From the NCBI GenBank assembly GCA_048938105.1, contig JBHLMN010000024.1, positions 1 to 64,000 on the forward strand: DNA of 64,000 nt. Reading direction: 5' to 3'. How positions within the stretch are numbered: position 1 is the first letter of the stretch; each line of letters begins with the position of its first letter. Shown piece after piece: positions 1 through 64,000 of this stretch. A program made the position numbers and the translations under genes. Under the pieces are notes generated by a model. The model had not been told where the DNA came from. It saw only the letters and a list, made by a program, of their open reading frames with translations, and did not search any database. Source of the DNA: Promethearchaeota archaeon (GTDB taxonomy: Archaea; Asgardarchaeota; Heimdallarchaeia; Hodarchaeales; Hodarchaeaceae).

Positions 1-234
1 TTCTAGGCCCGACTTTATGAATCAGGAATGATCTGCTTTTATTGTAAGCAATAAAAGCATAGGTATCAAGGAACGGTAGTTTGAACATATTCATGAAAAA
101 GTTCTCCTCCATATTTCAAATCTAGACTTTGGTATAGATATTCCTGAAGATTGGATTGACACAACATTTGAACCATTCTTTTTTAAACCACCTCAATATT
201 ACGAAAATGGATGGAGATGGATTTATGCGTCATA
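1..234 (+). pseudogene. Degraded histidine-kinase (HATPase_c) C-terminal remnant
   Basis: Frame ending TAA at 234 reads ...HISNLDFGIDIPEDWIDTTFEPFF, like the DxGxGI...IFEPFF G1/F boxes; in-frame TAG at 78-80 and no G2 box. Confidence 0.45.
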
Positions 235-474
235 AAGGTTATTATTGAAAATCACAGTGAGAAAATTTAACTTGCATTCTAAGTAGGCCATGACTTAGAG
301 TTTATGATAACAATTCTTATTTAAGGTGAAATTTTGGTTGGAGTTCACCTTTGAAAAGCCATAATAGCTTTCTTAGATGTTGTTAAACCAGAAAAACTTA
401 AATTGTAATCATTCTTTGATAAAATTTATGAAAATTCCTTGAAAAACAAGTTATATTGATAATTACTAGCAATA

Positions 475-548
475 GGGACGTGGTCTAGTCTGGTGTAAGA
501 TTCCCGGTTCGGGACTGGGTGATCGGGGGTTCAAATCCCCCCGTCCCT
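475..548 (+). tRNA. tRNA-Pro(CGG), no intron
   Basis: Cloverleaf: acceptor GGGACG/CGTCCC, anticodon arm CCCGG-TTCGGGA-CTGGG, T arm GGGGG-TTCAAAT-CCCCC. Confidence 0.95.
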
Positions 549-639
549 ATTTTCTGGTATTTAAAGCAATAGATCAATAGTGATATCATATCAAAAAGAA
601 TTACATACCCCTTTAGAGTATTAAATTTCATAGATAAAA

Positions 640-1038
640 TCAGAGATCCTCGAACCCTTCTTCTATTTCTTCCACTTCATCCTTGGATTCTTCATCTTCT
701 TCAACACTCGGTTTAAGAGTTACAACAAATTCCGAATATCGTGTGAGAAGGCGCTCAATTTGGTCATCTGATAAGAGATTACCAGTTACAGCTCGTATAT
801 CAACGGGTGTTTTAGGGTTTAAATTAACAATTTGGACTACAAGGATACGAGGAAGTTCAAACTCATCCTCAAGAGTTTTGATCACTTCCTCTGAATAAAC
901 AGCATCACGTGAAAGTTTCTCAGCATGTTGTGCAGTGACTCGTTGAACGTAATTAATACCTGTTTCTTCGCGTATTTTCAATAAAGCATAAACTTGCCCT
1001 AGAGGAATAGGTTTCTCTTCCATAACTTTTCTTACCAT
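640..1038 (-). CDS. rpo4: DNA-directed RNA polymerase subunit Rpo4 (RpoF)
   Basis: YVQRVTAQHAEKLS...QIVNLNPKTPVDIRA pattern; conserved synteny downstream of rpl21e. Confidence 0.85.
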   Translation of the reverse strand: MVRKVMEEKPIPLGQVYALLKIREETGINYVQRVTAQHAEKLSRDAVYSEEVIKTLEDEFELPRILVVQIVNLNPKTPVDIRAVTGNLLSDDQIERLLTRYSEFVVTLKPSVEEDEESKDEVEEIEEGFEDL

Positions 1039-1072
1039 TTTTATCTATCAATCCTCAAATAGAACAGGATAT

Positions 1073-1366
1073 TCATGATTGTGCTTTTAGGTGTTCAGGT
1101 CGTGCAATTATTTTCTTGTTGCTCTTTCCATCAGAAACTTGGATTAGATAAGCCTGTCCACGTTTTTCAAGAACAACTCCAGTTTTTCCATGAAATCGCC
1201 TATGAGGTCGCCCTTTTTGGACGCTGGGTTCAATAACGATATTAACTTTAGAGTTAACTTTATAATTTGCTAATGTTCGGGATAGGGAGGGTAAACCACG
1301 TTTCCTTGGATGTTTGGAGAATATTCTTCGTGTCCTAAAGTTCATCCCTTTTGATTTTTTGACCAT
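1073..1366 (-). CDS. rpl21e: 50S ribosomal protein L21e
   Basis: KGRPHRRFHGKTGVV...RPEHLK; ATG at 1366 has an AAGGAG RBS upstream. Confidence 0.95.
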   Translation of the reverse strand: MVKKSKGMNFRTRRIFSKHPRKRGLPSLSRTLANYKVNSKVNIVIEPSVQKGRPHRRFHGKTGVVLEKRGQAYLIQVSDGKSNKKIIARPEHLKAQS

Positions 1367-1510
1367 TACGTATTTCTCCTTAGTAGACAAGCTAATCTCT
1401 GGTTTTTAAGTACTTCAGAGAGTTATTGGCTTCAGTGACACCATAAGAAAGGAGTTTTCTAAACATATTTTTGAGTTTCTTTTGCAATTATTAGATTCTT
1501 CAAAGAATAA

Positions 1511-2866
1511 TCATAGAGAGTCTTTATCAGTAAAAACCTCAATAACATCAAGTTGGGTAACTTCCGCCTCAATGTTAAGATGATCAGAAAGATTTGGTTG
1601 GGTTCTTCCCTCATCTCCACTGATTAGTTCTTTTACATATAATCCTCCTTCGCAGACTATGTAGACTGTCAGTTGATTTGGTTCTATTTTCTTAATTTGG
1701 AATGATTTTACTCTTCTTGATCGAACTTTATCAGCCCTTCGGTGAACCACTCGAATAGGGGTTCTTTGTTGGATAAGTAGATTAGAGAATTTGTCTTCTA
1801 TGGCTAGGATTTCCTTTTCTCCTAGATTTAATGGGGATTTCAGAGAAATAATAATGTTATATCCTTTTGCATTTCTACTGGATTGTGTCTTCAGTTCTCT
1901 AACTTTAGCCCTGTTTGTTAATCCCATAATTTCAATCTCAACTTTTCCATCAGCATTTTTATTAATTTCTCTCTCTAGCTGTTTAAAATCTAGGTTTCTC
2001 TTCTTAGGTTCAGATATCTCAAGAACAAACGGGCGTCCACTTCCCAACATCCGTGCATCAATATCTTCTCGTCCTGAACCATGAAATTTACTTGCCATAC
2101 CTTCAGCTGCAGATAGAATGGGTTCTGAAATGAACTCTTCTACTGATTCTTGATACATCTTACCAGTAAAATTACAATATTCGCATCCTTTACCATGACA
2201 TTTTCTACAGAACCATTTGGATTGTGGAATTCCACGTTTAAATTTCCTATATCTACCCAAGATAAATAGAGGATTACTCTTAATTTTAATCTGGTTATTG
2301 ACCAAATCAAACGTTACAACAATGTCTGGGGCTTTAAATTCCACGAAAGCATAATCAATCTTTTCCTGCAACTGTTTTCCGATTTCTCGATTAAATTCAG
2401 ACTTAATTGATTCTCCAAATTCGAGATTATAGGTACTTCGAATTGTATCTTCTTTATCTATTATAAATGGAGGAAATTGACTTCCTACGAGAAATGTGGA
2501 AAATTCATATTCACTTAAGGCTTTAAGGGCATCAGATGTAAAAATGTTTAATTTATGGGAAGAAATAATATCCTGGCAGATGTTGCAAGGGGTGTTAACA
2601 GGTTGAGTTTCAGGAAAAAATCGTTGAATTGACACTAATCCTATATTGAAGTCCTTAGAAATGAGAGATGATGAATCAGGAGGATCTATTGTTAATAAAC
2701 GATGATTATTCTCCCACTCCATTAGAAGTAATATTTTTAGTGCTTCACCTCGTTTAGCATTCGATAATCCTGTCAATAGATTGCCAAATTGCCGACCTAG
2801 ACACGAATTGCAGCAATGTATGTCACTAATTAATTGGCTAACCTTACTAAGGATTGATGATTTCAT
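1511..2866 (-). CDS. pus10: tRNA pseudouridine(54/55) synthase Pus10
   Basis: CxxCLGR N-terminus, HGSGREDIDARMLGSGRPF catalytic motif, GLYVKELISGD. Confidence 0.95.
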   Translation of the reverse strand: MKSSILSKVSQLISDIHCCNSCLGRQFGNLLTGLSNAKRGEALKILLLMEWENNHRLLTIDPPDSSSLISKDFNIGLVSIQRFFPETQPVNTPCNICQDIISSHKLNIFTSDALKALSEYEFSTFLVGSQFPPFIIDKEDTIRSTYNLEFGESIKSEFNREIGKQLQEKIDYAFVEFKAPDIVVTFDLVNNQIKIKSNPLFILGRYRKFKRGIPQSKWFCRKCHGKGCEYCNFTGKMYQESVEEFISEPILSAAEGMASKFHGSGREDIDARMLGSGRPFVLEISEPKKRNLDFKQLEREINKNADGKVEIEIMGLTNRAKVRELKTQSSRNAKGYNIIISLKSPLNLGEKEILAIEDKFSNLLIQQRTPIRVVHRRADKVRSRRVKSFQIKKIEPNQLTVYIVCEGGLYVKELISGDEGRTQPNLSDHLNIEAEVTQLDVIEVFTDKDSL

Positions 2867-3097
2867 TAATAAACCCCTTCAGTTACAATCTACAGGAATC
2901 AATACAAAGGCTTTTTTCGATTTATGGCTATTTAGTAACCAGAACTTTAGATTTAATCCTCCAATAGGCTAATGTTCCCACATTACCGATATTTTTTTTA
3001 CATTTTTCAAACAAAAAAAAAGCAACTGTACAAATTTTACAAATAGTTGTGTTAAAATAATCCTTATAATAGGAATATTGGAAGTTGAAAAATTATT

Positions 3098-3628
3098 ATG
3101 AGGCGTTTTCTGATAATTTCAAACAGTGTTGATACTTCTAAACCTCTTTCTCTTAATTCGCTAACTGGGTACGGCCGATTGGATGTATTATGTCGTTGTA
3201 TTACCGCTGCTTTTTTTCTTTCAAATGATTTTAGGAAAGATGTTACACTTGAAGTTTATTTTCGGATTAACGAGAAAATTTTAGAAATTCAAGGCGATAA
3301 AGTACGAGGGATTAATCCAGATGAACGGGCAATTGCAGGACTTTTGAGAAAAATCTTTCAAGGTCGTAAATTCTCAGGAATAAGGTTTTATAATGAAAAT
3401 CTTAATAATTTTATTAAAAATCGTAAAATCGTCGTTTTTGATAGCACAGGAGATTATTCCATTCATCTACTCAAAGATCATGATTCATTCTTAATTGGGG
3501 ATCAAATTGGATTTTTAGAGGAAGACAAACAATTATTTTCAAAGTTACCTAAATATTCTTTAGGTTCCCATTTATACTTAAGCTCCCAAACGATTACGAT
3601 TCTCAATTACCTCCTAGATAAAATGTGA
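3098..3628 (+). CDS. trmY: tRNA (pseudouridine54-N1)-methyltransferase TrmY
   Basis: GRLDVLCRCITAAFFLSNDFR, NPDER, SPOUT C-terminus (IGDQIG...SLG); adjacent to pus10. Confidence 0.85.
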   Translation: MRRFLIISNSVDTSKPLSLNSLTGYGRLDVLCRCITAAFFLSNDFRKDVTLEVYFRINEKILEIQGDKVRGINPDERAIAGLLRKIFQGRKFSGIRFYNENLNNFIKNRKIVVFDSTGDYSIHLLKDHDSFLIGDQIGFLEEDKQLFSKLPKYSLGSHLYLSSQTITILNYLLDKM

Positions 3629-3703
3629 TCTATACAAATATTAATGAGGAACTATTATATTGGCCTTTAATAAAAAGAGATGAATTAATGGGGTCTGGAA
3701 AAC

Positions 3704-5065
3704 ATGCGTGAATTGAGAAAATCTTTACAAAAAGCTATTATGAAGATCCGTGGGGCCCCAATTGTAGATAAAGAATTAATTGATGAGTTCTGTAGGGATC
3801 TAGAAAATGCCCTTCTTTCTGGTGATGTCAATCTAGATTTGACTCTAAATATAACCGAAAAGGTGCGGGAAAGAGCATTAAGAGATCAAATTCCACTTGG
3901 AGTCAGTCGTCGTGACTATACTCTAAAGGTAATTTATGACGAATTAACTAATCTTTTAGGTAAACGTTTTACTCCTATGCGGCTAGATCCAAACGAATTG
4001 TCAATAGCGATGTTTATTGGTATTCAAGGATCAGGTAAAACAACATCCATTGGAAAAATAGCAAATTATTTCCAAAAAAGAGGGTATAAGGTAGGAGTTG
4101 TTGGGGGAGATACATTTAGACCAGGTGCTTTAGCTCAACTTCAACAATATCTTGCGCCTATTAATGTTGAAGTTTATGGAGATGAAAAGGAAAAAAAATC
4201 TACAAAAGTTATTAAAAAAGGATTAGATTATTTTAAGGAGAAAAAAAATATCAATCTCGTTTTAATAGATACTGCTGGACGGCATAAGGAGGAGAAATCC
4301 TTATTAAAGGAAATGCAAGAAATTGCTAAGGCTGCCAAACCTACTGAGATTATTCTAGTGGTTGATGCGACGATAGGACAGCAAGCTCAAGCACAAGCTG
4401 ATGCTTTCAATCGGGCAACACCCATTGGATCAATTATTTTGACAAAACTTGATGGTTCCGCTAAAGGCGGAGGAGCTGTCTCTGCTGTTGCAATAACTGG
4501 AGCAAAAATTCGATTCTATGGTGATGGGGAAAAGATTCAAGATTTGGAGGAATTCAATCCGACCCGCTTCGTTGGGTCTCTTTTAGGTATGGGAGATATC
4601 GAGGGACTAATACAAAGTGTAAATGAAGCATTTGACGAGGAAGATACAGCAGAACTTCGCGATGCTTTCAAAAAGGGTAAGTTAACATTACGACATTTTA
4701 AATTACAAATGGAAAACGCTAGTAAACAATCATCTATAGGAAAAATAGTTTCAAAAATACCAGGAGTCAGTGGACTGACTGGAAAACAACCGATACTAGA
4801 AGCTGAAGGCCAAAAAAATATAAAACGGTTCATTGCAATATGTAACTCAATGACAGAAGAAGAATTGGATAATGCTCGAGTGATTAAAGGAAAGCGTATC
4901 CAGAGAATAGCAAAAGGGTCAGGAACTTCTCCTCAAGAGGTGAAACTTCTTTTGAATCAATTCAACCAAGCTGTTAAGCAATTAAAAATGATGAGGAAGA
5001 TGCGAGGACGTCGTGGAGCTCCTCCAGGAGGAATTCCACCAGGATTGGAGGGAATGTTTGGCTAG
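3704..5065 (+). CDS. srp54: Signal recognition particle protein SRP54
   Basis: GIQGSGKTT, DTAGRH, TKLDGSAKGGG, M domain SMTEEE/RIAKGSG. Confidence 0.97.
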   Translation: MRELRKSLQKAIMKIRGAPIVDKELIDEFCRDLENALLSGDVNLDLTLNITEKVRERALRDQIPLGVSRRDYTLKVIYDELTNLLGKRFTPMRLDPNELSIAMFIGIQGSGKTTSIGKIANYFQKRGYKVGVVGGDTFRPGALAQLQQYLAPINVEVYGDEKEKKSTKVIKKGLDYFKEKKNINLVLIDTAGRHKEEKSLLKEMQEIAKAAKPTEIILVVDATIGQQAQAQADAFNRATPIGSIILTKLDGSAKGGGAVSAVAITGAKIRFYGDGEKIQDLEEFNPTRFVGSLLGMGDIEGLIQSVNEAFDEEDTAELRDAFKKGKLTLRHFKLQMENASKQSSIGKIVSKIPGVSGLTGKQPILEAEGQKNIKRFIAICNSMTEEELDNARVIKGKRIQRIAKGSGTSPQEVKLLLNQFNQAVKQLKMMRKMRGRRGAPPGGIPPGLEGMFG

Positions 5066-5105
5066 TTAGGGTTTGTAAAGAGTAAACGATTCTTAAAAAA
5101 TAAAA

Positions 5106-5244
5106 TGCTCCGACCGGGATTTTCCGTCCACAAACATCTTGTTCATGTCTTTTGAACCCGGGTCACAGGGGAACTCCTGAAAAACACATTCTAGCGGATC
5201 TCATTGAGAGCCCTGAATGATGGGCCGAGCTACACTATCGGAGC
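5106..5244 (-). tRNA. tRNA-Glu(CTC) with two introns: 37/38 (5172-5204, 33 nt) and 59/60 (5120-5150, 31 nt)
   Basis: Removing both segments gives a 75-nt cloverleaf; BHB CTCT/GGAG helix at the anticodon intron. Confidence 0.9.
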
Positions 5245-5343
5245 ACTGGAAATTTTCTTAAAGTTTCGATTGATGTGGAAATTGATAATGATTGAGATTA
5301 GATTCAAATTTATAAGTATGTATTCATTGTGAATCTGAGTAGA

Positions 5344-5564
5344 TGCTGGGAGGGGGCTTTTCGTTAGGTAAATTGGAATTTACCTAAATTCGAACCCCCG
5401 ACTTCGGGATGTCTCGTCTGAAAGCGCGAATTATGCCCTTATAAAGTTGTGAGAGGAATTCTCAGATTATGAGTCCCGCGCTATCGGCATTTTGACTATA
5501 GACATTATAATTATACCAGGCTTAGCCACAATAATAAGATTATTATCGTTTAAGCCACCCCAGC
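5344..5564 (-). tRNA. Elongator tRNA-Met(CAT) with four introns: 14/15 (5522-5550), 21/22 (5484-5511), 37/38 (5411-5467), 59/60 (5358-5388)
   Basis: Splicing at BHB-predicted sites gives a 76-nt cloverleaf GCTGGGG TG GCTT AGCCTGGTATA TAGC G CGGGA CTCATAA TCCCG AAGTC GGGGG TTCGAAG CCCCC TCCCAGC A; G1-C72 argues against initiator. Confidence 0.88.
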
Positions 5565-5763
5565 ACATATGATTAGGGGTTATTGCTTTTCGCAAAGTAG
5601 TATCCAGCAATTTTCTTTGCTTTGGCTCTAGGATTTTAAAGTTATGCAGGTACTAGATGTGTGACATCTTTAAGAGAGGATTAATTTAAAAAATTGAGAA
5701 AGAAGGGGCAGACTTAGACGCCTATCGAGCAATAAGATTAAAAAGGTCTTCATTTAGTATGTA

Positions 5764-5868
5764 GCCCCGGTGGTGTAGTCTGGTCTAGCATTGATGGCTG
5801 TCAAAGCCTTATCAAGTTTGATAATCTGCTGAACCCATCCGACTCGGGTTCAAATCCCGACCGGGGCG
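5764..5868 (+). tRNA. tRNA-Asp(GTC), intron 37/38 (5804-5833, 30 nt)
   Basis: GCCCCGG/CCGGGGC acceptor, GATGG-CTGTCA..C-CCATC anticodon arm; 75 nt after splicing. Confidence 0.92.
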
Positions 5869-5880
5869 CTAGGAACTTAA

Positions 5881-5984
5881 GGGCGCATAGCTCAGCCAGG
5901 TAGAGCGACAGGCTTTTATTGATTAAATGTAATATTTATCCTGAAGATACCTGTTGGTCGGGGGTTCAAATCCCTCTGCGCCCG
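5881..5984 (+). tRNA. tRNA-Lys(TTT), intron 37/38 (5919-5948, 30 nt)
   Basis: GGGCGCA/TGCGCCC acceptor, ACAGG-CTTTTA..A-CCTGT; 74 nt after splicing; tandem with tRNA-Asp. Confidence 0.92.
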
Positions 5985-6032
5985 TATTAATTTTGTGGTT
6001 CATGAAATCGAATTTGTATTGTATTACCGTTT

Positions 6033-7304
6033 CTAATTCTGTTTAGTAATCTTTTCTTGTGAAGGAAAATTCATTATTAACAATAATACCAAAGTAATAA
6101 TAGCCATTGTCCCTCCATAAATAAATGCAAGATTAATTTCCAAGTCATATAAGAATCCAGCAATCGTTCCCCCTATAATGCTAGCGAATCCCATTAGAGA
6201 TTGTAATAATCCTATTCCAGTTCCTTTAAGATCCTGAGGAAGCAAATCCACTACAAATGCTTTTTGAATACCGTCTGTTGCAGCATTAAAAGCGCCGTAT
6301 ATTCCGAAGAACAAGAAAAGTAATATGATATTAGTTGTAAAAAGAAAACCAAAACATGTAATAGCAAATAGTGCCAAACCAATTGCAAAAACAGGTTTGC
6401 GTCCATATTTGTCTGACCAACCACCAAAAGGGATAGATAGAACAGTATAAATAATATTAAACCAGATAAAAATAATTATAGGGATTGTTATTTGGACTAG
6501 AGGTGAAGCAGTTTCATCTATTCCTAAGACAACAGCTTTTGAATGAAGGATAAACAAAAGGATAGTAAAATTTGCTAATCCAAAAATTATGGAAATTGCT
6601 AGGAATTTATAGTACATTTGGGGTAAAGCTTTGATATTTTGGATTAAGCTGGTATTACGTCTTCCTCCCTTAGGAACAACTCCTACTGATTCTGAAAGGA
6701 AAAAAATTGGAATGACTGCAAGTACTGAAATAAATGCAGAAATGATAATAATTAGTTTTAGGATTCCTAGCTCACTTAATAAAACATTAAAGAAGAGAAG
6801 AGCTATCATCAATGCAAGGAAGGAACCAATAATAGCACCAGCTGTGTCCATCATTCGATGAAAACCAAAAGCTTTCCCTCTCAGTTCAAATGGAATTGAA
6901 TCAGCCAGTAAAGAGTCGCGAGGGGCGCCTCTAATCCCTTTTCCTAATCTTTCTGTTGGTTTTAAGACTAATACTTGTTCCCAAGAGTTTGACAAACCTA
7001 TTCCAAGCTTCGCGAAAAATGGAATACTATAGCCAAGAACAATTATTCTTTTTCTTCTTCCTGTCTTATCAGCAAAGTATCCAGAAAGAACTTTCACAAT
7101 ATTAGCCACAGCATCCCCTAATCCCCCTATAAATCCAATTATAATGCTAGAACCGCCTAAGGCCGCGATAAAAAGAGGTAAAACAGGAGTCATCATTTCT
7201 CCAGAAATATCTGCAAAGAAAGAAACAAACCCTAGTAATAGAACATTTCCAGTGAACCATGCATGAGTGTTATCTATTTTGTCATTTACTACCAGAGCTA
7301 TCAT
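6033..7304 (-). CDS. MFS transporter
   Basis: ~12 hydrophobic segments; GYFADKTGRR and GGWSDKYGRK MFS motifs. Confidence 0.9.
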   Translation of the reverse strand: MIALVVNDKIDNTHAWFTGNVLLLGFVSFFADISGEMMTPVLPLFIAALGGSSIIIGFIGGLGDAVANIVKVLSGYFADKTGRRKRIIVLGYSIPFFAKLGIGLSNSWEQVLVLKPTERLGKGIRGAPRDSLLADSIPFELRGKAFGFHRMMDTAGAIIGSFLALMIALLFFNVLLSELGILKLIIIISAFISVLAVIPIFFLSESVGVVPKGGRRNTSLIQNIKALPQMYYKFLAISIIFGLANFTILLFILHSKAVVLGIDETASPLVQITIPIIIFIWFNIIYTVLSIPFGGWSDKYGRKPVFAIGLALFAITCFGFLFTTNIILLFLFFGIYGAFNAATDGIQKAFVVDLLPQDLKGTGIGLLQSLMGFASIIGGTIAGFLYDLEINLAFIYGGTMAIITLVLLLIMNFPSQEKITKQN

Positions 7305-7481
7305 CTCAATTTACTTATTAAGCTACATAATGTCATCTTAACATCCATAAAGATGATTAATCACGGAAAAGCAAAATAAATAGAACTCACTTAAATTGAT
7401 ACTATTTTTCCTCTTTTGTTAGTTGATGATATACTTATAGAAAAACAATTAATGAATAAAACTTAAGGAGATATCTTAATC

Positions 7482-8414
7482 ATGGCAATCGTAATAATAG
7501 GAAAGTCAAATTTCGCAGGTAAAATCGCAAAATCAGTGTCGAAGTCAGTTTTTATTGAGATTGAAGAGAAAATTTTTCCTGATAATGAAGTTTGTCCACG
7601 TTTATTATTATCTAGTGGGAACCAACTAAAAAGAAGCCACGTAATCATTATTATGCAGTTAAAATCAAACCAACCAAAGAACCAATATTTAATTTCCCTC
7701 CTTTGGACAATTTACAACGTGAAACAATATAATCCTGAACGAATTTCTTGTATCATGCCGTATCATCTTTATTCAAGACAGGATAGAGCATCTCGGATAG
7801 GTGAACCCATTTCAAGTCAATATCTAGCTTTAGCTTTAGAGTCTGCAGGTATCAATGACTTCGTCACATTTAATTCTCACACATATGGAAAGGTAGATAT
7901 AAGCCAGTTTTTTTTAAGCTCTCGTGCTAGTGATCTTTCTGCGATTCCAATCCTGGGAACAAAACTGAAAGCATGTTTGTCGAATCCTGAAGAGACAATT
8001 TGTCTTGCACCAGATGAAGGTGCGCTTTTTCTAGCCAAAGAAATCGCTAAAACCCTTAATTCATCGTTTTTCGCTGCTATTCAAAAGTATAGAGATCCTG
8101 AAACAGGAGAAATATCTCAAAAACTAGTAGGCTTACCTTTTGAGATTAAAGATCGATCTATTGTCATAATTGACGATATGGTCAGCTCCGGGAAGACAAT
8201 GGTTGGCGCTGCAAAAATTGTAAAGGATAAAGGCGCAAAAGAGATTATTTTTGCCTATATTCATGCTGTTCATTCACCTACTAGTTTTTTAACAATGCAA
8301 GAAGTGAATCCGAGTCTCATCATCACAACTGACACTATTAAAACGGGTATTAGCGGCCTTACAGAAATGAGTGTTATTCCTCTAATTAGTAGTTGGATTC
8401 AAAAGAACTCTTAA
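7482..8414 (+). CDS. prs: Ribose-phosphate pyrophosphokinase
   Basis: FPDNE, PYHLYSRQDR, APDEGA, IIDDMVSSGKT PRPP-binding loop. Confidence 0.9.
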   Translation: MAIVIIGKSNFAGKIAKSVSKSVFIEIEEKIFPDNEVCPRLLLSSGNQLKRSHVIIIMQLKSNQPKNQYLISLLWTIYNVKQYNPERISCIMPYHLYSRQDRASRIGEPISSQYLALALESAGINDFVTFNSHTYGKVDISQFFLSSRASDLSAIPILGTKLKACLSNPEETICLAPDEGALFLAKEIAKTLNSSFFAAIQKYRDPETGEISQKLVGLPFEIKDRSIVIIDDMVSSGKTMVGAAKIVKDKGAKEIIFAYIHAVHSPTSFLTMQEVNPSLIITTDTIKTGISGLTEMSVIPLISSWIQKNS

Positions 8415-8449
8415 TTTAAAATCTCCTTATTTTCCCCTAAAAATGTCAC

Positions 8450-8587
8450 TTACGATAAGTATTTATCAATTAGGTCACGGATGGCTGAACGTACAAATTC
8501 GGAGCGATTTGGATATTTTCCGTTTCTAACAAGCTCAGCCATAGCATCTATAATTTCTTCTTCTACATAAAGTGTCACAGTTCGAAT
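8450..8587 (-). CDS. Small ribbon-helix-helix (CopG/CdrS-like) regulator, 45 aa, not in ORF track
   Basis: (I/M)RTVTLYVEEEIIDAMAELVRNGKYPNRSEFVRSAIRDLIDKYLS; YPNRSE.VR.AIR signature. Confidence 0.85.
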   Translation of the reverse strand: MRTVTLYVEEEIIDAMAELVRNGKYPNRSEFVRSAIRDLIDKYLS

Positions 8588-8667
8588 TTTTCACACCTTC
8601 CGGAAAAAATTGAACGATTGTATTTATCTCTCAGACCTTAAAAAAAGGTTTTGCACAGCACGGTAAT

Positions 8668-9999
8668 TTGGATCATACTGCAATGAAAACATTAGAAAAA
8701 AACAAAAAACAGATTAGTGTTCTAAACTATGGTTGTAGTGCTAATCGTGCTATTGCAGAGAGCTTGATGGGGATATTAAAAAGACATGGATATATAATCA
8801 CTGATTCTACAGAAGATACTGATTTAATTATCGTTAATACATGTGTCGTAAAACAAAATACAGAGCATAGAATGAAGAGCAAACTACTATCCCTATCAAA
8901 AACAAAAGATATCATTATAACGGGGTGTCTACCTGTTGTTATGCGTGAATGGGTTTCAAAAAGATTACCAAAGGCAAAAGTTCTTTTTCCAGAAGTCGCT
9001 GATCACATTATTGATCTCTTGAATGATCATCCTGTTCAAGAGACTAAGACTGTTGCCCCTCGTATTTGGTCACAGTTGTACACAGGAGATCGCATTAGAT
9101 ATAATCCAGTAATTACCACAGTAGAAATCTCCCGAGGATGTTTGGGATCGTGTACTTTTTGCATTGTAAAAAATATTAAGGGCAAAGTAAGGTCTCGCTC
9201 ACAAGAATCAATATTAAAAGAAATTCAATCAGCGATAGAAAGAGGAAGTAAAGAAATAAGGCTCACATCACAAGATACTGGAACTTATGGTTGGGATTTC
9301 TCTCCTAAGCTTAACATTGCAACTCTCATTGAATCCATTACCCGTTTAAAAGGGGAGTTCTTCATACGGTTAGGGATGATGACTCCCATAACGTTAAAAA
9401 GATTCTTAAATCCTTTAATTCAACAATTACTTACTCCTAAGGTATTTTCTTTTCTTCATCTACCAATTCAGTCGGGGTCTGATCCTATTCTTCAAAAAAT
9501 GAAAAGGAAAGAAATACGCAAGTATTTTATTGGCCTTGTTACACAATTACGTCAAGAAGTTGCTGATCTTGTATTGTCAACTGATATAATGGTTGGTTTT
9601 CCTGGGGAGTCCCAAAACGATTTTGAGGCTACAAAACTACTTCTACGAGAAGTAAGTCCTATTATTGTTAATATTTCTAAATACACAGATCGTCCTGGAA
9701 CTTTAGCCTCTAAACTTTCTCCCAAGGTTCCAACGAAAATAAAAGCTAATAGAAGTAGGGAATTAACTGAATTCACTCGTAGTATAACTCAGAGAGAACT
9801 GAGAAGATGGATTGGATGGGAGGGTATTATGCTTGTTTATAATTTTGGGAAACATAACAATCAGTATATCGGTAGGAATACGTCATATTTACCAATAGTG
9901 GTCGAAAGTGAAAATCTTTCACTAGGTCAAGTTGTAAAAATACATGTAACGGATGCTGGGCCTACTTATCTGATTGGTGAGCCAAAAAAAGGCATTTAA
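8668..9999 (+). CDS. tRNA t6A37 methylthiotransferase (e-MtaB/CDKAL1-like radical SAM)
   Basis: YGCSAN, NTCVVK, GCLGSCTFC (CxxxCxxC), SQDTGTYG, C-terminal TRAM domain. Confidence 0.88.
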   Translation: MDHTAMKTLEKNKKQISVLNYGCSANRAIAESLMGILKRHGYIITDSTEDTDLIIVNTCVVKQNTEHRMKSKLLSLSKTKDIIITGCLPVVMREWVSKRLPKAKVLFPEVADHIIDLLNDHPVQETKTVAPRIWSQLYTGDRIRYNPVITTVEISRGCLGSCTFCIVKNIKGKVRSRSQESILKEIQSAIERGSKEIRLTSQDTGTYGWDFSPKLNIATLIESITRLKGEFFIRLGMMTPITLKRFLNPLIQQLLTPKVFSFLHLPIQSGSDPILQKMKRKEIRKYFIGLVTQLRQEVADLVLSTDIMVGFPGESQNDFEATKLLLREVSPIIVNISKYTDRPGTLASKLSPKVPTKIKANRSRELTEFTRSITQRELRRWIGWEGIMLVYNFGKHNNQYIGRNTSYLPIVVESENLSLGQVVKIHVTDAGPTYLIGEPKKGI

Positions 10000-10046
10000 T
10001 CCTCACGTTGAGGGAAAAACATACAGAAATAAAAAAAAGAAACTAA

Positions 10047-10242
10047 TGCGGGGGATGGGATTTTCGCCTGCTAAGTTCAAAACTAAGCATTGTTTCGAAC
10101 CCACGTACATCTATATGACTGGATTGCTTATCGTGAAGCGATCTTAAGTCCAGCGCCTTTGGACGGCGCTATATATTATGATATGCTAAGCTATCATCTA
10201 GCCCAATAATTGCCGCCTTTGACCTGGCTTGGCTACCCCCGC
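10047..10242 (-). tRNA. tRNA-Leu(TAA) with three introns: D-loop (10159-10218, 60 nt), 37/38 (10125-10142, 18 nt), 59/60 (10061-10093, 33 nt)
   Basis: 85-nt long-variable-arm cloverleaf after splicing; BHB helices CTTA/TAAG and TTCG/CGAA are perfect. Confidence 0.88.
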
Positions 10243-10523
10243 ATTCTAGAGGTAGATTATTGCCACCAAGAAGGCAAGACCTGCATTATGAATATCATTA
10301 TTTATCTTTTTAAGGTGTGACTCTCAATTGTTATACTGTTTTGGTTCTTTAAAAGAGAAAGTACTACCTTAAAATGAGCTTTTATTATGTATTTTAGCCT
10401 GACCTGTTTGTACCTAATTTTTGGAATATATCTTATTCTTATATTCATGTTACTCCTTTCATTTAGCGAGCATGATACTATCCTAAACAAGATTGGATAT
10501 TAAAAAGTCGTTGTAGTAATGAG

Positions 10524-11309
10524 ATGATTAGAGTGTACAATAATTATCACCCTGTTAATTCAAATAAGAGGAAGACATGGGATTTTTTGTCTGTAATTTT
10601 GGTGGAACCCAGTAAACCTCAAAACTTGGGTAATGTTGCACGAGTGATGATGAATTTTGGTTTTTCAAACCTTATCATAATTAATCCTCGTCTCGATTTA
10701 TCAGATCCAGTGATTCAGATTGTGGCTCGTCGTGCTGAAATTATAATTAATCAAGCTATATTAATTTCGAGCTTTAAATATATACGTGACAATTTTAATT
10801 TTATTATCGGCACCACAGCACGAATAGGAAGTGATTATAATTTAAAGCGAGTTGCTATTCCCCCAGAGCAACTGATGAGGGAGGAATTTGATTACAGTAA
10901 GCTAGCACTTGTCTTTGGGAGAGAACAATATGGATTATCTAATGAGGAAATCGGGTTGTGTGATCTATTGGTTAATATTCCAACAAATCTACTCTATCCT
11001 GTTATGAACATGTCACATGCAGCTGCGATTATTCTCTACTTTCTTTCTCAAAAGTTTCAAGAAATTTACCAGGATGTTTCTGAAGCTAAACCAAAATTTC
11101 GTGTCGCTTCTTATAAAGAGCGGCAGATATTATTGAATTACTTTGAACAATTAATTCAAACAACAAAATACCATCCTGAAAAATATCATGTAGCTGTACA
11201 GGCGTTTTCGAATATACTCTCCCGAGGATATGTTACAGGACGTGAGCTAACTACTTTAATGGGAGTATTGAAATGGATCAATCTTAACCTTCAGAATAAA
11301 ATGTATTAG
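10524..11309 (+). CDS. trmJ: TrmJ-family tRNA 2'-O-methyltransferase (SPOUT)
   Basis: NLGNVARVMMNFG, VFGREQYGLSNEE, YPVMNMSHA; true start may be slightly downstream. Confidence 0.88.
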   Translation: MIRVYNNYHPVNSNKRKTWDFLSVILVEPSKPQNLGNVARVMMNFGFSNLIIINPRLDLSDPVIQIVARRAEIIINQAILISSFKYIRDNFNFIIGTTARIGSDYNLKRVAIPPEQLMREEFDYSKLALVFGREQYGLSNEEIGLCDLLVNIPTNLLYPVMNMSHAAAIILYFLSQKFQEIYQDVSEAKPKFRVASYKERQILLNYFEQLIQTTKYHPEKYHVAVQAFSNILSRGYVTGRELTTLMGVLKWINLNLQNKMY

Positions 11310-11564
11310 CTCAGCTAAATTTCTTAATAAACCCCTTAATGACTCTATTTTGGATTTCGAATATGTATTTGTCATGATTCTAAAGTATTTAAGTCAAGAA
11401 ACATAATTATTTATCTAATAGATTAATCTCCTCTCAGTGAAGTGAATAATAAAAAAATTAATGAAAAGAAGGAAAGCGGTTTTAAAGCGTAACTTCTTCC
11501 CCAATATAGTCTTGTATAAAAAAAAATTTCTATATAAATTACTTTTTAGGGAAAAGCATATCAA

Positions 11565-11637
11565 GCGCCGATAGTCCAGCCTGGTAAGACTCCTGTCTGC
11601 CACACAGGTGACCTGGGTTCAAATCCCGGTCGGCGCA
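11565..11637 (+). tRNA. tRNA-Gly(GCC), no intron
   Basis: GCGCCGA/TCGGCGC acceptor, CCTGT-CTGCCAC-ACAGG anticodon arm. Confidence 0.95.
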
Positions 11638-11696
11638 CTTCTTCCTATTCAATTAATCCAATAATTCTTAAGTTAAGTTGTAGTATTCTTTACTTC

Positions 11697-12698
11697 TCAT
11701 TGGACTTTTTTTCGAAAAGCATCCCATCCTTTCATAGGCACAGGTGTTAACTCTTCTTTTTGAGAAATAAAAACCCCTTTAGAATCAATACATTCCCCAA
11801 TGACGAAGAATTGGCTGTTATTTAGTCTGAAAATGTTCCTTAACAGTTCTAATTTAGAAGGAGGAACAGTAAAGATTAGCTCATATTCTTCACCACCAAA
11901 CATTGTAATCTCCTGAATTGTATCAAATGATTCTAGAAATGATTCTAACTCAGGATATATTGGGAGCTTATTCACGACAATACCAATATCCGAAGCTTGT
12001 GATAGCCAGTGTAATGAAATGGCTAATCCATCAGAACTGTCAATTGAAGAAGTTGCTAAATCATGTTTTCTTAGTAACACCCCCTCCTTAAGTCGTAATT
12101 GTGGTTCATATAGTAAGACTGTGCCAAGCTGAAGAAGTTCATCTGGAATTGTTTCATATTTTCTATTCATTGGAGACAATAGATAGTCTAATCCTATAGT
12201 AGTCAGTCCAAAATGCCCTGTAACACAAACTAGATCTCCTTTTCTTGCGTCTCGTCTTGTTAAAATAGTTCCCCTTTTTATAGAACCCAAACCAACTCCT
12301 GTCAGGACTGTTTCGGTCGAAGAGCCTAGGTCGCCTCCTAAGAATTTTGCACCATACTTATGGCTTGTTTTTTGGATTGCAGAGACTAATTCTATGAGTT
12401 CATCTTCTCTCATTAAACTCTCCAAGACCAAAGAGGATATGAATAAGTCAGGTGTTGCCCCTTTCGCTACTAAGTCCGAAAACGTTATGGTTACTAATTT
12501 TGCTCCTAGTTGTCTCCATGTCTGCTTTGGTAGGAAATCAGAATCCCTAGACATTGTGTCAACATTAACTAGGATATAAGGAAGGATATTGCTATAAAGA
12601 TATGCGTCTTCATTAGTCCCAAGAAGGTCAGAAGAGTCAATATATACTTGTAGGAGATTAATAACACTAGATTCTCCTAAATTTTCGAGGTATTTCAT
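11697..12698 (-). CDS. thiL: Thiamine-monophosphate kinase
   Basis: LGE N-terminus, SDLVAKGA, GGDL, IDSSDGLA, GGEEYELIFT; start set at ATG 12698. Confidence 0.9.
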   Translation of the reverse strand: MKYLENLGESSVINLLQVYIDSSDLLGTNEDAYLYSNILPYILVNVDTMSRDSDFLPKQTWRQLGAKLVTITFSDLVAKGATPDLFISSLVLESLMREDELIELVSAIQKTSHKYGAKFLGGDLGSSTETVLTGVGLGSIKRGTILTRRDARKGDLVCVTGHFGLTTIGLDYLLSPMNRKYETIPDELLQLGTVLLYEPQLRLKEGVLLRKHDLATSSIDSSDGLAISLHWLSQASDIGIVVNKLPIYPELESFLESFDTIQEITMFGGEEYELIFTVPPSKLELLRNIFRLNNSQFFVIGECIDSKGVFISQKEELTPVPMKGWDAFRKKVQ

Positions 12699-12765
12699 TT
12701 GTTTGCATAGTTCTCGTTCCAGTATTTTTATTTTCAGTAAAAATTCTAGGTTATCGTGAAAGTAA

Positions 12766-14259
12766 ATGAGTGAAAATGATACTAAAATCCCCGAAGAACG
12801 CAAAGCGAACTTACGGGCGTTTATTCAGCCAATTTTTTTTGTAATCTTGATTGCAATTGTGTTATCGTTATCCACGCTTGAATTTTACGCACTGAACCAA
12901 GAAAATATAATTGAAAATAATGATTTTGAATCAGATTCCGCTAAATGGACAATATCTGGAACAACGTTTGGATTACCAGCTTATTCTGGTTCAAAGTCAG
13001 CCATAATAACTCCAGGTGGATATGTGGCTCAAGATCTATCTGATATTCCAGTAGAAGAAAAATCCTTAATTTCTTTCTGGGTTTTGGACGCTGACAATGC
13101 TACTCTAGAGTTTATTGTATATTATAATGATAATACAACAACAGTTATTAATTTTACTTTAGGTAACACAGGTTTATGGAAAAATAAGAATATTACCAAT
13201 CTTGTGGTTGGCAAATTTGTTAATAAAATTAATATTACTAATACTGATGCTTCCGCTAATATTAACGTTGATTATTTTGAACTCTCTATTGCAGATATTC
13301 CAGATATTTCCCCAATTCCTGAAAATCCAGAGGATCCAGGGGGAATCGCTTTGGGAGCAATATTAAATATGCTTTTTTATGTTACATTGGCATTTATTGG
13401 GGGACTAATAGTTCTGGTTATAATAAAGAAAGGATTAATGCAATTTTTAGTTTATTTTTTTGCAGCGATGATGGGATTTAGCTGGTTTGTTTTTGGGTTA
13501 TTCTATGGAGTTATTGTTCTATTTGAAGTATTAAACCTGGCCTGGGCTATTATTCCTTCACTCATTCAAGAATGGATTAATGATTTCTTCGAGTGGAGTG
13601 TAACAATTGGAACACAACAGGTTTTCATGATTGAAATACTGTTGTATATTTTTGCCTTACTCTTAGGGTTACTTGGTACAATCTCATTTGGAATTCAAAG
13701 TTTTGATAAGATTTGGCTCCGAAATCTGATGATGATATTTTTTGGCGCAATGATCGGCTCAATGTTGGCTATACATCTTGGTTTACTTACGACTCTCTTA
13801 ATCTTAGTGGGTTTATCATTGTATGACATTTATGCTGTGTTTCGCGGCCCATTGAAAGGAATTATTGAACATGGCCGTGAATCGGTAAATCAATTTGAAG
13901 AAAACATGAACTCTCAAAATGAAGTGGAATATGAGAAAGTACCCCTGTTACCTGCACTTCCTGTCTATTCTACTCCTTTAATAAATATAGGTTTAGGTGA
14001 TTTTGCTTTTTTCAGTATGTTGATCAGTACCGCGGTAGTAATAGGAAGTAAATTAGCTACTCCAATTCCCCTGATTATGTCACTCATTGGACTCTTCATA
14101 GGTGCATACTACACTTTTAGATTGTTGAAGAAGGATCGTGCTTTACCTGGTCTCCCCCTACCTATTTTTGGGGGACTGGGGTGTCTAGTTTTAGGCATTT
14201 TAAGCTGCCTGCTTTTAGGTATATCTACTATGGATTCAGTCATCAACCTTTTTGCTTGA
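12766..14259 (+). CDS. Presenilin-family intramembrane aspartyl protease with an inserted extracellular beta-sandwich (CBM-like) domain
   Basis: LYDIYAVF (YD), IGLGDFAF (GxGD), ALPGLP (PAL-like) motifs; ~9 TM segments. Confidence 0.85.
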   Translation: MSENDTKIPEERKANLRAFIQPIFFVILIAIVLSLSTLEFYALNQENIIENNDFESDSAKWTISGTTFGLPAYSGSKSAIITPGGYVAQDLSDIPVEEKSLISFWVLDADNATLEFIVYYNDNTTTVINFTLGNTGLWKNKNITNLVVGKFVNKINITNTDASANINVDYFELSIADIPDISPIPENPEDPGGIALGAILNMLFYVTLAFIGGLIVLVIIKKGLMQFLVYFFAAMMGFSWFVFGLFYGVIVLFEVLNLAWAIIPSLIQEWINDFFEWSVTIGTQQVFMIEILLYIFALLLGLLGTISFGIQSFDKIWLRNLMMIFFGAMIGSMLAIHLGLLTTLLILVGLSLYDIYAVFRGPLKGIIEHGRESVNQFEENMNSQNEVEYEKVPLLPALPVYSTPLINIGLGDFAFFSMLISTAVVIGSKLATPIPLIMSLIGLFIGAYYTFRLLKKDRALPGLPLPIFGGLGCLVLGILSCLLLGISTMDSVINLFA

Positions 14260-14314
14260 AATTCCATTGTCTTTATTGAAAAAAAGGGGCTTAGTGAAAA
14301 GAGGGCTAAGAAAA

Positions 14315-14602
14315 TCACATAGCAAATATAGCTTCTCTTTCAAGCTGTATAAGATATTCATTCACTTTTGTTTCGATATCAATACCTAATTGTCCAGCTA
14401 AAATAATTGCATTCAAAAAAGTAGTTATAATTTCTTCCGCTACTTTTTCATTGTTTAAAAGATTGGGATCCACCATTTTTTGGAGAGATTTTACCAATCT
14501 TGGATTAAAAAAAGGTGATTTAACGTTGTAACTTCCCGTAAAATGGTTAATTAGTGTTTTAACACGATTCTGAATCTCTGATACACTCATGTAATATTGC
14601 AT
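14315..14602 (-). CDS. Hypothetical protein, degenerate MazG-like
   Basis: C-terminal EEI...ILAGQLGIDIE resembles MazG helices without the catalytic Asp; GGTGA RBS upstream. Confidence 0.45.
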   Translation of the reverse strand: MQYYMSVSEIQNRVKTLINHFTGSYNVKSPFFNPRLVKSLQKMVDPNLLNNEKVAEEIITTFLNAIILAGQLGIDIETKVNEYLIQLEREAIFAM

Positions 14603-15270
14603 TAGATATTCACCTATCTGAATTTTTCTTTCACGTTATCCTTGGTTTTTTCTCCTTTATTAATGTTTTCTGGAAATAGTACGGTGATAATCAATCGTAT
14701 TCCAGATCGTAATTTGGGATTATTCATCATTTTTGTCGTTATTTCTTGTTTTCTGCATTCGAAATTGAGGGGGCGGGGGGTCTGCCAAAAATTAAAGTTT
14801 AAAGATACCCTGACATACCTTGATGATTTATTAATTAATCGTGAATAATTGACCACAGAAATATTAAAAAATGTGGAGGTGTGTTTTCCAAATAAATTAA
14901 ACTTTATTCGCTAGTAGAAGAGAAAATGTAATGAGTATTATCCTTTTGTGTACACTATTTTGTACGAGATAACTTTACTATAGTTTTTTTAGCTATATAT
15001 TTCTCAAAATTTCCCGTGTACTGATTTTTATGCAATTGTGGATATTTTAGGTTATTCAACATGTTGATATAGAAGAGAATCCAAGTTTTCTTTTTCTCCT
15101 CCAAATTTGGCTTCTATCTAGCAAGAAAGAATTTAAATTTACGTAAAATCCCTTAAGATAGTCACATTTCATCTCCAATTCCAGAAGTTAAATTTTGATT
15201 ATGTGATGATAGGTAATACACAGAAAAGGAACTTAATGCAAATCTAATCGCTGAAAAGGAACCCAACACA

Positions 15271-15432
15271 ATGCCAATCACTGATCCTGAAAAAAGAGAC
15301 ATTGTTCGAAATGCATTACTTGATATGATGATATGTAGAAAGTGCTACGCACGAAACCCTCCAGGTGCAACGAAATGTCGGCGATGTCACTCTAAAAGAT
15401 TGCGACCCAAACGAAAAGAGCGGGCAGGATAG
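15271..15432 (+). CDS. rpl40e: 50S ribosomal protein L40e (not in ORF track)
   Basis: MPITDPEK...[27 protein letters not shown]. Confidence 0.95.
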
Positions 15433-15486
15433 CGTTTTTTGCTATCAAAAAGGTAACTCATATTATAGTTCATTTGAGGTTACTAG

Positions 15487-16521
15487 TTGCAAGTCTATGA
15501 TGGAAGTTTAGGAGAAGGAGGAGGATCTATTCTTCGATTAGTAACATCTCTTGCCCTCATAACTCAAGAATCAGTAAAAATCGTGAATATCCGAAAAAAT
15601 CGTCCAAACCCTGGACTCCAAACTCAACATCTTATGGGTCTTCGAGCACTAGCTAATTTTTGTGGAGGTGAATTAAAAGGAGATTATATTGGATCCAAGA
15701 CTATATCTTTCAACCCTGCAAATTCCTGGAGGTCTCAGTTGAAAATTCATGTTTCTACTGCAGGTAGTCTAGGATTAATATTACAATCTCTCCAGCTAGC
15801 CGTCCTTGGGAGTAAGAATCATCCGCTAGAAGTAGAGCTTCAAGGTGGAGCTACTTTTGGAAAATGGGCACCCAGTATTCCCTACATAAATCATGTTACT
15901 TGGCAAATTCTTCGTCAAATGAATTATGAACTTAAATTAATTATAAATCATCATGGGTTCTATCCCAAGGGAGGAGCACAAATTTCAGCTTTTATGAAGT
16001 CTCCCTCCTTTTTACAAGGCTTGGATCTGGAAAAATTTCAAATACCAGAATTCGTTAATATCCAGTCATTTGCGTCAAAACATCTTCAAAAAGCACGAGT
16101 TGCAGAAAGACAAGCCGATGTTATTACAAAAGCTTTAATAAAACAGAATATTGAATCAAAAATTAGAAATGAATATGTAAATGCAAATAATCCAGGTTCT
16201 GGTGTATTAATATTCTCAAAAATGGGAAATAGCGTATTAAGCGGGGATTTTGTTGGCGAACGTAAAATAACTGCAGAAAAAGTTGGACTAAAGGCCTTTG
16301 AACGTTATATTGTTTCATTAAACAGTCAAAGTACTGTTGATCCATTCTTAGCAGACCAAATTTTGCCTATCATGGCAACAGCATCCAACTCTAGTGTTTT
16401 TTATACTCCTTATTTATCCAATCATACTAAAACGAATATTAGGCTGATTCAAGAAGTATTAGGAGTTGTAATTCATACAGAGAAGATTAATAATCGGTTC
16501 AAAGTTTTAGTTGATGTTTAG
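15487..16521 (+). CDS. rtcA: RNA 3'-terminal phosphate cyclase
   Basis: DGSLGEGGG, RPNPGLQTQH, GFYPKGG, LADQ, SNHTKTN. Confidence 0.93.
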   Translation: MQVYDGSLGEGGGSILRLVTSLALITQESVKIVNIRKNRPNPGLQTQHLMGLRALANFCGGELKGDYIGSKTISFNPANSWRSQLKIHVSTAGSLGLILQSLQLAVLGSKNHPLEVELQGGATFGKWAPSIPYINHVTWQILRQMNYELKLIINHHGFYPKGGAQISAFMKSPSFLQGLDLEKFQIPEFVNIQSFASKHLQKARVAERQADVITKALIKQNIESKIRNEYVNANNPGSGVLIFSKMGNSVLSGDFVGERKITAEKVGLKAFERYIVSLNSQSTVDPFLADQILPIMATASNSSVFYTPYLSNHTKTNIRLIQEVLGVVIHTEKINNRFKVLVDV

Positions 16522-16833
16522 AGGGCGGGTCTCCCCAGAAATCCATTTTAGGTATGCCTCGCTCCCTGAGTGAATTGGATAAACCACAAAAGCGGGTAAA
16601 TCATATGAATGGGATTCTTGGAAAATAGTTTGGATCTTTTCGATCAAAAAATCTTGGGTTTTAGACCATAGGATTATCTCTGTTGCCTCTTCGATATTTC
16701 CTTTCCAACGGTAAATTGAATGAACATTATGGATTAAATTTACACAAGCTACCAGCTTTTTTTCAATCAAGAGATGTCCAAAAGCTTTTGCTTCCTCCAA
16801 ACTATCAAAAGTTGTATATATCGCAACGAACAT
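16507..16833 (-). CDS. cutA: Divalent-cation tolerance protein CutA
   Basis: LVACVN, SIYRWKG, HSYDLP, YLKWI. Confidence 0.92.
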   Translation of the reverse strand: MFVAIYTTFDSLEEAKAFGHLLIEKKLVACVNLIHNVHSIYRWKGNIEEATEIILWSKTQDFLIEKIQTIFQESHSYDLPAFVVYPIHSGSEAYLKWISGETRPLNIN

Positions 16834-16835
16834 AA

Positions 16836-17210
16836 TTATTCCTTCATCACTTTTTTTCTACCAACCAAATAACCAAATCTTTGTTCTTTCTTACAGTTCA
16901 AACAAAGATAATGAATTTGTTGTTTTTTGCTATTTAGACGAATTCTTGCAGTTTCAATGCTCAAAGGATAAAAACAAGATCGACAAAATAAGACACGATA
17001 TTTATGTGGAAGATGAAATCGTCCTCTCTTCCCGATTTTTCGGGCTGAGTGATACAGCTCTTGAGATCGTTCAGGATCTGTTAAACGGATTTTCAAGCTC
17101 TCCTCAAGTAGAAATTTTACAGCTTCTCGGGCTAATAATTTTGTTTCTTGGCGTTCTAAAGATCTTTTTCGCTTTTTTCGGTGATGTGAAGAGACCATAT
17201 TATTAAACAC
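16836..17210 (-). CDS. rnp4: Ribonuclease P protein component 4 (Rpp21)
   Basis: FCRSC...ARIRL...CLNC zinc ribbon. Confidence 0.85.
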   Translation of the reverse strand: MFNNMVSSHHRKKRKRSLERQETKLLAREAVKFLLEESLKIRLTDPERSQELYHSARKIGKRGRFHLPHKYRVLFCRSCFYPLSIETARIRLNSKKQQIHYLCLNCKKEQRFGYLVGRKKVMKE

Positions 17211-17408
17211 CTTATCATCTGATCCTAAATCAATGAAACAGGCCTTTTCAATGATTAAAGTATTTTAAAATTATTGATTAATTAAATGAAAAATATTAAA
17301 CCACTCTTAAAGCTCTTGTTTCGCCAGTTACCAACTTATTGACAAAGCTTTTTAATTTAAAGCAGGGGGGGTTGTATTGCCATTAAAGGCGATATTTCGT
17401 GAGGACTT

Positions 17409-17548
17409 GCTCCGATAGTGTAGCTCGGCCCATCATTCCGGGCTTTCGCCCCGAATCTGGCTGAATTCGATGTCGATCTCAAGCGGAAAGACCCGGGTTC
17501 AAAAGACACAAATGAGATGTTTGTGGACGGAAAATCCCGGTCGGAGCA
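17409..17548 (+). tRNA. tRNA-Glu(TTC) with two non-canonical introns: ~44/45 (17456-17489, 34 nt) and 59/60 (17504-17534, 31 nt)
   Basis: Exons nearly identical to tRNA-Glu(CTC); 75 nt after splicing; variable-loop boundary is less certain (gives C27-A43 mismatch). Confidence 0.85.
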
Positions 17549-17593
17549 TTCCTTTTCAATTCAAAATTCCCCCTCATAACCAAGTGATTCATT

Positions 17594-17833
17594 ATGAGTA
17601 GACCTTTAGATGTATTAACAGCTGCTCTTAACAAGAAAGTGATCCTTAAAGTTAGAGGACATCGTGAAATTCGTGGGATTTTACGTAGCTACGATCCACA
17701 CTTAAATTTGTATCTAGAAGATGCAGAGATGATATATCCACCAAAGGAAGAGGATAATCAAGAGTCAGTAACAGAAGCTCTAGGAAATATCATACTCCGT
17801 GGAGACAATGTAATCCTCATCTCTCCCCCTTAG
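17594..17833 (+). CDS. Sm-like archaeal protein (SmAP1/Lsm)
   Basis: RPLDVL, GILRSYDPHLNL, ILRGDNV; upstream of rpl37e as usual. Confidence 0.93.
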   Translation: MSRPLDVLTAALNKKVILKVRGHREIRGILRSYDPHLNLYLEDAEMIYPPKEEDNQESVTEALGNIILRGDNVILISPP

Positions 17834-17880
17834 GAAGAGTAAATCCAGTTAAAAACCAGCTAGTTATCGAGTTGTGAAAA

Positions 17881-18069
17881 ATGACAAAAGGAACTGCAGC
17901 AAGCGGAAAACACACAGCTAAACGGACTCATATGCAATGTCGAAGATGTGGAAATCGATCCTATCACAAACGTAAACGCCAATGTGCTTACTGTGGATAT
18001 CCAAATCCTAAACTACGACGATATTCTTGGGTACGTAAAAATTTCAATCGACGTCGTCGAATTGATTAG
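17881..18069 (+). CDS. rpl37e: 50S ribosomal protein L37e
   Basis: MTKGT...HMQCRRCG..SYH...CAYCGYP. Confidence 0.95.
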   Translation: MTKGTAASGKHTAKRTHMQCRRCGNRSYHKRKRQCAYCGYPNPKLRRYSWVRKNFNRRRRID

Positions 18070-18155
18070 AAATACTCTAAGTTTCTCTTCCAATAAACAT
18101 GTAAAAATTTTTAATCACTTGCTAACATTGATCGAATTACTTCATATCTACACCT

Positions 18156-18314
18156 GCCGAGGTAGCTTAGAGTTTGCTTTCATGAGCAAATGAGAAACCC
18201 GGGAGGATAACCATTCTATGGTGGTATTGGTTCCCGTCAGCGCTGGACTGAAGTCCCAGATTCACCTGTGTGATGGATATCCAGTTGTCGTGCGTTCAAA
18301 TCGCACCCTCGGCA
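18156..18314 (+). tRNA. tRNA-Phe(GAA) with three introns: 15/16 (18171-18197), 22/23 (18206-18238), 37/38 (18254-18278)
   Basis: 74-nt cloverleaf GCCGAGG TA GCTT AGCCCGGGA GAGC G CTGGA CTGAAGA TCCAG ... CCTCGGC A after splicing. Confidence 0.85.
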
Positions 18315-18486
18315 TATTCTGATATGTTAATAGAGAAATAATATCTGGTTTCCTTTCAATCAAAGAGGAAGAAGAGATTAGTTTAAATTTGTGAGGGAGT
18401 ATAGTTGCGAAGCTTTTATCAAAGGAGAGAAATCAAATAAAGAGAATTAAATGTACAATATATCGAAAGTTCTGGAGAGATAAAAG

Positions 18487-19167
18487 ATGAAACCTCTGAT
18501 AACATTGTCTTTGGGTGGAAGTGTCATCAACCCTGGTAATATTGATCGTAAGTTCCTTGAAGATTTTTCTATCGCGATTAAAGAGCTCGTTCACCAAAAA
18601 AAATTTATGATTGTCTGTGGTGGTGGAAAAGTTGCCCGGCAATACATCTCAGGGTTACCTGGTGGACTAACTGAAGGTGAACGTGATTATATGGGAATTG
18701 CTGCTACTTGGCTTAATGCCCAGCTATTAACCTACTATTTTAAGGGATATTGTTCACCTATCTTACCTACTACTGTAAAAAAATTAACAAAAGATCTTCA
18801 GAAGTATGATATTGGTATATCTGGAGGATTTTTAACTGCTATTAAAACAGATGAAGATGCAGCTATTCTAGCTGATTTATACGGTTCTCCTATCCTTGTA
18901 AACGTAACGAATGTTGATGGTATTTACGATAAGGATCCGAACCAATATTCTGATGCCAAAAAATTCGATGAATTGACTTATCATGAATTTTATGAAATTG
19001 TGTCTCCTTTGTCTTTAGGTGCAGGATCAAATGCCCCTTTTACTCTTATTGCTGCAAAAATATGCGAACGCTCAAATATTCGTATCATTATTACAGATGC
19101 TAATGCACCTAAAATCAAAAAAGCCATCCAGGGGGAGAATATTGGAACAATAATTCAAAACAAATGA
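18487..19167 (+). CDS. pyrH: UMP kinase
   Basis: SLGGSV, VCGGGKVARQYI, TNVDGIYDKDP. Confidence 0.92.
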   Translation: MKPLITLSLGGSVINPGNIDRKFLEDFSIAIKELVHQKKFMIVCGGGKVARQYISGLPGGLTEGERDYMGIAATWLNAQLLTYYFKGYCSPILPTTVKKLTKDLQKYDIGISGGFLTAIKTDEDAAILADLYGSPILVNVTNVDGIYDKDPNQYSDAKKFDELTYHEFYEIVSPLSLGAGSNAPFTLIAAKICERSNIRIIITDANAPKIKKAIQGENIGTIIQNK

Positions 19168-19173
19168 AAACAT

Positions 19174-20175
19174 ATGATAAATCATAATCTCATCTTAAAT
19201 GGTTACTCGAAAACTTCGACCAGATTTCCTTATTGTGTTCCACCCCAAACATATGGAACATCATTATTTTGGGCTGAAGAGTACTGGACTGTTAGACGAA
19301 TTCAAGAATTGAAAAAAAAATACCCATATATCGATTTCTCTGGGCTTATTGATCCCTATTTCAATCAGAATTTCCATACTTTACTCAAAAACTCTATTCA
19401 TAAAAAAATTTTAGGTTCTAAGAGCTTTACGGATATTTCTGAAGTGAGTTGGGAGGATAACCGCCGTGTCATTAATATTGCGACTTCTCATGCTCCCTCT
19501 CGTTATATAGCATTAGACTATTTAGAGAAATTTAGAGATAATTTTGGTATAATTACACTTGATGCTCATCTTGATCTATCAGATTCTCAAAAAATGCATG
19601 GAGCATGGATTAATAAAAAACTTGCAGGTATAACTGCAGTGATTGGGGGATGGGCAGAAACAAGTTATGATATTGATGATTCTGATTCTTCTCTTGCTTT
19701 TTTCGCACCAAATATGGAGAGTATTAGCTCGAATCGTGAATTTCTTTCCTGGTTGAAAGGTAAAAAGATTTATGTAACTTTAGACTTGGATTACTATCAG
19801 CTTTCTCAGGCTGCTTTTTTAGGTTATTCAAATTATTGGCATAGAAACAAGATTATAGGGCATTCAATGAATATAGAACAAATATTATTAGTTCAAAGCT
19901 ATAAAAATCAATTAAATTCCCCTATTCCATTAGGTAAATACTTACATTTTTTCCCAGATTTAGAGGTTTTTGAAAAAAATAAGAAACTCAGTTTAAAAAA
20001 ACAATCTGATGAAATCTTTGTTACTCTAAGAGATGTTGCGAGGCTATGCCAGAAAAATTCTGCGTGTCTTCTCAGTATTGATATTGTAGAATACTCACCA
20101 GTTTGTGATTGGCAACAACTGACAATAAGGGAATTTATGGAAAACTATTCCAGATATATGGCTATCATCGATTAA
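19174..20175 (+). CDS. Divergent arginase/ureohydrolase-fold protein
   Basis: LDAHLD, YVTLDLD, DIVEYSP metal-binding motifs. Confidence 0.65.
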   Translation: MINHNLILNGYSKTSTRFPYCVPPQTYGTSLFWAEEYWTVRRIQELKKKYPYIDFSGLIDPYFNQNFHTLLKNSIHKKILGSKSFTDISEVSWEDNRRVINIATSHAPSRYIALDYLEKFRDNFGIITLDAHLDLSDSQKMHGAWINKKLAGITAVIGGWAETSYDIDDSDSSLAFFAPNMESISSNREFLSWLKGKKIYVTLDLDYYQLSQAAFLGYSNYWHRNKIIGHSMNIEQILLVQSYKNQLNSPIPLGKYLHFFPDLEVFEKNKKLSLKKQSDEIFVTLRDVARLCQKNSACLLSIDIVEYSPVCDWQQLTIREFMENYSRYMAIID

Positions 20176-20249
20176 CTAGGTTTTTTTATAAAGCATTTAA
20201 TTAATGAAATGCGGAGGAATTTGAAAAAGATCAATATAGGTGATGTGGG

Positions 20250-21491
20250 ATGAGCTATAAGCAGTATAAACTTGAGAAAATGCTCACTAATTTACAAAAG
20301 AAGGAATCACCAGATGGTAGTACTTGTTTAATATCGTTGTATGTGCCTCCTAACAGAGCTATCGCCGATTTTGTCCAAGAATTAACAGATGAAGTAGGTA
20401 CTGCAACAAACATTCGTAGTAAGTTTACCCAGAAGAATGTTGTTTCAGCATTAAGAAATGTAATTGGAAAACTTAAACTGTATGGGCATAAATCACCGGA
20501 GTCAGGAATAGCAATTTTTGCTGGAGCGACCGCTGATTCTGGTCATAAAGATTATAAGATCGAATCTTATGTTTTTGAACCTCCTGATCCAATATCTCGT
20601 AAGTTATATGTGTGTGATAATCGCTTTCATGTTGATCATTTAATAGACCGGTTGGTTGAGAAAGATATATACGCCTTGCTAGCTATTGATAGTGCTAAAG
20701 CTACGATAGCAACATTGAAAGGAGATCAAATTGAGATAGTGAAAAGTACCCGAAGTGGGGCTGCAAAAAAGCATCGCAAAGGAGGTCAAAGTAGCGTACG
20801 ATTCGCTAGGTTACGTGAAGAAGCAGTTGCACGATTTCTGAAGCGGGTTGCAGATGATATGAAACAGGTTTTTATTGAGGAAGCTCAGTTTGAATTAAAG
20901 GGAGTGATTGTTGGAGGGCCAGGCCAAATAAAAGATCAAGTTATTGAACATTTTGATAACAGATTGAGGGATAAAATTGTAGGAATTAAAGATCTAGGAT
21001 ACGGAGGAGATAAGAGCGGGATTAATGAACTTGTGGCTGAATCTGGAGATATCTTAGAGGGTGTTGTCCTTATCGAAGAAAAACGATTGGTTCATCAATT
21101 CCTAGATGCTTTAATGGAGGGAAAAGCTAATTATGGGGAAAAAGAGGTTCGTGAAGATCTTCGAATGGGGGCAGTAGATATTCTATTAATTTCTAAGGGA
21201 ATCGATTTAGCACGAGTGGATCTCGAATGTCAGAATTGCGGATATAAGGAAGAGAAAACTTTGAAACCAGTTGAAGTAGAAAATTATGTATCCATTTTTC
21301 AAAAACAACAATGTCCTCAGTGTAAAGTTATTAATTGGGAAGTAGATCATAAAGATCTTATTATGGATCTGGGAGACTTAGCTGAAAAAACTGGTGCTAC
21401 AATTGAAATAATCAATCCACAAACTGAAGAAGGACGGCAAATACAAAATTTTGGAGGAATTTGTGCAATTTTAAGATATGTACCCTCATAA
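20250..21491 (+). CDS. prf1: Peptide chain release factor aRF1
   Basis: ATNIRSK (NIKS-like), YVCDNRF, GGQS motif. Confidence 0.95.
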   Translation: MSYKQYKLEKMLTNLQKKESPDGSTCLISLYVPPNRAIADFVQELTDEVGTATNIRSKFTQKNVVSALRNVIGKLKLYGHKSPESGIAIFAGATADSGHKDYKIESYVFEPPDPISRKLYVCDNRFHVDHLIDRLVEKDIYALLAIDSAKATIATLKGDQIEIVKSTRSGAAKKHRKGGQSSVRFARLREEAVARFLKRVADDMKQVFIEEAQFELKGVIVGGPGQIKDQVIEHFDNRLRDKIVGIKDLGYGGDKSGINELVAESGDILEGVVLIEEKRLVHQFLDALMEGKANYGEKEVREDLRMGAVDILLISKGIDLARVDLECQNCGYKEEKTLKPVEVENYVSIFQKQQCPQCKVINWEVDHKDLIMDLGDLAEKTGATIEIINPQTEEGRQIQNFGGICAILRYVPS

Positions 21492-21511
21492 GGGAAATGG
21501 CAAGAATTAAA

Positions 21512-21604
21512 TGCGCCGACCGGGATTTGAACCCGGGTAGCCAGCTTTCTCCTTTTTAATTGGAATGGAAGGCTGGAGTCCTAACCAGACTAGACTATCA
21601 GCGC
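21512..21604 (-). tRNA. tRNA-Gly(TCC), intron 37/38 (21547-21565, 19 nt)
   Basis: CCAGC-CTTCCA..A-GCTGG anticodon arm; 74 nt after splicing. Confidence 0.92.
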
Positions 21605-22057
21605 TGGGTGTTAAGCAATAATTCCATTTTGTTTTCAATAAGAAATTTTCCACATTATATAGGTTTTTCCTTCTATTTAAGATAGTTTAATGGTAATTCT
21701 TAAGGATTTTTAATTGTTTAATGATTTAGATAGTCACCATATCTATTATTGATTTCTCTGATAAGCAGTTGGAATTAGAAGAAAGCTAGGATGTATTTGT
21801 ATTGTCTATATTTACTTTTAAAGTCTTTTCAGCTATTTAGCGTAAATATTTTCTTCTAGAATTCCTTCAAAGGCTCAATAATCTTGTCTTTCTCTGACTA
21901 GAATTCCTTTTTAATGGTTCAAACAAATCTGAACAAAATCTTTCAAAAAAGACGAAGAAAGGCGTTTTTAAGGAATGTTTTTTAAACTTCCCTTTTTAAG
22001 CAAAATTCGATGAAAAAGGCTTTAATTTGAGCCCAATCCTTGGAGTAAGGAAAAATA

Positions 22058-22609
22058 ATGCCCCTAAAACGCATTCGATGCCTGCTAATTTGCATTATGA
22101 CTGTGATTATCCTTATCAATGTCGTCTCCAGTTCAATGATTTACACTTTGCATAATTCAGAGGATAAGAAATCCCCATCTTATAAAGTTGAAAACAATTC
22201 TGAAACATGCTTCTTATCAATTAAAAATAAGATTCCAATGGCTGTTTCGCAAGATGATATAACAAATACGACTGCAGCTCCTACTGATACAACAACACCA
22301 ACTAATACTACAACAACAGCAACTGAGGAGACAAATACAACAGATACAGCTGACTTTCCTCCTTGGGATCCCCATATAAATTTTCTCGGAACTGACATCT
22401 ATTTGTTTGACAACAACTTATATTATGGTCTCGCATTAATTTTTTCGATTCTGGGAATTTTATCAACTTTGTGGTTAGTTTTCTTTGTAGAAACTAGCAA
22501 AGAACGTACAATTCGTGAACGGATAATTGGCTCCACAATTCGTTTAGTTCTAATGAGCTTATTCTTAGGTTTAGCTTTGCATTTTTGGATTCTTTTCAAA
22601 CCAATTTGA
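22058..22609 (+). CDS. Membrane protein with signal peptide, Thr-rich linker and 2 C-terminal TM helices
   Basis: Hydrophobic N-terminus, TTAAPTDTTTPTNTTTT, two hydrophobic C-terminal segments. Confidence 0.65.
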   Translation: MPLKRIRCLLICIMTVIILINVVSSSMIYTLHNSEDKKSPSYKVENNSETCFLSIKNKIPMAVSQDDITNTTAAPTDTTTPTNTTTTATEETNTTDTADFPPWDPHINFLGTDIYLFDNNLYYGLALIFSILGILSTLWLVFFVETSKERTIRERIIGSTIRLVLMSLFLGLALHFWILFKPI

Positions 22610-22835
22610 TTCTTCGTTCTATTGTTTATAACTGAACCCCAGAAAGACGATACATAGAGAAAAAAACAATAAATGAAATTGATTTGTCTCAATATTGGTT
22701 CATTAGTTTTTAACTAAGTATTTCAAGTTGCTAAAGAGTTTTTCCTTTAATAGAATAAATATCCAACCATAAGCTTTTTTAATAGCTAATCGGGAAGTAA
22801 CATGATTTTTTTCCTGTCAGTGCAATTGTCATCAA

Positions 22836-23165
22836 TTGTATGGGAGAAATCATTTGTCGCTACTAGATCACTATCTTCAAGAGGAAAAATCTTATTGGAG
22901 CATACAGGCTCTCCTAAGAAAAGCAATATGCAAGGGGAAATGGGTGTTGCTGTATGGTAGCCGAGTAATTGCTGTTTCAGAAACAAGAGACGAAATTGTA
23001 AGTCATTTTCACGATTTTTCTGAAAAATTAGATCCGAGGCACCATCTTCCCGGGGCTATCTGTGTACAGGTAGGGAATGAAAATAAATTCTACAGGATTC
23101 CAGTAGAAGAGGAAGAAGAGGACGGAAAATCGGAACGTATTGAAAAACTGGTGACTCAGCTTTAA
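22836..23165 (+). CDS. Hypothetical protein (DUF5678-like)
   Basis: KGKWVLLYGSRVIAVSETRDEI pattern; start uncertain. Confidence 0.5.
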   Translation: MYGRNHLSLLDHYLQEEKSYWSIQALLRKAICKGKWVLLYGSRVIAVSETRDEIVSHFHDFSEKLDPRHHLPGAICVQVGNENKFYRIPVEEEEEDGKSERIEKLVTQL

Positions 23166-23216
23166 TAGGAAGTTACTGATAACTAATATGTGAGGGGAAA
23201 ATGCTGTTCATAGTCT

Positions 23217-25046
23217 CTATTCAACTGTTACTGTTTTGGCCAGATTTTTTGGCTTATCAGGATCAAAACCACGTCGAACAGCAGTGTAATAAGCAAGCAT
23301 TTGTAAAGGTAATATGTGGGTCACAGGCCTAAGTAGAGGCATAGAAGTTTCAGGTAGAATAAATGAATAATCAGAGCGGTTTATGATAGCATGGTCTTGT
23401 TCTGTTACTGAAATGATGTATGCACCTCGTGCGATCATTTCTTCAGTGTTACTTAGCATTTTTTTAGCGGTCCAATCATTTGGAGCAATCATAATTACTG
23501 GAAAATTTGGTTCCACAATCGCGATAGGACCATGCTTACTTTCGCCTGCAGGAAACGCTTCTGCGTGGATATATGAAATTTCTTTGAGTTTTAACGCACC
23601 TTCTAGAGCGATAGGCATATTAAAACCCCTTGCGAGAAAATATGCATGATCTTGATTTGAAATCTTTGAAGCTAATCTCTTAGCTTTGAATTCATTTTGA
23701 TTGATGATTGTACGAGTTATTTGTGGCGTTTTTGTGATGAGATTCTCAAGATTACGAGTGAATTCACTTGTGTTTGTAAGACCAATATCATGTTCTACTT
23801 GAAGTGCTAATCGTGCGAGGAGAGCTACTTGTGCAGTATGAGTTTTGGTTGCAGCAACACCAATTTCTGGTCCAGCTTTCGTATAAAGAGAAATTTGACT
23901 ATAACGCGGAATGGAGGAGTCAATAACATTTACTATTGAAATAATTGAGGCACCTAGTTTACGAGCTGGCGTTAATCCTTTCATCACATCCAGAGTTTCA
24001 CCAGATTGGCTAATTGCTATGATTAAAGTATCTTCATCAATCAGATGAGAGTAAGTTTTATATTCAGAAGCAATCACTTTATACAATGGTTTTTTTTTCA
24101 GAATTCGATGAAATTGGTGGTAACCTGTCAGTCCTGCATGATAGCTTGTCCCGCAAGCTAAAAATATGATTCTTTCTGAGTTTATTATCTTGTTAGAGGC
24201 TTTCATAATTGCAGCTGGGTCTGTTTTTAACGTATTTTTAAGAGCGATTGGTTGTTCATGGATTTCTTTTAACATAAAATGGGGATACCCACTTTTTTGC
24301 GCACTCTCGGTGGTCCAAGATATAATAACAGGTTTTGGTTGAACTCTACAACCATTTTTCTCAATATAAACGTTTTGAGGGGTTAAGGTGGCAATTTCAC
24401 CATTTTTCAGAACGATTACCTTTTTGGTGTATTCTAAGAAAGCAGGAATATCGCTCGCAGCAAATTTCATATCTTCCCTGACACCAATAACCAAAGGGCT
24501 ATCTTTTCGGGCTAAAAAGACTGTTTCAGGTTCTTTAGAGTAGATTAGGGTGATTGCATAAGTCCCTTCTATTTTATTCAAGACTCTCTTAAAAGCATTA
24601 ATAGCTAATGAATTTTGATTAGTCTGTTTCAATTCTTCCTCCATAAGATGAGCAATAACCTCAGAATCAGTTTCTGACGAAAATTTATGGCCATTTTCAT
24701 AGAGGGCATTTTTTAATTCTAAATAATTCTCAATGATCCCATTATGTACAACAATAATATTTCCTGTGCAATCAGAGTGCGGATGAGCATTTTCTCTGGT
24801 GATTGAGCCATGAGTAGCCCAACGAGTGTGGCCAATTCCGATTGTTCCTGGGAGATCCTCAAGGGATAATCTCCTATTGACTTTGTCAATAGTTCCAACA
24901 TCTTTTAACATTTCAATTTTTCCATTATTGATGGTAGCAATTCCTACACTGTCATAACCACGGTATTCAAGTTTTTTCAAACTGGTAGTGATCATTTTGG
25001 AGACATTAGTCTTTGAACTCGTTGTAATTGCAATGATTCCGCACAT
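23217..25046 (-). CDS. glmS: Glutamine--fructose-6-phosphate aminotransferase
   Basis: MCGI, LEYRGYDS, GHTRWATHG, SQSGET, PKNLAKTVTVE. Confidence 0.97.
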   Translation of the reverse strand: MCGIIAITTSSKTNVSKMITTSLKKLEYRGYDSVGIATINNGKIEMLKDVGTIDKVNRRLSLEDLPGTIGIGHTRWATHGSITRENAHPHSDCTGNIIVVHNGIIENYLELKNALYENGHKFSSETDSEVIAHLMEEELKQTNQNSLAINAFKRVLNKIEGTYAITLIYSKEPETVFLARKDSPLVIGVREDMKFAASDIPAFLEYTKKVIVLKNGEIATLTPQNVYIEKNGCRVQPKPVIISWTTESAQKSGYPHFMLKEIHEQPIALKNTLKTDPAAIMKASNKIINSERIIFLACGTSYHAGLTGYHQFHRILKKKPLYKVIASEYKTYSHLIDEDTLIIAISQSGETLDVMKGLTPARKLGASIISIVNVIDSSIPRYSQISLYTKAGPEIGVAATKTHTAQVALLARLALQVEHDIGLTNTSEFTRNLENLITKTPQITRTIINQNEFKAKRLASKISNQDHAYFLARGFNMPIALEGALKLKEISYIHAEAFPAGESKHGPIAIVEPNFPVIMIAPNDWTAKKMLSNTEEMIARGAYIISVTEQDHAIINRSDYSFILPETSMPLLRPVTHILPLQMLAYYTAVRRGFDPDKPKNLAKTVTVE

Positions 25047-25292
25047 TTTCTAAGTTTCAACCCTGATCTTCATCTGAATGGAATGAATGGCAATTAAAAG
25101 AATAATAAAAGCATTTAATATCCCAAAGTAAGGATTTATATTTTTTCGCTTTAGCTTTTCTTGAAGTTAAGAAAAAAACAACAATTCAAGAAGATAAAGC
25201 TACAGTTCTAAAAAGGAACTAATGGGTTTAATTACACTTGTTTTCATGAAAATAGTTTTTAATCCGAAAGTAAAACAACCTAACTAATCTTT

Positions 25293-25331
25293 GCAACTAA
25301 CTGATCTAGTTTATTTTGGATCAGTAATTGT
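25293..25331. promoter_or_regulatory. Inverted repeat between divergent glmS and ArsR-like regulator
   Basis: ACTGATC-N12-GATCAGT core with imperfect extension. Confidence 0.35.
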
Positions 25332-25390
25332 TAGAATTCTCAATCATACCTTAAAAACCAACAAAAATCTTCCGAGGGGATGATTTTTAA

Positions 25391-26293
25391 TTGATACGGA
25401 ATATGTACAAAGTTACACCAAAAAAGGCACAGATCTTAGCCCACGATATTCGGTGGCAAATAATGGAACTCTTGATTAATGACGAAACACTATATGCAAA
25501 AAGTATTGCTAAAATATTAGAGTTATCGGAACAGAAGGTTCATTATCATTTGACTCAATTACGTGAAGCAGGTTTACTTGTACCACTTGGAGTTCGACGC
25601 ATAAAACGAGGTCGTGCTAAGCTATTTAAACCCATAGCTAATCAATTTATCTTATCTTTGTCAAAAGAAGATAAAAATAACCACAAAACATCATTTGATA
25701 TGATTTTTTGTAAACAATTTTGTAATAACGGAAAATTCTTTGGTAAAATTGTGGTTGGTAGTGCGGAACCACATGGTAGGTACGATGCGATTTCACGTGA
25801 TGGATATCTTACAGGGGAGCTCTGTTGGTATTTAGGAAATCATGTTACGATGGAAAGTAGTTCTGTTCCTTATTATGTGAGTACAGACTTGAATCATGAT
25901 AAAGTAAATGGCAAAAAAAAGACTAATTTGATATTGATAGGAGGACATATCACCAATACCTTAACGGCCTTTTATAATGACATTCTTAAGTCTAAATTTG
26001 ACATCTATTTCAGTGAAAATCGAATTATGAGCCAAAAGAAAGATTTTTCTCACCCTGCCCATGGATTAATAGCATTGTTTAAGAATCCTGAAATGAGTAA
26101 TCTTTGGGTTCTCGTTTTAGCGGGAGTTCGTAGTTTAGGAACTCAAGCGGCAATTTATGCAATCATTTCTGATTATTGTGACTTATTGGCTGAAGATACT
26201 GAATTTGCTACAATTTTACATGGAAAAAGTCTCGATGGAAGGCGAATAAATGGAGTAACGAAAGTTTTGAGTAAGAGGATACCTTCGGATTAA
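25391..26293 (+). CDS. ArsR-family HTH regulator with C-terminal alpha/beta domain
   Basis: LAHDIRWQIMELL...SEQKVHYHLTQLREAGLL; NLILIGG. Confidence 0.8.
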   Translation: MIRNMYKVTPKKAQILAHDIRWQIMELLINDETLYAKSIAKILELSEQKVHYHLTQLREAGLLVPLGVRRIKRGRAKLFKPIANQFILSLSKEDKNNHKTSFDMIFCKQFCNNGKFFGKIVVGSAEPHGRYDAISRDGYLTGELCWYLGNHVTMESSSVPYYVSTDLNHDKVNGKKKTNLILIGGHITNTLTAFYNDILKSKFDIYFSENRIMSQKKDFSHPAHGLIALFKNPEMSNLWVLVLAGVRSLGTQAAIYAIISDYCDLLAEDTEFATILHGKSLDGRRINGVTKVLSKRIPSD

Positions 26294-26447
26294 TGCAAAA
26301 ATCGAATTTGCCTAATGCCTATAAGAGGTCTATTTCCTTGAGGAGATCAAAAACTTCAAAATATTGTTGAAATATCTGTCTATTACCAGAATGAAACAGC
26401 TTTTTGGCTTACTATGAAAAAAATAATGATGAAGAGATGGAGAAAGG

Positions 26448-27149
26448 TTGTCTGAAGTACAAAATTTACTAGAAAAAGCAATACAACAAAGAAGAAAAGT
26501 CCTTTCGGTTCAAGAATCCAAAAAAATATTATTACAAGAAGGTTTTCCAATAAATCCAACAGGTTTCGGAACCAACCTAGATGAGGTTCTGGCTGAAGCC
26601 CAAAAGATTGGATTTCCTGTTGTACTTAAAGTTAGTTCTCAAGAAATTATTCATAAGTCAGATATTGGAGGGGTTGTCACTGGAATCAGAAATGATCGTG
26701 ATCTTAAAGAGCAATATGAAATAATGCAACATAACATAGCCCAAAAAGCTGTTAATGCAAATATAGAAGGATATATTGTAGAAAAGATGGAATCTGGAAT
26801 AGAACTCTTAGTAGGTTCAACTCTTGATCCCATGTTCGGACCAATCTTGGCATTTGGTTTAGGTGGGATATATGTTGAGGTTCTAAAGGATGTTGTTTTC
26901 CGTTTGATCCCCATTAACCGAGAAGATGCAACAGAAATGCTTTCTGAAATAAAAGCAGCTAAAATACTAGATGGAATCCGTGGACAACCTCCTGTAAACA
27001 AAAAATCTTTGGTCGATTTAATGATGAAGACATCTGAGTTTATTGATCACCATACTGAGATCGAAGAGTTAGATTTAAATCCAGTCTTTGCTACAAAAGA
27101 GGGAGTATCGGTTGTAGATGCCCGAATTATTCTAAAGGTTGATGAGTAG
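26448..27149 (+). CDS. Acyl-CoA synthetase (NDP-forming) ATP-grasp (beta) subunit
   Basis: GFPVVLK, HKSDIGGV, FGPILAFGLGG, ELDLNP, VDARI. Confidence 0.92.
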   Translation: MSEVQNLLEKAIQQRRKVLSVQESKKILLQEGFPINPTGFGTNLDEVLAEAQKIGFPVVLKVSSQEIIHKSDIGGVVTGIRNDRDLKEQYEIMQHNIAQKAVNANIEGYIVEKMESGIELLVGSTLDPMFGPILAFGLGGIYVEVLKDVVFRLIPINREDATEMLSEIKAAKILDGIRGQPPVNKKSLVDLMMKTSEFIDHHTEIEELDLNPVFATKEGVSVVDARIILKVDE

Positions 27150-27543
27150 ATCGTGTATACCAGAATAAAAGAAAGCAGGAAATCGTCATTGTACTTCCTA
27201 ACACAGAAAATATGAGAGACAGAATCGAAAAAATGGAATATAAAGTTAAAAGTTTAAAAGTTTGAGCTAATAAAACTGGAATCAAAGCTACACCTCCTGC
27301 TAACACTAGTAATCGAAATAATGACTCTAATTGCGTTATTTCATGAACCATGTTTCTCTTATTCAAAAAATACCCAATAACAATGCTGATTATCGCCCCT
27401 AATAAAACTGGGATCCCCATTATAATCCACGTTTCGCTTCCAATGATGGTTAATCCAAACATTAGTACTAAAATCAAGCTAAATAAAAAAGAACTTGGAA
27501 TCAAAACAAGCTCGAATCGTTGAAACGATGTTAAAGACACCAA
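27127..27543 (-). CDS. Hypothetical membrane protein (4 TM)
   Basis: Four hydrophobic segments. Confidence 0.55.
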   Translation of the reverse strand: MVSLTSFQRFELVLIPSSFLFSLILVLMFGLTIIGSETWIIMGIPVLLGAIISIVIGYFLNKRNMVHEITQLESLFRLLVLAGGVALIPVLLAQTFKLLTLYSIFSILSLIFSVLGSTMTISCFLLFWYTRSTHQPLE

Positions 27544-27660
27544 AAAAACGGATCCTCATTTTTTTTTTCATAGAACAGATTTTTATCAAGATTTTAGGCA
27601 AACATAATATGATTTTCAATAGATAATAAAAGATTTTTTACTATCTTCTCAACTTTCTTA

Positions 27661-28044
27661 TTGAGGATCAATATGCAACAAAAGTCATCATATCCATTAA
27701 GTCGTATGCAAAAAGAGCTCCAATTGAAAGTACTCATCCATTTCGGGATGAATGAGGAAGTCATCGAGAGAATGGGTGATGAATCTTATGGGGATGCTCT
27801 TACAAATTCAAATGTCCTAGTTGTTCTTCAGTCCAATATGCCTCCGATGCCAATTCGGCTTTCTAATAATGAGATATATGAAATGATATTGCGAAACAAT
27901 AGGGGGATCGTGGCTAAAGAAGGAAGAGCTAATCGCTATCTTGTTGCTTTACGAATGGATGCCACCAATGTATTAGTAGCTATTGGTGATGATTTAGATC
28001 CTGGGTTAATTCTTTTTGAGCTTCTGCAGTTTCACAAAAAGTAA
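27661..28044 (+). CDS. Hypothetical protein, possible roadblock/profilin-like fold
   Basis: ~125 aa; C-terminal beta strands followed by DLDPGLILFEL helix. Confidence 0.45.
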   Translation: MRINMQQKSSYPLSRMQKELQLKVLIHFGMNEEVIERMGDESYGDALTNSNVLVVLQSNMPPMPIRLSNNEIYEMILRNNRGIVAKEGRANRYLVALRMDATNVLVAIGDDLDPGLILFELLQFHKK

Positions 28045-28100
28045 GATGAGATTCAAGTTTGTAAAATATTTGGATAAAGATAATATGAGCTGATAAATCA

Positions 28101-29153
28101 ATGTCACCTAAACATTTAGCAGTAAAACAACCTCAGATTACTTTAAATGACCGTTTGTTTGCGATCATCGTTCTTCTCAGACCACATCAATATTATAAGA
28201 ATTTTCTTGTAATCTTTGGTCTTTTCTTTTCTAGAAATCTGTTTCGAATTGACCTTTGGTTACCAATACTTCTGGCTTTTATCGCGCTTTGCCTTACTTC
28301 CTCTTTGAACTATCTAATAAATGATTTTCGGGATCGAGAACGAGATCGCCATCATCCTGAAAAATCTAACCGACCTTTTCCTTCTGGAAAGGTTTCTACA
28401 TTTTCAGGACTATTAATAGCCTTTTTCTTAGTTGTCCTCATAATAATAATTTTGATTATTCTCCCCCCTTCACCAATAGAACAGTTTAATCTAGAAGAAA
28501 TCTCATTATTGACAAATCAAGAAAGTGAAATAGAGCACGCTAGTGTTTCAATTCCCTCAAAAACAGCTTTTATTTTAGTTTTAGGAGGTTTCTTTGTTAC
28601 TAGCCAAGTTTATTCTCTTTTTTTAAAACAAATTGTATTTGCAGACACAATCATGATTTCTGTTAACTATGTCTGGCGAGCAATCGCAGGTGCCGTGCTT
28701 ATTGCGATCTCTGTCTCTCCCTGGCTTATTATTCTTTGTTTTATAACAGCGATGATGCTTTCATTAGCCAAACGGAAGGGTGATATATCAGTATTAAAAG
28801 AAAAGGCGAGTTTACATAAACAGGTTTTTAATATGTATACTCCAGAGCTCTTAGATCAGAGTTTAGCAACTATCACTGCGATTGAACTTCTTGCTGTATT
28901 TATCTATTTAGTAGAACGTCATCCATACGAAACAGTATTTATTGTACTCGCACTCCCTTTATTTACCTTTGGAATCTTCCGATATCTATTTTTAGTATCT
29001 AGTAATAGCATTATAGGTCGTAGAGCTGAACGATTGTTCTTTGATAAACAGCTATTATTAGTAGGAGTAATCATAATTCTACTTTTTTTCACTGCAATCT
29101 ATTTTCCCAACCTTCTTGATAATATATTAGGAATTCCAGATCCTAAATTCTGA
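28101..29153 (+). CDS. UbiA-family prenyltransferase (polyprenyl-phosphate phosphoribosyltransferase type)
   Basis: LLRPHQYYKN, YLINDFRDRERDRHHPEKSNRP, SPWL, LAKRK. Confidence 0.88.
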   Translation: MSPKHLAVKQPQITLNDRLFAIIVLLRPHQYYKNFLVIFGLFFSRNLFRIDLWLPILLAFIALCLTSSLNYLINDFRDRERDRHHPEKSNRPFPSGKVSTFSGLLIAFFLVVLIIIILIILPPSPIEQFNLEEISLLTNQESEIEHASVSIPSKTAFILVLGGFFVTSQVYSLFLKQIVFADTIMISVNYVWRAIAGAVLIAISVSPWLIILCFITAMMLSLAKRKGDISVLKEKASLHKQVFNMYTPELLDQSLATITAIELLAVFIYLVERHPYETVFIVLALPLFTFGIFRYLFLVSSNSIIGRRAERLFFDKQLLLVGVIIILLFFTAIYFPNLLDNILGIPDPKF

Positions 29154-29326
29154 TGGTCATCAGAAAGTGTATACAGACAAGTTCCTACATTAGAAATAGT
29201 ACAAAATCAAAGTAGGATCGTAAAAACCTCTGGAAAAAAAGCAATAAGCTGGAGAACCTTCATCTCCTATTAAAAATATATAGAAAAAAAGAGACAGAAA
29301 ACATTTAAGATTGATACTTTCAATCA

Positions 29327-29698
<372 letters not shown>

Positions 29699-29890
29699 TT
29701 TTAATTCATTCTCCAGCATTACTGTTCTATTTTAACCGCATTCCTACTCGTACAGTGAGGAATTAAGGATTATCTAGTGACAAAGATATATGGGCTTTAT
29801 TTTTATAAATATTTATTTCTCTTTTGATTATCTTTTAGGTATACTCTACTAATTCTTAAAACCAAGTAGAAGTCTATAAGAGGAAAATGA

Positions 29891-29972
29891 GAATTAATAA
29901 TTACTAAAAGCATAACCTTGGGTAAAGAATTAATAATTTGCCTCAAAAAGGTTTCTAAGAGGATTAATAATT
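29891..29972. repeat. Three copies of a palindromic (A)ATTAATAATT motif spaced 36 and 34 bp
   Basis: GAATTAATAATT at 29891 and 29927; GGATTAATAATT at 29961. Confidence 0.5.
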
Positions 29973-30034
29973 GAGGATCCATACTTAGATGTAAAGCTTC
30001 TAATTATAAAGACAGATTTAATCTGGGAATAGCT

Positions 30035-32479
30035 CTAATATACTCTATATCTATCAGATTTGACAATCAAGGAATATTGAAAAGGAGTATCCTTATCAAA
30101 GATCACTTCTGCAAAAAACCAAACCGTATCTCCGTACTCAAGAACATCATACTCAAATTTAACACTGGCAAAGCCTGAACCATCAATAGACGAGGACTCA
30201 ATTAAAGTTTTAGGAGCAGTTTCAGAAGGAGAATTTCCAACATAAAAATCAATCTTTTGATCAAGGTAATCGCAGCTTGGCTGCCAAGGGTTCCATTTAT
30301 TATCGAGAATGGATCCTGAAACCATCATAAGGCGAGCAGAAATATTGAGGTTGTCTTGAAAGTCTATTATCGTATCGTTCCACGATATGGATTCACCATT
30401 AACAGTTGTCTTATTCACATTCCATGGTTTGGCTAATGATTCAGCTGGCCCATAAGTATGGTAAGGCCAACTTGAATTAATCAAGAAACACTTTTTTACT
30501 GTTGATAGGACAGGTACGTCAATAGGAGTGCCTATTGGAAGTACATCTGCCATAAATTTGAGGAGAGGGTCAAAGCTGACCCACTCAACTCGATCCTCAA
30601 TGATGGGTTGAGGGCCACTAGTATCGATCTCTTTGATGGGAACAAGAACCTCAGCCCACGCATGAAGCATCATGTTAGTAATTATTCGCTTAGAACCGTC
30701 TTCTGACGCTTCTCCTCCTAAATAACCCACTACAACACGACTTGGGATTCCCCGTAATCGCATTAGAGTGACAAAAAGTGAAGCGAAATGAATCGAAACC
30801 CCATTCCCATTAAAGAGGAACCACTCATTATAGTCCTCATTATCTTCAGGATGAGCCATAGTTCCTAATTGGTTTCCTAACCACATGTCAAAATCAAACA
30901 TAAGTCCAAGTTTTCCAGTTGAATCAGTAACATTGATTGGGTCTGGGCTTGACGGAAGACCTATTGCTGCAGTCACTCGAGGGTCTGTGTTTATGTATTG
31001 TTGAGGAGCTAGTCTTTGCATATCGGCCAATGCTTGCGCAAAAACAGTTTGATTCTCATTAGTGCATTCATAAGCATTACTTACAACCAAAGGAGCCCAA
31101 ACTTCGTATTTATTGTTATTATTAGATAAGGATCTATCATGGACATAACAGGGATTAGGAAGTGTTCCTGTCTCGTTTGGTAACTGTAAATAAATGGCTT
31201 GAGTATCACTCCAATCTGATGGACTTAAGATATTTTCATACTCATCTTTCGTTGTTGAAAACATTGCAGCATCATAAATTGTATCACTTACATTCTTATA
31301 ATCCATGGTGTACTCAAATATTCCCTCCTCACTTGACGTTTCATCATCTATTGCAACATCAGCATAGATTCCTAATAGATCGTCAAATGAAGAGCCATAA
31401 GGGTAAGGATAAATCTCTTGGGATTCAGCTGAGTCTATTGACAGACTACTACCACTAGCATCATACAACTCAAAAGATGCAGCATCGACATATGAACCGA
31501 ATTCGCCGTTCCAAGTCGTTGGGAGACAGTTAGGAAATGAATTGTGTACCGAGACATCCACAAGTTCCTCACTGTAATCTAAGGGAATCTGAACCGTGAA
31601 TCGAGCTGTTCGGTCTGACTCATCAATTTCATGAGAGTATGGGGTACCTTCTACAGTAGGAGTCAATGAACGATAACCCAATGGATCATAACGCCACCAT
31701 CCAATCACATCAGTCCCACTAGGAGAACCGTGCAGTTCATAAGTTGTGAGACTCCCTATCCGCCAATAAGCTGGGGGAAAAGATCTGTCACTTTGGTCGC
31801 TCGAGACATTGAATAAAGCTTTATACGGATTTTGTAATCCTGCAGTAAATTGGTCAAGAAGATTTTCAAGAAGATAGGTGGCATCCCAAGTTGGTGTATT
31901 ATACAACTCCCAATTGATGTCTTTCTTCTCGTAATCTTCAAAACGAGTACTTTGCCTGGGAGTTGCCAACCCCACAATTTCCGTGATATAAGTCCCCATA
32001 AATAGGGCAATAATTAGAAGTGTAGGTAAGAGATTTAACAGGTTTCTACTGATATCTTTCTGCGCAAGTTGGTCAATTCTAGTACGAGCAACCTTAGTCA
32101 AAGCAAGCATGAAGATGATAGCTAATGAGATCATTTGGTGGAGGAAAAATGGGGAGGCAGCTCCTGAGACAATCTCCATATATTCTATTGTCGCGATATT
32201 GAGTAATATTGTTTTAAAAATCTCAAATACGAGTGCAAAACCATAAGGACCAACCATTTTTCGGGAACGTCGTAATAGAAACCATTCTACCATTGTAACA
32301 ACAGAAATCATGCCGAATCCAGCAATGGCTTGTTGATAAAATTGCTCCTCTTGAGTACTTGTGCCAATTTGGGCTTGAACGAAGGATATGGCCGTTATTA
32401 AGCAAGTAAAAGCGCTAGCTAATACAAGGTAACGAATTGCTGAAGGTGCAGGATCCTTTCCTAGCTGTTCTGTACTCAT
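30035..32479 (-). CDS. Membrane-anchored transglutaminase-like domain protein (Cys-to-Ser variant)
   Basis: N-terminal TMs; GVSIHFAS...GIPSRVVVGY...HAWAEV...WVSFDP. Confidence 0.8.
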   Translation of the reverse strand: MSTEQLGKDPAPSAIRYLVLASAFTCLITAISFVQAQIGTSTQEEQFYQQAIAGFGMISVVTMVEWFLLRRSRKMVGPYGFALVFEIFKTILLNIATIEYMEIVSGAASPFFLHQMISLAIIFMLALTKVARTRIDQLAQKDISRNLLNLLPTLLIIALFMGTYITEIVGLATPRQSTRFEDYEKKDINWELYNTPTWDATYLLENLLDQFTAGLQNPYKALFNVSSDQSDRSFPPAYWRIGSLTTYELHGSPSGTDVIGWWRYDPLGYRSLTPTVEGTPYSHEIDESDRTARFTVQIPLDYSEELVDVSVHNSFPNCLPTTWNGEFGSYVDAASFELYDASGSSLSIDSAESQEIYPYPYGSSFDDLLGIYADVAIDDETSSEEGIFEYTMDYKNVSDTIYDAAMFSTTKDEYENILSPSDWSDTQAIYLQLPNETGTLPNPCYVHDRSLSNNNNKYEVWAPLVVSNAYECTNENQTVFAQALADMQRLAPQQYINTDPRVTAAIGLPSSPDPINVTDSTGKLGLMFDFDMWLGNQLGTMAHPEDNEDYNEWFLFNGNGVSIHFASLFVTLMRLRGIPSRVVVGYLGGEASEDGSKRIITNMMLHAWAEVLVPIKEIDTSGPQPIIEDRVEWVSFDPLLKFMADVLPIGTPIDVPVLSTVKKCFLINSSWPYHTYGPAESLAKPWNVNKTTVNGESISWNDTIIDFQDNLNISARLMMVSGSILDNKWNPWQPSCDYLDQKIDFYVGNSPSETAPKTLIESSSIDGSGFASVKFEYDVLEYGDTVWFFAEVIFDKDTPFQYSLIVKSDRYRVY

Positions 32480-32695
32480 TCATTTCACCGAAAAGAGTCT
32501 CAACGTCTCAATAAGTTGTTGGGGGTTATCATCATAAGTAATACTAGTATTTTATATCATTTTATGCTTGAAGCTTATAAATCATAGTGTTTTATATCAT
32601 TGATTCTTTTAAAGGTAATCTACTGAACTCACCCTTCTTGAGAAAATAATTTGATTTTTTCTTTGTTATCATATCAACCGAGTAAACTGGGGAAT

Positions 32696-35176
32696 TTAAC
32701 TATCCTGGAAAAAGAATAAAGAACAAAAAACGCATAAACGATATGGTTTTTTCCCTCGTTTTACAACAGCTAGTGTTTGCTGTCCACATTTTTCACAAGG
32801 ATTACTAAGAATAATTGATGTTCCTTTACGAAGATTTGGAGCCTTCCAAGTTCGATTACAGCTCTTACAGCTTACATGTGTAATTTGTTGGTTAAATTTT
32901 ATGAGAACAACCCCTCCACAGTCTGGACAATTACCAAGATTTTGCTCGGGAGAGATGACCTCCCAAGACCCCGAAAAAGGGCAATCAGTTCTATTACAAT
33001 CAGTACAAAACCATGGCCGATCGTTCTTAGCTTCTCTTGTCCAACAGATAGGACACAAAACCCAACTGTAAGATTTAGAGGAGATCAATAATGGACTTCC
33101 ATTACAGATACGACACTTCTCATACTCTATTATAGATAAATCACCTTTTTTGGGGAGAGGAAAGCTTATCTCGCAAAGAGGATTAGAGCATTTTAAAAAC
33201 CGTGAATCTCCTTTTCCTTGGTGAAGAACAAGATTTCCTTGACATTCTGGACAGACACCAAAAACCTTACCAATTCCAGTCATTGATTTAATACTTTGAG
33301 CTAGAGTTGAGAAAATTTCCTCTTGATTGACTTTCATTTCCTGTAAACCACGAGTTGTCAATTCAATCACGAGTTTATCAACATCTTCGGGAGTCTTTTC
33401 GTGGTCTCGAATTTGCTGAGTCCAGGATTCAACTTTCCCTCGGATTTCTGGAATAATGAGATCTTCAGCATTTTGTGTTAAAACCTGATATAGGGCCACT
33501 CCTAGAGAGGTTGGAACTAAAATCCTTCGTGGCCCTTGATTTTTTGTATACATCCGTTTTTGAACAGTGTCAATATGCGTAGATCGCGTGGCATCAGTCC
33601 CAAGGTTTAATTTTGCCATTTCACGGATTAACTGGGATTCACTCCATAATGAAGGCGGTGTTGTGAATCCTTGATGTTTAAAGGCTTCGATTGTTTGTTT
33701 ACTCCCTTTCTCTAACCGAGGTAATTTCTTTCCTTTAATTTTCTTAAATTTATAGAATTTTAAATATCCAAGGTTAATAATTCTTCGTCCTTTTGCAATA
33801 AATTCTTCTGATGCGGCAGTTAATATGATATATTGATTTACAACCGTAGCTTCAGAGTGGATAGTCGCCAAAAATCTCCATACAATATAAGAATAGATAT
33901 TCCAAGCATGGTTAATTATTGCAGGAGTTTTTTTCAAGATTTTTTCAATTTCAGATTGGTTAACCGCTTTTACTGGTTTTATTGGCTCATGATCTTTTGT
34001 AAATTTCCCCTTACTGGGATTTAGGACACCTCCCTGGGCAATACACTCTTTTGCCGTAGACCCAAAGATATCATGAGATGTAAACTTTTGAGTTAATTTC
34101 GTCAAGTCTTTTTCAAGATAGAAGGAACTCTCTGTTCGAGGGTATGTTATAAGGCCATTGTTGTATAATCTTTCAGCGATATCAGCAACTTGTTTTGGAC
34201 TAATTCTAAAGAATTGAGCACATTCTGATTCAAGAGTATCTGTATCCAAAGGTAACGGGCGTTTGATAATCCCTAGCTCTTCATTAAACTCCGTGATGGT
34301 TCCTTCATTATCTTTTTCTAGAACTGAAATCAAAGAATCAACGGTTTTTTCATCAGTTTCAGGATTACCTTTCCAGTTAAGAAATAAGGGACCTTCTGAT
34401 GTAGATATTTTGATTGAAATTCTCCAAAATTTCTCGGGAGAAAAAGCCCTATTTTCTAAAAATCTGTTTGTTATTAACCACAGTACACTAGTCTGACATG
34501 GCCCATATGAAATTATCCTGTTTTGAATACCACGGTTTTGAATTCCAACAGTGAGAAACCGAGTTATTGAGGAACCCATCCTCAAATCCTGTTTCCTGAG
34601 AGAATCTACTTGCTTAATCCAATCCCAGTTTAAATCTGTCTGCGATTCAAACGCTTTCTTAAGGCTGCTAGGATTCGTACTGATAAAATGCATTCGACCA
34701 TGGCGAATTTTGTTATTGACGCGAGTAGCAATTTCAAGGATTTGACGTCCAATGGACTCACCATGACCGTCCCAATCAGTAGCAATAACAATAATGTTAG
34801 ATTCTTTTCCTATTTCCTCAATGTGGGATAACATATTCACCTGAATAGGAACCTCTATAGGGTCGAGCTCGATCAAATCTAAAGGATCTGAATTATGCCA
34901 ATTCGTATCCTTATCAAAAGGCGGAAGATAATCGTAATTAAGGATATGACCAGTGACACTCGTGATAATGAGGCTATCTTCTTTTCGAAGACGGTAATCA
35001 TCTTTTTCTATCGCAAAATTAATGTTTTGGTTATCGATGGTGCTTTCATAGATGTAATTGTATCTTGTTTTGCCTTTTCGACTTTTGAACTTGAGTTTAT
35101 AGACAATAGAAAAAGCTCTAACCAAAGCTCGCGCAATAGAAGGTTTTTCAGCTAAAATTGAAATGGTTGCGCCCAC
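32696..35176 (-). CDS. topA: DNA topoisomerase IA (TopA/Top3) with C-terminal zinc ribbons
   Basis: AEKPS, ATDWDGHGE, ITYPRT active-site Tyr, LGTDATR, multiple CxxC. Confidence 0.93.
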   Translation of the reverse strand: MGATISILAEKPSIARALVRAFSIVYKLKFKSRKGKTRYNYIYESTIDNQNINFAIEKDDYRLRKEDSLIITSVTGHILNYDYLPPFDKDTNWHNSDPLDLIELDPIEVPIQVNMLSHIEEIGKESNIIVIATDWDGHGESIGRQILEIATRVNNKIRHGRMHFISTNPSSLKKAFESQTDLNWDWIKQVDSLRKQDLRMGSSITRFLTVGIQNRGIQNRIISYGPCQTSVLWLITNRFLENRAFSPEKFWRISIKISTSEGPLFLNWKGNPETDEKTVDSLISVLEKDNEGTITEFNEELGIIKRPLPLDTDTLESECAQFFRISPKQVADIAERLYNNGLITYPRTESSFYLEKDLTKLTQKFTSHDIFGSTAKECIAQGGVLNPSKGKFTKDHEPIKPVKAVNQSEIEKILKKTPAIINHAWNIYSYIVWRFLATIHSEATVVNQYIILTAASEEFIAKGRRIINLGYLKFYKFKKIKGKKLPRLEKGSKQTIEAFKHQGFTTPPSLWSESQLIREMAKLNLGTDATRSTHIDTVQKRMYTKNQGPRRILVPTSLGVALYQVLTQNAEDLIIPEIRGKVESWTQQIRDHEKTPEDVDKLVIELTTRGLQEMKVNQEEIFSTLAQSIKSMTGIGKVFGVCPECQGNLVLHQGKGDSRFLKCSNPLCEISFPLPKKGDLSIIEYEKCRICNGSPLLISSKSYSWVLCPICWTREAKNDRPWFCTDCNRTDCPFSGSWEVISPEQNLGNCPDCGGVVLIKFNQQITHVSCKSCNRTWKAPNLRKGTSIILSNPCEKCGQQTLAVVKRGKKPYRLCVFCSLFFFQDS

Positions 35177-35273
35177 AATTAAAACCCAAATAGTTTTTTA
35201 CAATCTAAAATTCTTCAAATTGATAATCAGTTTTAAAGATAAAGAAAATTACATTCCCCTCTAGGTTGATCTT

Positions 35274-35795
35274 ATGAGCCATCTTTCTCCGTTTCGCTTA
35301 TATATTACCGGAGGAACAGGAACAGGAAAGACAAGTGTGGCCAAAAAGCTTACTACAATTATGTCTCTTGAATATTCGGAATTAAACACTATAGTTCTTG
35401 AGAAAGGATTCTATCTAGGGTATGATATTAATCGAGATTCACTAATAATTGATGAAGATCTTATAGCTGCCTATTTAGAGAAAATAATAACCAATAAACA
35501 ACGAATTTGCTTAGTAGGGGGGATTATTCCTTTGAAAAACATTTTTGACCTTATAATTGTCTTGCGTTGTCGTGCTGACATCCTTAGACAGCGATTATTA
35601 TCTCGGAATTACCCAGAAGAAAAAATTGAAGCAAATATTGAAGCTGAAATAATGAATATTGTCTATTACGAGGCCATTGAATTCTTCTCTGACCAAAATG
35701 TCATTGAGGTTTATAATGATGAAAATTCAATTGATAAAACATGTGATCAAATCATCTTAAAAGTACGTCAGCATCATCCGAGCGTTTTGGAATGA
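35274..35795 (+). CDS. Adenylate kinase, Fap7/AK6-like
   Basis: ITGGTGTGKT, RLLSRNYPEEKIEANIEAEI. Confidence 0.8.
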   Translation: MSHLSPFRLYITGGTGTGKTSVAKKLTTIMSLEYSELNTIVLEKGFYLGYDINRDSLIIDEDLIAAYLEKIITNKQRICLVGGIIPLKNIFDLIIVLRCRADILRQRLLSRNYPEEKIEANIEAEIMNIVYYEAIEFFSDQNVIEVYNDENSIDKTCDQIILKVRQHHPSVLE

Positions 35796-36461
35796 CTGTT
35801 TAACTGAATTAAGAGGGGTTCCAGAGGTCGAAATAACAGGAGGCATATGTCCAGGAAGAAGTACCTGAATTTCTAATTCCGATAAGCGTTTTAGAGATTC
35901 CACTAAATCTTTGCTATTCCCAGAACGTAAATCAGTTCGGCCGAAGGAGCCCTGAGGGAAAGCAGTATCCCCGCTGATTAAGATTTGATTTTTCTTATCC
36001 CATAAAGAAATCGATCCATGGGTGTGACCAGGGGTGTGCAATACTTCAAAAGAGAAATTTCCTATATTTATGACATCTCCTTCAAAGACCTCTTGTGAAA
36101 TATCAATGGGAGAACATTCTGAAGCCATAAATGGTACGATATAGGAACTATCTCCAGATTTCAAGTGTTGAGCTTCAATTTCTGAGGTTATTACATCTAA
36201 TTCAAGTTTTGATTGGAGAACCATAATACCTCCAACATGATCAATATGACCATGAGTCAATAAAACTCGAGTAATGTTCCTACGGGTAATAGCTTCTTCT
36301 AAAATTTTAATACTTCCCTTATGGGCCCCAAAACTAAAGTTCATCCTATCTCCTAGGCCGGAATCAATCATCAAGGATTCTCCCTTAGATTCAACAATGA
36401 AAACATTACAATCTAAGCCTTGACCAAGCATCCAAGTTATTCCAGGTGCAATTTGTTTCAT
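35757..36461 (-). CDS. MBL-fold metallo-hydrolase
   Basis: THGHIDHVGG, TPGHTHGS, SGD, PGH. Confidence 0.9.
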   Translation of the reverse strand: MKQIAPGITWMLGQGLDCNVFIVESKGESLMIDSGLGDRMNFSFGAHKGSIKILEEAITRRNITRVLLTHGHIDHVGGIMVLQSKLELDVITSEIEAQHLKSGDSSYIVPFMASECSPIDISQEVFEGDVINIGNFSFEVLHTPGHTHGSISLWDKKNQILISGDTAFPQGSFGRTDLRSGNSKDLVESLKRLSELEIQVLLPGHMPPVISTSGTPLNSVKQSFQNARMMLTYF

Positions 36462-36606
36462 AAAGACATCCCCAGGATTATTCTGAAAAAAATTGTAACG
36501 CAGTAAGTCCTTAAGCTCCTTGAAAGGAAATGATAAAAAAAGTGAAAGACTGGACTCTGTGGTTCTAACGCCGCCATTAAGACCCAGTCAAGAAGGATAA
36601 TAAATT

Positions 36607-36849
36607 TTATTCGTTGGCCCCTTCAACCACGATCATGGTCAAAGTTGAACGGACATTATCTAGTCCGCGTATGTTAGTTGTTATGATCTCTTTTAGCTCG
36701 TCCATAGTATCGGCTTCAACCTTAGCCACAATGTCATAAACACCGTACACAATCCATGCACCAACCACACCTTTCGTGGACTTCAAGTCCTCAAGGACTT
36801 CGTCTTCTGATCCGATCTCAGCATTAACTAAAACAAAAGCAGCGGGCAT
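36607..36849 (-). CDS. Stand-alone Lrp/AsnC ligand-binding (RAM) domain protein
   Basis: AFVLVN...VYGVYDIVAKVE...VRSTLT. Confidence 0.88.
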   Translation of the reverse strand: MPAAFVLVNAEIGSEDEVLEDLKSTKGVVGAWIVYGVYDIVAKVEADTMDELKEIITTNIRGLDNVRSTLTMIVVEGANE

Positions 36850-37136
36850 TCTTTCACCTCAAAATTCTCTATGATTATAATTTATTCAATTTGTTACTAT
36901 TAACCCCCACAGCTTATGTATTTAAAAAACCTCCTAAAAATTTGTCGAACAAGTGCATTGAATTTTAATCTTTATTAAATTCAATAAGAAGTTCTAATGA
37001 TCTCTTCTCCTTAGATTCGTTTCTGGATATTTTTATACGGATAATCTGCAAATCACGAGAAAATGACCGTAGGAAGAATTTTTCATGTGAAAAAATCTAT
37101 GTGATATTACCGTAATGTTATGAATTTTATAATTCA

Positions 37137-37694
37137 TTGAAGACACTTAAAGTTCGAGGACTCTTTAGTATGAATAATCCTTTTGACCAGATATCAGGCC
37201 AAATTATCATAAAAGGGCGGATTTATTCAGCCAAAGAAGTCATTCGAGGGTTGTTAGAACAAGGAATAGCAATAACTGAGAGTTCTGAAGGATTGAAAAT
37301 AGGTTTCAAGCTTTTTCAGCCCCAATCAACATCTTCTCCTACCACTCTAGACGAGTATGAAGTCATTAATTGTCCGTTTATTCCCTATATGTCCCAAATT
37401 ACGACCCGTCTTAACGATCTTTCGTCTCGTTTAAGTCTTCCACATGATGATGAAGGTTATTCTCCACCTAAAAGTTCAATAAACTCACCTATACCTGAAA
37501 ATCCAAGCACGACATCCTTTTCACCTTTTAATGTATCCTCCTTTCAATCAGATGAGGAAAAAGAGAAAGAGAAATTCTTTAATTCAAGTAGTAACTTCTT
37601 TGACAACCGTCGTAAATGCCCATCGTGCGGGGCTACCATCCCCCAAAACGCGTTTTTCTGCAATAAATGTGGAAATCATGTGAGATCAGGTTGA
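37137..37694 (+). CDS. Zinc-ribbon domain protein
   Basis: C-terminal CPSCG...FCNKCG after a Ser/Pro-rich linker. Confidence 0.7.
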   Translation: MKTLKVRGLFSMNNPFDQISGQIIIKGRIYSAKEVIRGLLEQGIAITESSEGLKIGFKLFQPQSTSSPTTLDEYEVINCPFIPYMSQITTRLNDLSSRLSLPHDDEGYSPPKSSINSPIPENPSTTSFSPFNVSSFQSDEEKEKEKFFNSSSNFFDNRRKCPSCGATIPQNAFFCNKCGNHVRSG

Positions 37695-37769
37695 ATCAGT
37701 TTTTACATTAGTCCTCCCATTTCGATGTACCTTGATTTCTAGAAGAATATTAAATAGATCAAAAAGGAA

Positions 37770-38273
37770 TTATCCCGTTAGTCGTGTTTTCCAATCATAT
37801 ATTTTCTCGATGAGTTGTTCCTTTTCTACAGAAGAGATCTCTCTCATATTCTTAATTTGGTTTGCGTACCTTCCCATTTCATGGAATGCTGGATGAAATC
37901 CAACTTCAGCCGATTGCATCACTTGGTCTCGCAAACGGGATAATGATTTAGCTATTTCAGGCCCCTTGGTCATAGTTTGAACCTGACTTAGAAATGAATC
38001 TAATAATCTCCCCGCTTTAGCACTTCCTCCAGAGCTAGGGACTTGTACCGAGGGTGATGGACTTGGTGCTGGAGTGGGTGTTGGTTTAGCTTTTACAACT
38101 TTTTTTGGTGTTGGTTGAGGGGTTGGTACTCCTTCCATAGCGGCGAAAATTTTTTCAAATCTAATAGATATCTTTTCCAGCTTATTTGCAAGAACTTTAG
38201 CAGTTTTAGTGACCAATTCTAGATCTTCTTTAAGCTGTTCAACTTCTTTTTCCTCTGTCATGTTCAAATCCAC
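37770..38273 (-). CDS. Hypothetical protein (coiled coil, Pro-rich linker, helical C-terminal domain)
   Basis: Long ORF with modular composition. Confidence 0.6.
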   Translation of the reverse strand: MDLNMTEEKEVEQLKEDLELVTKTAKVLANKLEKISIRFEKIFAAMEGVPTPQPTPKKVVKAKPTPTPAPSPSPSVQVPSSGGSAKAGRLLDSFLSQVQTMTKGPEIAKSLSRLRDQVMQSAEVGFHPAFHEMGRYANQIKNMREISSVEKEQLIEKIYDWKTRLTG

Positions 38274-38582
38274 TTTTTCTGTATTTTAAACAATATTTCC
38301 TTATTTCTCTTTTTATCTCTTCCGATTTTATGTTAACTCAATCAAAGAATTCTTTTCCTTCTACAATCAGTATTGTAACGAATCTGACAACTTTAAGCTT
38401 TTAAATGAAGCATCATTAAATGTTAAGAATGTAAAATGCCTCTTTAACACTTCAAACACAAGTCTTAATTAGAACGCGAGATCCTTAATTCAATTCCAAC
38501 AGATAAACACTACTATTAATATTATGAGTAATAAAATATCTCCTTAGTAATAGCTATAGGTGAATTGATAGAAGAACCATTT

Positions 38583-39779
38583 CTAGTATGCATTTAAAGC
38601 TAGAATAGCTGGTAATGGCTTTCCCATTAAAAATTGTATCATTGCACCTCCAGCAGTACTCACATAGGAAAGTTTAATGTTATTTTTTTCAATGATTGAG
38701 ACACTATGTCCTCCCCCGGCCAATGAGAAACCTTTAGACCCACTCATTGCCTTAAAAACTTCTAATGTTCCCTTTTCGAAACCTGGTTCTTCAAATTTTC
38801 CCATTGGACCGTTTAATACAGTGGTTGCAGATTCTAATATTATTGTTCTGTACTCATTGATTGTTTGATCACCAATATCCAGAATAGGTGAGTCTAAGGG
38901 TAGATCTTTCATTGAATACAATTTTCGACCTCCTTCATCCACAGCAAAATCGCTTTGAACTCTAACTCGCTCACCAAATTGTTTAATTAAATTTTTAGCT
39001 GGTTCAATGAATTGGAGAAGTTTTTTCTTTGCCAAAAAATCGTATGTCTGATCTCCTAGTGAATTTCCCAGCACTATTAGAAGGAGTTGTGAAATCACAC
39101 CTCCTGTTAATACAATATCAGCAACATCATTTTTTAGAACATATTCCGCAACTTTAAAAGAATCTTCAGGTTTTATACCCCCCAAAATAAAGGTACAAGG
39201 TTTTTCGGGGTTATCAACAACTCGTTGAAGATTATTAACCTCTCTTTCCATGATTAATCCTGCCACAGAAGGTAAAATGGCAGTAAAACCAACAAGACTC
39301 ATATGAGAACGATGAGCTGCTGAAAATGCATCATTCACAAAAATTTCCCCTACTTTAGCTAAACTTTTTATGTAGGGGCTTTTGGAATGTTCTTCAGCAG
39401 TTTTGTTTGCTGTTTCACCCTCTACCATGCGCACATTTTCTAGAACTAAGATATCTCCTGCATTCATAGTATTTATGCGAGCTTCCACTTCAGGCCCATG
39501 AGTTTGGGGGAAAAAATCAACTTTATACTTATCCCCCACAATTTGCTGAAGGTTATTTGAATGGGCCTCTAAGCTACTGAAATCAGAGCTACCTGGTCGT
39601 CCTTGGTGAGCAATAACAACAACCTTTCCCTTAAGATCAGCAATATACTTGATTGTTTCCGCGTGAGCTTTAATCCTAGTTGTATCAAGAATATTTCTTT
39701 CATCATCCAAAGGGCAATTTAGATCTACTCGAGTCAAGCATACTTTGCCTTCAACATTAATCTCTGAAAGTGCTCTCAT
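38583..39779 (-). CDS. pgk: Phosphoglycerate kinase
   Basis: RVDLNCP, AHQGRPG, LENVR, NDAFSAAHR, GGGH, STAGGA. Confidence 0.95.
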   Translation of the reverse strand: MRALSEINVEGKVCLTRVDLNCPLDDERNILDTTRIKAHAETIKYIADLKGKVVVIAHQGRPGSSDFSSLEAHSNNLQQIVGDKYKVDFFPQTHGPEVEARINTMNAGDILVLENVRMVEGETANKTAEEHSKSPYIKSLAKVGEIFVNDAFSAAHRSHMSLVGFTAILPSVAGLIMEREVNNLQRVVDNPEKPCTFILGGIKPEDSFKVAEYVLKNDVADIVLTGGVISQLLLIVLGNSLGDQTYDFLAKKKLLQFIEPAKNLIKQFGERVRVQSDFAVDEGGRKLYSMKDLPLDSPILDIGDQTINEYRTIILESATTVLNGPMGKFEEPGFEKGTLEVFKAMSGSKGFSLAGGGHSVSIIEKNNIKLSYVSTAGGAMIQFLMGKPLPAILALNAY

Positions 39780-40056
39780 GTTTTCTAAAGAGCTTATGAT
39801 AATTTTTTCAATATTTCTCATTTTCAAAATTTTTCCAAAATTTGGATCTTGAACTATTTCTTTTAGATTTTATCATAAGAAATGTTTCTAAAAAGCCTCT
39901 AAACTTTATTATTAAGATGAAAGAGAACGAAGAGACGATGAAAAGAGTCTAATATCGTGAATATAAGTTAGAAGGATTTTTTAGCTCCTCTTAGAAAATG
40001 ATTAAAAGTAGAATAATTTTGGTGAATTTTACAAAATAGAAGAATAGGTGTAAAAA

Positions 40057-40998
40057 ATGGCTGGTGAAGGGTCCGGTTATGGAAAGACCATCTTATTTGG
40101 AGAACATTTTGTAGTTTATGGCGTACCTGCGCTTGCATCTGCAATAGGTGACAAAACCGCATGTATTGTAGAATCTAAAGGTGGAAAAGGGTATGAATTG
40201 AATGATGACAGGCCAGAGGTTCCTGGATATAAAGAGAAGAAGCTTGATGAGCAAAAGGTCTCTATTAAGAATGTATTGGCTTTTATGGGAGTCAACCTAG
40301 ATAAAAAGGCCCTGAAGATTACATTCGGGGGAGATCTCGTCTGTGCTAGTGGTGTTGGAGCTTCTGCAGCGAGTTGTGTCTCTCTTGCAAGAGCTATCAA
40401 TGATGAATTCAACCTTGGATGGGAAAATGAGAAAATAAATGCTGCTGCTTATGAAGGTGAAAAAGGATATCATGGAACTCCTAGTGGAATTGATAACACT
40501 GCTTCAACATACGGTGGTTTGGTCTATTTTATCCGAAATCTTGAGGGAGGCCCTAATACAATAGAGACAATTAAACTAGAAAAACCAATTGAATTAGTGA
40601 TTGCAAGTTCAGGAATGACTGCTAACACAGCTGTTGTCGTAGGAGATGTTCGTAAAAAGAAGGAGGAGGATCCTAAGTGGTTTGAGGATATAATTAAAGA
40701 ATATCAAGAAGTGATAAAGGAGGGTCGTGAAGCTTTAGAAAATATGGAATTAGAGCGAGTCGGTCGGCTTATGGATAAAAATCATGAGCTGCTTCAGAAA
40801 GTAACCGTATCAAATGACGTCTTGGACAAAATGGTTAAGCTTGCAAAAGATAACGGGGCTCTAGGAGCTAAACTTACTGGAACTGGACGAGGAGGAAATA
40901 TAATCGCGTTAACTCCTAGTTCTGAACTTCAAGATAAAGTATACAATGCATTAAAAGAAGCGGGATATCCCGCGTGGAAAACATTAATCGGAGTATAA
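40057..40998 (+). CDS. mvk: Mevalonate kinase
   Basis: GKTILFGEHFVVYG, GVGASAA, HGTPSGID, GAKLTGTGRGG. Confidence 0.92.
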   Translation: MAGEGSGYGKTILFGEHFVVYGVPALASAIGDKTACIVESKGGKGYELNDDRPEVPGYKEKKLDEQKVSIKNVLAFMGVNLDKKALKITFGGDLVCASGVGASAASCVSLARAINDEFNLGWENEKINAAAYEGEKGYHGTPSGIDNTASTYGGLVYFIRNLEGGPNTIETIKLEKPIELVIASSGMTANTAVVVGDVRKKKEEDPKWFEDIIKEYQEVIKEGREALENMELERVGRLMDKNHELLQKVTVSNDVLDKMVKLAKDNGALGAKLTGTGRGGNIIALTPSSELQDKVYNALKEAGYPAWKTLIGV

Positions 40999-41027
40999 TC
41001 TATAGTTCATAAGGTGGAAAAAAAGAA

Positions 41028-42335
41028 ATGTATTTTCGGGAATATATAAACAAACTTGAAAAAAACGGAAAAATTACAAGAATCAAGAAAGAAGTTAATA
41101 TAGATATAGAAGCTGCTGCTGTCTTAAAAGCAGCAGAACCTACTCCACTTCTGTTTGAGAATGTGAAGGGATATTCGGATTTTCAGGTTGCAGGTAATGT
41201 TTTTTGTACGAAAGAAAGCATTGCTGATTATTTTGAGATTTCTACGGCACAATTGATTCCTCGACTCACAGCAGCTATTGATAATCGAAGTCCACCAGAG
41301 GAAATAAGTAGTGCTCCTTGTCAAGAAGTTATTATGGATGGTGTTGACCTCGATAAAATTCCAATTCTAAAACATAATGAACGAGACGGTGGTCGATACA
41401 TCTCTTCAGCTGTTGTCGTGACCAAAGATCCAGAATTTGGTCAAAACTTAGATTTTCACCGGGCAATGCAATTCGAGAAAAACAGAATGAGTACTCGGAT
41501 CATAAAGGGTCGGGATTTCTACAAGTTTTTAGAGAAATCAGGTGAAGTAGAAGCAGCTTATTGTGTTGGAAACACCCCTAATATCCTTGTTGCTGCTGCC
41601 ACTTCCGTGAAGACAGGAATTAATGAGCTAGAAATTGCAAATGCCCTTGCAAAAACTGAAGTGATAAAAGCTAGCTCAGTTGATCTTTTAATCCCTGCAG
41701 GATGTGAAGTAGTTTTAGAAGGAAAAGTTTTCATGGCTGATCGTGCATCAGAAGGGCCATTCATCGACTTAACCGAAACATACGACATAGAGCGCGATGA
41801 ACCAGTCTTTGAGGTTAAAAAAATCACTCATAGAAAGAACCCTATATGGCAAGCACTTGTGCCTGGCGCTTTAGAACACAAAGTCCTTATGGGTATGCCA
41901 CGAGAACCCACTATCTTTAAATCTGTGAATGAGGCAGGTGTAAAGTGTCTTGATGTCAATGTAAACCCTGGTGGTTCCTCTTGGCTACATGCCATTGTTA
42001 AAATCGATAAACAAAATGAAGACGATGGAGAAAAGGCTATACGCGCTGCTTTTGCTGGACATAGAAGCTGTAAGCATGTCTTTGTCGTGGATAAAGATAT
42101 TGATATATATAACCCCTTAGAGGTAGAATGGTCAATGGCTACACGCTTTCAGGCTGAAAGAGACTTAGTTGACATTGGAAAGGAGCCAGGGTCAAGCCTA
42201 GACCCAAGCGCAGAACCAGGAACAAAAATCACAAACAAAGTAGGATTCGATTTTACTGCACCACTAGTGACAAAAGGGAAAAGCTTTGCCCGTGCAGAGT
42301 TTCCTGAAGTCGATTTAAAGGAGTATTTAGAATAA
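41028..42335 (+). CDS. UbiD-family decarboxylase (anhydromevalonate phosphate decarboxylase)
   Basis: EGPFIDLT, VDKDIDI, SSLDPS; context with mvk, PMDh, ubiX and fni. Confidence 0.88.
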   Translation: MYFREYINKLEKNGKITRIKKEVNIDIEAAAVLKAAEPTPLLFENVKGYSDFQVAGNVFCTKESIADYFEISTAQLIPRLTAAIDNRSPPEEISSAPCQEVIMDGVDLDKIPILKHNERDGGRYISSAVVVTKDPEFGQNLDFHRAMQFEKNRMSTRIIKGRDFYKFLEKSGEVEAAYCVGNTPNILVAAATSVKTGINELEIANALAKTEVIKASSVDLLIPAGCEVVLEGKVFMADRASEGPFIDLTETYDIERDEPVFEVKKITHRKNPIWQALVPGALEHKVLMGMPREPTIFKSVNEAGVKCLDVNVNPGGSSWLHAIVKIDKQNEDDGEKAIRAAFAGHRSCKHVFVVDKDIDIYNPLEVEWSMATRFQAERDLVDIGKEPGSSLDPSAEPGTKITNKVGFDFTAPLVTKGKSFARAEFPEVDLKEYLE

Positions 42336-42715
42336 TAAGGAGGTTAAAACAGCAGTAATATTAATCTAATTCCTCCAGCTGGGTGTAATTAAAAATTATA
42401 TCATGGTTTCTCTGTAGTTTTTATCAACAGCCCCTAGTTGCACAAATTATTCTCCATTCGCTTTTGGGTATAGCTGCAATGATTATTCTGCTTTTCCAGA
42501 GGTCAGGCTTGTCAAACAAATCTAAGACGACAGGATGAAAAATTCAAACTCACTCCCTCAAAATGTGGATATATTTTGGGTTTAGAAAAATAAGTTTTTG
42601 ATTTATTGAAAATCTAGTGACTTTTATCCGAAAGATTCTTAACTTCGTGAGACACGAGAAACTTAAATTCAGCCTCACACTTCTTAAGACAATAGATTCA
42701 TGGTATTGAGCCATA

Positions 42716-43576
42716 TTGCAAATCCAACATATGATTTCAAAACCCGCAATTGGGAAATCGCTTAATCAAGATTGTATCGGTGCAAGTGAGACTGGAATCT
42801 GGCTTCTTGATGGCATTTCGGAAGTTAGAAATCTATCAATAAAAAATGATGAAAATGCTGTTTTTTGGTTTGTAAATAGAATCAATGCGTATCTATCGCA
42901 ATATCTTGATTATCACGACCTCACAATAACTGAAATTCTAATAGCTGCTATTAAGGAAATTAAAGAGGAGATCACATCTCTTATTACTGTTGATATTAAT
43001 TCTTTACAATACAATGAACACCCCTCTGCTTCTATTATAATTGCTCGAAATATCCAAGATGAAAAACTTGAGATTTTTTCTTTAGGAGATTGTCTGGCAT
43101 ATCTTCGGACATCAAACCAAGAGATATTAATTCAAAACCATGAATTAAAAAGAATTGAAGAGCAATTTCGAGACAAAATTCTCCAAAAAAAGAAAACTTA
43201 TCCCCAAATGAGTCACAAAGATTTTTTAGCCAAAATAAAGATAATTGAGAGGTTGAAATACCTTCGAGATGACCTTTATCAAAACGACAAGTATAATGTC
43301 CTAAATTTAGACTCTGTTATGATTAGTAAAGGACAATTATCAGTTTATCAATCCATTAATACAATCCTATTATTGAGTGACGGATTTTCACGTGTAATTG
43401 ATACTTATCATCTGTTCAAAGATTATAATGACTTACTTGTGAACCTAAAGGAGCAGGGAGTAGAACAAATATATGAAACTATGCGTGAGATTGAACAGCG
43501 TGACCAGAATGTCCAACAATTTCCCCGTTTAAGAGTATCAGATGATGCTTCTTTGATCCTAGCCTTTCTTGAATAA
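42716..43576 (+). CDS. PP2C-like (PPM) phosphatase domain protein
   Basis: NQD...LLDG, LGDC, LLSDGF, DDAS metal-binding Asp motifs. Confidence 0.8.
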   Translation: MQIQHMISKPAIGKSLNQDCIGASETGIWLLDGISEVRNLSIKNDENAVFWFVNRINAYLSQYLDYHDLTITEILIAAIKEIKEEITSLITVDINSLQYNEHPSASIIIARNIQDEKLEIFSLGDCLAYLRTSNQEILIQNHELKRIEEQFRDKILQKKKTYPQMSHKDFLAKIKIIERLKYLRDDLYQNDKYNVLNLDSVMISKGQLSVYQSINTILLLSDGFSRVIDTYHLFKDYNDLLVNLKEQGVEQIYETMREIEQRDQNVQQFPRLRVSDDASLILAFLE

Positions 43577-43646
43577 CCCCCTAAGTAATTCTGTTCTCTA
43601 AAATTTTGAAATTATAAAGGACTCCCTCAATCGAATATAGAGATTC

Positions 43647-44648
43647 TTGAAGTTGAGTTTTATGAGTGAACTTTTACCTGAGATCCATCAATATAAAAAA
43701 ATTATGGCGAATTTGGACAAATCTTTTGTTGAAAAGGTTTTGAACTTTCTATCGGATGAAAATATCAAACATAAGGGGGGAGATTGGCTATACAAAACTA
43801 TTCACGCTAATACTGGCTGGGATTTCGTGTATTACTTCCCCAAACTTGCGATGATAATAAGAGATGATAAAACCATATTAAAAGTAATCAAAATTTTGTT
43901 AGAGAAGAAATCCTTTCCATCAAAGTTAAGGTTTTTTGCATATTACTTGCTTTACTCATTTCATCGGAATAACAAGGATTATTCAAAAGCAAAACAATTA
44001 GTAACAACCTATTTTGGGGAATTTCAAAATGAACCATTATTTCATGTAACTAGGGCAACCATTTTATTTTCCTCAACTGATCCTGACGAGTTAGAACAAG
44101 CTATAAGCATAAGCCTGGAATTAATTCATCATGAAGCCTTTCAGGAGAATGTAGGCATTTATCAGACTTTTGCAAATGCGGTCATTCTTGGAATTGAACA
44201 TGAAGTCGATTTAATTATTTCCAATAAATCTAAATATATGAACCAAGCATTAAAGCTGATTCAGAAAGCACTTACTCAGAAAAAATATGCTAAGTATTAT
44301 TTCACCCTTGGAATATTATTTTTTTATTCAGGTCAAGAAACCAAGAATATAACTAGTTTTAGGAAAGCTAAGCGAGCTATTCAACGAGCGATTGATGTAG
44401 AAGATTCCACTCGCAAAGATTATCCTTTGCGTTTGCTCGAATATCACAGCTATCTCGCGAGAATCGAAATGTACTCTGATTATCTCAGAATACATCATTC
44501 CCTCCAAGAATTCTCGATCACTCTCAAAGAAAATGTGCTAGAACTTGCTCAACAAATTTCAACACAATTTGGAATATCCGTAAGTGATTATATTGAAAAT
44601 TTGGTAAAGATCGATACTGAACATCATCAGAGACATCATCAGCTTTGA
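43647..44648 (+). CDS. TPR-like helical protein with C-terminal RHH-like segment
   Basis: ALKLIQKAL..YAKYYFTLG..A...IQRAI repeats; C-terminal FSITLKENVLELAQQ...GISVSDYIENLV. Confidence 0.6.
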   Translation: MKLSFMSELLPEIHQYKKIMANLDKSFVEKVLNFLSDENIKHKGGDWLYKTIHANTGWDFVYYFPKLAMIIRDDKTILKVIKILLEKKSFPSKLRFFAYYLLYSFHRNNKDYSKAKQLVTTYFGEFQNEPLFHVTRATILFSSTDPDELEQAISISLELIHHEAFQENVGIYQTFANAVILGIEHEVDLIISNKSKYMNQALKLIQKALTQKKYAKYYFTLGILFFYSGQETKNITSFRKAKRAIQRAIDVEDSTRKDYPLRLLEYHSYLARIEMYSDYLRIHHSLQEFSITLKENVLELAQQISTQFGISVSDYIENLVKIDTEHHQRHHQL

Positions 44649-44851
44649 TTTGGTTCAGAAAAACTGGCACCAGATCGTTTAAAATTCTCATAGTAGATTA
44701 GACTACGCCTTATCGCATCTTCAACAAATTTTTTTTTGTCATTATTAAAATAGTTGCCAAGATCTGGATATTTGGTAAAAAGAGTCTCGATTGCAGCAGC
44801 CAATCCGTCATCTATCCGAGGTCTAAACTTTTTATCTTGAATTTGGCTCAT
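44639..44851 (-). CDS. Small ribbon-helix-helix regulator
   Basis: RPRIDDGLAAAIE...KKFVEDAIRRSL; AGGTGAGG RBS; divergent from the AAA ATPase. Confidence 0.7.
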   Translation of the reverse strand: MSQIQDKKFRPRIDDGLAAAIETLFTKYPDLGNYFNNDKKKFVEDAIRRSLIYYENFKRSGASFSEPNQS

Positions 44852-44895
44852 TACCTCACCTAAATCTGATTAGATTCTGTTTCCACTTTCTATAG

Positions 44896-44980
44896 ATGGG
44901 CTATATAAGGGATATGAAATCCCGAGAATGGGATATGTTTATATAATGGGATAACCAATCCCATAAATGGGATATCTTTG
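44896..44980. promoter_or_regulatory. Tandem 39-bp operator units over divergent TATA boxes
   Basis: GGGAT at 44909, 44930, 44948, 44969; ATCCC at 44919, 44958; TTTATATAA at 44938-44946. Confidence 0.7.
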
Positions 44981-45066
44981 GGTTGATATGTGATCTTTCT
45001 CACTAAAACAACTCATGTATTGTCCTAAAAACGAATATTAGCATCTTAATAGGAGAAATAGAATTT

Positions 45067-46362
45067 ATGGCACAATCAAAAGCAAATATCCCAAAAGCAA
45101 TATTTCAGGCACAAAAATTAGTCCAAGATGCGCGGTTGTATGATCATCAAGACCAATACCAGAAAGCAATTACTTATTACATGCATGCAACCAAAATATT
45201 CTTAGTACTACTGAAACGATACCCTCAGATACCCCTCCATAAGCAGCATGCTCAAGAGGTTCGACTGTGTCTGCAACGGGTACAACAACTTAAACCAATT
45301 TTAATGAATTCCACACAATCAGCCAATCATCCCAAGACAGTACATATCAAATCAAAAGATGACCAAGAGTATGCTGAATTACGTGAGCGTATCCTTAGAT
45401 GTCGGATCACTCCTAATCCTAGTCTCTCATGGGATGATATAATTGGTCTCGAAGAAGTTATCCACCAGATTCAGGAAACAGTCTTAGTCCCTCTTCAGCA
45501 TCCCGAAATCTGGGAGAGTAGTATCAAACCATCCAGATCAATTCTCTTATTTGGGCCGCCTGGATGTGGGAAAACAAACTTAATTCGGGTACTAGCGGCA
45601 GAAATTGCCCCTATACCTATCTTCAGTCCTCCAGCTGGGATTCTATTATCAAAATGGCATGGGGAAAGCCAGAAAATGATCCGGGCGTTGTATGAAACAG
45701 CTTGGGAACATGCCCCCTCGATCATTTTCATTGATGAATTTGATGGCATCTTTGGGTCAACCAACAATTCCCGAAGAAGAAATGGGGATTCAGAGGCATC
45801 TAGAATAACCATTCAGATCCAAAAGGAGCTACAACAGTTTATGGATGGATTATACACCCCTTCGAGGAATGAAACAGTGACTATTGTCGCCACAAACTTC
45901 CCCCAGCGGTTACAACTTGCTCAATTACGTCGTTTCGATAGGATTCTGTATATTCCACCCCCGTCTCCTTCCGCGATTGTCAAGATTCTTCAGCATTACT
46001 TTCGAAAAGTATCTCATAATCTTGACGGCAATCTTCAATGGTTAGCACATCATGTTGTAAATAGGTATACCCCTGATGAAATACAAAAAATTTGTACTGG
46101 AGCCTATTATCAGGCACTTAGTAGGTCAGACAAGACTAAGCTCCCCCCACAAGTAACTTTGAAGGACGTTGCGCATTGTAAGGTAAGATTAAAACCTTTA
46201 CTTCGATTTAAAGAAACTATTGGGGTGAGTACAATATTGTTTAGGATATGGAATGAGACCTTTGGGAGACCACCAATTGAATATCCAATGCAGCCTTGGG
46301 AAGAAGAAGATGTAAACCCCACTTTGTTGCTTAATCTGCAAAAGGCTCGAGAAAATCGCTAG
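45067..46362 (+). CDS. MIT-domain Vps4-like AAA+ ATPase
   Basis: MIT three-helix N-terminus (ARLYD...YQKAITYY...QRVQQLK), WDDIIGLEE, GPPGCGKT, SKWHGES pore loop, IFIDEFD, ATN..LRRFD. Confidence 0.85.
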   Translation: MAQSKANIPKAIFQAQKLVQDARLYDHQDQYQKAITYYMHATKIFLVLLKRYPQIPLHKQHAQEVRLCLQRVQQLKPILMNSTQSANHPKTVHIKSKDDQEYAELRERILRCRITPNPSLSWDDIIGLEEVIHQIQETVLVPLQHPEIWESSIKPSRSILLFGPPGCGKTNLIRVLAAEIAPIPIFSPPAGILLSKWHGESQKMIRALYETAWEHAPSIIFIDEFDGIFGSTNNSRRRNGDSEASRITIQIQKELQQFMDGLYTPSRNETVTIVATNFPQRLQLAQLRRFDRILYIPPPSPSAIVKILQHYFRKVSHNLDGNLQWLAHHVVNRYTPDEIQKICTGAYYQALSRSDKTKLPPQVTLKDVAHCKVRLKPLLRFKETIGVSTILFRIWNETFGRPPIEYPMQPWEEEDVNPTLLLNLQKARENR

Positions 46363-46373
46363 GGGGAAGGGGA

Positions 46374-49300
46374 ATGTCTACACAGGAAGATCACGATGTT
46401 ATTCTTGCTCAACAAGAAGAAGAAAAGATAGAAGAAGAGGTGGAAGATAATGAAGAAGAAACTAACCTTGAAGAGGATCCTTCAGAGATTGATATTGATG
46501 AGGTGGCTCCAAGAATAGAAGTGGAGGAGCTGCTTGCAGAGCATGAAATGCTTGAACAAGAGTTCGAGGAATTTTTACCTCCTGATACTATTCTTACTTC
46601 TGAAGAGGAAGGAACGGAAGTAGAAGACTTTGATGAGGACATTGATGATAATTCAGCGGATACTATATGTATAGGCCAAGATACATTGGTTCTAGAGGCA
46701 AAATTTGAGGTTCAAGAGGCGGAGGACGAGGAGCTAGAGACTTATGAACTAATAGAAACTGAGCAGGAAATCCAAGACGAAGAGCCAGATTCGTCAGACC
46801 AACAAGAAGTGGACATAAGTCTCGGGAATGACATTTGTGGAGAGGTTGAGGAAGATTCATCAATTTTAGAGGAAGATCAGGAAATTGAGTTTTCCAACAT
46901 CAATCAAAATATAGAGGAACTGCCAATTGAAGTAGAAGAAGCTGAATTAGAAATACATCAATTGGAAGAAGAGCTAGAAGAAGAGCTGATAACAGAATAG
47001 GTCAAGGTTATTGAAGATGAAGGGATCGAGGAATTTGAGGACATAAAACATCTAGAAGAAAGTCAGATAGAAGAAAATGATAATTTTGGTGATACAGATT
47101 GGGAATATGAAACATTAGAGGAGCAAGATCTTTGTAATCAGGAAACACTGGATAGTGATACCACAAATTCTACTTCAATTGAAGCAATGGAACACGAAGA
47201 AACGAAAATTGATCAGGAATTAGAAGAAAATCCATTAATTACTCTTGAATACCCGTTTGCTGAAGAATTAAAAGAGCAAGATAAATATACGCAAGAAATA
47301 ACATGTGATCAGGAATTTGAGGAAATATCCATTAATGAACTTGAAAATCAAACTGAAGACGGTAGTGAGGAACTAGAAGAGCTGGAAAAAACAATTGAAA
47401 TAGATGAGAACGTTGCAACACTTGAAACAGTCGAAATCACAAATGATGTGCAACCAGAAGATGAGAAACAATCTCAACAATCTATTACACTGACAAAAGG
47501 GCATACACTAAGTGATATTGGGAAAACTTCAATCCAGCAATTATTCAATATACTCAATAATCGATCTATAGAAACAAAGTATTCTGAGGATGTTCTTAAA
47601 CCGCGATCCTTTACTCTGACAATCAAAGATGAGGATTTTCACGATTTTTCTCTTAATTCACTAGATACCGAAATAAGCACCTTAGAGAAAATGTTGAAAG
47701 AAGTTGAATCACCACGCTTGTTAACCCAATTTCATCCACAGATAGAGGATGATGTAAAGCAATCTCTTGAGGTTCAAACGTTTCAAAGTATTCATGAACA
47801 TGATAGTTCATTAGAACTTGTTTCTCAAGGCCCCTCACTTCCCGAACCGCCTCCATATGATTTTCAAGCTGAATTGGACGAACTAGAGGAAGAACAGGAT
47901 AGTTTAACAAGAGAACAACTTCTAAAATCGTTTGAAAGGGCGCAATGGACACAAATGACTGCTAATTTAGATTTAGCAAAGCAGAAATTATCTTTCATAA
48001 AAGCATACACATCACATACTCCAAAAGCAGACCCTCCTCAAAAAATGACACAGACCTTTCAGAACAAGCAGATCTCCCGAAATAAAGCAGATACAGAAGA
48101 ACAGATCAAAAAAGAAAAAACTGAATCAAATTTAGAGAAAAAAAATTATTTTAAACCTCTAGAAGAAACACTAATAGAACAAAATATTGAAAGGAAAAGA
48201 CAATCGATAATACAAACTGGGTATAAAGCCATAAAAACTGGAAAACATTCAGATTTGAGAGTGTTTGCAAGAAAGTGGAATGAACACATAACCAGAGGAG
48301 GAAGGCCAACAACTAAAATGTGGGAAATGTATAACAAGATACAGGAGAAGTACGATAAACCAATAGTCTTATACAAAGAAAGTGGAAATAATACCTATCG
48401 AATGAGCATATGTGGAAAATTATTTTCTCAATTAGATTCAGGTAACATATCAGCGAGACAAATTAACAAAATATTTGAATATTGGCAAATTCAAAGTGAT
48501 ATGAAAAAGGGAATTAAACCTTTTTTGGAAGTAACAATAAAAAATCCCACAACTGGAAAAACGGATACGTTTTGGATTCCAAATTCTAAACAAAAGGCAT
48601 GGAACCCATATAAAGCAAAGAATCGTGAGTTTTTCAATATTCGTAGTTCTTCTTGGGCTAAAATCACAGAATTCCTAGCAACTAAGATTCAATTAAATGA
48701 GAAGGACATAAAATTATATAATGAGATTGAGAAATCTCTTAGAAAAAGATACCCAAAACTGGGGATTCAAACAGTTAATGGACCTTTTACGACTTTGGGG
48801 AATCAAAAAGTACTGTTTAAAAATATATATAAGTTGAATTACCCAAAAGACGTTATAGATGAAGCAATTAAACTAGCTTTTTGGAAATACGCTGGTACTC
48901 ATGCTTATAATGATACAAACACTGTTACTTCAAGAAAAGAAATTACACAGATGAGAATAGAATTCTCTAATTTTGGAAATTCAATTCAAAAAAACAAGAT
49001 AACTCAAAGAATATACAACTTGAGTGTGGACGGTTCAGTCTCACATCAGAATTGGACTGATGATCTCGAATCATCAATTAAAAGTTTAGATCCAAATTTT
49101 ATTATATATGAAAATGTTAATGGCGAGATTAATGGAATATCTGCCCCACATCTAGTCAGAAAGTTCAAGGATTTATTATTCTTTAAAGATAAGTATTCTG
49201 TAAAGAGTGCTGGTAGAATGTTCAATAATCTGATAGCATTAGCAGATTACGAACCACCATTAAATTTAGGTACTTATTATTGGAAAAAATTGTTTCCTAA

Positions 49301-50792
49301 AAATACTGATCTTCATCAATTAGGAATTCCAGAAGCTTATCAAACAACGTTTATATATCGTGATACAACCTCATCGGGGGCAGTTGGTAGGGCAAGATGG
49401 ATGAATGACTTTCGAAATGAATTTTTGATGCCATTAACTGATTGGCTTAAAGTTTCCGAACTAAAAGACTTTTCTAAGCAAATTACCATTCAAAATCCTA
49501 GTACAGGAAAGAAATATAGAAAACGGTTCAATAATTTGAGTGCATATTTGAAATTTCAAGCAGGACTTGGTGAATGGAAAGATGAAAGATGGCAAGGTGT
49601 GTATAATAAAATATACGTTCTAAAATATGATCTTGAGCACATTTTGGCTATTACTAAATATGTCAGTGAATCAGTTCAGTTACCTGGAAGAGATAATAGA
49701 ACTGGAAAAGATAAGGAGAAGTTATTGGAATTCTTTCAAACGACTAATGCGGTAAAAATCATAAATATTGTACCTGAATCTAAAAATTTCAAATTCATTG
49801 TAAGTTTGAGTTCTAGAAAACAAGCATTAATGAAATTCTATAATAATCTTACTAAAAATAGTTCAGTTGGGGCAAAAATTGTCCAAGCACACCTTACATC
49901 TGTTCTGGAGAGTTGCATACCATTAACTATAGATCCATGGACAATACAAAAAGCAGTAAATCACAAACACTTAATAAAGGCACCTGAAAGTCTTGCGGAA
50001 TTATTAACTGAAGAAGGTGACGGCCCGATAAATCCATTCTGTTCTGGCCTTTTTATGGATTCGAATTTTAGAGAAATTTGTAATACCGTTCATGATATCA
50101 ATTTTAACATGAAATTTCTTCAGTATCCTAATACTGAGAGAGATTATATCATAACCCAATCAATGAAATCAAGGAAAATGGCTGATACTTATGGAGAATC
50201 TTTTACTGCAGCAAGTATTCCTGATGTTGTAACAAGTTATCAAAAAAATAGTGGTTCTACCGAATTGTTATTTATAAAAGTTGTAAGTAATAATATTTTT
50301 AATCATTTAGAATCTGATATTAGTGAAATATTAAAGACTAATTATGATTCAAAAGATCCTTTTCGAATTTTCACTGCATTAGTTTTTTTAAAATCAGATC
50401 TGAATACTCTCCCACTGAATTCTACAAAATACAATGAATTAATGCTTCTACTTCAAAATCAAAATGCAGATGGATTAATTAATATTGAAATACCAGATTT
50501 ACAAACAAAAGGATTAAATCGTTTTGGTGAAATATGGGCATCTCTCAAAAATGAATACATAACAAATGAAATATATGAGGAATCCAGAAATGAATTTTTG
50601 AAAGATCCTGATTCCTTTAAAAATCAATTAATCGAGGAAGTAATGAAAAAAATCAATAGTTTCCAAAAACTCAATCCTGTTGACCGTAAAACGGTAGAAG
50701 AAGGGCTTGAAATAATAGATTTTGAAGCAACTACAAGAACAGAGTTTATTATGAACACTCTAATGAATTATTTCAGTCTTGCTTTACTTTGA
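46374..50792 (+). CDS. Giant acidic-N-terminus protein (1472 codons) interrupted by one in-frame TAG at 46998-47000; nuclease-like C-terminal motifs
   Basis: ORFs 46374-47000 and 47187-50792 share a frame; the 62 codons between them are open and equally Glu/Asp-rich. Confidence 0.7.
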
Positions 50793-50910
50793 ATAAAAGG
50801 GAGAGAAGTAGTTTATATATACCAATCAATAAATAGATACATTAATTTCTTATTTGTATATTATTTTCATAAGCGAAAATAAAGAGAATTGAACAACTGG
50901 AGGAACGAAA

Positions 50911-52092
50911 ATGGAATTAACCCCCGAAGAGCAAGATATGGCTGCTGGGAAGTATGGAAAGGCTACACAAACAGCGATGGAAATATTAGTCTCACTTGGC
51001 GAGATTTATGGAGCTAAACGAATGATAGACATAACTTCGGTTCAAATTGCTGGTGTAAGTTATGCAAACTTAAATGAACCTGGCCTAGAATGGTTGGAAG
51101 AAATGGCTGAAGATGGAAAAGTACGGGTATTTACCACACTTAATCCAGCAGGTATGGATCTTGAAGAATGGAAAAAATTAGCCATCAGTGAGGAGTTTGC
51201 TGAAAATCAAATCCGGGTAGTAGAAGCATTCGGAAAATTAGGAGTTATAACAACTTGCAGCTGTACTCCATATCTTTACGGGAATCTACCTCATTTTGGC
51301 CAACACATTGCTTGGTCTGAGAGTAGTGCTGTGTGTTATGCAAACTCAGTATTAGGTGCACGAACGAATCGAGAAGGTGGACCAAGTGCTCTTAGTGCAG
51401 CTCTTGTCGGAAGAACACCTGAATATGGTTTTCACTTAGATGAAAACAGAAAACCAGAAGTAAAAGTAGATGTGAAAACAAAACTTGAAGGAACATTTCA
51501 ATTTGGAGCTTTAGGAAAAGTCTTAGGGGATCGTCTCGGTAAAAAGATTTCTTATATTACCGGAATTCCCAAAGCTTCGGTTGAGGAGCTAAAATCATTT
51601 TGTGCATCATATGCAACATATGGGGGAGTAGCATTATTCCATATGGAAGGCATTACGCCTGATCGAGTTGACACAATTCCTTCTGAAACCACAGAAGTCA
51701 CTGAAGATGATATGAAAAGCGCTATTGCAGATCTTACTGAAGATACAGAGATTGATTTCATAAGTTTAGGATGTCCACATGCTTCTCTAGCGGAATTGGA
51801 ATATATTGCTAAAAAATTAGAGAATAAGAAAGTTAATCCTAACAAAGAGATATGGATAACAACAGCTCGACCTACTAAACAAATCGCAGATCGTATGGGT
51901 TTTACTAAAATGATTGAAGATTCCGGAGCAAAAGTTGCTGCAGATACCTGCTGTGTTGTAGCTCCCATTAAAGGACGATTCCATGGATTAGCATCAGACT
52001 CAGCTAAAATGTGCTATTATGGATCTGGTAGGAATAAATTCTCAGTCAAACTGATGTCAGTAGATGAATGTATAGAGGAGGCCTTAAAATGA
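50911..52092 (+). CDS. Phosphomevalonate dehydratase large subunit (AcnX catalytic domain)
   Basis: AGVSY, TTLNPAGMD, CSCTPY, WSESSA, GARTNREGG, LGCPHAS, DTC, SDSAK. Confidence 0.92.
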   Translation: MELTPEEQDMAAGKYGKATQTAMEILVSLGEIYGAKRMIDITSVQIAGVSYANLNEPGLEWLEEMAEDGKVRVFTTLNPAGMDLEEWKKLAISEEFAENQIRVVEAFGKLGVITTCSCTPYLYGNLPHFGQHIAWSESSAVCYANSVLGARTNREGGPSALSAALVGRTPEYGFHLDENRKPEVKVDVKTKLEGTFQFGALGKVLGDRLGKKISYITGIPKASVEELKSFCASYATYGGVALFHMEGITPDRVDTIPSETTEVTEDDMKSAIADLTEDTEIDFISLGCPHASLAELEYIAKKLENKKVNPNKEIWITTARPTKQIADRMGFTKMIEDSGAKVAADTCCVVAPIKGRFHGLASDSAKMCYYGSGRNKFSVKLMSVDECIEEALK

Positions 52093-52478
52093 AGCTAACA
52101 GGTAGAAAAATTTACCACGGAAAGACTGAAGGGGAAGCTCTAGTTACTAAAGACAGTATCTCGTTTTATGGCGGAGTAGACCCAGAAACAGGGATAGTAG
52201 TCGAAAAGGGTCATGAATTAGAAGGTGTGAACACTACAGATAAAATACTTGTGTTTCCAACAGGTAAAGGGTCAACGGTTGGCTCCTATGTAATCTATCA
52301 AATGGCAAAAACAGGAAAAGGGCCTAAAGCCCTTATCCTTCAAGAATGCGAAGCAATTGTAGCTGTTGGTTGCATAATCTCATCGATCCCTTGTGTGGAT
52401 CAGATTGATGTAACCCAGATCAAAACAGGAATGAATCTGACCGTGGATGGCGATAAAGGCGAAGTTGTGATAAAATAA
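52089..52478 (+). CDS. Phosphomevalonate dehydratase small subunit (AcnX swivel domain, DUF126)
   Basis: ISFYGGVDPETG, GKGSTVGSY; ATG at 52089 next to the large-subunit stop. Confidence 0.92.
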   Translation: MKLTGRKIYHGKTEGEALVTKDSISFYGGVDPETGIVVEKGHELEGVNTTDKILVFPTGKGSTVGSYVIYQMAKTGKGPKALILQECEAIVAVGCIISSIPCVDQIDVTQIKTGMNLTVDGDKGEVVIK

Positions 52479-52527
52479 TCTATAATAATCACTCTTTTTT
52501 TTTCGTATTATTTGTTTATTAAAGCCT

Positions 52528-55500
52528 TTAGCCCTTTTCTTCTTTATCACTCCATAATACATCTAACACCCGACAAATATCTATCAATCTCCAATTTTCA
52601 TACGTTAGAGCTTTTCCTTTCATAAGACCCAGAGTACTTCTATTTGTTGATGGAAAAATATCTCGTAATATATTCTTAAAATCATCTGAATCAGAGAATT
52701 CTTTCATTAGTCTTATTACTTCGATGTATTTTGCGCTCTTGTTAATATTTTTGTGTTCAATTTCAATAATTTTGTTTTCCCAGAATGATAGCCTGTTCTC
52801 CCGAAACAACGCTTCTGGAATACTTGTCTTAAAGATCGAACGATTTAATAAATCATCATCCCACTTTCCTCTATATTTTGTCCCTATTAAAAGTCGCCTT
52901 AATCCCTCCGTTGTGAATATTTCAGTAATTTCATTAGGTCTTTTTATTTGTAAATCAAACTCCAAATTGTTTCTCTTTCTTGGATGGGTTTTTTTAAGCC
53001 CTATAAGGTTCATCTCCTTTATATCAACTGATCTTTCAACAAATAAACACCTTAATTCTTGCAATTCTCTCATTCTAAATAAATAAATAGACGATTTACC
53101 AAGTAGAGCATTATAATAAATACTTCCCCCTTGTCTCACTCCCTTTACGGGAATAAATGTTTTGGGATCATCTTGTGTAAAGCTCTTATTAAAACTTGTA
53201 ATATTGGGATTGAAATGAAAAAATAGAAACATCCCAAATAAAGTTTGACCATGATTCATTTGATCCCAATTCAGTCCTTTTCTAGCATTTGAAATTAATA
53301 ATTTAGAGGAAGGAGAAAAAGAACCCTTAACTCTCCTATTCGCTTTTTGTCTTTCTATTCTTACAGAGGGTCTTTTAATCTCCCATAACGTAGCTTTATA
53401 ATCATAATCCCCATAAGCTTCTGAAGATGGGGAAATTACCATCCCATCAACACCCTGACCGTGTTCTCCTCCCAAATATAAACCATATACATATGAAAAC
53501 AACGAAATTTCTCGTGGTGTTCTAGAATGAAAAACAAAGTATTTTTTATTTGAATTTCTAGACATTACCTTTTTTTTTTGACCAGTGTTACCCCAATTTA
53601 CGCTAGAACCTTTTTTAAACCATTTGGATGCCATAGCAACTGATTTTTCCTCTGGGAATCCAATAATTCTGAATAATGAATAAATTGTTGGAATATAAGC
53701 TGCCCTAAGTCTCAAGTCATTTGTCATCCTTTTATTCGAATGCCACTTCCTAAATAATTTGCTACCATGATTAACATCTTCAGGAGCAGCTGCATATTCA
53801 AAAACATTGATTTTTAATTGGTTAATATTCCGTAATGTGTCAATTGGGTTATTGAAATATAATCTTGCACTTTCAGGGAAAACATCTTTTGAAATTCTAG
53901 GAATTCCACTGAGTTCTCTAGACCTCCACCGTTCACCTACATCAATCTGTGTGGTTAAATTGTTAAAAGAACATAAAAACATCGATGTTAATGTGACTGT
54001 TTTCATCAATATATCTGTGTGTGCTGATTCAGGAAAATGGTTTAATGGTTTACTTGGAGAGAGCCATAAATTTCTTCCAATATTATAAATCTCTTGAGTA
54101 ATAGCCAAAAATCTTGGATCATTTGCATCCATCAGATAATCGACAGCTAAAGATGCAATGCGTGATACAACATTTACAGATAACTCTAAGTTAGCCTTTG
54201 ATAAAGCATTTTTCTCTGCCTTTCCAAACTGTAGTGCACCTCTATCATGCCTTCCTTCAATATCTGCGAATAATTCACCAAATTTTGTTTTAATTTTTTC
54301 CCTCATATTTCGCCTATCTATTCTCCCATCAATTATCACGCTTGGTGGTTTAATATTTAAAACGTCAAGAAATCCACCCTTTTTTGTAATTTCTTTGATC
54401 TTTTCTTTCTCTAATAGTCTTATAAGATTAATCATTGAAAGAAATCTTTCAGTAGTTCTTATTTCCAATAATGAATCTGTTATTTCTTTGAATTTTGTAA
54501 AACTGAATGTCTCAAATACTTTATTGAGTAAATGATTATTAACAAAACTCTTGATTGACATATTGGGGGAGATATTGATGTTTGGTTGAATAAATTCATT
54601 ATGATAAGAACTAAACTCTAAAGACTTTGAAAACTTATAAAGTGTTGATAAATTAGTATCAACGATAGAACGTATTCCTGTTGAACCTTTAGTTGTACCT
54701 ATTAACACTTTAATATCAATAAAAGGAGATTTAAGTATGTATTCTAATCTCTCTAGATATTTCTCATTTTCTAGCGTGAGTTTTCTTTGAGAATCAAAAA
54801 CTCGAATCAACTCTGATCTAACATCGTTGTGAATTGGTGATAAAACACCATTAATTCCTAAATCTTCCAAACTAGTTATTACTTCGCCAATTGAAGATTT
54901 TTCTGTATCCACCAAAAGAAACAATCGAATGATATCATATTCCCTTTTAACCAGTTCATTTAATTCCCAATTTTTCAATAGATGAACATTGTCGATATGT
55001 CTTTCTCTTCTCACTGATATCATTGTTAAAGCTTCATTGATATTCTTGGTTGCCTCATCTATAAGGTTGAAAGTCTGTTGAAAACTCATCAGATCATTAT
55101 TTTCAAGATCTTCGTAGAAGTTAACACTAAATTTGTTGTTAAATTCTTTTTCTCTTAATACAACCTCTATTGCAATTCTTTTTGATCTATTTACACTCTT
55201 TGAGTCGGAATTCGTGAGTTTTGTGAACAGTTGTCCTTCAAGACTCTCCATGTCATTAAAATTAAAGAAGAGCGTCTTTACGGAATCTTCTCTTGATTGA
55301 TTCTTTTGTAATAGCTTAAACAACTGTTGATCTTTGTTTTTCATTTTGATTTTCTGTTCTTTTTCAAGTTGTTCAACAGATTTCTCGTTAGCAGCTTGTT
55401 GTGAATTTTCAAGTGACACAAGTTGTTGTAGTGTTCTTTCCTTTATGGACTCTTGGAACTGTGTTTCGTTTTCAGCAGACACGGGCTGTTGGGATATGTG

Positions 55501-55659
55501 GTTAGAACGTTCGATATTCCCATTTAGATCTTGCTGGATTAGTGTGGTTTCTTCTCTCTTTTGGAGATCAAGGTTTACCTCCTGACACCTCTCAATCTCT
55601 TTGATTTTTATTGTTTCTTTTGTTGGCTTTGAATAATGCTCTTTCTCTATTTTTGATTC
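52528..55659 (-). CDS. Orphan alternative C-terminal cassette of the giant protein, with a PD-(D/E)xK-like motif
   Basis: Frame is open upstream of GTG 55482 up to the junction motif ESKIEKEHYSKPTKETIKIKEIER (55659-55588); GQGVDG...LWEIK. Confidence 0.65.
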   Translation of the reverse strand, partial: ESKIEKEHYSKPTKETIKIKEIERCQEVNLDLQKREETTLIQQDLNGNIERSNHISQQPVSAENETQFQESIKERTLQQLVSLENSQQAANEKSVEQLEKEQKIKMKNKDQQLFKLLQKNQSREDSVKTLFFNFNDMESLEGQLFTKLTNSDSKSVNRSKRIAIEVVLREKEFNNKFSVNFYEDLENNDLMSFQQTFNLIDEATKNINEALTMISVRRERHIDNVHLLKNWELNELVKREYDIIRLFLLVDTEKSSIGEVITSLEDLGINGVLSPIHNDVRSELIRVFDSQRKLTLENEKYLERLEYILKSPFIDIKVLIGTTKGSTGIRSIVDTNLSTLYKFSKSLEFSSYHNEFIQPNINISPNMSIKSFVNNHLLNKVFETFSFTKFKEITDSLLEIRTTERFLSMINLIRLLEKEKIKEITKKGGFLDVLNIKPPSVIIDGRIDRRNMREKIKTKFGELFADIEGRHDRGALQFGKAEKNALSKANLELSVNVVSRIASLAVDYLMDANDPRFLAITQEIYNIGRNLWLSPSKPLNHFPESAHTDILMKTVTLTSMFLCSFNNLTTQIDVGERWRSRELSGIPRISKDVFPESARLYFNNPIDTLRNINQLKINVFEYAAAPEDVNHGSKLFRKWHSNKRMTNDLRLRAAYIPTIYSLFRIIGFPEEKSVAMASKWFKKGSSVNWGNTGQKKKVMSRNSNKKYFVFHSRTPREISLFSYVYGLYLGGEHGQGVDGMVISPSSEAYGDYDYKATLWEIKRPSVRIERQKANRRVKGSFSPSSKLLISNARKGLNWDQMNHGQTLFGMFLFFHFNPNITSFNKSFTQDDPKTFIPVKGVRQGGSIYYNALLGKSSIYLFRMRELQELRCLFVERSVDIKEMNLIGLKKTHPRKRNNLEFDLQIKRPNEITEIFTTEGLRRLLIGTKYRGKWDDDLLNRSIFKTSIPEALFRENRLSFWENKIIEIEHKNINKSAKYIEVIRLMKEFSDSDDFKNILRDIFPSTNRSTLGLMKGKALTYENWRLIDICRVLDVLWSDKEEKG

Positions 55660-55660
55660 A

Positions 55661-56024
55661 CGCCCATTTTCCTGAATGTTTTTACTACACGAAGTTGGTT
55701 TTTCCCGAATTCCTCACTGATGGCTAATTTTTTTCCATTCTTCAAGATCCATTCTGTACCAAAGTCAATAGACTAAGATTTTCCAGCAGGATTAAGAATG
55801 GTAAAAATTCGTACTTTACCATCAATAGCCATTTCAGCTAACCATTCTAGGCCTGGTTCATTTAAGTTTGCATAACTTACACCTGCAATCTGAACCGAAG
55901 TTATGTCTATCAAGCGCTTAGCACCGTATATCTCACCAAGCGCGACTAATATTTCCATAGCTTTTTGTGTGGCTTTTCCATATTTCCCTGCTGCCATATC
56001 TTGTTCTTCAGGAGTTTGTTCCAT
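55661..56024 (-). pseudogene. Inverted 5' fragment of the PMDh large subunit (~110 codons) with a 29-nt insertion and +1 frameshift
   Basis: MEQTPEEQDMAAGKYGKATQ...NPAG [insert] MDLEEWKK/LAISEEFGKNQLRVVKTFRKMGV matches the 50911 gene. Confidence 0.9.
55752..55780 (-). other. Candidate BHB intron in a protein-coding sequence
   Basis: CTGG-AA|A-ATCTTAGTC-TATT-GACTTTGGT-ACAG-AA|T; excision restores GCT GGA ATG GAT (AGMD). Confidence 0.6.
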
Positions 56025-56262
56025 TTTCTTTATCTACTTATTTTCTTGAATCTATTTTATTTAATTTAAGTTGGAGAAAATGACGAATTAATTTATTTAT
56101 CTATTGGTATTTTCTGATAGTGTAAAGAAATATTAGCTTTAATGACCCTTTTCTAAAAGGAGTATATACAAAAATTATATCTAGAATGATGTTTACAATA
56201 GAATAACGAAATAAATATTAAAATAAAAAGGAATACTACGTTATAGTGACATTAGTGTAATA

Positions 56263-56367
56263 ATAATAAGCAAAATTCCCTGTGTAGATCAAATTGATAC
56301 AACTAAAATAACAACTGGATCGAAAATAGTCCTAGATGCCAGCACTGGCGTGGTTGAAGTAGAATAG
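56263..56367 (+). pseudogene. 3' remnant of a PMDh small subunit gene
   Basis: IISKIPCVDQIDTTKITTGSKIVLDASTGVVEVE*, 18/34 identical to the C-terminus of the 52089 protein; directly upstream of ubiX. Confidence 0.85.
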
Positions 56368-56459
56368 ATCGGAAATTTCATCTTCAACTAATCACCATTT
56401 CCTCCTTTTTCACAAGATAATAGGAAAAGCTGGTAATATTATTGAAGGTGTGAAATCTT

Positions 56460-57032
56460 GTGAAGCCAAAGAAAATAATTGTCGGGTTAACTGGTGCTTC
56501 TGGAATACAATACGGAATCGAAGTTATCAAAGCCTTGGTAGAAAGTAAAATCGAAACTCATGTTATTTTGAGTAAATGGGCAGAATTTGTACTTCAAGAT
56601 GAAGTGGGTATTAAAAGCTCAGAAATTAAAAAAATGGCTTTTCAAGCATATAATAGTAAAGAGATGAATGCACCTCTTTCTAGTAGCTCAACATTGATAG
56701 ATGGAATGGTAGTTATACCAGCTACAGTGAAAACAGTAAGTAATATCGCTACTGCGAATACTGGAAATTTGATCTCCCGAGCAGCAGACATAATGCTGAA
56801 AATGCGACGACCGTTGATCATTGGAATCCGTGAGACTCCTCTAAGCCCACCTTGCCTTCATAATCTGTCCCAGTTAGCTATTTATGGGGCAATTATTCTT
56901 CCGTTAAGTCCAGGATTCTATCATAAACCTCAAAATATTCAGGATTTGTTTGATTTTATAACTGGGAAAGTTTTAGATTGTTTAAATGTTCCAAATGAAA
57001 AATATCGACGTTGGAACAAAAAGGAGCCTTAA
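56460..57032 (+). CDS. ubiX: Flavin prenyltransferase UbiX
   Basis: GLTGASG, NLISRAAD, RETPL, PGFYHKP. Confidence 0.92.
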   Translation: MKPKKIIVGLTGASGIQYGIEVIKALVESKIETHVILSKWAEFVLQDEVGIKSSEIKKMAFQAYNSKEMNAPLSSSSTLIDGMVVIPATVKTVSNIATANTGNLISRAADIMLKMRRPLIIGIRETPLSPPCLHNLSQLAIYGAIILPLSPGFYHKPQNIQDLFDFITGKVLDCLNVPNEKYRRWNKKEP

Positions 57033-57038
57033 AAAGAC

Positions 57039-58172
57039 ATGGAAACGGAGTATAAGGTTGTTAAAGATATCCTTGAGAAAAAGGCCAATTTAACCTCTGA
57101 CAGAAAGTTAGCGCATATCCAAATCTGCTTGGAACACGACGTTCAAGCCCGAAACACTACAACAGGTCTGGAAGACATTTCTTTTGTTCATCATGCAACA
57201 ACTGATTTGAATCTTGATGAAATTGATTTATCGGTCAAGATTTTTAATAAAAAACTCTCTGTTCCCTTAATCATTTCAGGGATGACTGGAGGCCATGATT
57301 TTGCCCATAAGCTGAATGCTTTCTTATCTCAAGCAGTTAATCAAACCAATATTGGTATGGGAGTCGGTAGTCAGCGGGCAGCGTTAGAAAATGAAGAAGT
57401 GAAAGAATCTTTTAACGTTGTCAGAGAACATGCTCCCGACTCATTAATTATTGGAAATATCGGAGCAGGCCAAATAGCTCAAGGGCTTACTAATGTTCAA
57501 TTCCAAGAAATCATCAATATGATTAACGCTGATGCTGTTGCGGTGCATTTTAATCCCCTTCAGGAGGCGATCCAACCTGAAGGTGACACCCAATTAAGAG
57601 GCCTGCATGAAAAAATTGAACAAATAATACACGAACATTCAGTCCCCCTAATTGCCAAGGAGGTGGGCTCAGGGTTTAGTCTTCACGATATTAAGCAAGC
57701 CAAGAAGATGGGGTTCAAAGCAATTGATATTCAAGGAGCTGGAGGAACCTCGTGGGCTGGAGTGGAAGCCATTCGGACACTTATACCGAAGTATAAGGAC
57801 GCTGGTGAAGTTTTCTGGGATTGGGGAGTCCAAACAGCTCTCAGTACAATATTAGCTACAAAGAATTTTGAGGGAATCATCATTGGTTCGGGTGGGATAA
57901 GAAATGGATTAGATATTGCGAAATTAATTGCCTTGGGAGCAGATGCAGCAGGGATGGCTATTCCATTTTTATTTGCAGTTCAGAAACACTCTACAGAGGC
58001 AGTTGTGCAGAAAATTGAAGAGATAACCTATCAGCTAAAATTGGCTTGTTTTCTTACTGGTTCTCAGAATGTCTTAGATTTAAAAAAAGCCCCTCTTGTA
58101 ATTACTGGGAAAACAGCCGAACTTCTGAAACTCCATGGAGTCGATCCCTCAACCTATTATTCTAGAGAATAA
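57039..58172 (+). CDS. fni: Type 2 isopentenyl-diphosphate delta-isomerase
   Basis: RKLAHI, SGMTGG, GVGSQR, HFNPLQE..QPEGD, KEVGSG, GAGGTSW. Confidence 0.95.
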   Translation: METEYKVVKDILEKKANLTSDRKLAHIQICLEHDVQARNTTTGLEDISFVHHATTDLNLDEIDLSVKIFNKKLSVPLIISGMTGGHDFAHKLNAFLSQAVNQTNIGMGVGSQRAALENEEVKESFNVVREHAPDSLIIGNIGAGQIAQGLTNVQFQEIINMINADAVAVHFNPLQEAIQPEGDTQLRGLHEKIEQIIHEHSVPLIAKEVGSGFSLHDIKQAKKMGFKAIDIQGAGGTSWAGVEAIRTLIPKYKDAGEVFWDWGVQTALSTILATKNFEGIIIGSGGIRNGLDIAKLIALGADAAGMAIPFLFAVQKHSTEAVVQKIEEITYQLKLACFLTGSQNVLDLKKAPLVITGKTAELLKLHGVDPSTYYSRE

Positions 58173-58919
58173 TAGCCAAAACAATCCTTGCTTGCGTAAC
58201 TACAAATCTAATTTATTCCTACATCTTATCTTATGTTTATGAGTATTAAATCCATCTATGATTTATTACCAGACGAATTAGGTTTCGAAAAGGAATCGCG
58301 AATGTCTATTAAACAAATTCCTCTCTTTTTGTCATAAATCCCGAATATAATTTATTGATGGTTTTTAATTCAGAAAATACATAATTAAAAATGGTTCCAA
58401 AGGTTTTTATAGATCTTATAACCTTTAATCAGCCATTAATACTGTATATCAGTAAGCTGGTCTTTTTCCCATGTATTTTCTACTCGATCTCGATTTTCAA
58501 TATTTTAAGTGAAGTTAACTATAAAAAATAAATTATTTATGACTATACTTTCCTTATAACCGCATTAAAATAGTTTAACATCAAAATTAAACTATATTCA
58601 TATATGAAATATAAATATTTTATAGTAATTTGTTACTATTATAGTTGTATTATTTATATATATTAGGTTTAATATATACAAAAAGTTAATAAAGAAACTC
58701 TGGAATATCTACTTGTATTGGAAAATCAATATTTCTCTTATGCTTAATTCTTAGAGAAAAAATCTCGTAGAAAAGAGATACAGTTCTAATTTCCTAAGAA
58801 ATTATCATTTTGATTAGCATTTCTTTTCTTAACAAAATAAATAGCAAATAAAAAACAATTTATTTACTAAATTAGCTTTTAAGGAATAAGAATTATTTAA
58901 AACTAACAGGAGGCTTCAT

Positions 58920-60068
58920 ATGAGAAATAAAAGGATTCAAGACAGCTCTATATCTATTCTCGGCTTAGGAAATGGAGGACATGCTTTTGCAGCTTATGCT
59001 AAATCAAAAGGCTATAAAGTTAAGATTTGGAATCGATCTACTTCTGTTCTTGAAGCGATAAAAGAGAATAAAGGTATTACATCCTCAGGATTATTGGAGG
59101 GACATTTTGACATTGATGTAGTATCACATTCAATTTATGAAGTGATTAGAGAAAGTAAGATAATAATAGTGGTAACGACCGCTAATGCGCATAAAGAAAT
59201 AGCAACAAGAATTGCTCCTTATTTGGATGATAATCAAATCGTTGTTTTAAATCCAGGGCGAACTGGAGGTGCAATTGAAGTTAGAAATGCCATCCGAAAC
59301 AATAATGGCCCTTTTAAACCACAAATAGTAGAAGCTCAATCTCTTCTATTTGTGTCTCGATGCTCAAAACCCAGCCAAGTAACAATTTCAGGGATAAAAA
59401 GAAGAGTACCAGTTTCAGCATTTCCATCCTGTGATAATAATCAAGTCATACCTTTCTTAAAAGACCTTAATAGTGCTTTTTGGGAAACGGAGTCTGTGTT
59501 GAACACTTCTTTTGATAATATTGGTGCGATATTTCACCCAACTCCTTTATTATTGAATGTTGCTAGATGTGAGGATCCAAAAGTTAATTATCGACATTAT
59601 ATTGACGGTGTTTCCCCCTCTGTTGCTTCTTTCTTAGAAAAAATGGACAATGAACGAGTAGCTATAGCAGATGCTTACGGAGTACAAGCAATTGCTTTAA
59701 AAAAATGGTTAAATACAGTCTATGGAAGCAATGGAAGTACTCTATATGAAACCATTCATAATACGAAAGAATATCAGAACGTTATGGCACCATCAACATT
59801 AAATGTCCGTTATATATTTGAAGATATTCCAACAGGTTTAATTCCGTTATCTAGCTTTGGAGATGAAGCTGAAGTTCCGACTCCTTTCATTGATGCTATT
59901 ATTAATTTGGCTAATTGTATGTTCAATAAGGATTATAGAGCTCTTGGTAGAACTGTTGAGTCATTAGAGCTCAATAAAATTCCATCCTACCTATTAAAAG
60001 AGTATATGACTCTTGGTGATGAATTCTATATCGAAATAATGAAACGGGAGAGTGTATTAGAGGAATGA
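58920..60068 (+). CDS. NAD(P)-dependent octopine/nopaline (opine) dehydrogenase family protein
   Basis: GLGNGG, LNPGRTGGA, NIGAIFHP, RYIFEDIPTGL. Confidence 0.88.
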   Translation: MRNKRIQDSSISILGLGNGGHAFAAYAKSKGYKVKIWNRSTSVLEAIKENKGITSSGLLEGHFDIDVVSHSIYEVIRESKIIIVVTTANAHKEIATRIAPYLDDNQIVVLNPGRTGGAIEVRNAIRNNNGPFKPQIVEAQSLLFVSRCSKPSQVTISGIKRRVPVSAFPSCDNNQVIPFLKDLNSAFWETESVLNTSFDNIGAIFHPTPLLLNVARCEDPKVNYRHYIDGVSPSVASFLEKMDNERVAIADAYGVQAIALKKWLNTVYGSNGSTLYETIHNTKEYQNVMAPSTLNVRYIFEDIPTGLIPLSSFGDEAEVPTPFIDAIINLANCMFNKDYRALGRTVESLELNKIPSYLLKEYMTLGDEFYIEIMKRESVLEE

Positions 60069-61789
60069 GCAATAAAAACCTCATATTATGCGCCACATTA
60101 GGTTCTTGTGTTCATGTTGCTGGTGTATTTAATTTTATGCGGATTGCACGACAACAAGGTTATGAAACATCGTTTTTACGCCCCCCAAACACAATTGAAG
60201 ATATTATCACAGAAATTATTAAACTAGATCCTGAAATTATTGCTTTAAGCTATCGTTTAACACCTGAAGCATGTGTTGAGATTGTAAAGGAACTTTATGA
60301 CAAGATCACACCTGAAATAAGAAAGAAAAAGTGGATCTTTGGGGGTACTAGTCCTGTGTGTAATGCTGTTAGGCGACTGGGTGTATTTAACAAACTTTTT
60401 GGTGGAAATACAACAGAAAAAGACGTTCTCAGATATTTAAGAAATTCCTTATCCTCTCCAGAAGAAAAAAATTCTTTTCCAAATAATTTAATTGAGCGAA
60501 TAGAATTATATTATCCTTATCCACTATTACGTGCCCACTTTGGCATTCCTTCCGTTGAAAAAACCCAGAATGGTATCGAAACAATAGCAACAGCTAAAAT
60601 CATTGATATTATCTCAATAGGGCCAGATCAAAATTTTCAAGAACACTTTTTTCGTCCTGAAGAGATGAAGAAATCGGAACAGGGTGCAGGAGGAGTTTCA
60701 ATTCGTTCAAAAGAGGATTTAATTGGTTTTTATAAGGCTTCAAGGTGTGGGAATTATCCTTTATTACGTTGTTATTCAGGAACAAGAAATTTAATAAAAA
60801 TGGCAAAACTGCTTAAGAAAACAATTAACAATGCCTGGGGAGCCACTCCCTTATTTTGGTATTCTGAATTGGACGGTCGAAGTAGTAGGGTATTGCAGGA
60901 AGCAATCAAAGAGAATCAAGAAAACATGGCCTGGTATGGCGCACATAAAATACCTTTTGAAGCAAATGAATCACATCATTGGAGTCTTCGCTCGGCTCCA
61001 GATGCTGTTGCTGTTGCAGCTGCCTTCCTAGGTGCATACAATGCAAAATTTGCTGGAGTGCAACAATATATTTCCCAAATGATGTTTAATACACCAATTG
61101 GTTTAGCACCTAGATACGATCTAGCAAAAATGTTAGCTAAAACAGAATTGATAGAAAGTTTACATACAAAAAATTTCACTACATATCGTCAGGTTCGTAC
61201 TGGACTCTTAAGTTTTCCAGAGGATCCTCATCTTGCGAAAGGACAACTGGCATCTTCTATACAAATTGCTATGTTTATCAAACCACACATTGTCCATGTG
61301 GTTAGCTACTGCGAGGCTGATCATGTAGCAACACCTGAAGATGTGATAGAAAGTGCTAAAATAGCACATAAAGTGATTTCAAATTCTATAAAGGGATTAC
61401 CTTCAATCTACTTAGATCAAAAGCTTGAGGCATACAAATCAAGGCTAATATCTGATTGTTATTTGATTCTTCAAGCAATTCAAAAAATCTCAGGAGAATC
61501 TGTGAAAGACCCTTTTACGCATCCATTAACATTAACAAAAGCAGTTAAACTAGGAATTTTCGATGCACCACATCTGAAGGGATCTGATGTAGCGCGTGGA
61601 GAGATTCACACTGCAATAATTGATGGAAGATGTTTGACTGTCGATCCAAATTCGTTTTCTATTTTATCAGAACTAGATCGTTTGAATAGAATTTTAGAAG
61701 AGAATGGATACCCGCTTATCGAAAAAGAATTGGAAAATTATGGAGCTAAACAGTTCTCGAGAAAATCAGTCATGTTACCTCAGATATAG
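60065..61789 (+). CDS. Cobalamin-binding domain protein (mutase-like TIM-barrel fusion)
   Basis: N-terminal GSCVHVAG...LSYRL...FGG B12 Rossmann motifs; translationally coupled (ATGA) to the opine dehydrogenase. Confidence 0.78.
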   Translation: MSNKNLILCATLGSCVHVAGVFNFMRIARQQGYETSFLRPPNTIEDIITEIIKLDPEIIALSYRLTPEACVEIVKELYDKITPEIRKKKWIFGGTSPVCNAVRRLGVFNKLFGGNTTEKDVLRYLRNSLSSPEEKNSFPNNLIERIELYYPYPLLRAHFGIPSVEKTQNGIETIATAKIIDIISIGPDQNFQEHFFRPEEMKKSEQGAGGVSIRSKEDLIGFYKASRCGNYPLLRCYSGTRNLIKMAKLLKKTINNAWGATPLFWYSELDGRSSRVLQEAIKENQENMAWYGAHKIPFEANESHHWSLRSAPDAVAVAAAFLGAYNAKFAGVQQYISQMMFNTPIGLAPRYDLAKMLAKTELIESLHTKNFTTYRQVRTGLLSFPEDPHLAKGQLASSIQIAMFIKPHIVHVVSYCEADHVATPEDVIESAKIAHKVISNSIKGLPSIYLDQKLEAYKSRLISDCYLILQAIQKISGESVKDPFTHPLTLTKAVKLGIFDAPHLKGSDVARGEIHTAIIDGRCLTVDPNSFSILSELDRLNRILEENGYPLIEKELENYGAKQFSRKSVMLPQI

Positions 61790-61952
61790 TTCCAGAATGG
61801 CTTATACATCTTTATAAAATTAGAATTCTAATGTTTAATTTATTATAGTATGGAAATCTTATTATTACTAAGGATTGAACTTATTAGACACATGTATGAA
61901 ACACATACTCAAAATTTTTCGTAGTATATTTAAAATAATCGATTGGGTAAGA

Positions 61953-62450
61953 ATGGAAACTAGTAACATTATTTTAGGTAAACTGGAAGCTACAGAAGAA
62001 GATTTTTTAAAGTTAAAAAATACCATAAGAACCTATAGAGAAGTTTGTAACTATATCAGCGAGATTGCATACAATGAAGGGTGTTTTAATTCAGTTGCTC
62101 TTCATCATTTAACTTACAAAGAGGTTAGATTCAAATATAACATTCCAGCGAACCTTGCAGTAAGAGCTAGAGATAAAGTTGTCCTAACATACAAGAAAAA
62201 TAGGAAAAAGTTACATATCTTTAAAAAACTGAGTATTGATCTAGATAGTAGGCTATTAAGCATATCATCAAATAAGGAGGAGGTAGTTATATCAATTGCG
62301 ACAATAAATAAACGGGTAAAATCTAAATTATTAATTGATCCATCACAAAAAGAATTCTTAAAGCACCCTATAGTCAAGGCAAGCTTAAGACTAGAAGCAA
62401 ATGAGTTTTTCATGAGTATTGTCGTCCGGCCAAAGAATGTTAATTCCTGA
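61953..62450 (+). CDS. TnpB-derived protein retaining only the N-terminal WED/REC part (no RuvC)
   Basis: YREVCNYISE...LHHLTYKEVR.KYNIPANLAVRARDKV...SIATINKRVK; stops before any GxDxG RuvC-I motif. Confidence 0.7.
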   Translation: METSNIILGKLEATEEDFLKLKNTIRTYREVCNYISEIAYNEGCFNSVALHHLTYKEVRFKYNIPANLAVRARDKVVLTYKKNRKKLHIFKKLSIDLDSRLLSISSNKEEVVISIATINKRVKSKLLIDPSQKEFLKHPIVKASLRLEANEFFMSIVVRPKNVNS

Positions 62451-62578
62451 TTTTAACCATCCTCTTGCGGGAAAAACTCTAAAAATGAAGTTTAAAGTCG
62501 TAGAAGTTAGCAATTAAATAAAATATGGTTAAATGAAATAAAATTCAGGGATAACCCTTTTCATTGTATAATTACAGT

Positions 62579-62863
62579 TTAATACTGGTATACACCTTTC
62601 CTAGTTTCTTCAGAACGGATTTGAACGACTCCTCGATGTATTGCACACGAAACGCAAAAATATCGGATCATTGGAACACGAGGAACACGAGTTCCTTGTC
62701 GTCTTAATTCTTTCCTGATTATTGGATCTACTATTGATTTAAATACTGTTTTTCGTTTTGCCTTATCTCTTGGAACTAGTTGCCCACACGCGGAACATTG
62801 GACTTTCTGTGATGAACCTTTTTTCCCTTTTGATCTTCCCCTACTTTTTCGTTTCCTTCCCAT
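62579..62863 (-). CDS. rps26e: 30S ribosomal protein S26e
   Basis: KRKSRGRSKG, VQCSACG..VPRDKAK, FCVSCAIH. Confidence 0.95.
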   Translation of the reverse strand: MGRKRKSRGRSKGKKGSSQKVQCSACGQLVPRDKAKRKTVFKSIVDPIIRKELRRQGTRVPRVPMIRYFCVSCAIHRGVVQIRSEETRKGVYQY

Positions 62864-63398
62864 TATTATATTACCTCCTTTTTATATTCTTAACCATTAT
62901 TAAAGATAATCAAATATCATAGGGGATTAAATGAGACTTATCATTATCTATTAACCTTAAACCTTGGTTTATCAGTGTATAAGGTTATTCTCGATCTCAT
63001 ATCATTAGTAGATAGAGAAAAGAATGAAAGATAGGTGTTATTTTTTAAATATTAAAAAACCAAAGTATCAATCCCAAACGATGATTAGATTTCTTTATTG
63101 GTTATTACGGAGTACCAAGAAACCATATTATATATATTTCGTAATTATTCAGAAATTTTAATAAAAAACATAAGATTAATATAGCATTCTATTATAATAT
63201 TAAAATATCATATATGAAAATCACTTTTATAAAGAAAAAAAAGTATATAAAAGCTGAAAAATTCGTATGTCCCAAACAAATCAGTTATACCCAGAATTGA
63301 GGTCAAATCATACATCGAAATAGACAAGTTAAACCAGATATTTTCTTGATGTGTATTTATTAATTTTTTGACCTACTTAGACTCAAGGATATTTACAA

Positions 63399-63785
63399 AT
63401 GTCAGGAATATGTGGCATAGCGAAGGAAAGGAAAAAAAAAGAAAAAACTCAAATGTTGGATAACCTTGAACATCGGGGAGGTTCAGGGCGAAAAGTAATA
63501 GAGACTAATGGCGTAACGCTCGGAATTGTATACCCAGAGGCACAAAGACACTATGTCGATTATTTTAATTTGCATTGTATTGAAGATGCAATTGGTAATC
63601 TTCAATTTGCTAGGGCTCATATAAATAATGATTCAATTATCTTAGAGCGAGATCCCCTATTACTGAATGGGTGGCTTCTAAATACTAAGGAAGAGTTATT
63701 TTACTACAGACTGTTTCAAGAGAAGTTTGGGGAGCTTAAGGAATTAGATTGGATAGGCCGGACGAAAGGCGCTCCAATAAAGTAG
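63399..63785 (+). pseudogene. Asparagine-synthetase-like gene with a large in-frame internal deletion
   Basis: MSGICGI...LEHRG...ERDPL (GATase start) joined directly to TKEELFYYRLFQEKF (AsnB C-terminus). Confidence 0.65.
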
Positions 63786-63802
63786 TTAATGGGGAAGCAA
63801 AG

Positions 63803-64000
63803 ATGGAAGTATCAAAAGAAAAAAAGACAAAAAATAAATTTGTTGAAATAGGGAATACAGTGAAAATTAAATATATTGGAAAATTGCACGATAACACCAT
63901 TTTTGATCAATCCAAAGGAAATCAACCGTTAAGATTTGAAGTAGGGGTAGGTGAGGTAATAAAAGGCCTTGATGACGCTGTAATTGGAATGGAAATTGGA
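63803..64000 (+). CDS. FKBP-type peptidyl-prolyl isomerase (SlyD-like), truncated by window end
   Basis: GNTVKIKYIGKLHDNTIFDQS...PLRFEVGVGEVIKGLDDAVIGMEIG. Confidence 0.9.
   Translation, partial: MEVSKEKKTKNKFVEIGNTVKIKYIGKLHDNTIFDQSKGNQPLRFEVGVGEVIKGLDDAVIGMEIG

Follow-up and report, generated by a model that had tools for sequence, protein, structure and literature searches.

The locus at 5344-5564 of the window (the whole stretch of 64,000 nucleotides from a Promethearchaeota archaeon that was analyzed) is very probably a functional, single-copy gene of a Hodarchaeales archaeon for an elongator tRNA with the anticodon CAU, most likely elongator tRNA-Met, whose four introns would be spliced by the endonuclease EndA. 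An earlier sequence-only reading had placed a tRNA gene with the anticodon CAT at exactly these positions and had given it four introns with strict or relaxed bulge-helix-bulge (BHB) motifs. Both points were confirmed, the second by a BHB-aware search and by the orthologues of the gene. That reading gave no strand; the helix it offered as an example matches the reverse complement, so the gene lies on the minus strand. Following its recipe on the plus strand yielded no tRNA, and this orientation was rejected.

To locate the introns, we used our own cloverleaf search, in which jumps were allowed only at BHB-like sites and a cloverleaf was required. The best solution at the locus has four introns and a mature tRNA of 74 nt (Table 1). 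Introns account for 147 of the 221 nt (66.5%), as in the earlier estimate of two-thirds, and CCA is not encoded in the gene. The 74-nt product is a canonical class I cloverleaf with stems of 7/4/5/5 bp and a 7-nt anticodon loop; the tertiary bases U8, A14, G18G19, A21, U33 and A37 are in place, as are G53-C61, U54U55C56 and A58. The sole non-standard pair is U13.U22, which is invariant in all 16 species. Compared with the tRNA of an orthologue with a single intron, the 74-nt cloverleaf differs only at base 57 (G here, A there), at one T-stem pair and at one acceptor-stem pair.

Table 1. Coordinates of the tRNA(CAU) gene, its parts and related features (window positions unless a contig is named)
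Feature	Position	Strand	Description
tRNA(CAU) gene, whole	5344-5564	minus	221-nt precursor body, G1 (5564) to discriminator A73 (5344)
Exon 1, 14 nt	5551-5564	minus	acceptor 5' strand, U8, G9, D-stem 5' strand, A14
Intron 1, 29 nt, Sprinzl 14/15	5522-5550 (precursor 15-43)	minus	HBh' type
Exon 2, 9-nt micro-exon	5513-5521	minus	D-loop G15 to U22
Intron 2, 30 nt, 22/23 by BHB geometry	5483-5512 (precursor 53-82)	minus	
Exon 3, 15 nt	5468-5482	minus	A23 to A37, anticodon CAU included
Intron 3, 57 nt, canonical 37/38	5411-5467 (precursor 98-154)	minus	
Exon 4, 22 nt	5389-5410	minus	A38 to A59
Intron 4, 31 nt, 59/60	5358-5388 (precursor 177-207)	minus	strict hBHBh'
Exon 5, 14 nt	5344-5357	minus	G60, T-stem 3' strand, acceptor 3' strand, A73
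Candidate archaeal TATA box UUUAAAAU	5633-5640	minus	~70-76 nt upstream of G1
Initiator tRNA-Met	genome G000, contig 11, ~97217-97311	plus	A1-U72, GGG/CCC, 19-nt intron at 37/38

The second intron was the point at which the sequence-only reading had to be corrected. Its proposed lengths of 29, 57 and 31 nt and its sites 14/15, 37/38 and 59/60 stand, but the second insert is 30 nt rather than 28 nt, and BHB geometry places it at 22/23 instead of 21/22. By sequence alone, the sites 20/21 and 21/22 are also possible and give the same product. Species without this intron read GCCUGGUAUAGCG, so the insert comprises 30 nt, the D-loop is an ordinary one of 9 nt and the tRNA has 74 nt; the product of 76 nt proposed before carries the 2-nt error of intron 2. 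The 28-nt version was considered as a candidate: its product, a 76-nt cloverleaf whose D-loop has 11 nt, is accepted by ARAGORN and called tRNA-Met(cat), but the orthologues lacking the intron all read GGUAUAGC, and the version was rejected. The positions claimed earlier, taken literally on the minus strand, produce the anticodon CGA because sequential and Sprinzl numbering had been mixed; with consistent numbering they give a tRNA(CAT) that ARAGORN accepts.

The prediction that standard finders would miss the gene held. On the window, ARAGORN reported three other tRNAs and Rfam RF00005 five tRNAs, and neither reported the locus at 5344-5564, RF00005 not even at E values up to 10. At the same limit, no Rfam family matched in the gene or its introns.

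The exon junctions could be fixed independently of the splicing motifs, because sister species carry only one, two or three of the introns. The 221-nt gene was compared by BLAST with 40 relatives and the orthologous loci were cut out, giving orthologues in 15 of the 20 same-genus genomes; in its own genome (G000) the query matched once only. All four introns are present in G000, G007, G014, G009, G012, G011 and G015 and in the assemblies DZ3S.51 and YT5_056, whose SRP54 is identical to that of G014 and G012. The four-intron layout is found in at least eight species assemblies, two closed chromosomes among them. Introns 1, 3 and 4 are carried by G020 and G010, introns 2 and 3 by G005, introns 1 and 3 by G002, G004 and G013, and intron 3 alone by G006. 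G016 and G001 also have introns 2 and 3, with a different 30-nt sequence at the intron 2 site. Intron 1 is therefore missing from G005, G016, G001 and G006, and intron 2 from G020, G010, G002, G004, G013 and G006, all of which read GCCUGGUAUAGCG without interruption. Intron 4 is absent in seven species, and intron 3 occurs in every orthologue recovered, those of 16 of 16 genus species and of the class's other families alike. Where an intron is lacking, the exons abut exactly as predicted. The unrelated-looking intron 2 of G016 and G001 (loci L010 and L011) includes a stretch almost identical to the flanking exon (GCACCUGGU) and represents either a replacement or an independent insertion.

Each of the four introns can be drawn as a BHB motif with its flanking exon bases; only intron 4 forms a strict one, and introns 1-3 are relaxed. 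Intron 4 combines a central helix UUCG/CGAA of 4/4 bp and bulges of AA|U and AA|G with an 11-bp intron stem and, as its outer helix, the 5-bp T-stem. Intron 3 is of a near-canonical type, with the 5-bp anticodon stem as its outer helix and an intron stem (UCUGA/UCAGA) of 5-7 bp; in its central helix, CUCA/CGAG, three pairs form and an A.C mismatch adjoins the bulge, whereas five orthologues have 4/4 bp. The central helix of intron 1 (GGCU/GGCU) has 4 bp, including two G.U pairs, and 3/4 bp in orthologues; the intron stem is 9 bp long and the outer exon helix has 0 bp, which makes the motif HBh'. Intron 2 has the weakest motif of the four: its central helix, UGGU/GCCG, pairs 4/4 here and in 8 of the 10 carrier species, and 3/4 in G016 and G001, the intron stem has 3 bp (0-3 bp in orthologues) and the outer helix 1 bp. 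At least one of the flanking helices h and h' lies beside the central helix in all four introns.

Intron 1 ends in a copy of the final bases of exon 1 (GUGGCUUAA and GUGGCUAAG; window 5522-5564, minus strand), and GGCU in its central helix pairs with its own copy through G.U pairs. The copy of exon 1 at the end of the intron may be a footprint of how such introns insert.

The four motifs are nested and do not overlap, and can therefore form simultaneously. Enforcing all four BHBs gave an allowed fold of -59.6 kcal/mol. Without constraints, the minimum-energy fold reaches -72.8 kcal/mol and pairs introns 1-3 differently; one of its helices, between exon and intron, competes with the BHB of intron 3. 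Such predictions ignore the enzyme. The precursor folds with z = -4.9 relative to 200 shuffled sequences, none of which (0/200) folded as well.

These folds bear on the question of whether every insert is an EndA intron. Only some of them might be, with intron 2, and perhaps intron 1, removed in another way or after the other introns in an ordered splicing. The thin helices of both D-arm introns speak for this, intron 2 having only 0-3 bp in the adjacent intron stem and 1 bp in the outer helix and intron 1 having no outer helix, as does the minimum-energy fold, which absorbs the bulges of introns 1 and 2 into longer helices. The authors of tRNAscan-SE also state that in some cases one intron must leave before the next BHB can form (PMC8450103). 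Nevertheless, we consider this unlikely: across species, introns 1 and 2 retain a conserved central helix of 4 bp (or 3/4), the exact BHB register and 3-nt bulges, all four motifs are compatible within one fold, and alpha2beta2 enzymes accept HBh' motifs as substrates (PMC4090602).

Selection acts on both the exons and the BHB helices. Among the seven aligned four-intron species, 4 of the 74 exon columns vary, compared with 59%, 40%, 37% and 61% of the columns in introns 1 to 4, respectively. Over all 16 species, 8 of the 74 exon columns vary, several of them being both sides of one stem pair that change together; exon 1 is invariant in 16/16. The full precursor structure, consisting of the acceptor stem and the h, H and h' helices of the four motifs, was mapped onto the 16-species alignment. 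With this structure 90.6% of the cells pair, compared with 39-49% when the 3' partners were slid by 1-3 columns, and 17 pairs changed on both sides, compared with 4-9 in the slid controls. The observed values were reached by 0 of 500 shuffles for four of the five measures and by 2 of 500 for the measure of further pair types. Most of the compensatory changes lie in the intron stems, at 6 of 9 pairs in intron 1 and at 5 of 11 pairs in intron 4. Covariation also links exon base 57 to the intron base that it faces in the central helix of intron 4: the pair is A-U in four species, G-C in four and G.U in one.

A gene this fragmented, with three of its four BHB motifs relaxed, could also be a decaying pseudogene or relic that has retained its inserts while another gene supplies the function. 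This is highly improbable given that the exons are nearly invariant while the introns diverge with compensatory changes, that at least eight species keep the four-intron layout, and that a promoter-like box is conserved at a fixed distance upstream. A second copy was also not found in the genome, either by BLAST or by a scan for CAU tRNAs.

The CAU scan sought anticodon arms with CAU, with or without an intron at 37/38 and with a nearby T-arm, and required the anticodon stem to be fully paired; by these criteria a more disrupted copy could have escaped, and the genome is 99% complete with 7% estimated contamination. It recovered three credible CAU tRNAs, namely the contig-11 initiator, a gene with two introns at contig 18:122664-122789 and the four-intron gene, which is on this count single-copy and not a pseudogene. 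The sequence-only reading had advised a check for another elongator copy elsewhere in the genome; among these three CAU tRNAs, and with the single BLAST match of the 221-nt query, none was found. Archaea normally carry three CAU tRNAs, namely initiator Met, elongator Met and Ile2, and the anticodon alone cannot separate Met from Ile2 (PMC8450103). Since the three genes make up this normal set, the four-intron gene is single-copy and presumably essential whether it serves Met or Ile2.

That the gene encodes an elongator and not an initiator, as had been claimed, was upheld: initiator features (A1-U72 and three G-C pairs at 29-31/39-41) are lacking, and it has G1-C72 and A31-U39. In the contig-11 initiator, the 5' strand of the T-stem reads GGAUGG against CCUCC, which leaves one extra U or two mismatches.

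Comparison of the acceptor and anticodon stems suggests that the four-intron CAU tRNA is probably elongator Met, an assignment that applies identity rules known from bacteria, where C4-G69 and C29-G41 are identity elements for IleRS. The contig-18 CAU tRNA has two introns, the acceptor strand GGGCCUG and C4-G69, and it shares with tRNA-Ile(GAU) the first five acceptor pairs as well as C29-G41, G30-C40 and G31-C39. In the four-intron tRNA these pairs are G4-C69 and G29-C41. The sister-family orthologues of this tRNA have the 37/38 intron and begin with GCCGGGG or GCUGGGG, and such a start together with an old 37/38 intron is typical of archaeal elongator tRNA-Met.

The assignment could be the reverse, the four-intron gene being tRNA-Ile2 (CAU, with C34 modified to agmatidine to read AUA) and the GGGCC-type tRNA of contig 18 the elongator Met. 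At 35% G+C, the genome is expected to use AUA often and to require an Ile2 tRNA; the anticodon has no power to tell the two apart (PMC8450103), and comparing both candidates over their whole sequence with the remaining tRNAs of the genome did not distinguish them either. Against this, it is the contig-18 tRNA and not the four-intron one that resembles tRNA-Ile(GAU) in the acceptor and anticodon stems and has C4-G69, while the four-intron gene has G4-C69 and G29-C41, and its sister-family orthologues show the start and the old intron typical of elongator Met. We therefore regard the exchange of the two roles as rather unlikely, and refer to the four-intron gene below as probable elongator tRNA-Met.

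The orthologous elongator-type CAU tRNA in other families of the class and order (loci L090-L100 and L120) has A54 in the T-loop (AUCGAAA or AUCGAAG) instead of U54, an encoded CCA and G1-C72. A54 is a mark of eukaryotic initiator tRNA.

In the whole genome (a MAG of 5.85 Mb, 99% complete), Infernal with RF00005 found 28 tRNA genes above threshold and missed the four-intron gene; with only 28 found, many tRNA genes must be hidden. A BHB-aware census raised the number to ~36-38 credible tRNA genes. Those with two or three introns added by this finder include Tyr(GUA) at contig 52:124731-124888, Ser(CGA) at contig 18:108-244 and Leu(UAA) at 10047-10242 of the window. The candidates with three introns are Arg(GCG), Leu(UAA) and a 192-nt locus with three inserts on contig 18. 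The gene at 5344-5564 is the only four-intron gene among those recovered, a statement confined to the recovered genes because the finder is incomplete: of the 16 orthologues, the strict solver resolved the exons correctly in 10 and wrongly in 2, and found no solution for 4. Longer solutions with many apparent introns and products of low G+C were regarded as noise in the census.

Upstream of the gene lies an A/T box that is probably a TATA box, judging from its sequence and its conserved place. A box of this kind (UUUAAAAU, UUUUAAUC or UUUAUAAU) occurs at the same distance in 14 of the 14 orthologous loci checked, and the leader between box and gene varies. With the TATA box at this distance, RNase P would have to remove an unusually long leader of ~45 nt. 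No T-run directly follows the tRNA(CAU) gene. About 100 nt downstream, at ~5244-5106 on the minus strand, is a second interrupted tRNA, which starts with GCUCCGAUAGUGUAG and is followed by UUUUAUUUUUU (a T-rich run at 5105-5095). It probably has introns at 37/38 and 59/60; neither ARAGORN nor Rfam reported it, and the strict solver returned no solution for it. In several relatives the two tRNA genes are only 20-35 nt apart, which makes their co-transcription plausible. SRP54 is encoded just beyond the second tRNA, and this synteny is kept in the relatives. The closest relatives of SRP54 are from Candidatus Hodarchaeota / Heimdallarchaeota, including the closed chromosomes CP070695.1 and CP070665.1.

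The genome encodes RtcB and two full EndA genes of 188 and 218 aa, located on contig 38 at 59769-60023 and 26778-27038, each with an N-terminal and a catalytic domain. The 188-aa protein is closest to splicing-endonuclease chains of 180-186 residues (3p1z_B, 3ajv_B, 2cv8_A and 2zyz_B), which we take to be crenarchaeal heteromeric (alpha2beta2) EndA subunits. The 218-aa protein is closest to 4fz2_A, 5x89_A and NEQ261, that is, to NEQ261-like and fused forms. Judged by their sequences, the two diverged subunits would fit the alpha2beta2 type, and a review associates enzymes of this type with introns that are non-canonical, multiple or of the hBH/HBh' form (PMC4090602). A third, short EndA-like stretch, ~5 kb from the second EndA gene (G000 contig 38, 22018-22119, minus strand), aligns to no more of the profile than positions 3-36 and is interrupted by a TAA stop; it may be a paralogue in decay.

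We infer the splicing itself, the order of splicing, the promoter and the isotype, and propose the following pathway. Transcription would start from the conserved A/T box ~70 nt upstream, possibly including the following tRNA gene. Each insert would fold with its flanking exon bases into a bulge-helix-bulge, possibly all four at once, and a heteromeric (alpha2beta2-like) endonuclease of broad specificity would cut after the second base of each 3-nt bulge. The five exons, of 14, 9, 15, 22 and 14 nt, would then be ligated by RtcB, and maturation of the 74-nt tRNA would be completed by RNase P, a 3' nuclease and the CCA-adding enzyme.

Intron 3 is much better conserved than the other introns. Three elements within it, a UCUGAGA-N5-UCUCA hairpin, AAGGGC and CGCGC, are invariant in 16 of 16 species, and the orthologous tRNAs of other families in the class (L090-L100 and L120) also have AAGGGC in their 37/38 intron. 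In each orthologue, pairing is possible between CGCGC(U) and bases 23-28 of the exon, and the minimum-energy fold uses this helix; G005 has an exon change at position 28 that is accompanied by fitting changes in the anticodon stem and in this segment of intron 3. No Rfam match was obtained in intron 3 at E values up to 10, and no C box was seen in it. We know of no precedent among described cases for the AAGGGC and CGCGC elements inside a 37/38 intron. Tentatively, and with rather low confidence, the core of hairpin, AAGGGC and CGCGC(U) could be a conserved RNA element, either one that acts in cis to hold the exons of the D-arm and the anticodon arm in a splicing-competent or ordered fold, or a stable excised RNA.

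The distribution of the introns indicates their relative ages. In the sister family of the order, one orthologue (G021) has a single intron at 37/38 and another (G022) has two, at 37/38 and 59/60, both with an uninterrupted D-arm; other families of the class have one or two introns in the orthologue. Since the sister families have the 37/38 intron and an uninterrupted D-arm, intron 3 is old, and the D-arm introns arose within the genus or at its base. Introns 1, 2 and 4 occupy identical sites in both groups of an SRP54 tree, which is poorly resolved, has a very distant outgroup and is suited only to a rough grouping. Between the groups, the sequences of introns 1 and 2 can be aligned, and that of intron 4 can in G020 and less clearly in G010. 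Shared sites and sequences in both sub-groups point to a four-intron ancestor with losses or to an exchange of alleles. From these comparisons, a four-intron ancestor followed by several precise losses would be the simplest reading; allele exchange, or repeated gain at the same sites, may also have occurred.

The intron at 37/38 is widespread in archaeal elongator tRNA-Met, and intron 3 resembles this canonical intron in its site and in its use of the anticodon stem as the outer helix. Multi-intron tRNA genes of the Thermoproteales were reportedly described by Sugahara in 2007 and 2008 and by Marck and Grosjean in 2003. The present gene is like those of Pyrobaculum and Caldivirga in its BHB and relaxed HBh'/hBH motifs, its D-arm and 59/60 sites and its putative alpha2beta2 endonuclease (PMC4090602). 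Unlike them, it has four introns, compared with two or three (PMC8450103), and its host is an Asgard archaeon of 35% G+C and not a crenarchaeon. It also shares its isoacceptor and its several ectopic introns with an algal elongator tRNA-Met gene with three introns (Yoshihisa 2014, PMC4090602), which differs in being eukaryotic and in that its splice-site recognition is unknown.

The sequence-only reading regarded four introns as exceptional for archaea. This was true of the Thermoproteales-era literature, and the authors of tRNAscan-SE 2.0 still refer to "two or three introns" in archaeal multi-intron tRNAs (PMC8450103), but Asgard genes with four introns and with five inserts have since been catalogued. 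In three complete Asgard genomes, 92-95% of the tRNA genes are interrupted, and Supplementary Data 4 of the same study has columns for "intron 4" and a tRNA-Trp of Atabeyarchaeia-2 with four observed introns (Valentin-Alvarado et al. 2024, PMC11291895). A preprint gives, for three Asgard families, 2.2 intervening sequences per gene and up to five in one gene, and points out that inserts in the D-arm escape annotators (Goswami et al. 2026 preprint, October, 10.64898/2026.10.13.758758). The earlier reading allowed that the novelty would fall away if many four-intron tRNAs were already catalogued, and with the Atabeyarchaeia tRNA-Trp and the preprint's count of up to five this has partly come about.

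As far as those sources go, the gene is like the tRNA genes of Atabeyarchaeia, Freyrarchaeaceae and Jordiarchaeaceae in belonging to an Asgard archaeon, in its many non-canonical BHB-type introns and in its D-arm inserts that are missed by annotators. It differs from them in its host, which is a member of the Heimdallarchaeia, order Hodarchaeales. Compared with those Asgard genes, the junctions here are set by sister species that lack the introns, and covariation, including that of an exon-intron base pair, supports the BHB motifs.

In summary, the locus is a well-supported, extreme case of something already known rather than a phenomenon of a new kind, and the picture of archaeal tRNA introns is unchanged by it. 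What is new is modest: the Hodarchaeales lineage, the natural series of presence and absence, and the conserved core in the anticodon intron. The order Hodarchaeales is commonly placed among the closest archaeal relatives of eukaryotes, and the locus bears on how tRNA introns arise, persist and disappear there. It offers a natural experiment, in which one orthologous gene has one, two, three or four introns across sister species. The tRNA annotation of such genomes undercounts their genes, since a presumably essential CAU tRNA is invisible to Infernal.

What the first reader, a model, noticed from the sequence alone, without database searches (positions are those of the whole stretch)
44639..55659. 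Candidate new system: Vps4-like MIT-AAA ATPase coupled to a giant acidic protein with exchangeable nuclease-like C-termini
Seen: an RHH gene is divergent from a tight operon (11-bp gap) of a MIT-domain Vps4-like ATPase and a 1472-codon protein. That protein has a very acidic N-terminus, a Pro-rich motif, a junction motif, and a basic C-terminal region with nuclease-like motifs. A second, unrelated ~1000-aa C-terminal region starting at the same junction motif lies nearby without its own N-terminus. Known: a constant N-terminus with variable C-termini and orphan C-terminal cassettes is the hallmark of polymorphic toxin loci, and Vps4 normally works with ESCRT-III, none of which is encoded here. 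Inference: a Vps4 paralogue repurposed to unfold, export or activate a polymorphic nuclease effector, for conflict or anti-virus defence.
Basis: partly seen in the sequence, partly recalled or inferred. Interest (0 to 1): 0.9.

Follow-up and report, generated by a model that had tools for sequence, protein, structure and literature searches.

The report
Vps4-like ATPase with modular giant partner
In one genus of Asgard (Hodarchaeales) archaea, a fast-evolving extra copy of the membrane-remodelling ATPase Vps4 is always encoded next to a giant protein with a hyper-acidic head, a Vps4-docking-type proline motif and swappable tails. This gives these "partnerless" Vps4 copies a likely substrate, but what the tails do is still unknown.

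Summary
A MIT+AAA ATPase (45067-46362) lies 11 bp upstream of a 1472-codon frame, but that frame is broken by an amber codon (46998-47000; CAG in the closest relative). The genome has no pyrrolysine machinery.

All 8 intact members of this ATPase clade that I examined are followed directly by a 950-1500-residue protein. It has three parts:
- an acidic head (net charge about -90 to -150);
- a conserved block, LELVSQxPxLPEPPPYDF, which fits the archaeal MIM2 pattern;
- an unrelated tail.

Heads, a new ~280-residue core domain and at least seven tail types are shuffled between genomes. Tails are closer in synonymous distance (dS 0.36-0.40) than the flanking UbiD gene (dS 1.0-1.1).

The "orphan cassette" (52528-55659, minus strand) is a 5'-truncated copy of a third tail type that is full-length in other genomes. 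It starts at a 75-nt relic of the junction motif and abuts a duplicated AcnX 5' fragment.

Not supported: any nuclease or toxin fold, secretion, immunity genes, or the RHH label. The scan found this module before on other DNA (e1-5416733, e1-5416725), and my tests agree. The literature I searched notes only the partnerless ATPase paralogues.

The parts
44639..44851 (-). Its identity is unverified and it is not a conserved part of the module.
   Evidence: No hit in Pfam, NCBIfam, PHROGs or PDB sequences. BLAST found no homologue in the other 11 loci compared or elsewhere in the genome.
44909..44979 (.). Two 32-nt direct repeat units spaced 39 nt apart, in the divergent intergenic region.
   Evidence: Family D5, 78% identity; sequence read. 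Function not tested.
45067..46362 (+). Accessory Vps4-like ATPase (431 aa). It has a MIT domain (aa 14-76) and one AAA cassette (aa 159-297), with Walker A GPPGCGKT, Walker B IIFIDEFD and pore loop KWHGES.
   Evidence: (best NCBIfam match CdvC, 159 bits, far under its cut-off). It falls in the clade of diverged paralogues.
46374..47000 (+). First 208 codons of the giant gene (42% D+E), ending at an in-frame amber codon.
   Evidence: It is homologous to the N-termini of P0008, P0028 and the G012 gene, which read on without a stop.
46998..47000 (+). TAG nonsense codon. The G012 orthologue has CAG (Gln) here, and P0028 also has Q.
   Evidence: No PylS in the genome, and TAG ends 551 long ORFs.
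47001..50792 (+). Rest of the giant frame (1263 codons). An ATG at 47187 gives a 1201-aa ORF that keeps the motif block, junction, core and tail A.
47784..47933 (+). Conserved block shared by all ATPase-linked giants. The MIM2-like core GPSLPEPPPYDF lies at 47829-47864.
   Evidence: Alignments. The pattern fits CdvB MIM2 (RELLPELPHPP) and the consensus quoted in PMC5840170.
48123..48194 (+). Junction motif (ESNLEKKNYFKPLEETLIEQNIER) just before the core domain.
48141..49043 (+). Core domain of about 280-300 aa, basic (pI 9.9), with invariant Trp and Asn residues. No match in Pfam, PADLOC, PHROGs or NCBIfam.
   Evidence: Alignment A1. 32 cluster representatives among 1.84 billion proteins. AF2 pLDDT is mostly 80-95 over model residues 20-150 and 180-250. 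No convincing fold match.
49044..50789 (+). Tail type A (about 580 aa). It is shared with P0004, P0005 and P0006.
   Evidence: dN/dS is 0.25 against P0004's gene. No family or fold match.
50911..52478 (+). AcnX large (50911-52092) and small (52068-52478) subunit genes. They give context and are one arm of the inverted repeat.
   Evidence: Pfam AcnX E 5e-151 and AcnX_swivel E 2e-34.
52528..55659 (-). 5'-truncated giant of tail type B. It equals P0010 from about residue 128 onward. The first start codon is GTG 55482, and a relic of the junction motif lies at 55588-55659.
   Evidence: dN/dS is 0.31 against P0010's gene.
55660..56031 (-). Duplicated 5' fragment of AcnX (about 115 codons). It has a 29-nt insert and a 1-nt frameshift, and it abuts ORF B.
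   Evidence: Inverted repeats I1, I2 and I5. 90% aa identity over 81 residues. Alignment.

Best explanation
The locus is one copy of a two-gene module confined, as far as sampled, to one Hodarchaeales genus. The module pairs a diverged Vps4 paralogue (MIT + AAA) with a dedicated giant partner protein.

The partner has a disordered, hyper-acidic head of about 500 residues. Next comes an invariant MIM2-type proline block, and then a folded, neutral-to-basic body that is exchanged by recombination (often a new core domain plus one of several large tails).

Most likely (inferred, not shown), the ATPase docks with its MIT domain on the proline block. It then threads or remodels the partner, starting with the adjacent acidic head, and so switches the body's activity on or off. 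Patchy occurrence, several copies per genome, mosaic structure, recent exchange and frequent knock-outs point to an accessory role, probably in genetic conflict.

In this window the giant gene carries a Gln-to-amber mutation at codon 209. At best a 1201-residue product from ATG 47187 is made. The second large frame is a truncated relic of a paralogue (tail type B), left by a rearrangement whose breakpoints lie in the junction motif and in AcnX.
For: Shown:
- Accessory ATPases form one clade (98/98) separate from the housekeeping Vps4. The clade was found in 7 of 399 genomes of the phylum, all in one genus.
- All 8 intact clade members are followed directly by a giant ORF.
- These giants share only the block [LI]xL[VI]SQxPxLPEPPPYDF. 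It fits the MIM2 consensus and CdvB's LPELPHPP (PMC5840170).
- Ten giants with the other head type lack the motif. The five of them whose context I examined have no ATPase next door.
- Heads carry net charge -92 to -152, bodies have pI 6.3-9.6, and no transmembrane segment is present.
- The ATPase keeps Walker A and B, the Vps4-type pore loop and the arginine fingers.
- Mosaicism is clear. Two head types combine with the same bodies (core+A, core+C, F), and at least seven tail types exist.
- Body dS is 0.36-0.40 against 1.0-1.1 for the adjacent UbiD, and dN/dS is 0.25-0.31.
- There are three independent N-terminal knock-outs: TAG here, a frameshift in G012 and TAA in L021.
- Makarova et al. 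2024 noted diverged Hodarchaeota Vps4 paralogues without ESCRT neighbours (PMC11188069).
Against: - MIT-motif binding is not demonstrated.
- The MIT match is 1 bit under Pfam's cut-off.
- One motif-bearing giant (P0008) has no ATPase beside it on its 7.7-kb contig.
- No tail has an identified fold or activity, so 'effector' and 'conflict' are inferences.
- dN/dS well below 1 shows constraint, not diversifying selection.
- All genomes are metagenome bins of one genus, so the 8 pairs are not independent.
- The amber codon is seen in the assembly and in a contig of its probable source run only.
Confidence: 0.55

Rival explanations
1. One reading: a polymorphic nuclease toxin system. The Vps4 paralogue unfolds, exports or activates the giant effector, and the nearby frame is a stored alternative toxin cassette.
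For: - Giants have variable tails on shared N-terminal parts.
- The orphan frame begins exactly at a shared junction motif.
- In L041 a fragment matching the last ~220 residues of the type E tail, plus a neighbouring 230-aa gene, is duplicated downstream of the giant.
- Tail type C carries a PD...QxK-like pattern, read by eye in the sequences.
Against: - No signal peptide, transmembrane segment or known trafficking domain is present.
- No toxin or nuclease family or fold was found for tails A or B.
- The tails are 400-900 residues long, which from general knowledge is far larger than typical toxin domains.
- No candidate immunity gene follows either tail in the window; AcnX follows.
- The orphan has full-length alleles at the same locus elsewhere and lies next to a gene-fragment scar.
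Confidence: 0.15
2. The pair is the core of a mobile element. The giant would be its mobility or replication enzyme and the ATPase its accessory factor, which would explain insertion at many sites.
For: - The pair sits in unrelated contexts: the mevalonate operon here and SRP19/FtsJ/TRM in L044, with other neighbours in L037-L042.
- It is absent from most congeners.
- Its dS is lower than that of the flanks.
- An earlier scan note reports a Vps4-like ATPase inside a decayed tRNA-Val islet (e1-1238423; not checked here).
Against: - No integrase, transposase, polymerase or primase signature was found in any giant.
- No flanking direct repeats surround the island here.
- The tails differ completely between copies, which is unexpected for a mobility enzyme.
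Confidence: 0.12
3. It is a cell-biological module, not a conflict system. The giants would be scaffold or chromatin-like or cytoskeleton-associated proteins that a specialised Vps4 paralogue disassembles, by analogy with spastin or katanin acting on acidic tubulin tails.
For: - The Vps4-type pore loop is present. From established knowledge, AAA ATPases of the Vps4/spastin/katanin group thread acidic, disordered tails.
- Purifying selection acts on the bodies.
- Small GTPase genes lie nearby in three loci.
Against: - The module is present in only about a third of congeneric genomes.
- The tails are unrelated to one another.
- Knock-outs are frequent.
- Exchange between lineages is recent.
Confidence: 0.13
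4. In this genome the giant gene and ORF B are dead pseudogenes, whatever the module does elsewhere.
For: - The amber codon falls where relatives have Gln, and there is no Pyl system.
- ORF B lacks its 5' end and has no start codon for 59 codons.
- Its upstream neighbour is a frameshifted gene fragment.
Against: - Both frames stay open for 1263 and 1061 codons after the lesions.
- dN/dS is 0.25-0.31 against relatives.
- The 1201-aa ORF keeps every conserved element.
- The ATPase is intact, with dN/dS 0.155.
Confidence: 0.35

Closest known systems
Vps4/CdvC with ESCRT-III/CdvB (MIT-MIM2 docking, pore threading)
   Same: - MIT + single AAA architecture.
- The Vps4-type pore loop and C-terminal helix motif.
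- The partner carries a PxLPxPP motif like CdvB's LPELPHPP, next to a disordered acidic segment.
   Different: - The partner is not an ESCRT-III fold. It is a 950-1500-residue modular protein.
- The motif is internal, not C-terminal.
- No ESCRT genes lie nearby.
- The ATPase forms its own fast-evolving clade.
Diverged Hodarchaeota Vps4 paralogues noted by Makarova et al. 2024 (PMC11188069)
   Same: Probably the same subfamily: outside the main Asgard Vps4 clade, in genomes that also hold a canonical Vps4, and without ESCRT neighbours.
   Different: In the passages I read, that paper names no partner. Here a conserved neighbour and a docking-type motif are identified. Identity of the three published sequences with this clade was not checked.
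Polymorphic toxin loci (CdiA-CT, Rhs, with orphan cassettes)
   Same: - Shared N-terminal parts with unrelated C-termini.
- A short conserved junction before the variable part.
- A displaced 5'-less copy nearby.
   Different: - No secretion apparatus or signal.
- No recognised toxin domain.
- No immunity gene.
- The tails are several-fold larger.
- The orphan is inverted and fused to a housekeeping-gene fragment.
Invertible C-terminus switches (phage Mu G segment, R64 shufflon)
   Same: A constant 5' part on one strand and an alternative 3' part on the other strand that starts at the same in-frame junction. Inversion within the motif would give an in-frame hybrid.
   Different: - The repeat is only about 75 nt at about 75% identity.
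- No invertase gene was seen.
- No inverted form was observed.

Membership tests
Vps4/CdvC ATPases | N-terminal MIT three-helix domain | tested here: inconclusive
   Pfam MIT E 1.2e-6, 29.0 bits against a gathering score of 30. VPS4B (7l9x) aligns from residue 2. The domain is conserved in 7 clade members.
Vps4/CdvC ATPases | Single AAA cassette with Walker A/B, pore loop 1 (KW.GES) and arginine fingers | tested here: met
   Pfam AAA E 6e-27. The motifs are visible in the alignment.
Vps4/CdvC ATPases | Groups with canonical Asgard Vps4 in a tree | tested here: not met
   It forms a separate long-branch clade (98/98), while canonical Vps4 forms its own clade (100/100). The NCBIfam CdvC score is 159 bits against a cut-off of 650.
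Vps4/CdvC ATPases | Encoded with ESCRT-III (Snf7-family) genes | tested here: not met
   No Snf7-family hit among the window neighbours scanned or among the neighbours of the other pairs.
MIM2 (MIT-interacting motif 2) | Proline-rich pattern phi-P-x-phi-P-x-x-P-phi-P (CdvB: LPELPHPP) | tested here: met
   The window has GPSLPEPPP. The pattern P-x-[LI]-P-x-P-P is kept in most of the 9 motif-bearing giants, with one substitution each in L038 and L039. Consensus taken from PMC5840170.
MIM2 (MIT-interacting motif 2) | Physical binding to the MIT domain | not testable with these tools
   Needs a binding assay or a solved complex.
Polymorphic toxin systems | Shared N-terminal region with unrelated C-terminal regions | tested here: met
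Polymorphic toxin systems | Secretion signal or trafficking domain | tested here: not met
   No Pfam domain. The maximum 19-residue hydropathy is 1.26 or less, and the N-termini are acidic.
Polymorphic toxin systems | C-terminal domain of a known toxin or nuclease fold | tested here: inconclusive
   No hit in Pfam, PADLOC, PHROGs, NCBIfam or PDB profiles. The model of tail A is poor and the model of tail B unusable.
Polymorphic toxin systems | Cognate immunity gene directly downstream | tested here: not met
   AcnX and AcnX-swivel follow tail A and face tail B. At type D and E loci conserved small neighbours exist, but their role is unknown.
Pyrrolysine (TAG) recoding | PylS present and TAG depleted as a stop codon | tested here: not met
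   The best PylS match scores 23 bits against a cut-off of 178. TAG ends 551 ORFs of 250 codons or more.

The most novel reading that the evidence does not exclude
This is a previously undescribed archaeal conflict system. A hyper-acidic head keeps a large exchangeable effector body silent. A dedicated Vps4 paralogue, docked on an internal MIM2 motif, strips or unfolds the head to fire the effector. Bodies are swapped between strains at a conserved junction. It would be the first case of ESCRT-type MIT-MIM recognition recruited outside membrane remodelling in the closest archaeal relatives of eukaryotes.
Probability: 0.25. Interest if true: 0.85.

Novelty: new variant of a known kind. Interest (0 to 1): 0.6.

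Why it matters
Hodarchaeales are among the closest known archaeal relatives of eukaryotes, and their ESCRT machinery is read as a forerunner of ours.

Published work left their diverged Vps4 copies without partner or function. A strictly linked partner with a MIM2-type motif turns that into a testable biochemical pair. It also shows that MIT-MIM recognition was reused for a non-ESCRT substrate.

The giants add a new domain family, a set of large tails with no known relatives, and a clear case of module shuffling in Asgard genomes. For this particular window, the value is mainly as a well-documented and partly decayed example.

Tried and rejected
- **Complex prediction.** Complex prediction of the MIT alignment (A2) with the motif-block alignment (A3) gave no verdict (score 0.07, mark 0.32). 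It counts neither way.
- **Structure of ORF B.** The AF2 model from 3 sequences had mean pLDDT 32 and is unusable.
- **Structure of core + tail A.** Only the core is confident.
- **Fold searches on that model.** Foldseek against PDB and BFVD, VIA-align wide and the ESM Atlas shape search gave only generic helical-bundle or sub-threshold rows. This does not show a new fold, because single domains were not folded separately.
- **ESM Atlas feature search.** Nothing usable for core+A. For ORF B the best scores were 0.83 or less, including restriction-endonuclease clusters at 0.79. That is below the level where such hits mean anything.
- **PDB profile searches.** Tails A, B and C gave nothing below E 0.1.
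- **Pyrrolysine reading of the TAG.** Rejected.
- **Independent check of the TAG.** Only contigs were available. The probable source run matches exactly. The second run's contig ends 22 nt after the TAG, and its differences are not listed. No RNA holder was listed. No joints, and so no inverted form, were seen in the contigs over 46300-48400.
- **Island ends.** No flanking direct repeats were found for an island at 42.2-56.6 kb.
- **RHH label.** No support in any library.
- **Contig C40.** Its Vps4-like gene with two TAA codons lies next to an ESCRT-III-like ORF and is unrelated to this module.

Full report
**What is in the window.**
ORF listing and translation show the layout below.

| Coordinates | Strand | Feature |
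|---|---|---|
| 45067-46362 | + | 431-aa ATPase: AAA (E 6e-27), MIT (E 1e-6, 29 bits vs cut-off 30) |
| 46374-50792 | + | giant frame, starting 11 nt after the ATPase |
| 50911-52478 | + | AcnX large and small subunit genes |
| 52528-55659 | - | long second frame (ORF B) |

The giant frame is not open. TAG at 46998-47000 splits it into 208 and 1263 codons, and the next ATG (47187) gives a 1201-aa ORF.

An inverted repeat of about 340 nt (84% identical; 50904-51245 vs 55660-56031) is a second copy of the first ~115 AcnX codons. It ends exactly where ORF B begins.

**The stop codon.**
The genome (5.85 Mb, 65 contigs) has no PylS: the best match scores 23 bits against a cut-off of 178. TAG ends 551 long ORFs, so TAG is an ordinary stop here.

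The closest orthologue (G012) has CAG at this codon, and P0028 also has Gln. The lesion is therefore a single C-to-T nonsense change. P0008 and P0028 read through the whole region as single proteins, so this was one gene.

Two relatives carry other early lesions. G012 has a frameshift near codon 101. The type B gene in L021 has GAA-to-TAA near codon 46.

Contigs of the probable source run match the TAG. An independent run was uninformative.

**The ATPase.**
Every one of 23 genomes in the order has a canonical Vps4 of about 385 aa that is about 31% identical to this protein.

A second group, 41-92% identical to it, occurs in 7 of 21 genomes of one genus. It was not found in the other 378 genomes of the phylum at E 1e-55.

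In a maximum-likelihood tree this group is one long-branched clade (98/98), apart from the tight canonical clade (100/100). It keeps the Walker motifs, the KW.GES pore loop and the arginine fingers.

Makarova et al. 2024 reported three diverged Hodarchaeota Vps4 paralogues with no ESCRT neighbours and called them a fast-evolving subfunctionalised subfamily (PMC11188069). In the passages I read, no partner was named.

**The partner.**
I fetched the DNA around six further clade members and one metagenomic contig. In all 8 intact cases the next gene on the same strand is a 950-1500-codon ORF. A ninth ATPase copy (G005) is a 273-aa fragment with no giant after it.

The giants share only a block of about 50 residues. 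Its core is [LI]xL[VI]SQxPxLPEPPPYDF. The window's GPSLPEPPP fits the MIM2 consensus and CdvB's RELLPELPHPP, as quoted in PMC5840170.

Upstream of the block, every giant has about 500 residues with net charge -92 to -152. Downstream, the bodies have pI 6.3-9.6. No transmembrane segment or signal is present.

Ten related giants with another head type (Q/E-rich helical repeats) lack the motif. The five whose context I examined have no ATPase next door. One motif-bearing giant (P0008) has no adjacent ATPase on its short contig. A near-identical frame lies in G007, which holds two such ATPases elsewhere.

**Mosaic structure.**
Pairwise comparisons show the following modules:
- Two head types: N1 carries the motif and N2 does not.
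- A junction motif.
- A core domain of about 280 residues with invariant Trp and Asn (A1). It has only 32 cluster representatives among 1.84 billion proteins.
- At least seven unrelated tails, A-G.

The same bodies occur on both head types:

| Body | On head N1 | On head N2 |
|---|---|---|
| core+A | the window | P0004 |
| core+C | P0008 | P0007, P0009 |
| tail F | L042 (ATPase-linked, motif-bearing head) | P0017 (with core) |

Tail synonymous distances to the nearest relatives are 0.36-0.40, against 1.0-1.1 for the adjacent UbiD gene in the same pairs. The bodies have therefore moved between lineages since the hosts diverged. dN/dS of 0.25-0.31 shows continued constraint.

**The orphan.**
ORF B has full-length relatives: P0010 (1142 aa, 78-83% identical depending on the aligned span) and P0011 (1069 aa, 50-56%). 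Both lie at the same chromosomal place in other genomes, convergent with the AcnX small-subunit gene as in the window.

The window's copy aligns from P0010 residue ~128 onward. It begins with a 75-nt patch homologous to the junction motif of core-type giants, which P0010 lacks at that position. It has no start codon until GTG 55482.

Upstream lies the AcnX fragment, which carries a 1-nt frameshift. The two AcnX 5' copies are only 84% identical, so they are not a recent duplication.

The simplest reading is a rearrangement with breakpoints in the junction motif and in AcnX, together with acquisition of a second AcnX-bearing segment. The exact history is not resolved.

An in-frame swap by inversion at the junction motif is geometrically possible. 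Nothing shows that it happens.

**What the tails are.**
No giant, from the window or from other loci, matches any Pfam, PADLOC, PHROGs or NCBIfam model. PDB profile searches found nothing.

AF2 gave a confident model only for the core. No library returned a convincing match. The ORF B model is unusable.

Tail C, which is not in this window, has a PD...QxK-like pattern that I did not test.

**Interpretation.**
The linkage, the motif and the architecture are shown. Docking of the MIT domain on the motif and threading of the acidic head are inferred, by analogy with Vps4-ESCRT-III and from the intact pore loop.

A conflict role is inferred from restricted and patchy occurrence, several copies per genome, shuffling, recent transfer and repeated knock-outs. 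Polymorphic-toxin membership fails on secretion and immunity, and is open on toxin identity.

The 'RHH' ORF is unverified and is not part of the conserved pair. The PP2C gene and the 333-aa gene are shared only with the closest relative, G012.

**Relation to earlier scan notes.**
Follow-ups on another genome (e1-5416733, e1-5416725) reached the same pairing and the same motif. I saw these only after my own tests, and they agree.

Noticed in passing
window 55752-55780; L010:12934-12959, L025, L021, L009, L024 at the same codon: AcnX in all five relatives, and in the window's fragment copy, carries a 29-37-nt insert right after the NPAG codons. It splits the gene call into pieces of about 85 and 310 aa. 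The window's intact AcnX (50911-52092) lacks it. The insert varies in sequence between genomes. It is a candidate mRNA intron or recoding site (see scan note e1-5542810).
   Followed up: partly
L041:14938-17368: Downstream of the type E giant lies a 230-aa minus-strand gene. Next comes a 270-aa fragment matching the last ~220 residues of the type E tail, and then a second copy of the 230-aa gene. This is a duplicated 'tail end + small gene' unit. None of these has a convincing Pfam match; the fragment gives only a sub-threshold CUE hit.
   Followed up: partly
L038:3187-4080 and L040:4570-5469: Both type D giants are followed by a WD40-like beta-propeller gene of about 300 aa (25% identical to each other).
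   Followed up: no
L009:346-834, L038:8730-9470, L044:1750-2274: Small GTPase genes (Ras/Roc, RagA/Gtr1-like, Arf-like) lie near three of the giant loci.
   Followed up: no
G000:C9:37044-38849 and 68972-71158 (L019, L015): The same genome holds two distant paralogues of the core domain (23-26% identity) in proteins of 600-730 aa. They have their own shared C-terminal region and lack an acidic head.
   Followed up: no
P0004, P0007, P0009, P0010 N-termini: The N2-type heads repeat an amphipathic helix, QFQxELDxIIxRL(E/D), 2-4 times. It is reminiscent of, but does not fit, the MIM1 consensus (D/E)xxLxxRLxxL(K/R).
   Followed up: no
window 40057-58172 vs L010, L021, L025, L045: The stretch between the UbiD-type decarboxylase and the AcnX/flavoprotein genes of the mevalonate cluster holds a different giant, in either orientation, in each genome. 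It behaves as a hotspot for these genes.
   Followed up: partly
G000:C40:3936-6042: A 6.8-kb contig holds a third Vps4-like gene, for which genome search reported two in-frame TAA codons, beside an ESCRT-III-like ORF. The bin has 7% estimated contamination, so it may belong to another organism.
   Followed up: partly

Follow-up and report, generated by a model that had tools for sequence, protein, structure and literature searches.

A C-terminal reading frame lacking its native start, and a linker motif it shares with a giant gene, at a rearranged Hodarchaeales locus

Several systems join one constant N-terminus to alternative C-termini by site-specific inversion, among them the phage Mu G segment with Gin, the P1 C segment with Cin, the R64 shufflon with Rci and the phase-variable hsdS loci. 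Polymorphic toxin loci (cdiA-CT/cdiI, rhs-CT) reportedly carry orphan C-terminal modules, as Zhang and colleagues are said to have described in 2012. A staggered-break model, reportedly put forward by Ranz and colleagues in 2007 for Drosophila inversions, accounts for inverted duplications at breakpoints. Homology-facilitated illegitimate recombination is a further process that operates in prokaryotes. The locus studied here belongs to the Hodarchaeales, the closest known archaeal relatives of eukaryotes, and lies in the window, the whole 64,000-nt stretch of DNA that was analysed. It contains a giant gene ending in a C-terminal body that we call CT1 and, on the opposite strand, a second C-terminal frame, CT2.

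The locus resembles each of these systems in part. As in the Gin, Cin, Rci and hsdS systems, a constant 5' part lies outside two opposed alternative 3' parts, with in-frame inverted repeats at the junctions; unlike in those systems, the repeats differ by 29%, a neighbouring recombinase gene is absent and the would-be segment holds essential mevalonate-pathway genes. As in cdiA-CT and rhs-CT loci, conserved N-terminal parts and unrelated C-terminal parts are joined at a short conserved sequence, and an alternative C-terminus with neither promoter nor start lies near the main gene, exchange taking place by recombination at the shared sequence. Unlike those loci, the family here has no immunity gene, secretion signal or delivery domain, its bodies are ~900 aa long, and housekeeping genes stand between the main gene and the extra copy, which has the opposite orientation. 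The locus also resembles staggered-break inversions: one block runs opposite to its counterpart in a close relative, each end of this block carries 370 nt of the breakpoint gene, one inverted with respect to the other, another, older pair of the same sort occurs in the relative, and the joints show short similarity. Unlike in such inversions, the second breakpoint lacks the simple predicted structure, and an additional replacement and lateral transfer must be invoked.

A shared motif in a mosaic family of large genes

The giant gene and the two motif copies are laid out as follows.

45063..48108, plus strand: segment orthologous to another locus in the relative's genome (L019: MIT-AAA ATPase and 5' part of P0008; blastn 80% over 3074 nt), comprising a Vps4-like gene and the giant's acidic N_A module
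48109..50792, plus strand: P0004/P0006-type part of the giant, with linker tail, Y motif and CT1 body
48123..48194, plus strand: motif copy A, of the Y type, which immediately precedes the CT1 body (SIIQTGYKAIKTGKH...) of the giant gene and also occurs in P0004 and P0006
55588..55659, minus strand: motif copy B (ESKIEKEHYSKP...IER), at the 5' end of the CT2 frame, characterized by genome scans, shuffles and comparison with P0004 and P0006

The original prediction had reported a gapless match between the two motif copies, and its coordinates and counts proved exact (51/72 nt, 12/24 aa). The copies are inverted relative to each other and in frame within both ORFs, and a self-comparison for repeats recovered them as inverted repeat I3 (73 nt, 71%). 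When both strands of the whole 5.85-Mb genome were scanned with each 72-mer as query, the only window with at least 46 matches was the other copy; the next-best window reached fewer than 44 matches with the CT2 copy as query and 45 with the giant's. A six-frame BLOSUM62 scan of the genome scored the pair at 61 vs 40 for the runner-up window, and 300 local codon shuffles of both ORFs gave a best 72-nt window of 41.5 ± 1.2 (maximum 47) against the observed 51. The likeness was also said to end with the motif, and BLASTP aligned no further part of the two proteins significantly.

In the orthologues P0004 and P0006 the motif likewise sits immediately ahead of the CT1 body. Copy B shares 15/24 residues with the P0004 motif and 47/54 nt with the P0006 motif DNA (L017); the resident giant's motif is no nearer to it than that of a distant orthologue. 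From these comparisons, the 24-residue motif is native to the giant family. It corresponds to a linker unit that we term Y, ESKIEKE.YSKPLEETI..(V/I)ER, and a related unit, X, ends ..(I/R)(E/R)RDQEV. Copy B combines the two: its first ~36–54 nt are Y-type, that is, giant-family linker, and its last ~20 nt (EIER, running on into CQEV) are X-type and native to CT2-type genes. The X unit (RDQEV) closes the region common to P0001 and P0004 (P0001 residues 1–230 vs P0004 residues 71–270, E 8e-31), and residues 12–120 of the window's CT2 align with residues 110–222 of P0006 (E 7e-14). Joints in the family seem to fall in a low-complexity linker made of related repeat units.

The family as a whole appears to be mosaic, with a few acidic, repeat-rich N-terminal modules (N_A, N_B) combined with unrelated large C-terminal bodies: CT1, CT2, at least two further unnamed ones and, in addition, one composed of HTH repeats and LAGLIDADG. 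At least four kinds of body, the HTH and LAGLIDADG one among them, are headed by N_A, and N_B is also found at the head of another, unrelated body in genome G003. The proteins are 1,000–1,500 aa long, soluble and acidic and have no partner gene; linkage to a MIT-AAA ATPase is seen in two genomes. Searches with CT1 and CT2 against Pfam, NCBIfam, PADLOC and PDB sequences gave no hit, and no description of the giant/CT2 family was found in the literature. The giant gene is itself mosaic, since its L019 homology ends 14 nt ahead of the motif; its homology to P0006 begins at 48111, and it is 78% identical to P0004 through CT1. Its N-terminus contains an in-frame TAG.

The CT2 frame and its missing head

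Two features define the second C-terminal frame.

52528..55587, minus strand: CT2, consisting of an N-region after the X unit (about 55587–55300) and a ~930-aa body, with orthologues P0001 (78%) and P0002 (50%)
55714..55716, minus strand: the TGA that opens the CT2 frame, the sole stop between CT2 and the ATG (55752) of the second part of an adjoining fragment of the gene for phosphomevalonate dehydratase (PMDh)

The CT2 frame is intact and has its native stop, without a native start. It had been claimed to lack an in-frame ATG and a ribosome-binding site, and we agree: after the TGA at 55716–55714 the first ATG, GTG or TTG is GTG 55482, and no Shine-Dalgarno-like sequence precedes any in-frame start in the first ~280 codons. 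By contrast, the PMDh large-subunit gene has GGAGG. The ATG at 55752 falls in the CT2 frame because of an extra A in the PMDh fragment.

Comparison with relatives indicates what is missing. The gene orthologous to CT2 in GCA_016840285.1 (78% aa) shows CT2 to be truncated at its 5' end. The first ~190 codons of that gene equal the N-terminal module standing before the CT1 body in P0004 at the same ubiD-ubiX locus. At the relative's locus, L016, the CT2 ORF extends 5' to an ATG at 9791 and is collinear with P0004 residues 1–192 (70%, tblastn E 9e-80); this orthologue has an early in-frame stop, and its body is nonetheless conserved. Because one N-terminal module heads both CT1- and CT2-type genes, the exchange of C-termini on common N-termini has truly happened over evolutionary time. 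Contrary to a refuting condition set with the original prediction, full-length homologues start not at the position of GTG 55482 but ~200 or more codons further upstream, and they are linked to the giant family. The N_B module is absent from the whole genome (99% complete). The CT2 start codon and promoter are also missing; where they would stand there are ~36–60 nt of linker of the giant type and an inverted, 370-nt pseudo-copy made from the 5' end of PMDh. The description of this ORF as a displaced cassette without native start and N-terminus is thus upheld.

CT2 has a dN/dS of 0.32 and has evolved as fast as the intact orthologue (46 vs 47 unique changes in an equal-rate test), although the selection signal may predate the truncation. 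CT2 appears to be the body of a rare, soluble protein of about 1,100–1,200 aa found only in Hodarchaeales; family-level statements are thin because the known set comprises just three genes and two fragments. An exhaustive phmmer search of 1.84 billion representatives found nothing beyond two near-identical fragments, a JGI metagenome scan with the CT2 alignment found no relative, a scan for exact matches to the motif pattern returned none, and a scan of GTDB genomes gave only the already known G017 locus. A 1,200-aa ORF upstream of CT2 in G017 was considered as a giant homologue and dismissed, as it shows no similarity. The AlphaFold2 model of the CT2 body, built on a 4-sequence alignment, was unusable (mean pLDDT 33.8).

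Inversion and breakpoint duplication at the PMDh genes

Upstream of copy B, the locus consists of PMDh-derived sequence in inverted repeat with an intact gene.

50904..51245, plus strand: other arm of the inverted repeat, at the 5' end of the intact, fused gene for the PMDh large subunit (50911–52092; repeats I1, I2, I7)
55660..56031, minus strand: pseudo-copy of the PMDh (AcnX) large-subunit 5' end (Pfam AcnX E 3.5e-27), collinear with L016 14732–15384
56032..56274, minus strand: promoter region ahead of the PMDh fragment; the corresponding stretch before PMDh in L016 is collinear with it
56275..56367, plus strand: stub of 31 codons from the 3' end of the PMDh small subunit (IPCVDQID...), which L016 carries at the matching position

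An abrupt switch to PMDh-derived sequence had been noted here, and the PMDh 5'-end homology (56031–55660) indeed ends one base before the motif. The fragment contains an intact 83-aa N-terminal ORF (56024–55773), a 29-nt insert (55782–55754) and a second part that holds the first 31 codons with one additional A in an A-run (55734–55728). Against PF04412 it scores 95.6 bits over profile positions 1–82 of 400 only, well short of full length. Because its second part ends after 31 codons and is frameshifted, the fragment is a pseudogene. The inverted repeat spans 370 nt at 78–84% identity.

Relative to L016, the block is inverted: L016 10393–15121 corresponds to window 55612–50892 in inverted orientation, and L016 14732–15384 to window 55658–56297 in direct orientation, with breakpoint sequence duplicated in inverted orientation. 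On this alignment, the inverted PMDh pseudo-copy is best interpreted as an inversion scar with breakpoint duplication, and the small-subunit stub as the scar of an older rearrangement. Synonymous divergence from L016 is 0.36 for CT2 and 0.25 for the PMDh fragment (based on only 56 synonymous sites), vs 0.65–1.4 for flanking genes (n=10), the mevalonate-cluster genes among them ranging over 0.65–1.1. Since CT2 and the PMDh fragment show ~3 times less synonymous divergence than the ten flanking genes, lateral exchange with the relative's lineage is indicated. The mevalonate operon between ubiD and ubiX is thus a hotspot of recurrent inversions, duplications and lateral exchange.

Two other proposals were set aside. 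An origin of the inverted block by tandem duplication or circular permutation of a unit comprising motif, CT1, spacer and PMDh 5' end would explain the joint between PMDh and motif, but the fragment is preceded by the PMDh upstream region of L016 type and the PMDh-S stub instead of the CT1-PMDh spacer. Recent gene conversion was suggested by 41 nt of perfect match between the PMDh copies; this sign was not robust, as G017 is also nearly identical there.

Interpretation of the locus and its alternatives

We consider it probable (roughly 0.7) that the motif is a true evolutionary recombination joint and the ORF a displaced, headless CT2 tail left by inversion and lateral exchange. The relative's CT2 is a full gene that N_B heads; here N_B, start codon and promoter have been lost. 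A short Y-unit patch was presumably joined to CT2's own X unit by homeologous recombination with a giant-type gene. The block running from PMDh through PMDh-S to CT2 has been inverted, plausibly through a staggered break, with a PMDh 5' copy staying behind in the original orientation and duplicating the breakpoint. The block of CT2 plus fragment was probably exchanged laterally with the relative's lineage, as the synonymous divergence suggests. The PMDh promoter, which has been kept, could drive transcription of CT2, with translation beginning inside the frame. This history is not simple, however: a single staggered inversion predicts a plus-strand motif abutting the PMDh start, whereas 2.7 kb of CT1 separates the two. 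Alternatively, the Y patch could be filler that was copied from a template during one complex event, and not what is left of an earlier chimera between N-terminus and CT2; no such chimera was found in any database searched (5.8 billion and 1.84 billion sequences).

Our results support a qualified version of the original prediction that the motif is a breakpoint for C-terminal swapping. The motif does lie at genuine joints, with CT1 and CT2 on homologous N-terminal modules across genomes, and a crossover within the inverted copies yields, as proposed, an in-frame fusion of the N-terminus to CT2; what the results do not support is a working cassette-switching device. Nor does a dedicated cassette boundary set the 5' edge of copy B, which is defined by the PMDh inversion breakpoint. 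The breakpoints, located to within a few nucleotides, show how a large orphan-protein family diversifies in Hodarchaeales, with whole C-terminal bodies swapped onto shared N-terminal modules by recombination in a repeat-built linker. They also warn that an arrangement strikingly like a cassette may be a relic of earlier rearrangements and need not be a functioning switch. The junctions are concrete and testable by long-read and transcript mapping.

The strongest alternative, to which we give somewhat less than even odds, agrees with this scar history and differs solely on present-day function. It holds that CT2 is a live, N-terminally shortened gene under a captured PMDh promoter, starting at GTG 55482, at another internal start or by read-through of the TGA at 55716–55714, with the motif region as leader only. 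Consistent with this, the 3.1-kb frame is open and shows the constraint and unaccelerated rate given above, the PMDh upstream region and 83-aa ORF are kept and conserved, ATG 55752 shares the CT2 frame one stop away, and the L016 orthologue has kept its body behind an early stop. Against it stand the missing Shine-Dalgarno-like sequences and the possibility that the truncation is recent and the selection signal older. In addition, the fragment P0014 (91% identical), on a short metagenome contig, lies directly behind an abutting 209-aa ORF; should this ORF represent the portion of CT2 ahead of the fragment, the gene would be frameshifted there.

It is quite improbable that the locus is an active switch of the shufflon or Mu G-segment type, in which recombination at the motif alternately fuses the expressed acidic N-terminus to CT1 or CT2 and leaves the other silent. 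The geometry fits, as the copies are inverted and in frame, CT2 is startless, and N-terminus and promoter lie outside the segment, although the giant's N-terminus carries its TAG; moreover, CT2 is intact across 1,060 codons under the same constraint, and the locus has inverted repeatedly in related genomes. However, the motif copies are only 71% identical with exact runs of at most 8–9 nt, and they have not been homogenized, since they are no closer to each other than to the orthologue's motif. No serine or tyrosine recombinase is encoded on contig C46, the genome's PF00239 and PF00589 matches all lying on other contigs; with repeats this divergent, an active inversion switch is therefore not supported. 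An inversion would also place essential PMDh genes inside the invertible segment and CT1 behind a pseudogene, and the fusion protein is absent from the sequence collections named above; public collections hold a single arrangement of this genome. A Hodarchaeales inversion system that is recombinase-independent or trans-acting, swapping ~900-aa bodies on a constant acidic N-terminus linked to the Vps4-like MIT-AAA ATPase, with Y and X units as crossover sites and the CT2 ORF as the silent alternative, would be a comparably long shot.

Slimmer still is the chance that CT2 is an orphan toxin cassette of a CdiA-CT or Rhs type polymorphic toxin system awaiting recombination into the main gene. A constant N-terminus does carry variable C-termini at a conserved motif, found directly before CT1 in the window's giant, P0004 and P0006 and before CT2 here, with a headless copy downstream, and one family member (P0011) ends in an HTH plus LAGLIDADG endonuclease domain. 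Yet no immunity-like gene follows CT1, CT2 or P0008, the C-terminal modules checked: PMDh comes next after CT1, the gene 50 nt beyond CT2 is the convergent PMDh-S, and P0008 is followed by isocitrate dehydrogenase. Signal peptides and TM segments are also lacking (no hydrophobic 19-mer above 1.35 on the Kyte-Doolittle scale), and the N-terminal parts are up to 41% Asp+Glu in the first 200 residues and contain no Pfam domain. The bodies, at 850–1,000 aa, have no toxin, PADLOC, Pfam or NCBIfam match.

Finally, chance likeness between two Lys/Glu-rich, low-complexity stretches, suggested by the K/E-rich linkers around both copies and a pairwise BLASTP E-value of merely 0.026, is ruled out by the genome-wide nucleotide and protein scans and local codon shuffles, which put the match far beyond background, and copy B matches the orthologues' motifs still better.

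Motif homology and the probable crossover within it

The ORF under study, CT2, lies among genes for phosphomevalonate dehydratase (PMDh, AcnX) and an acidic giant protein:

45067-46362, plus: Vps4/CdvC-like MIT-AAA ATPase
46374-50792, plus: acidic 'giant' frame, interrupted by a TAG at 46998-47000
50911-52092, plus: PMDh/AcnX large subunit
52068-52478, plus: PMDh/AcnX small subunit (PMDh-S)
52528-55713, minus: CT2
56031-55660, minus: piece from the 5' end of the PMDh large-subunit gene
from 56460, plus: UbiX-like flavoprotein gene
from 57039, plus: type-2 IPP isomerase

The original prediction held that CT2 begins at a 24-residue motif (55659-55588, minus) shared with the giant (48123-48194, plus), and its counts are borne out: the inverted copies agree, ungapped and in frame, at 51/72 nt and 12/24 residues. 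Each 72-mer has the other as its only partner with at least 46 matches on either strand of the 5.85-Mb genome, the pair scores 61 in a six-frame BLOSUM62 scan (next best, 40), and 300 local codon shuffles gave only 41.5 ± 1.2 matches (maximum 47) against the 51 observed; the similarity is therefore real homology. As also proposed, BLASTP of the giant against the CT2 protein found no other common segment, and upstream the PMDh homology stops at base 55660, which directly precedes the motif.

In the closest giant orthologues, P0004 (78% identical to the window giant through its C-terminal body, CT1) and P0006, the motif directly precedes the conserved CT1 start (..ERKRQSIIQ.G..A.KTGK). The CT2 copy shares 15/24 residues with P0004, and its first 54 nt match P0006 DNA at 47 positions and the resident giant at 40, compared with 44 for the resident copy against P0006. 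The three are thus star-like descendants of one linker element, the Y unit, and the present giant gene is not the recent source of the CT2 motif. The motif is absent from CT2 orthologues (best scores elsewhere, 20 and 33). The end of the CT2 copy (..EIER into CQEV) matches not the Y unit but a related X unit (VIERDQEV in P0006, DIRRDQEV in the CT2 gene of L016, a locus in the closest relative, GCA_016840285.1), and the two units resemble each other as Y.K.(L/T).ET...(I/V)ER. A Y-to-X crossover probably lies within the 24 residues.

A mosaic family of heads and tails

Across all collections searched, full-length CT2 is known only from the window, from P0001 (GCA_016840285.1, locus L016; 78% identical to the window CT2) and from P0002 (genome G017; 50% identical; 1,069 aa, and equipped with both an ATG and an SD-like sequence). 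Searches with the family revealed neither a recognisable domain nor a TM segment or signal peptide. P0014, on a 1.8-kb contig of JGI metagenome 3300042731, is a 91%-identical fragment (residues 640-983) that immediately follows a 209-aa ORF; should this ORF prove to be the upstream portion of CT2, the gene would carry a frameshift at that point.

The window CT2 frame indeed has no ATG, GTG or TTG upstream of GTG 55482, and no in-frame start is preceded by an SD-like sequence. Homologues do not, however, start at that GTG free of any link to the giant family. In L016 the frame extends 5' of the annotated GTG to ATG 9791, which has an SD-like sequence, and the extension is collinear with P0004 residues 1-192 (70% identity, tblastn E 9e-80). 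P0001 matches P0004 (BLASTP E 8e-31), with homology stopping at RDQEV, the point where the window's native CT2 sequence starts, and window CT2 residues 12-120 match P0006 residues 110-222 (E 7e-14). These matches indicate that a single N-terminal module, N_B, is joined to CT1 in P0004 and P0006 but to CT2 in L016. The N_B-headed gene sits downstream of ubiD in the P0004 contig, L016 and L017 (the P0006 locus), and N_B also heads an unrelated body in another genome, G003. Within L016 9791-10001, an in-frame TAA (9926-9928) falls at codon 46 of N_B, and annotated P0001 begins at a downstream GTG.

A second module, N_A (..LPEPPPYDFQAELDELEEEQ..LAKQKL), likewise heads several bodies. In the window giant it is joined to CT1 and in P0008 to a CT1 paralogue; P0009, P0010 and P0012 share a third body, and in P0011 HTH repeats with LAGLIDADG follow. 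Residues 640-1050 of P0011, three HTH domains and a LAGLIDADG_2 endonuclease domain, form the family's only C-terminal body with a recognisable fold.

The window giant itself is chimeric. Window 45063-48108 shares 80% identity with the MIT-AAA and P0008 locus of the L016 genome, a separate site adjoining isocitrate dehydrogenase; that homology gives way to P0006 homology 14 nt short of the motif. At L019 (1697-6739) in that genome, the MIT-AAA ATPase and P0008 adjoin isocitrate dehydrogenase and ATP-citrate-lyase-like genes. The isocitrate dehydrogenase neighbourhood of the window's genome (contig C41, about 207151-213934) has no P0008-type match, and N_A is confined to the mevalonate locus there, which suggests a translocation. 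On the P0004 and P0006 contigs, the N_B-headed giant has no such ATPase beside it. TAG 46998-47000, which splits off a 208-aa acidic ORF from the giant's remainder, stands where the orthologous L019 codon is CAG. The TAG represents a nonsense mutation or an unusual TAG reading, not a natural gene boundary. The G017 orthologue is continuous.

Rearrangement of the mevalonate locus

Mapping L016 to the window by blastn gave four blocks:

L016 1-8918 = window 35100-42326, collinear
L016 10393-15121 (CT2 from codon ~130, PMDh-S, PMDh) = window 55612-50892, inverted
L016 14732-15384 (PMDh 5' end and its upstream region) = window 55658-56297, direct
L016 17873-19727 = window 56449-58273

Because the L016 PMDh 5' end matches in both orientations, the inverted block carries 370 nt of PMDh at each end (78-84% identical). 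The minus-strand copy retains the L016-type upstream region, an ancestral 29-nt insert and a +1 frameshift, and adjoins a 31-codon PMDh-S stub (56275-56367) that L016 also has. L016 holds an older inverted duplication (13398-13590 versus 15552-15365, 72% identical) that flanks the PMDh operon and contains the CT2 3' end, a spacer and the PMDh-S 3' end; with the window's stub, this pair implies that the locus has undergone at least two separate inversion events. N_B was found nowhere in the window's genome (99% complete).

Inverting an L016-type arrangement by staggered breaks would yield the exact right-hand order of CT2, motif, PMDh 5' end and upstream region. Such an inversion also predicts a plus-strand motif next to the PMDh start, but CT1 and a 111-nt spacer intervene, so at least one further replacement is required. 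CT1 and the spacer also intervene in the P0004 contig, which carries the giant, PMDh, PMDh-S and ubiX as an uninterrupted series. L016 further differs in having, between PMDh and ubiX, an adenine-deaminase-like gene (15663-17603; no blastn match in the window) and, elsewhere, a first MVK-like GHMP kinase gene (5408-6418; the window has only a 32%-identical paralogue).

Locus geometry alone supports an active DNA-inversion switch acting through the two inverted motif copies. Several findings speak against such a switch: the repeats are 29% diverged with no homogenisation, a recombinase search on the window's contig was negative, the segment would enclose essential genes, and the databases searched hold no fusion protein. 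The arrangement looks like the Mu G-segment or a shufflon but lacks near-identical sites and a recombinase; its way of working resembles orphan-module evolution in polymorphic toxin genes, although the family has no immunity gene, delivery domain or identified toxin. In both comparisons it is defining features that are missing. Of the proposed breakpoint and displaced cassette, the recombination joint and the lost head stand; a working switch is not supported. CT2 is best described as a displaced tail caught at a rearrangement hotspot within the mevalonate operon, and the CT2/giant family as a new archaeal form, cytoplasmic in type, of mosaic genes built from heads and tails.

Age and coding state of the CT2 block

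Relative to L016, dS is 0.65-1.4 for ten flanking or intervening genes (including PMDh-C, PMDh-S, ubiD, ubiX and idi2) and 0.82 for the intact PMDh 5' end, versus 0.36 for CT2 (625 synonymous sites) and 0.25 for the PMDh fragment (only 56). The block's common ancestor with the L016 lineage is thus younger than that of the surrounding chromosome, pointing to probable lateral exchange of CT2 plus fragment with that lineage.

CT2 is open across 1,060 codons, with dN/dS of 0.32 against L016 and nearly equal unique changes (46 in the window, 47 in L016; outgroup G017), which is compatible with continued function. Since the 83-aa ORF of the PMDh fragment is likewise little degraded, the truncation may be recent and the selection signal older than it. 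Any expression would depend on the surviving PMDh promoter together with an internal start. An extra A in the A-run 55734-55728 places ATG 55752, in the second part of the PMDh fragment, in the CT2 frame, with a single TGA (55716-55714) between it and CT2; removing the 29-nt insert would also bring the 83-aa PMDh-N ORF into that frame.

Inserts of 29-39 nt with an in-frame stop occupy the same codon (NPAG|MD) of the PMDh large-subunit gene in the window fragment (55754-55782, minus), L016 (about 14826-14860, minus) and G017 (L003, about 940-975, plus). The P0004 contig has a similarly split large subunit (101 + 312 aa), and the insert is precisely missing from L017 and the intact gene of the window. 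The frame is restored when the insert is taken out. The gene is either split or interrupted by a small mRNA intron. The exon flanks pair as AUCC/GGAU, with an outer helix in which U-A has changed to C-G; fold z-scores range from -2.4 to -2.9.
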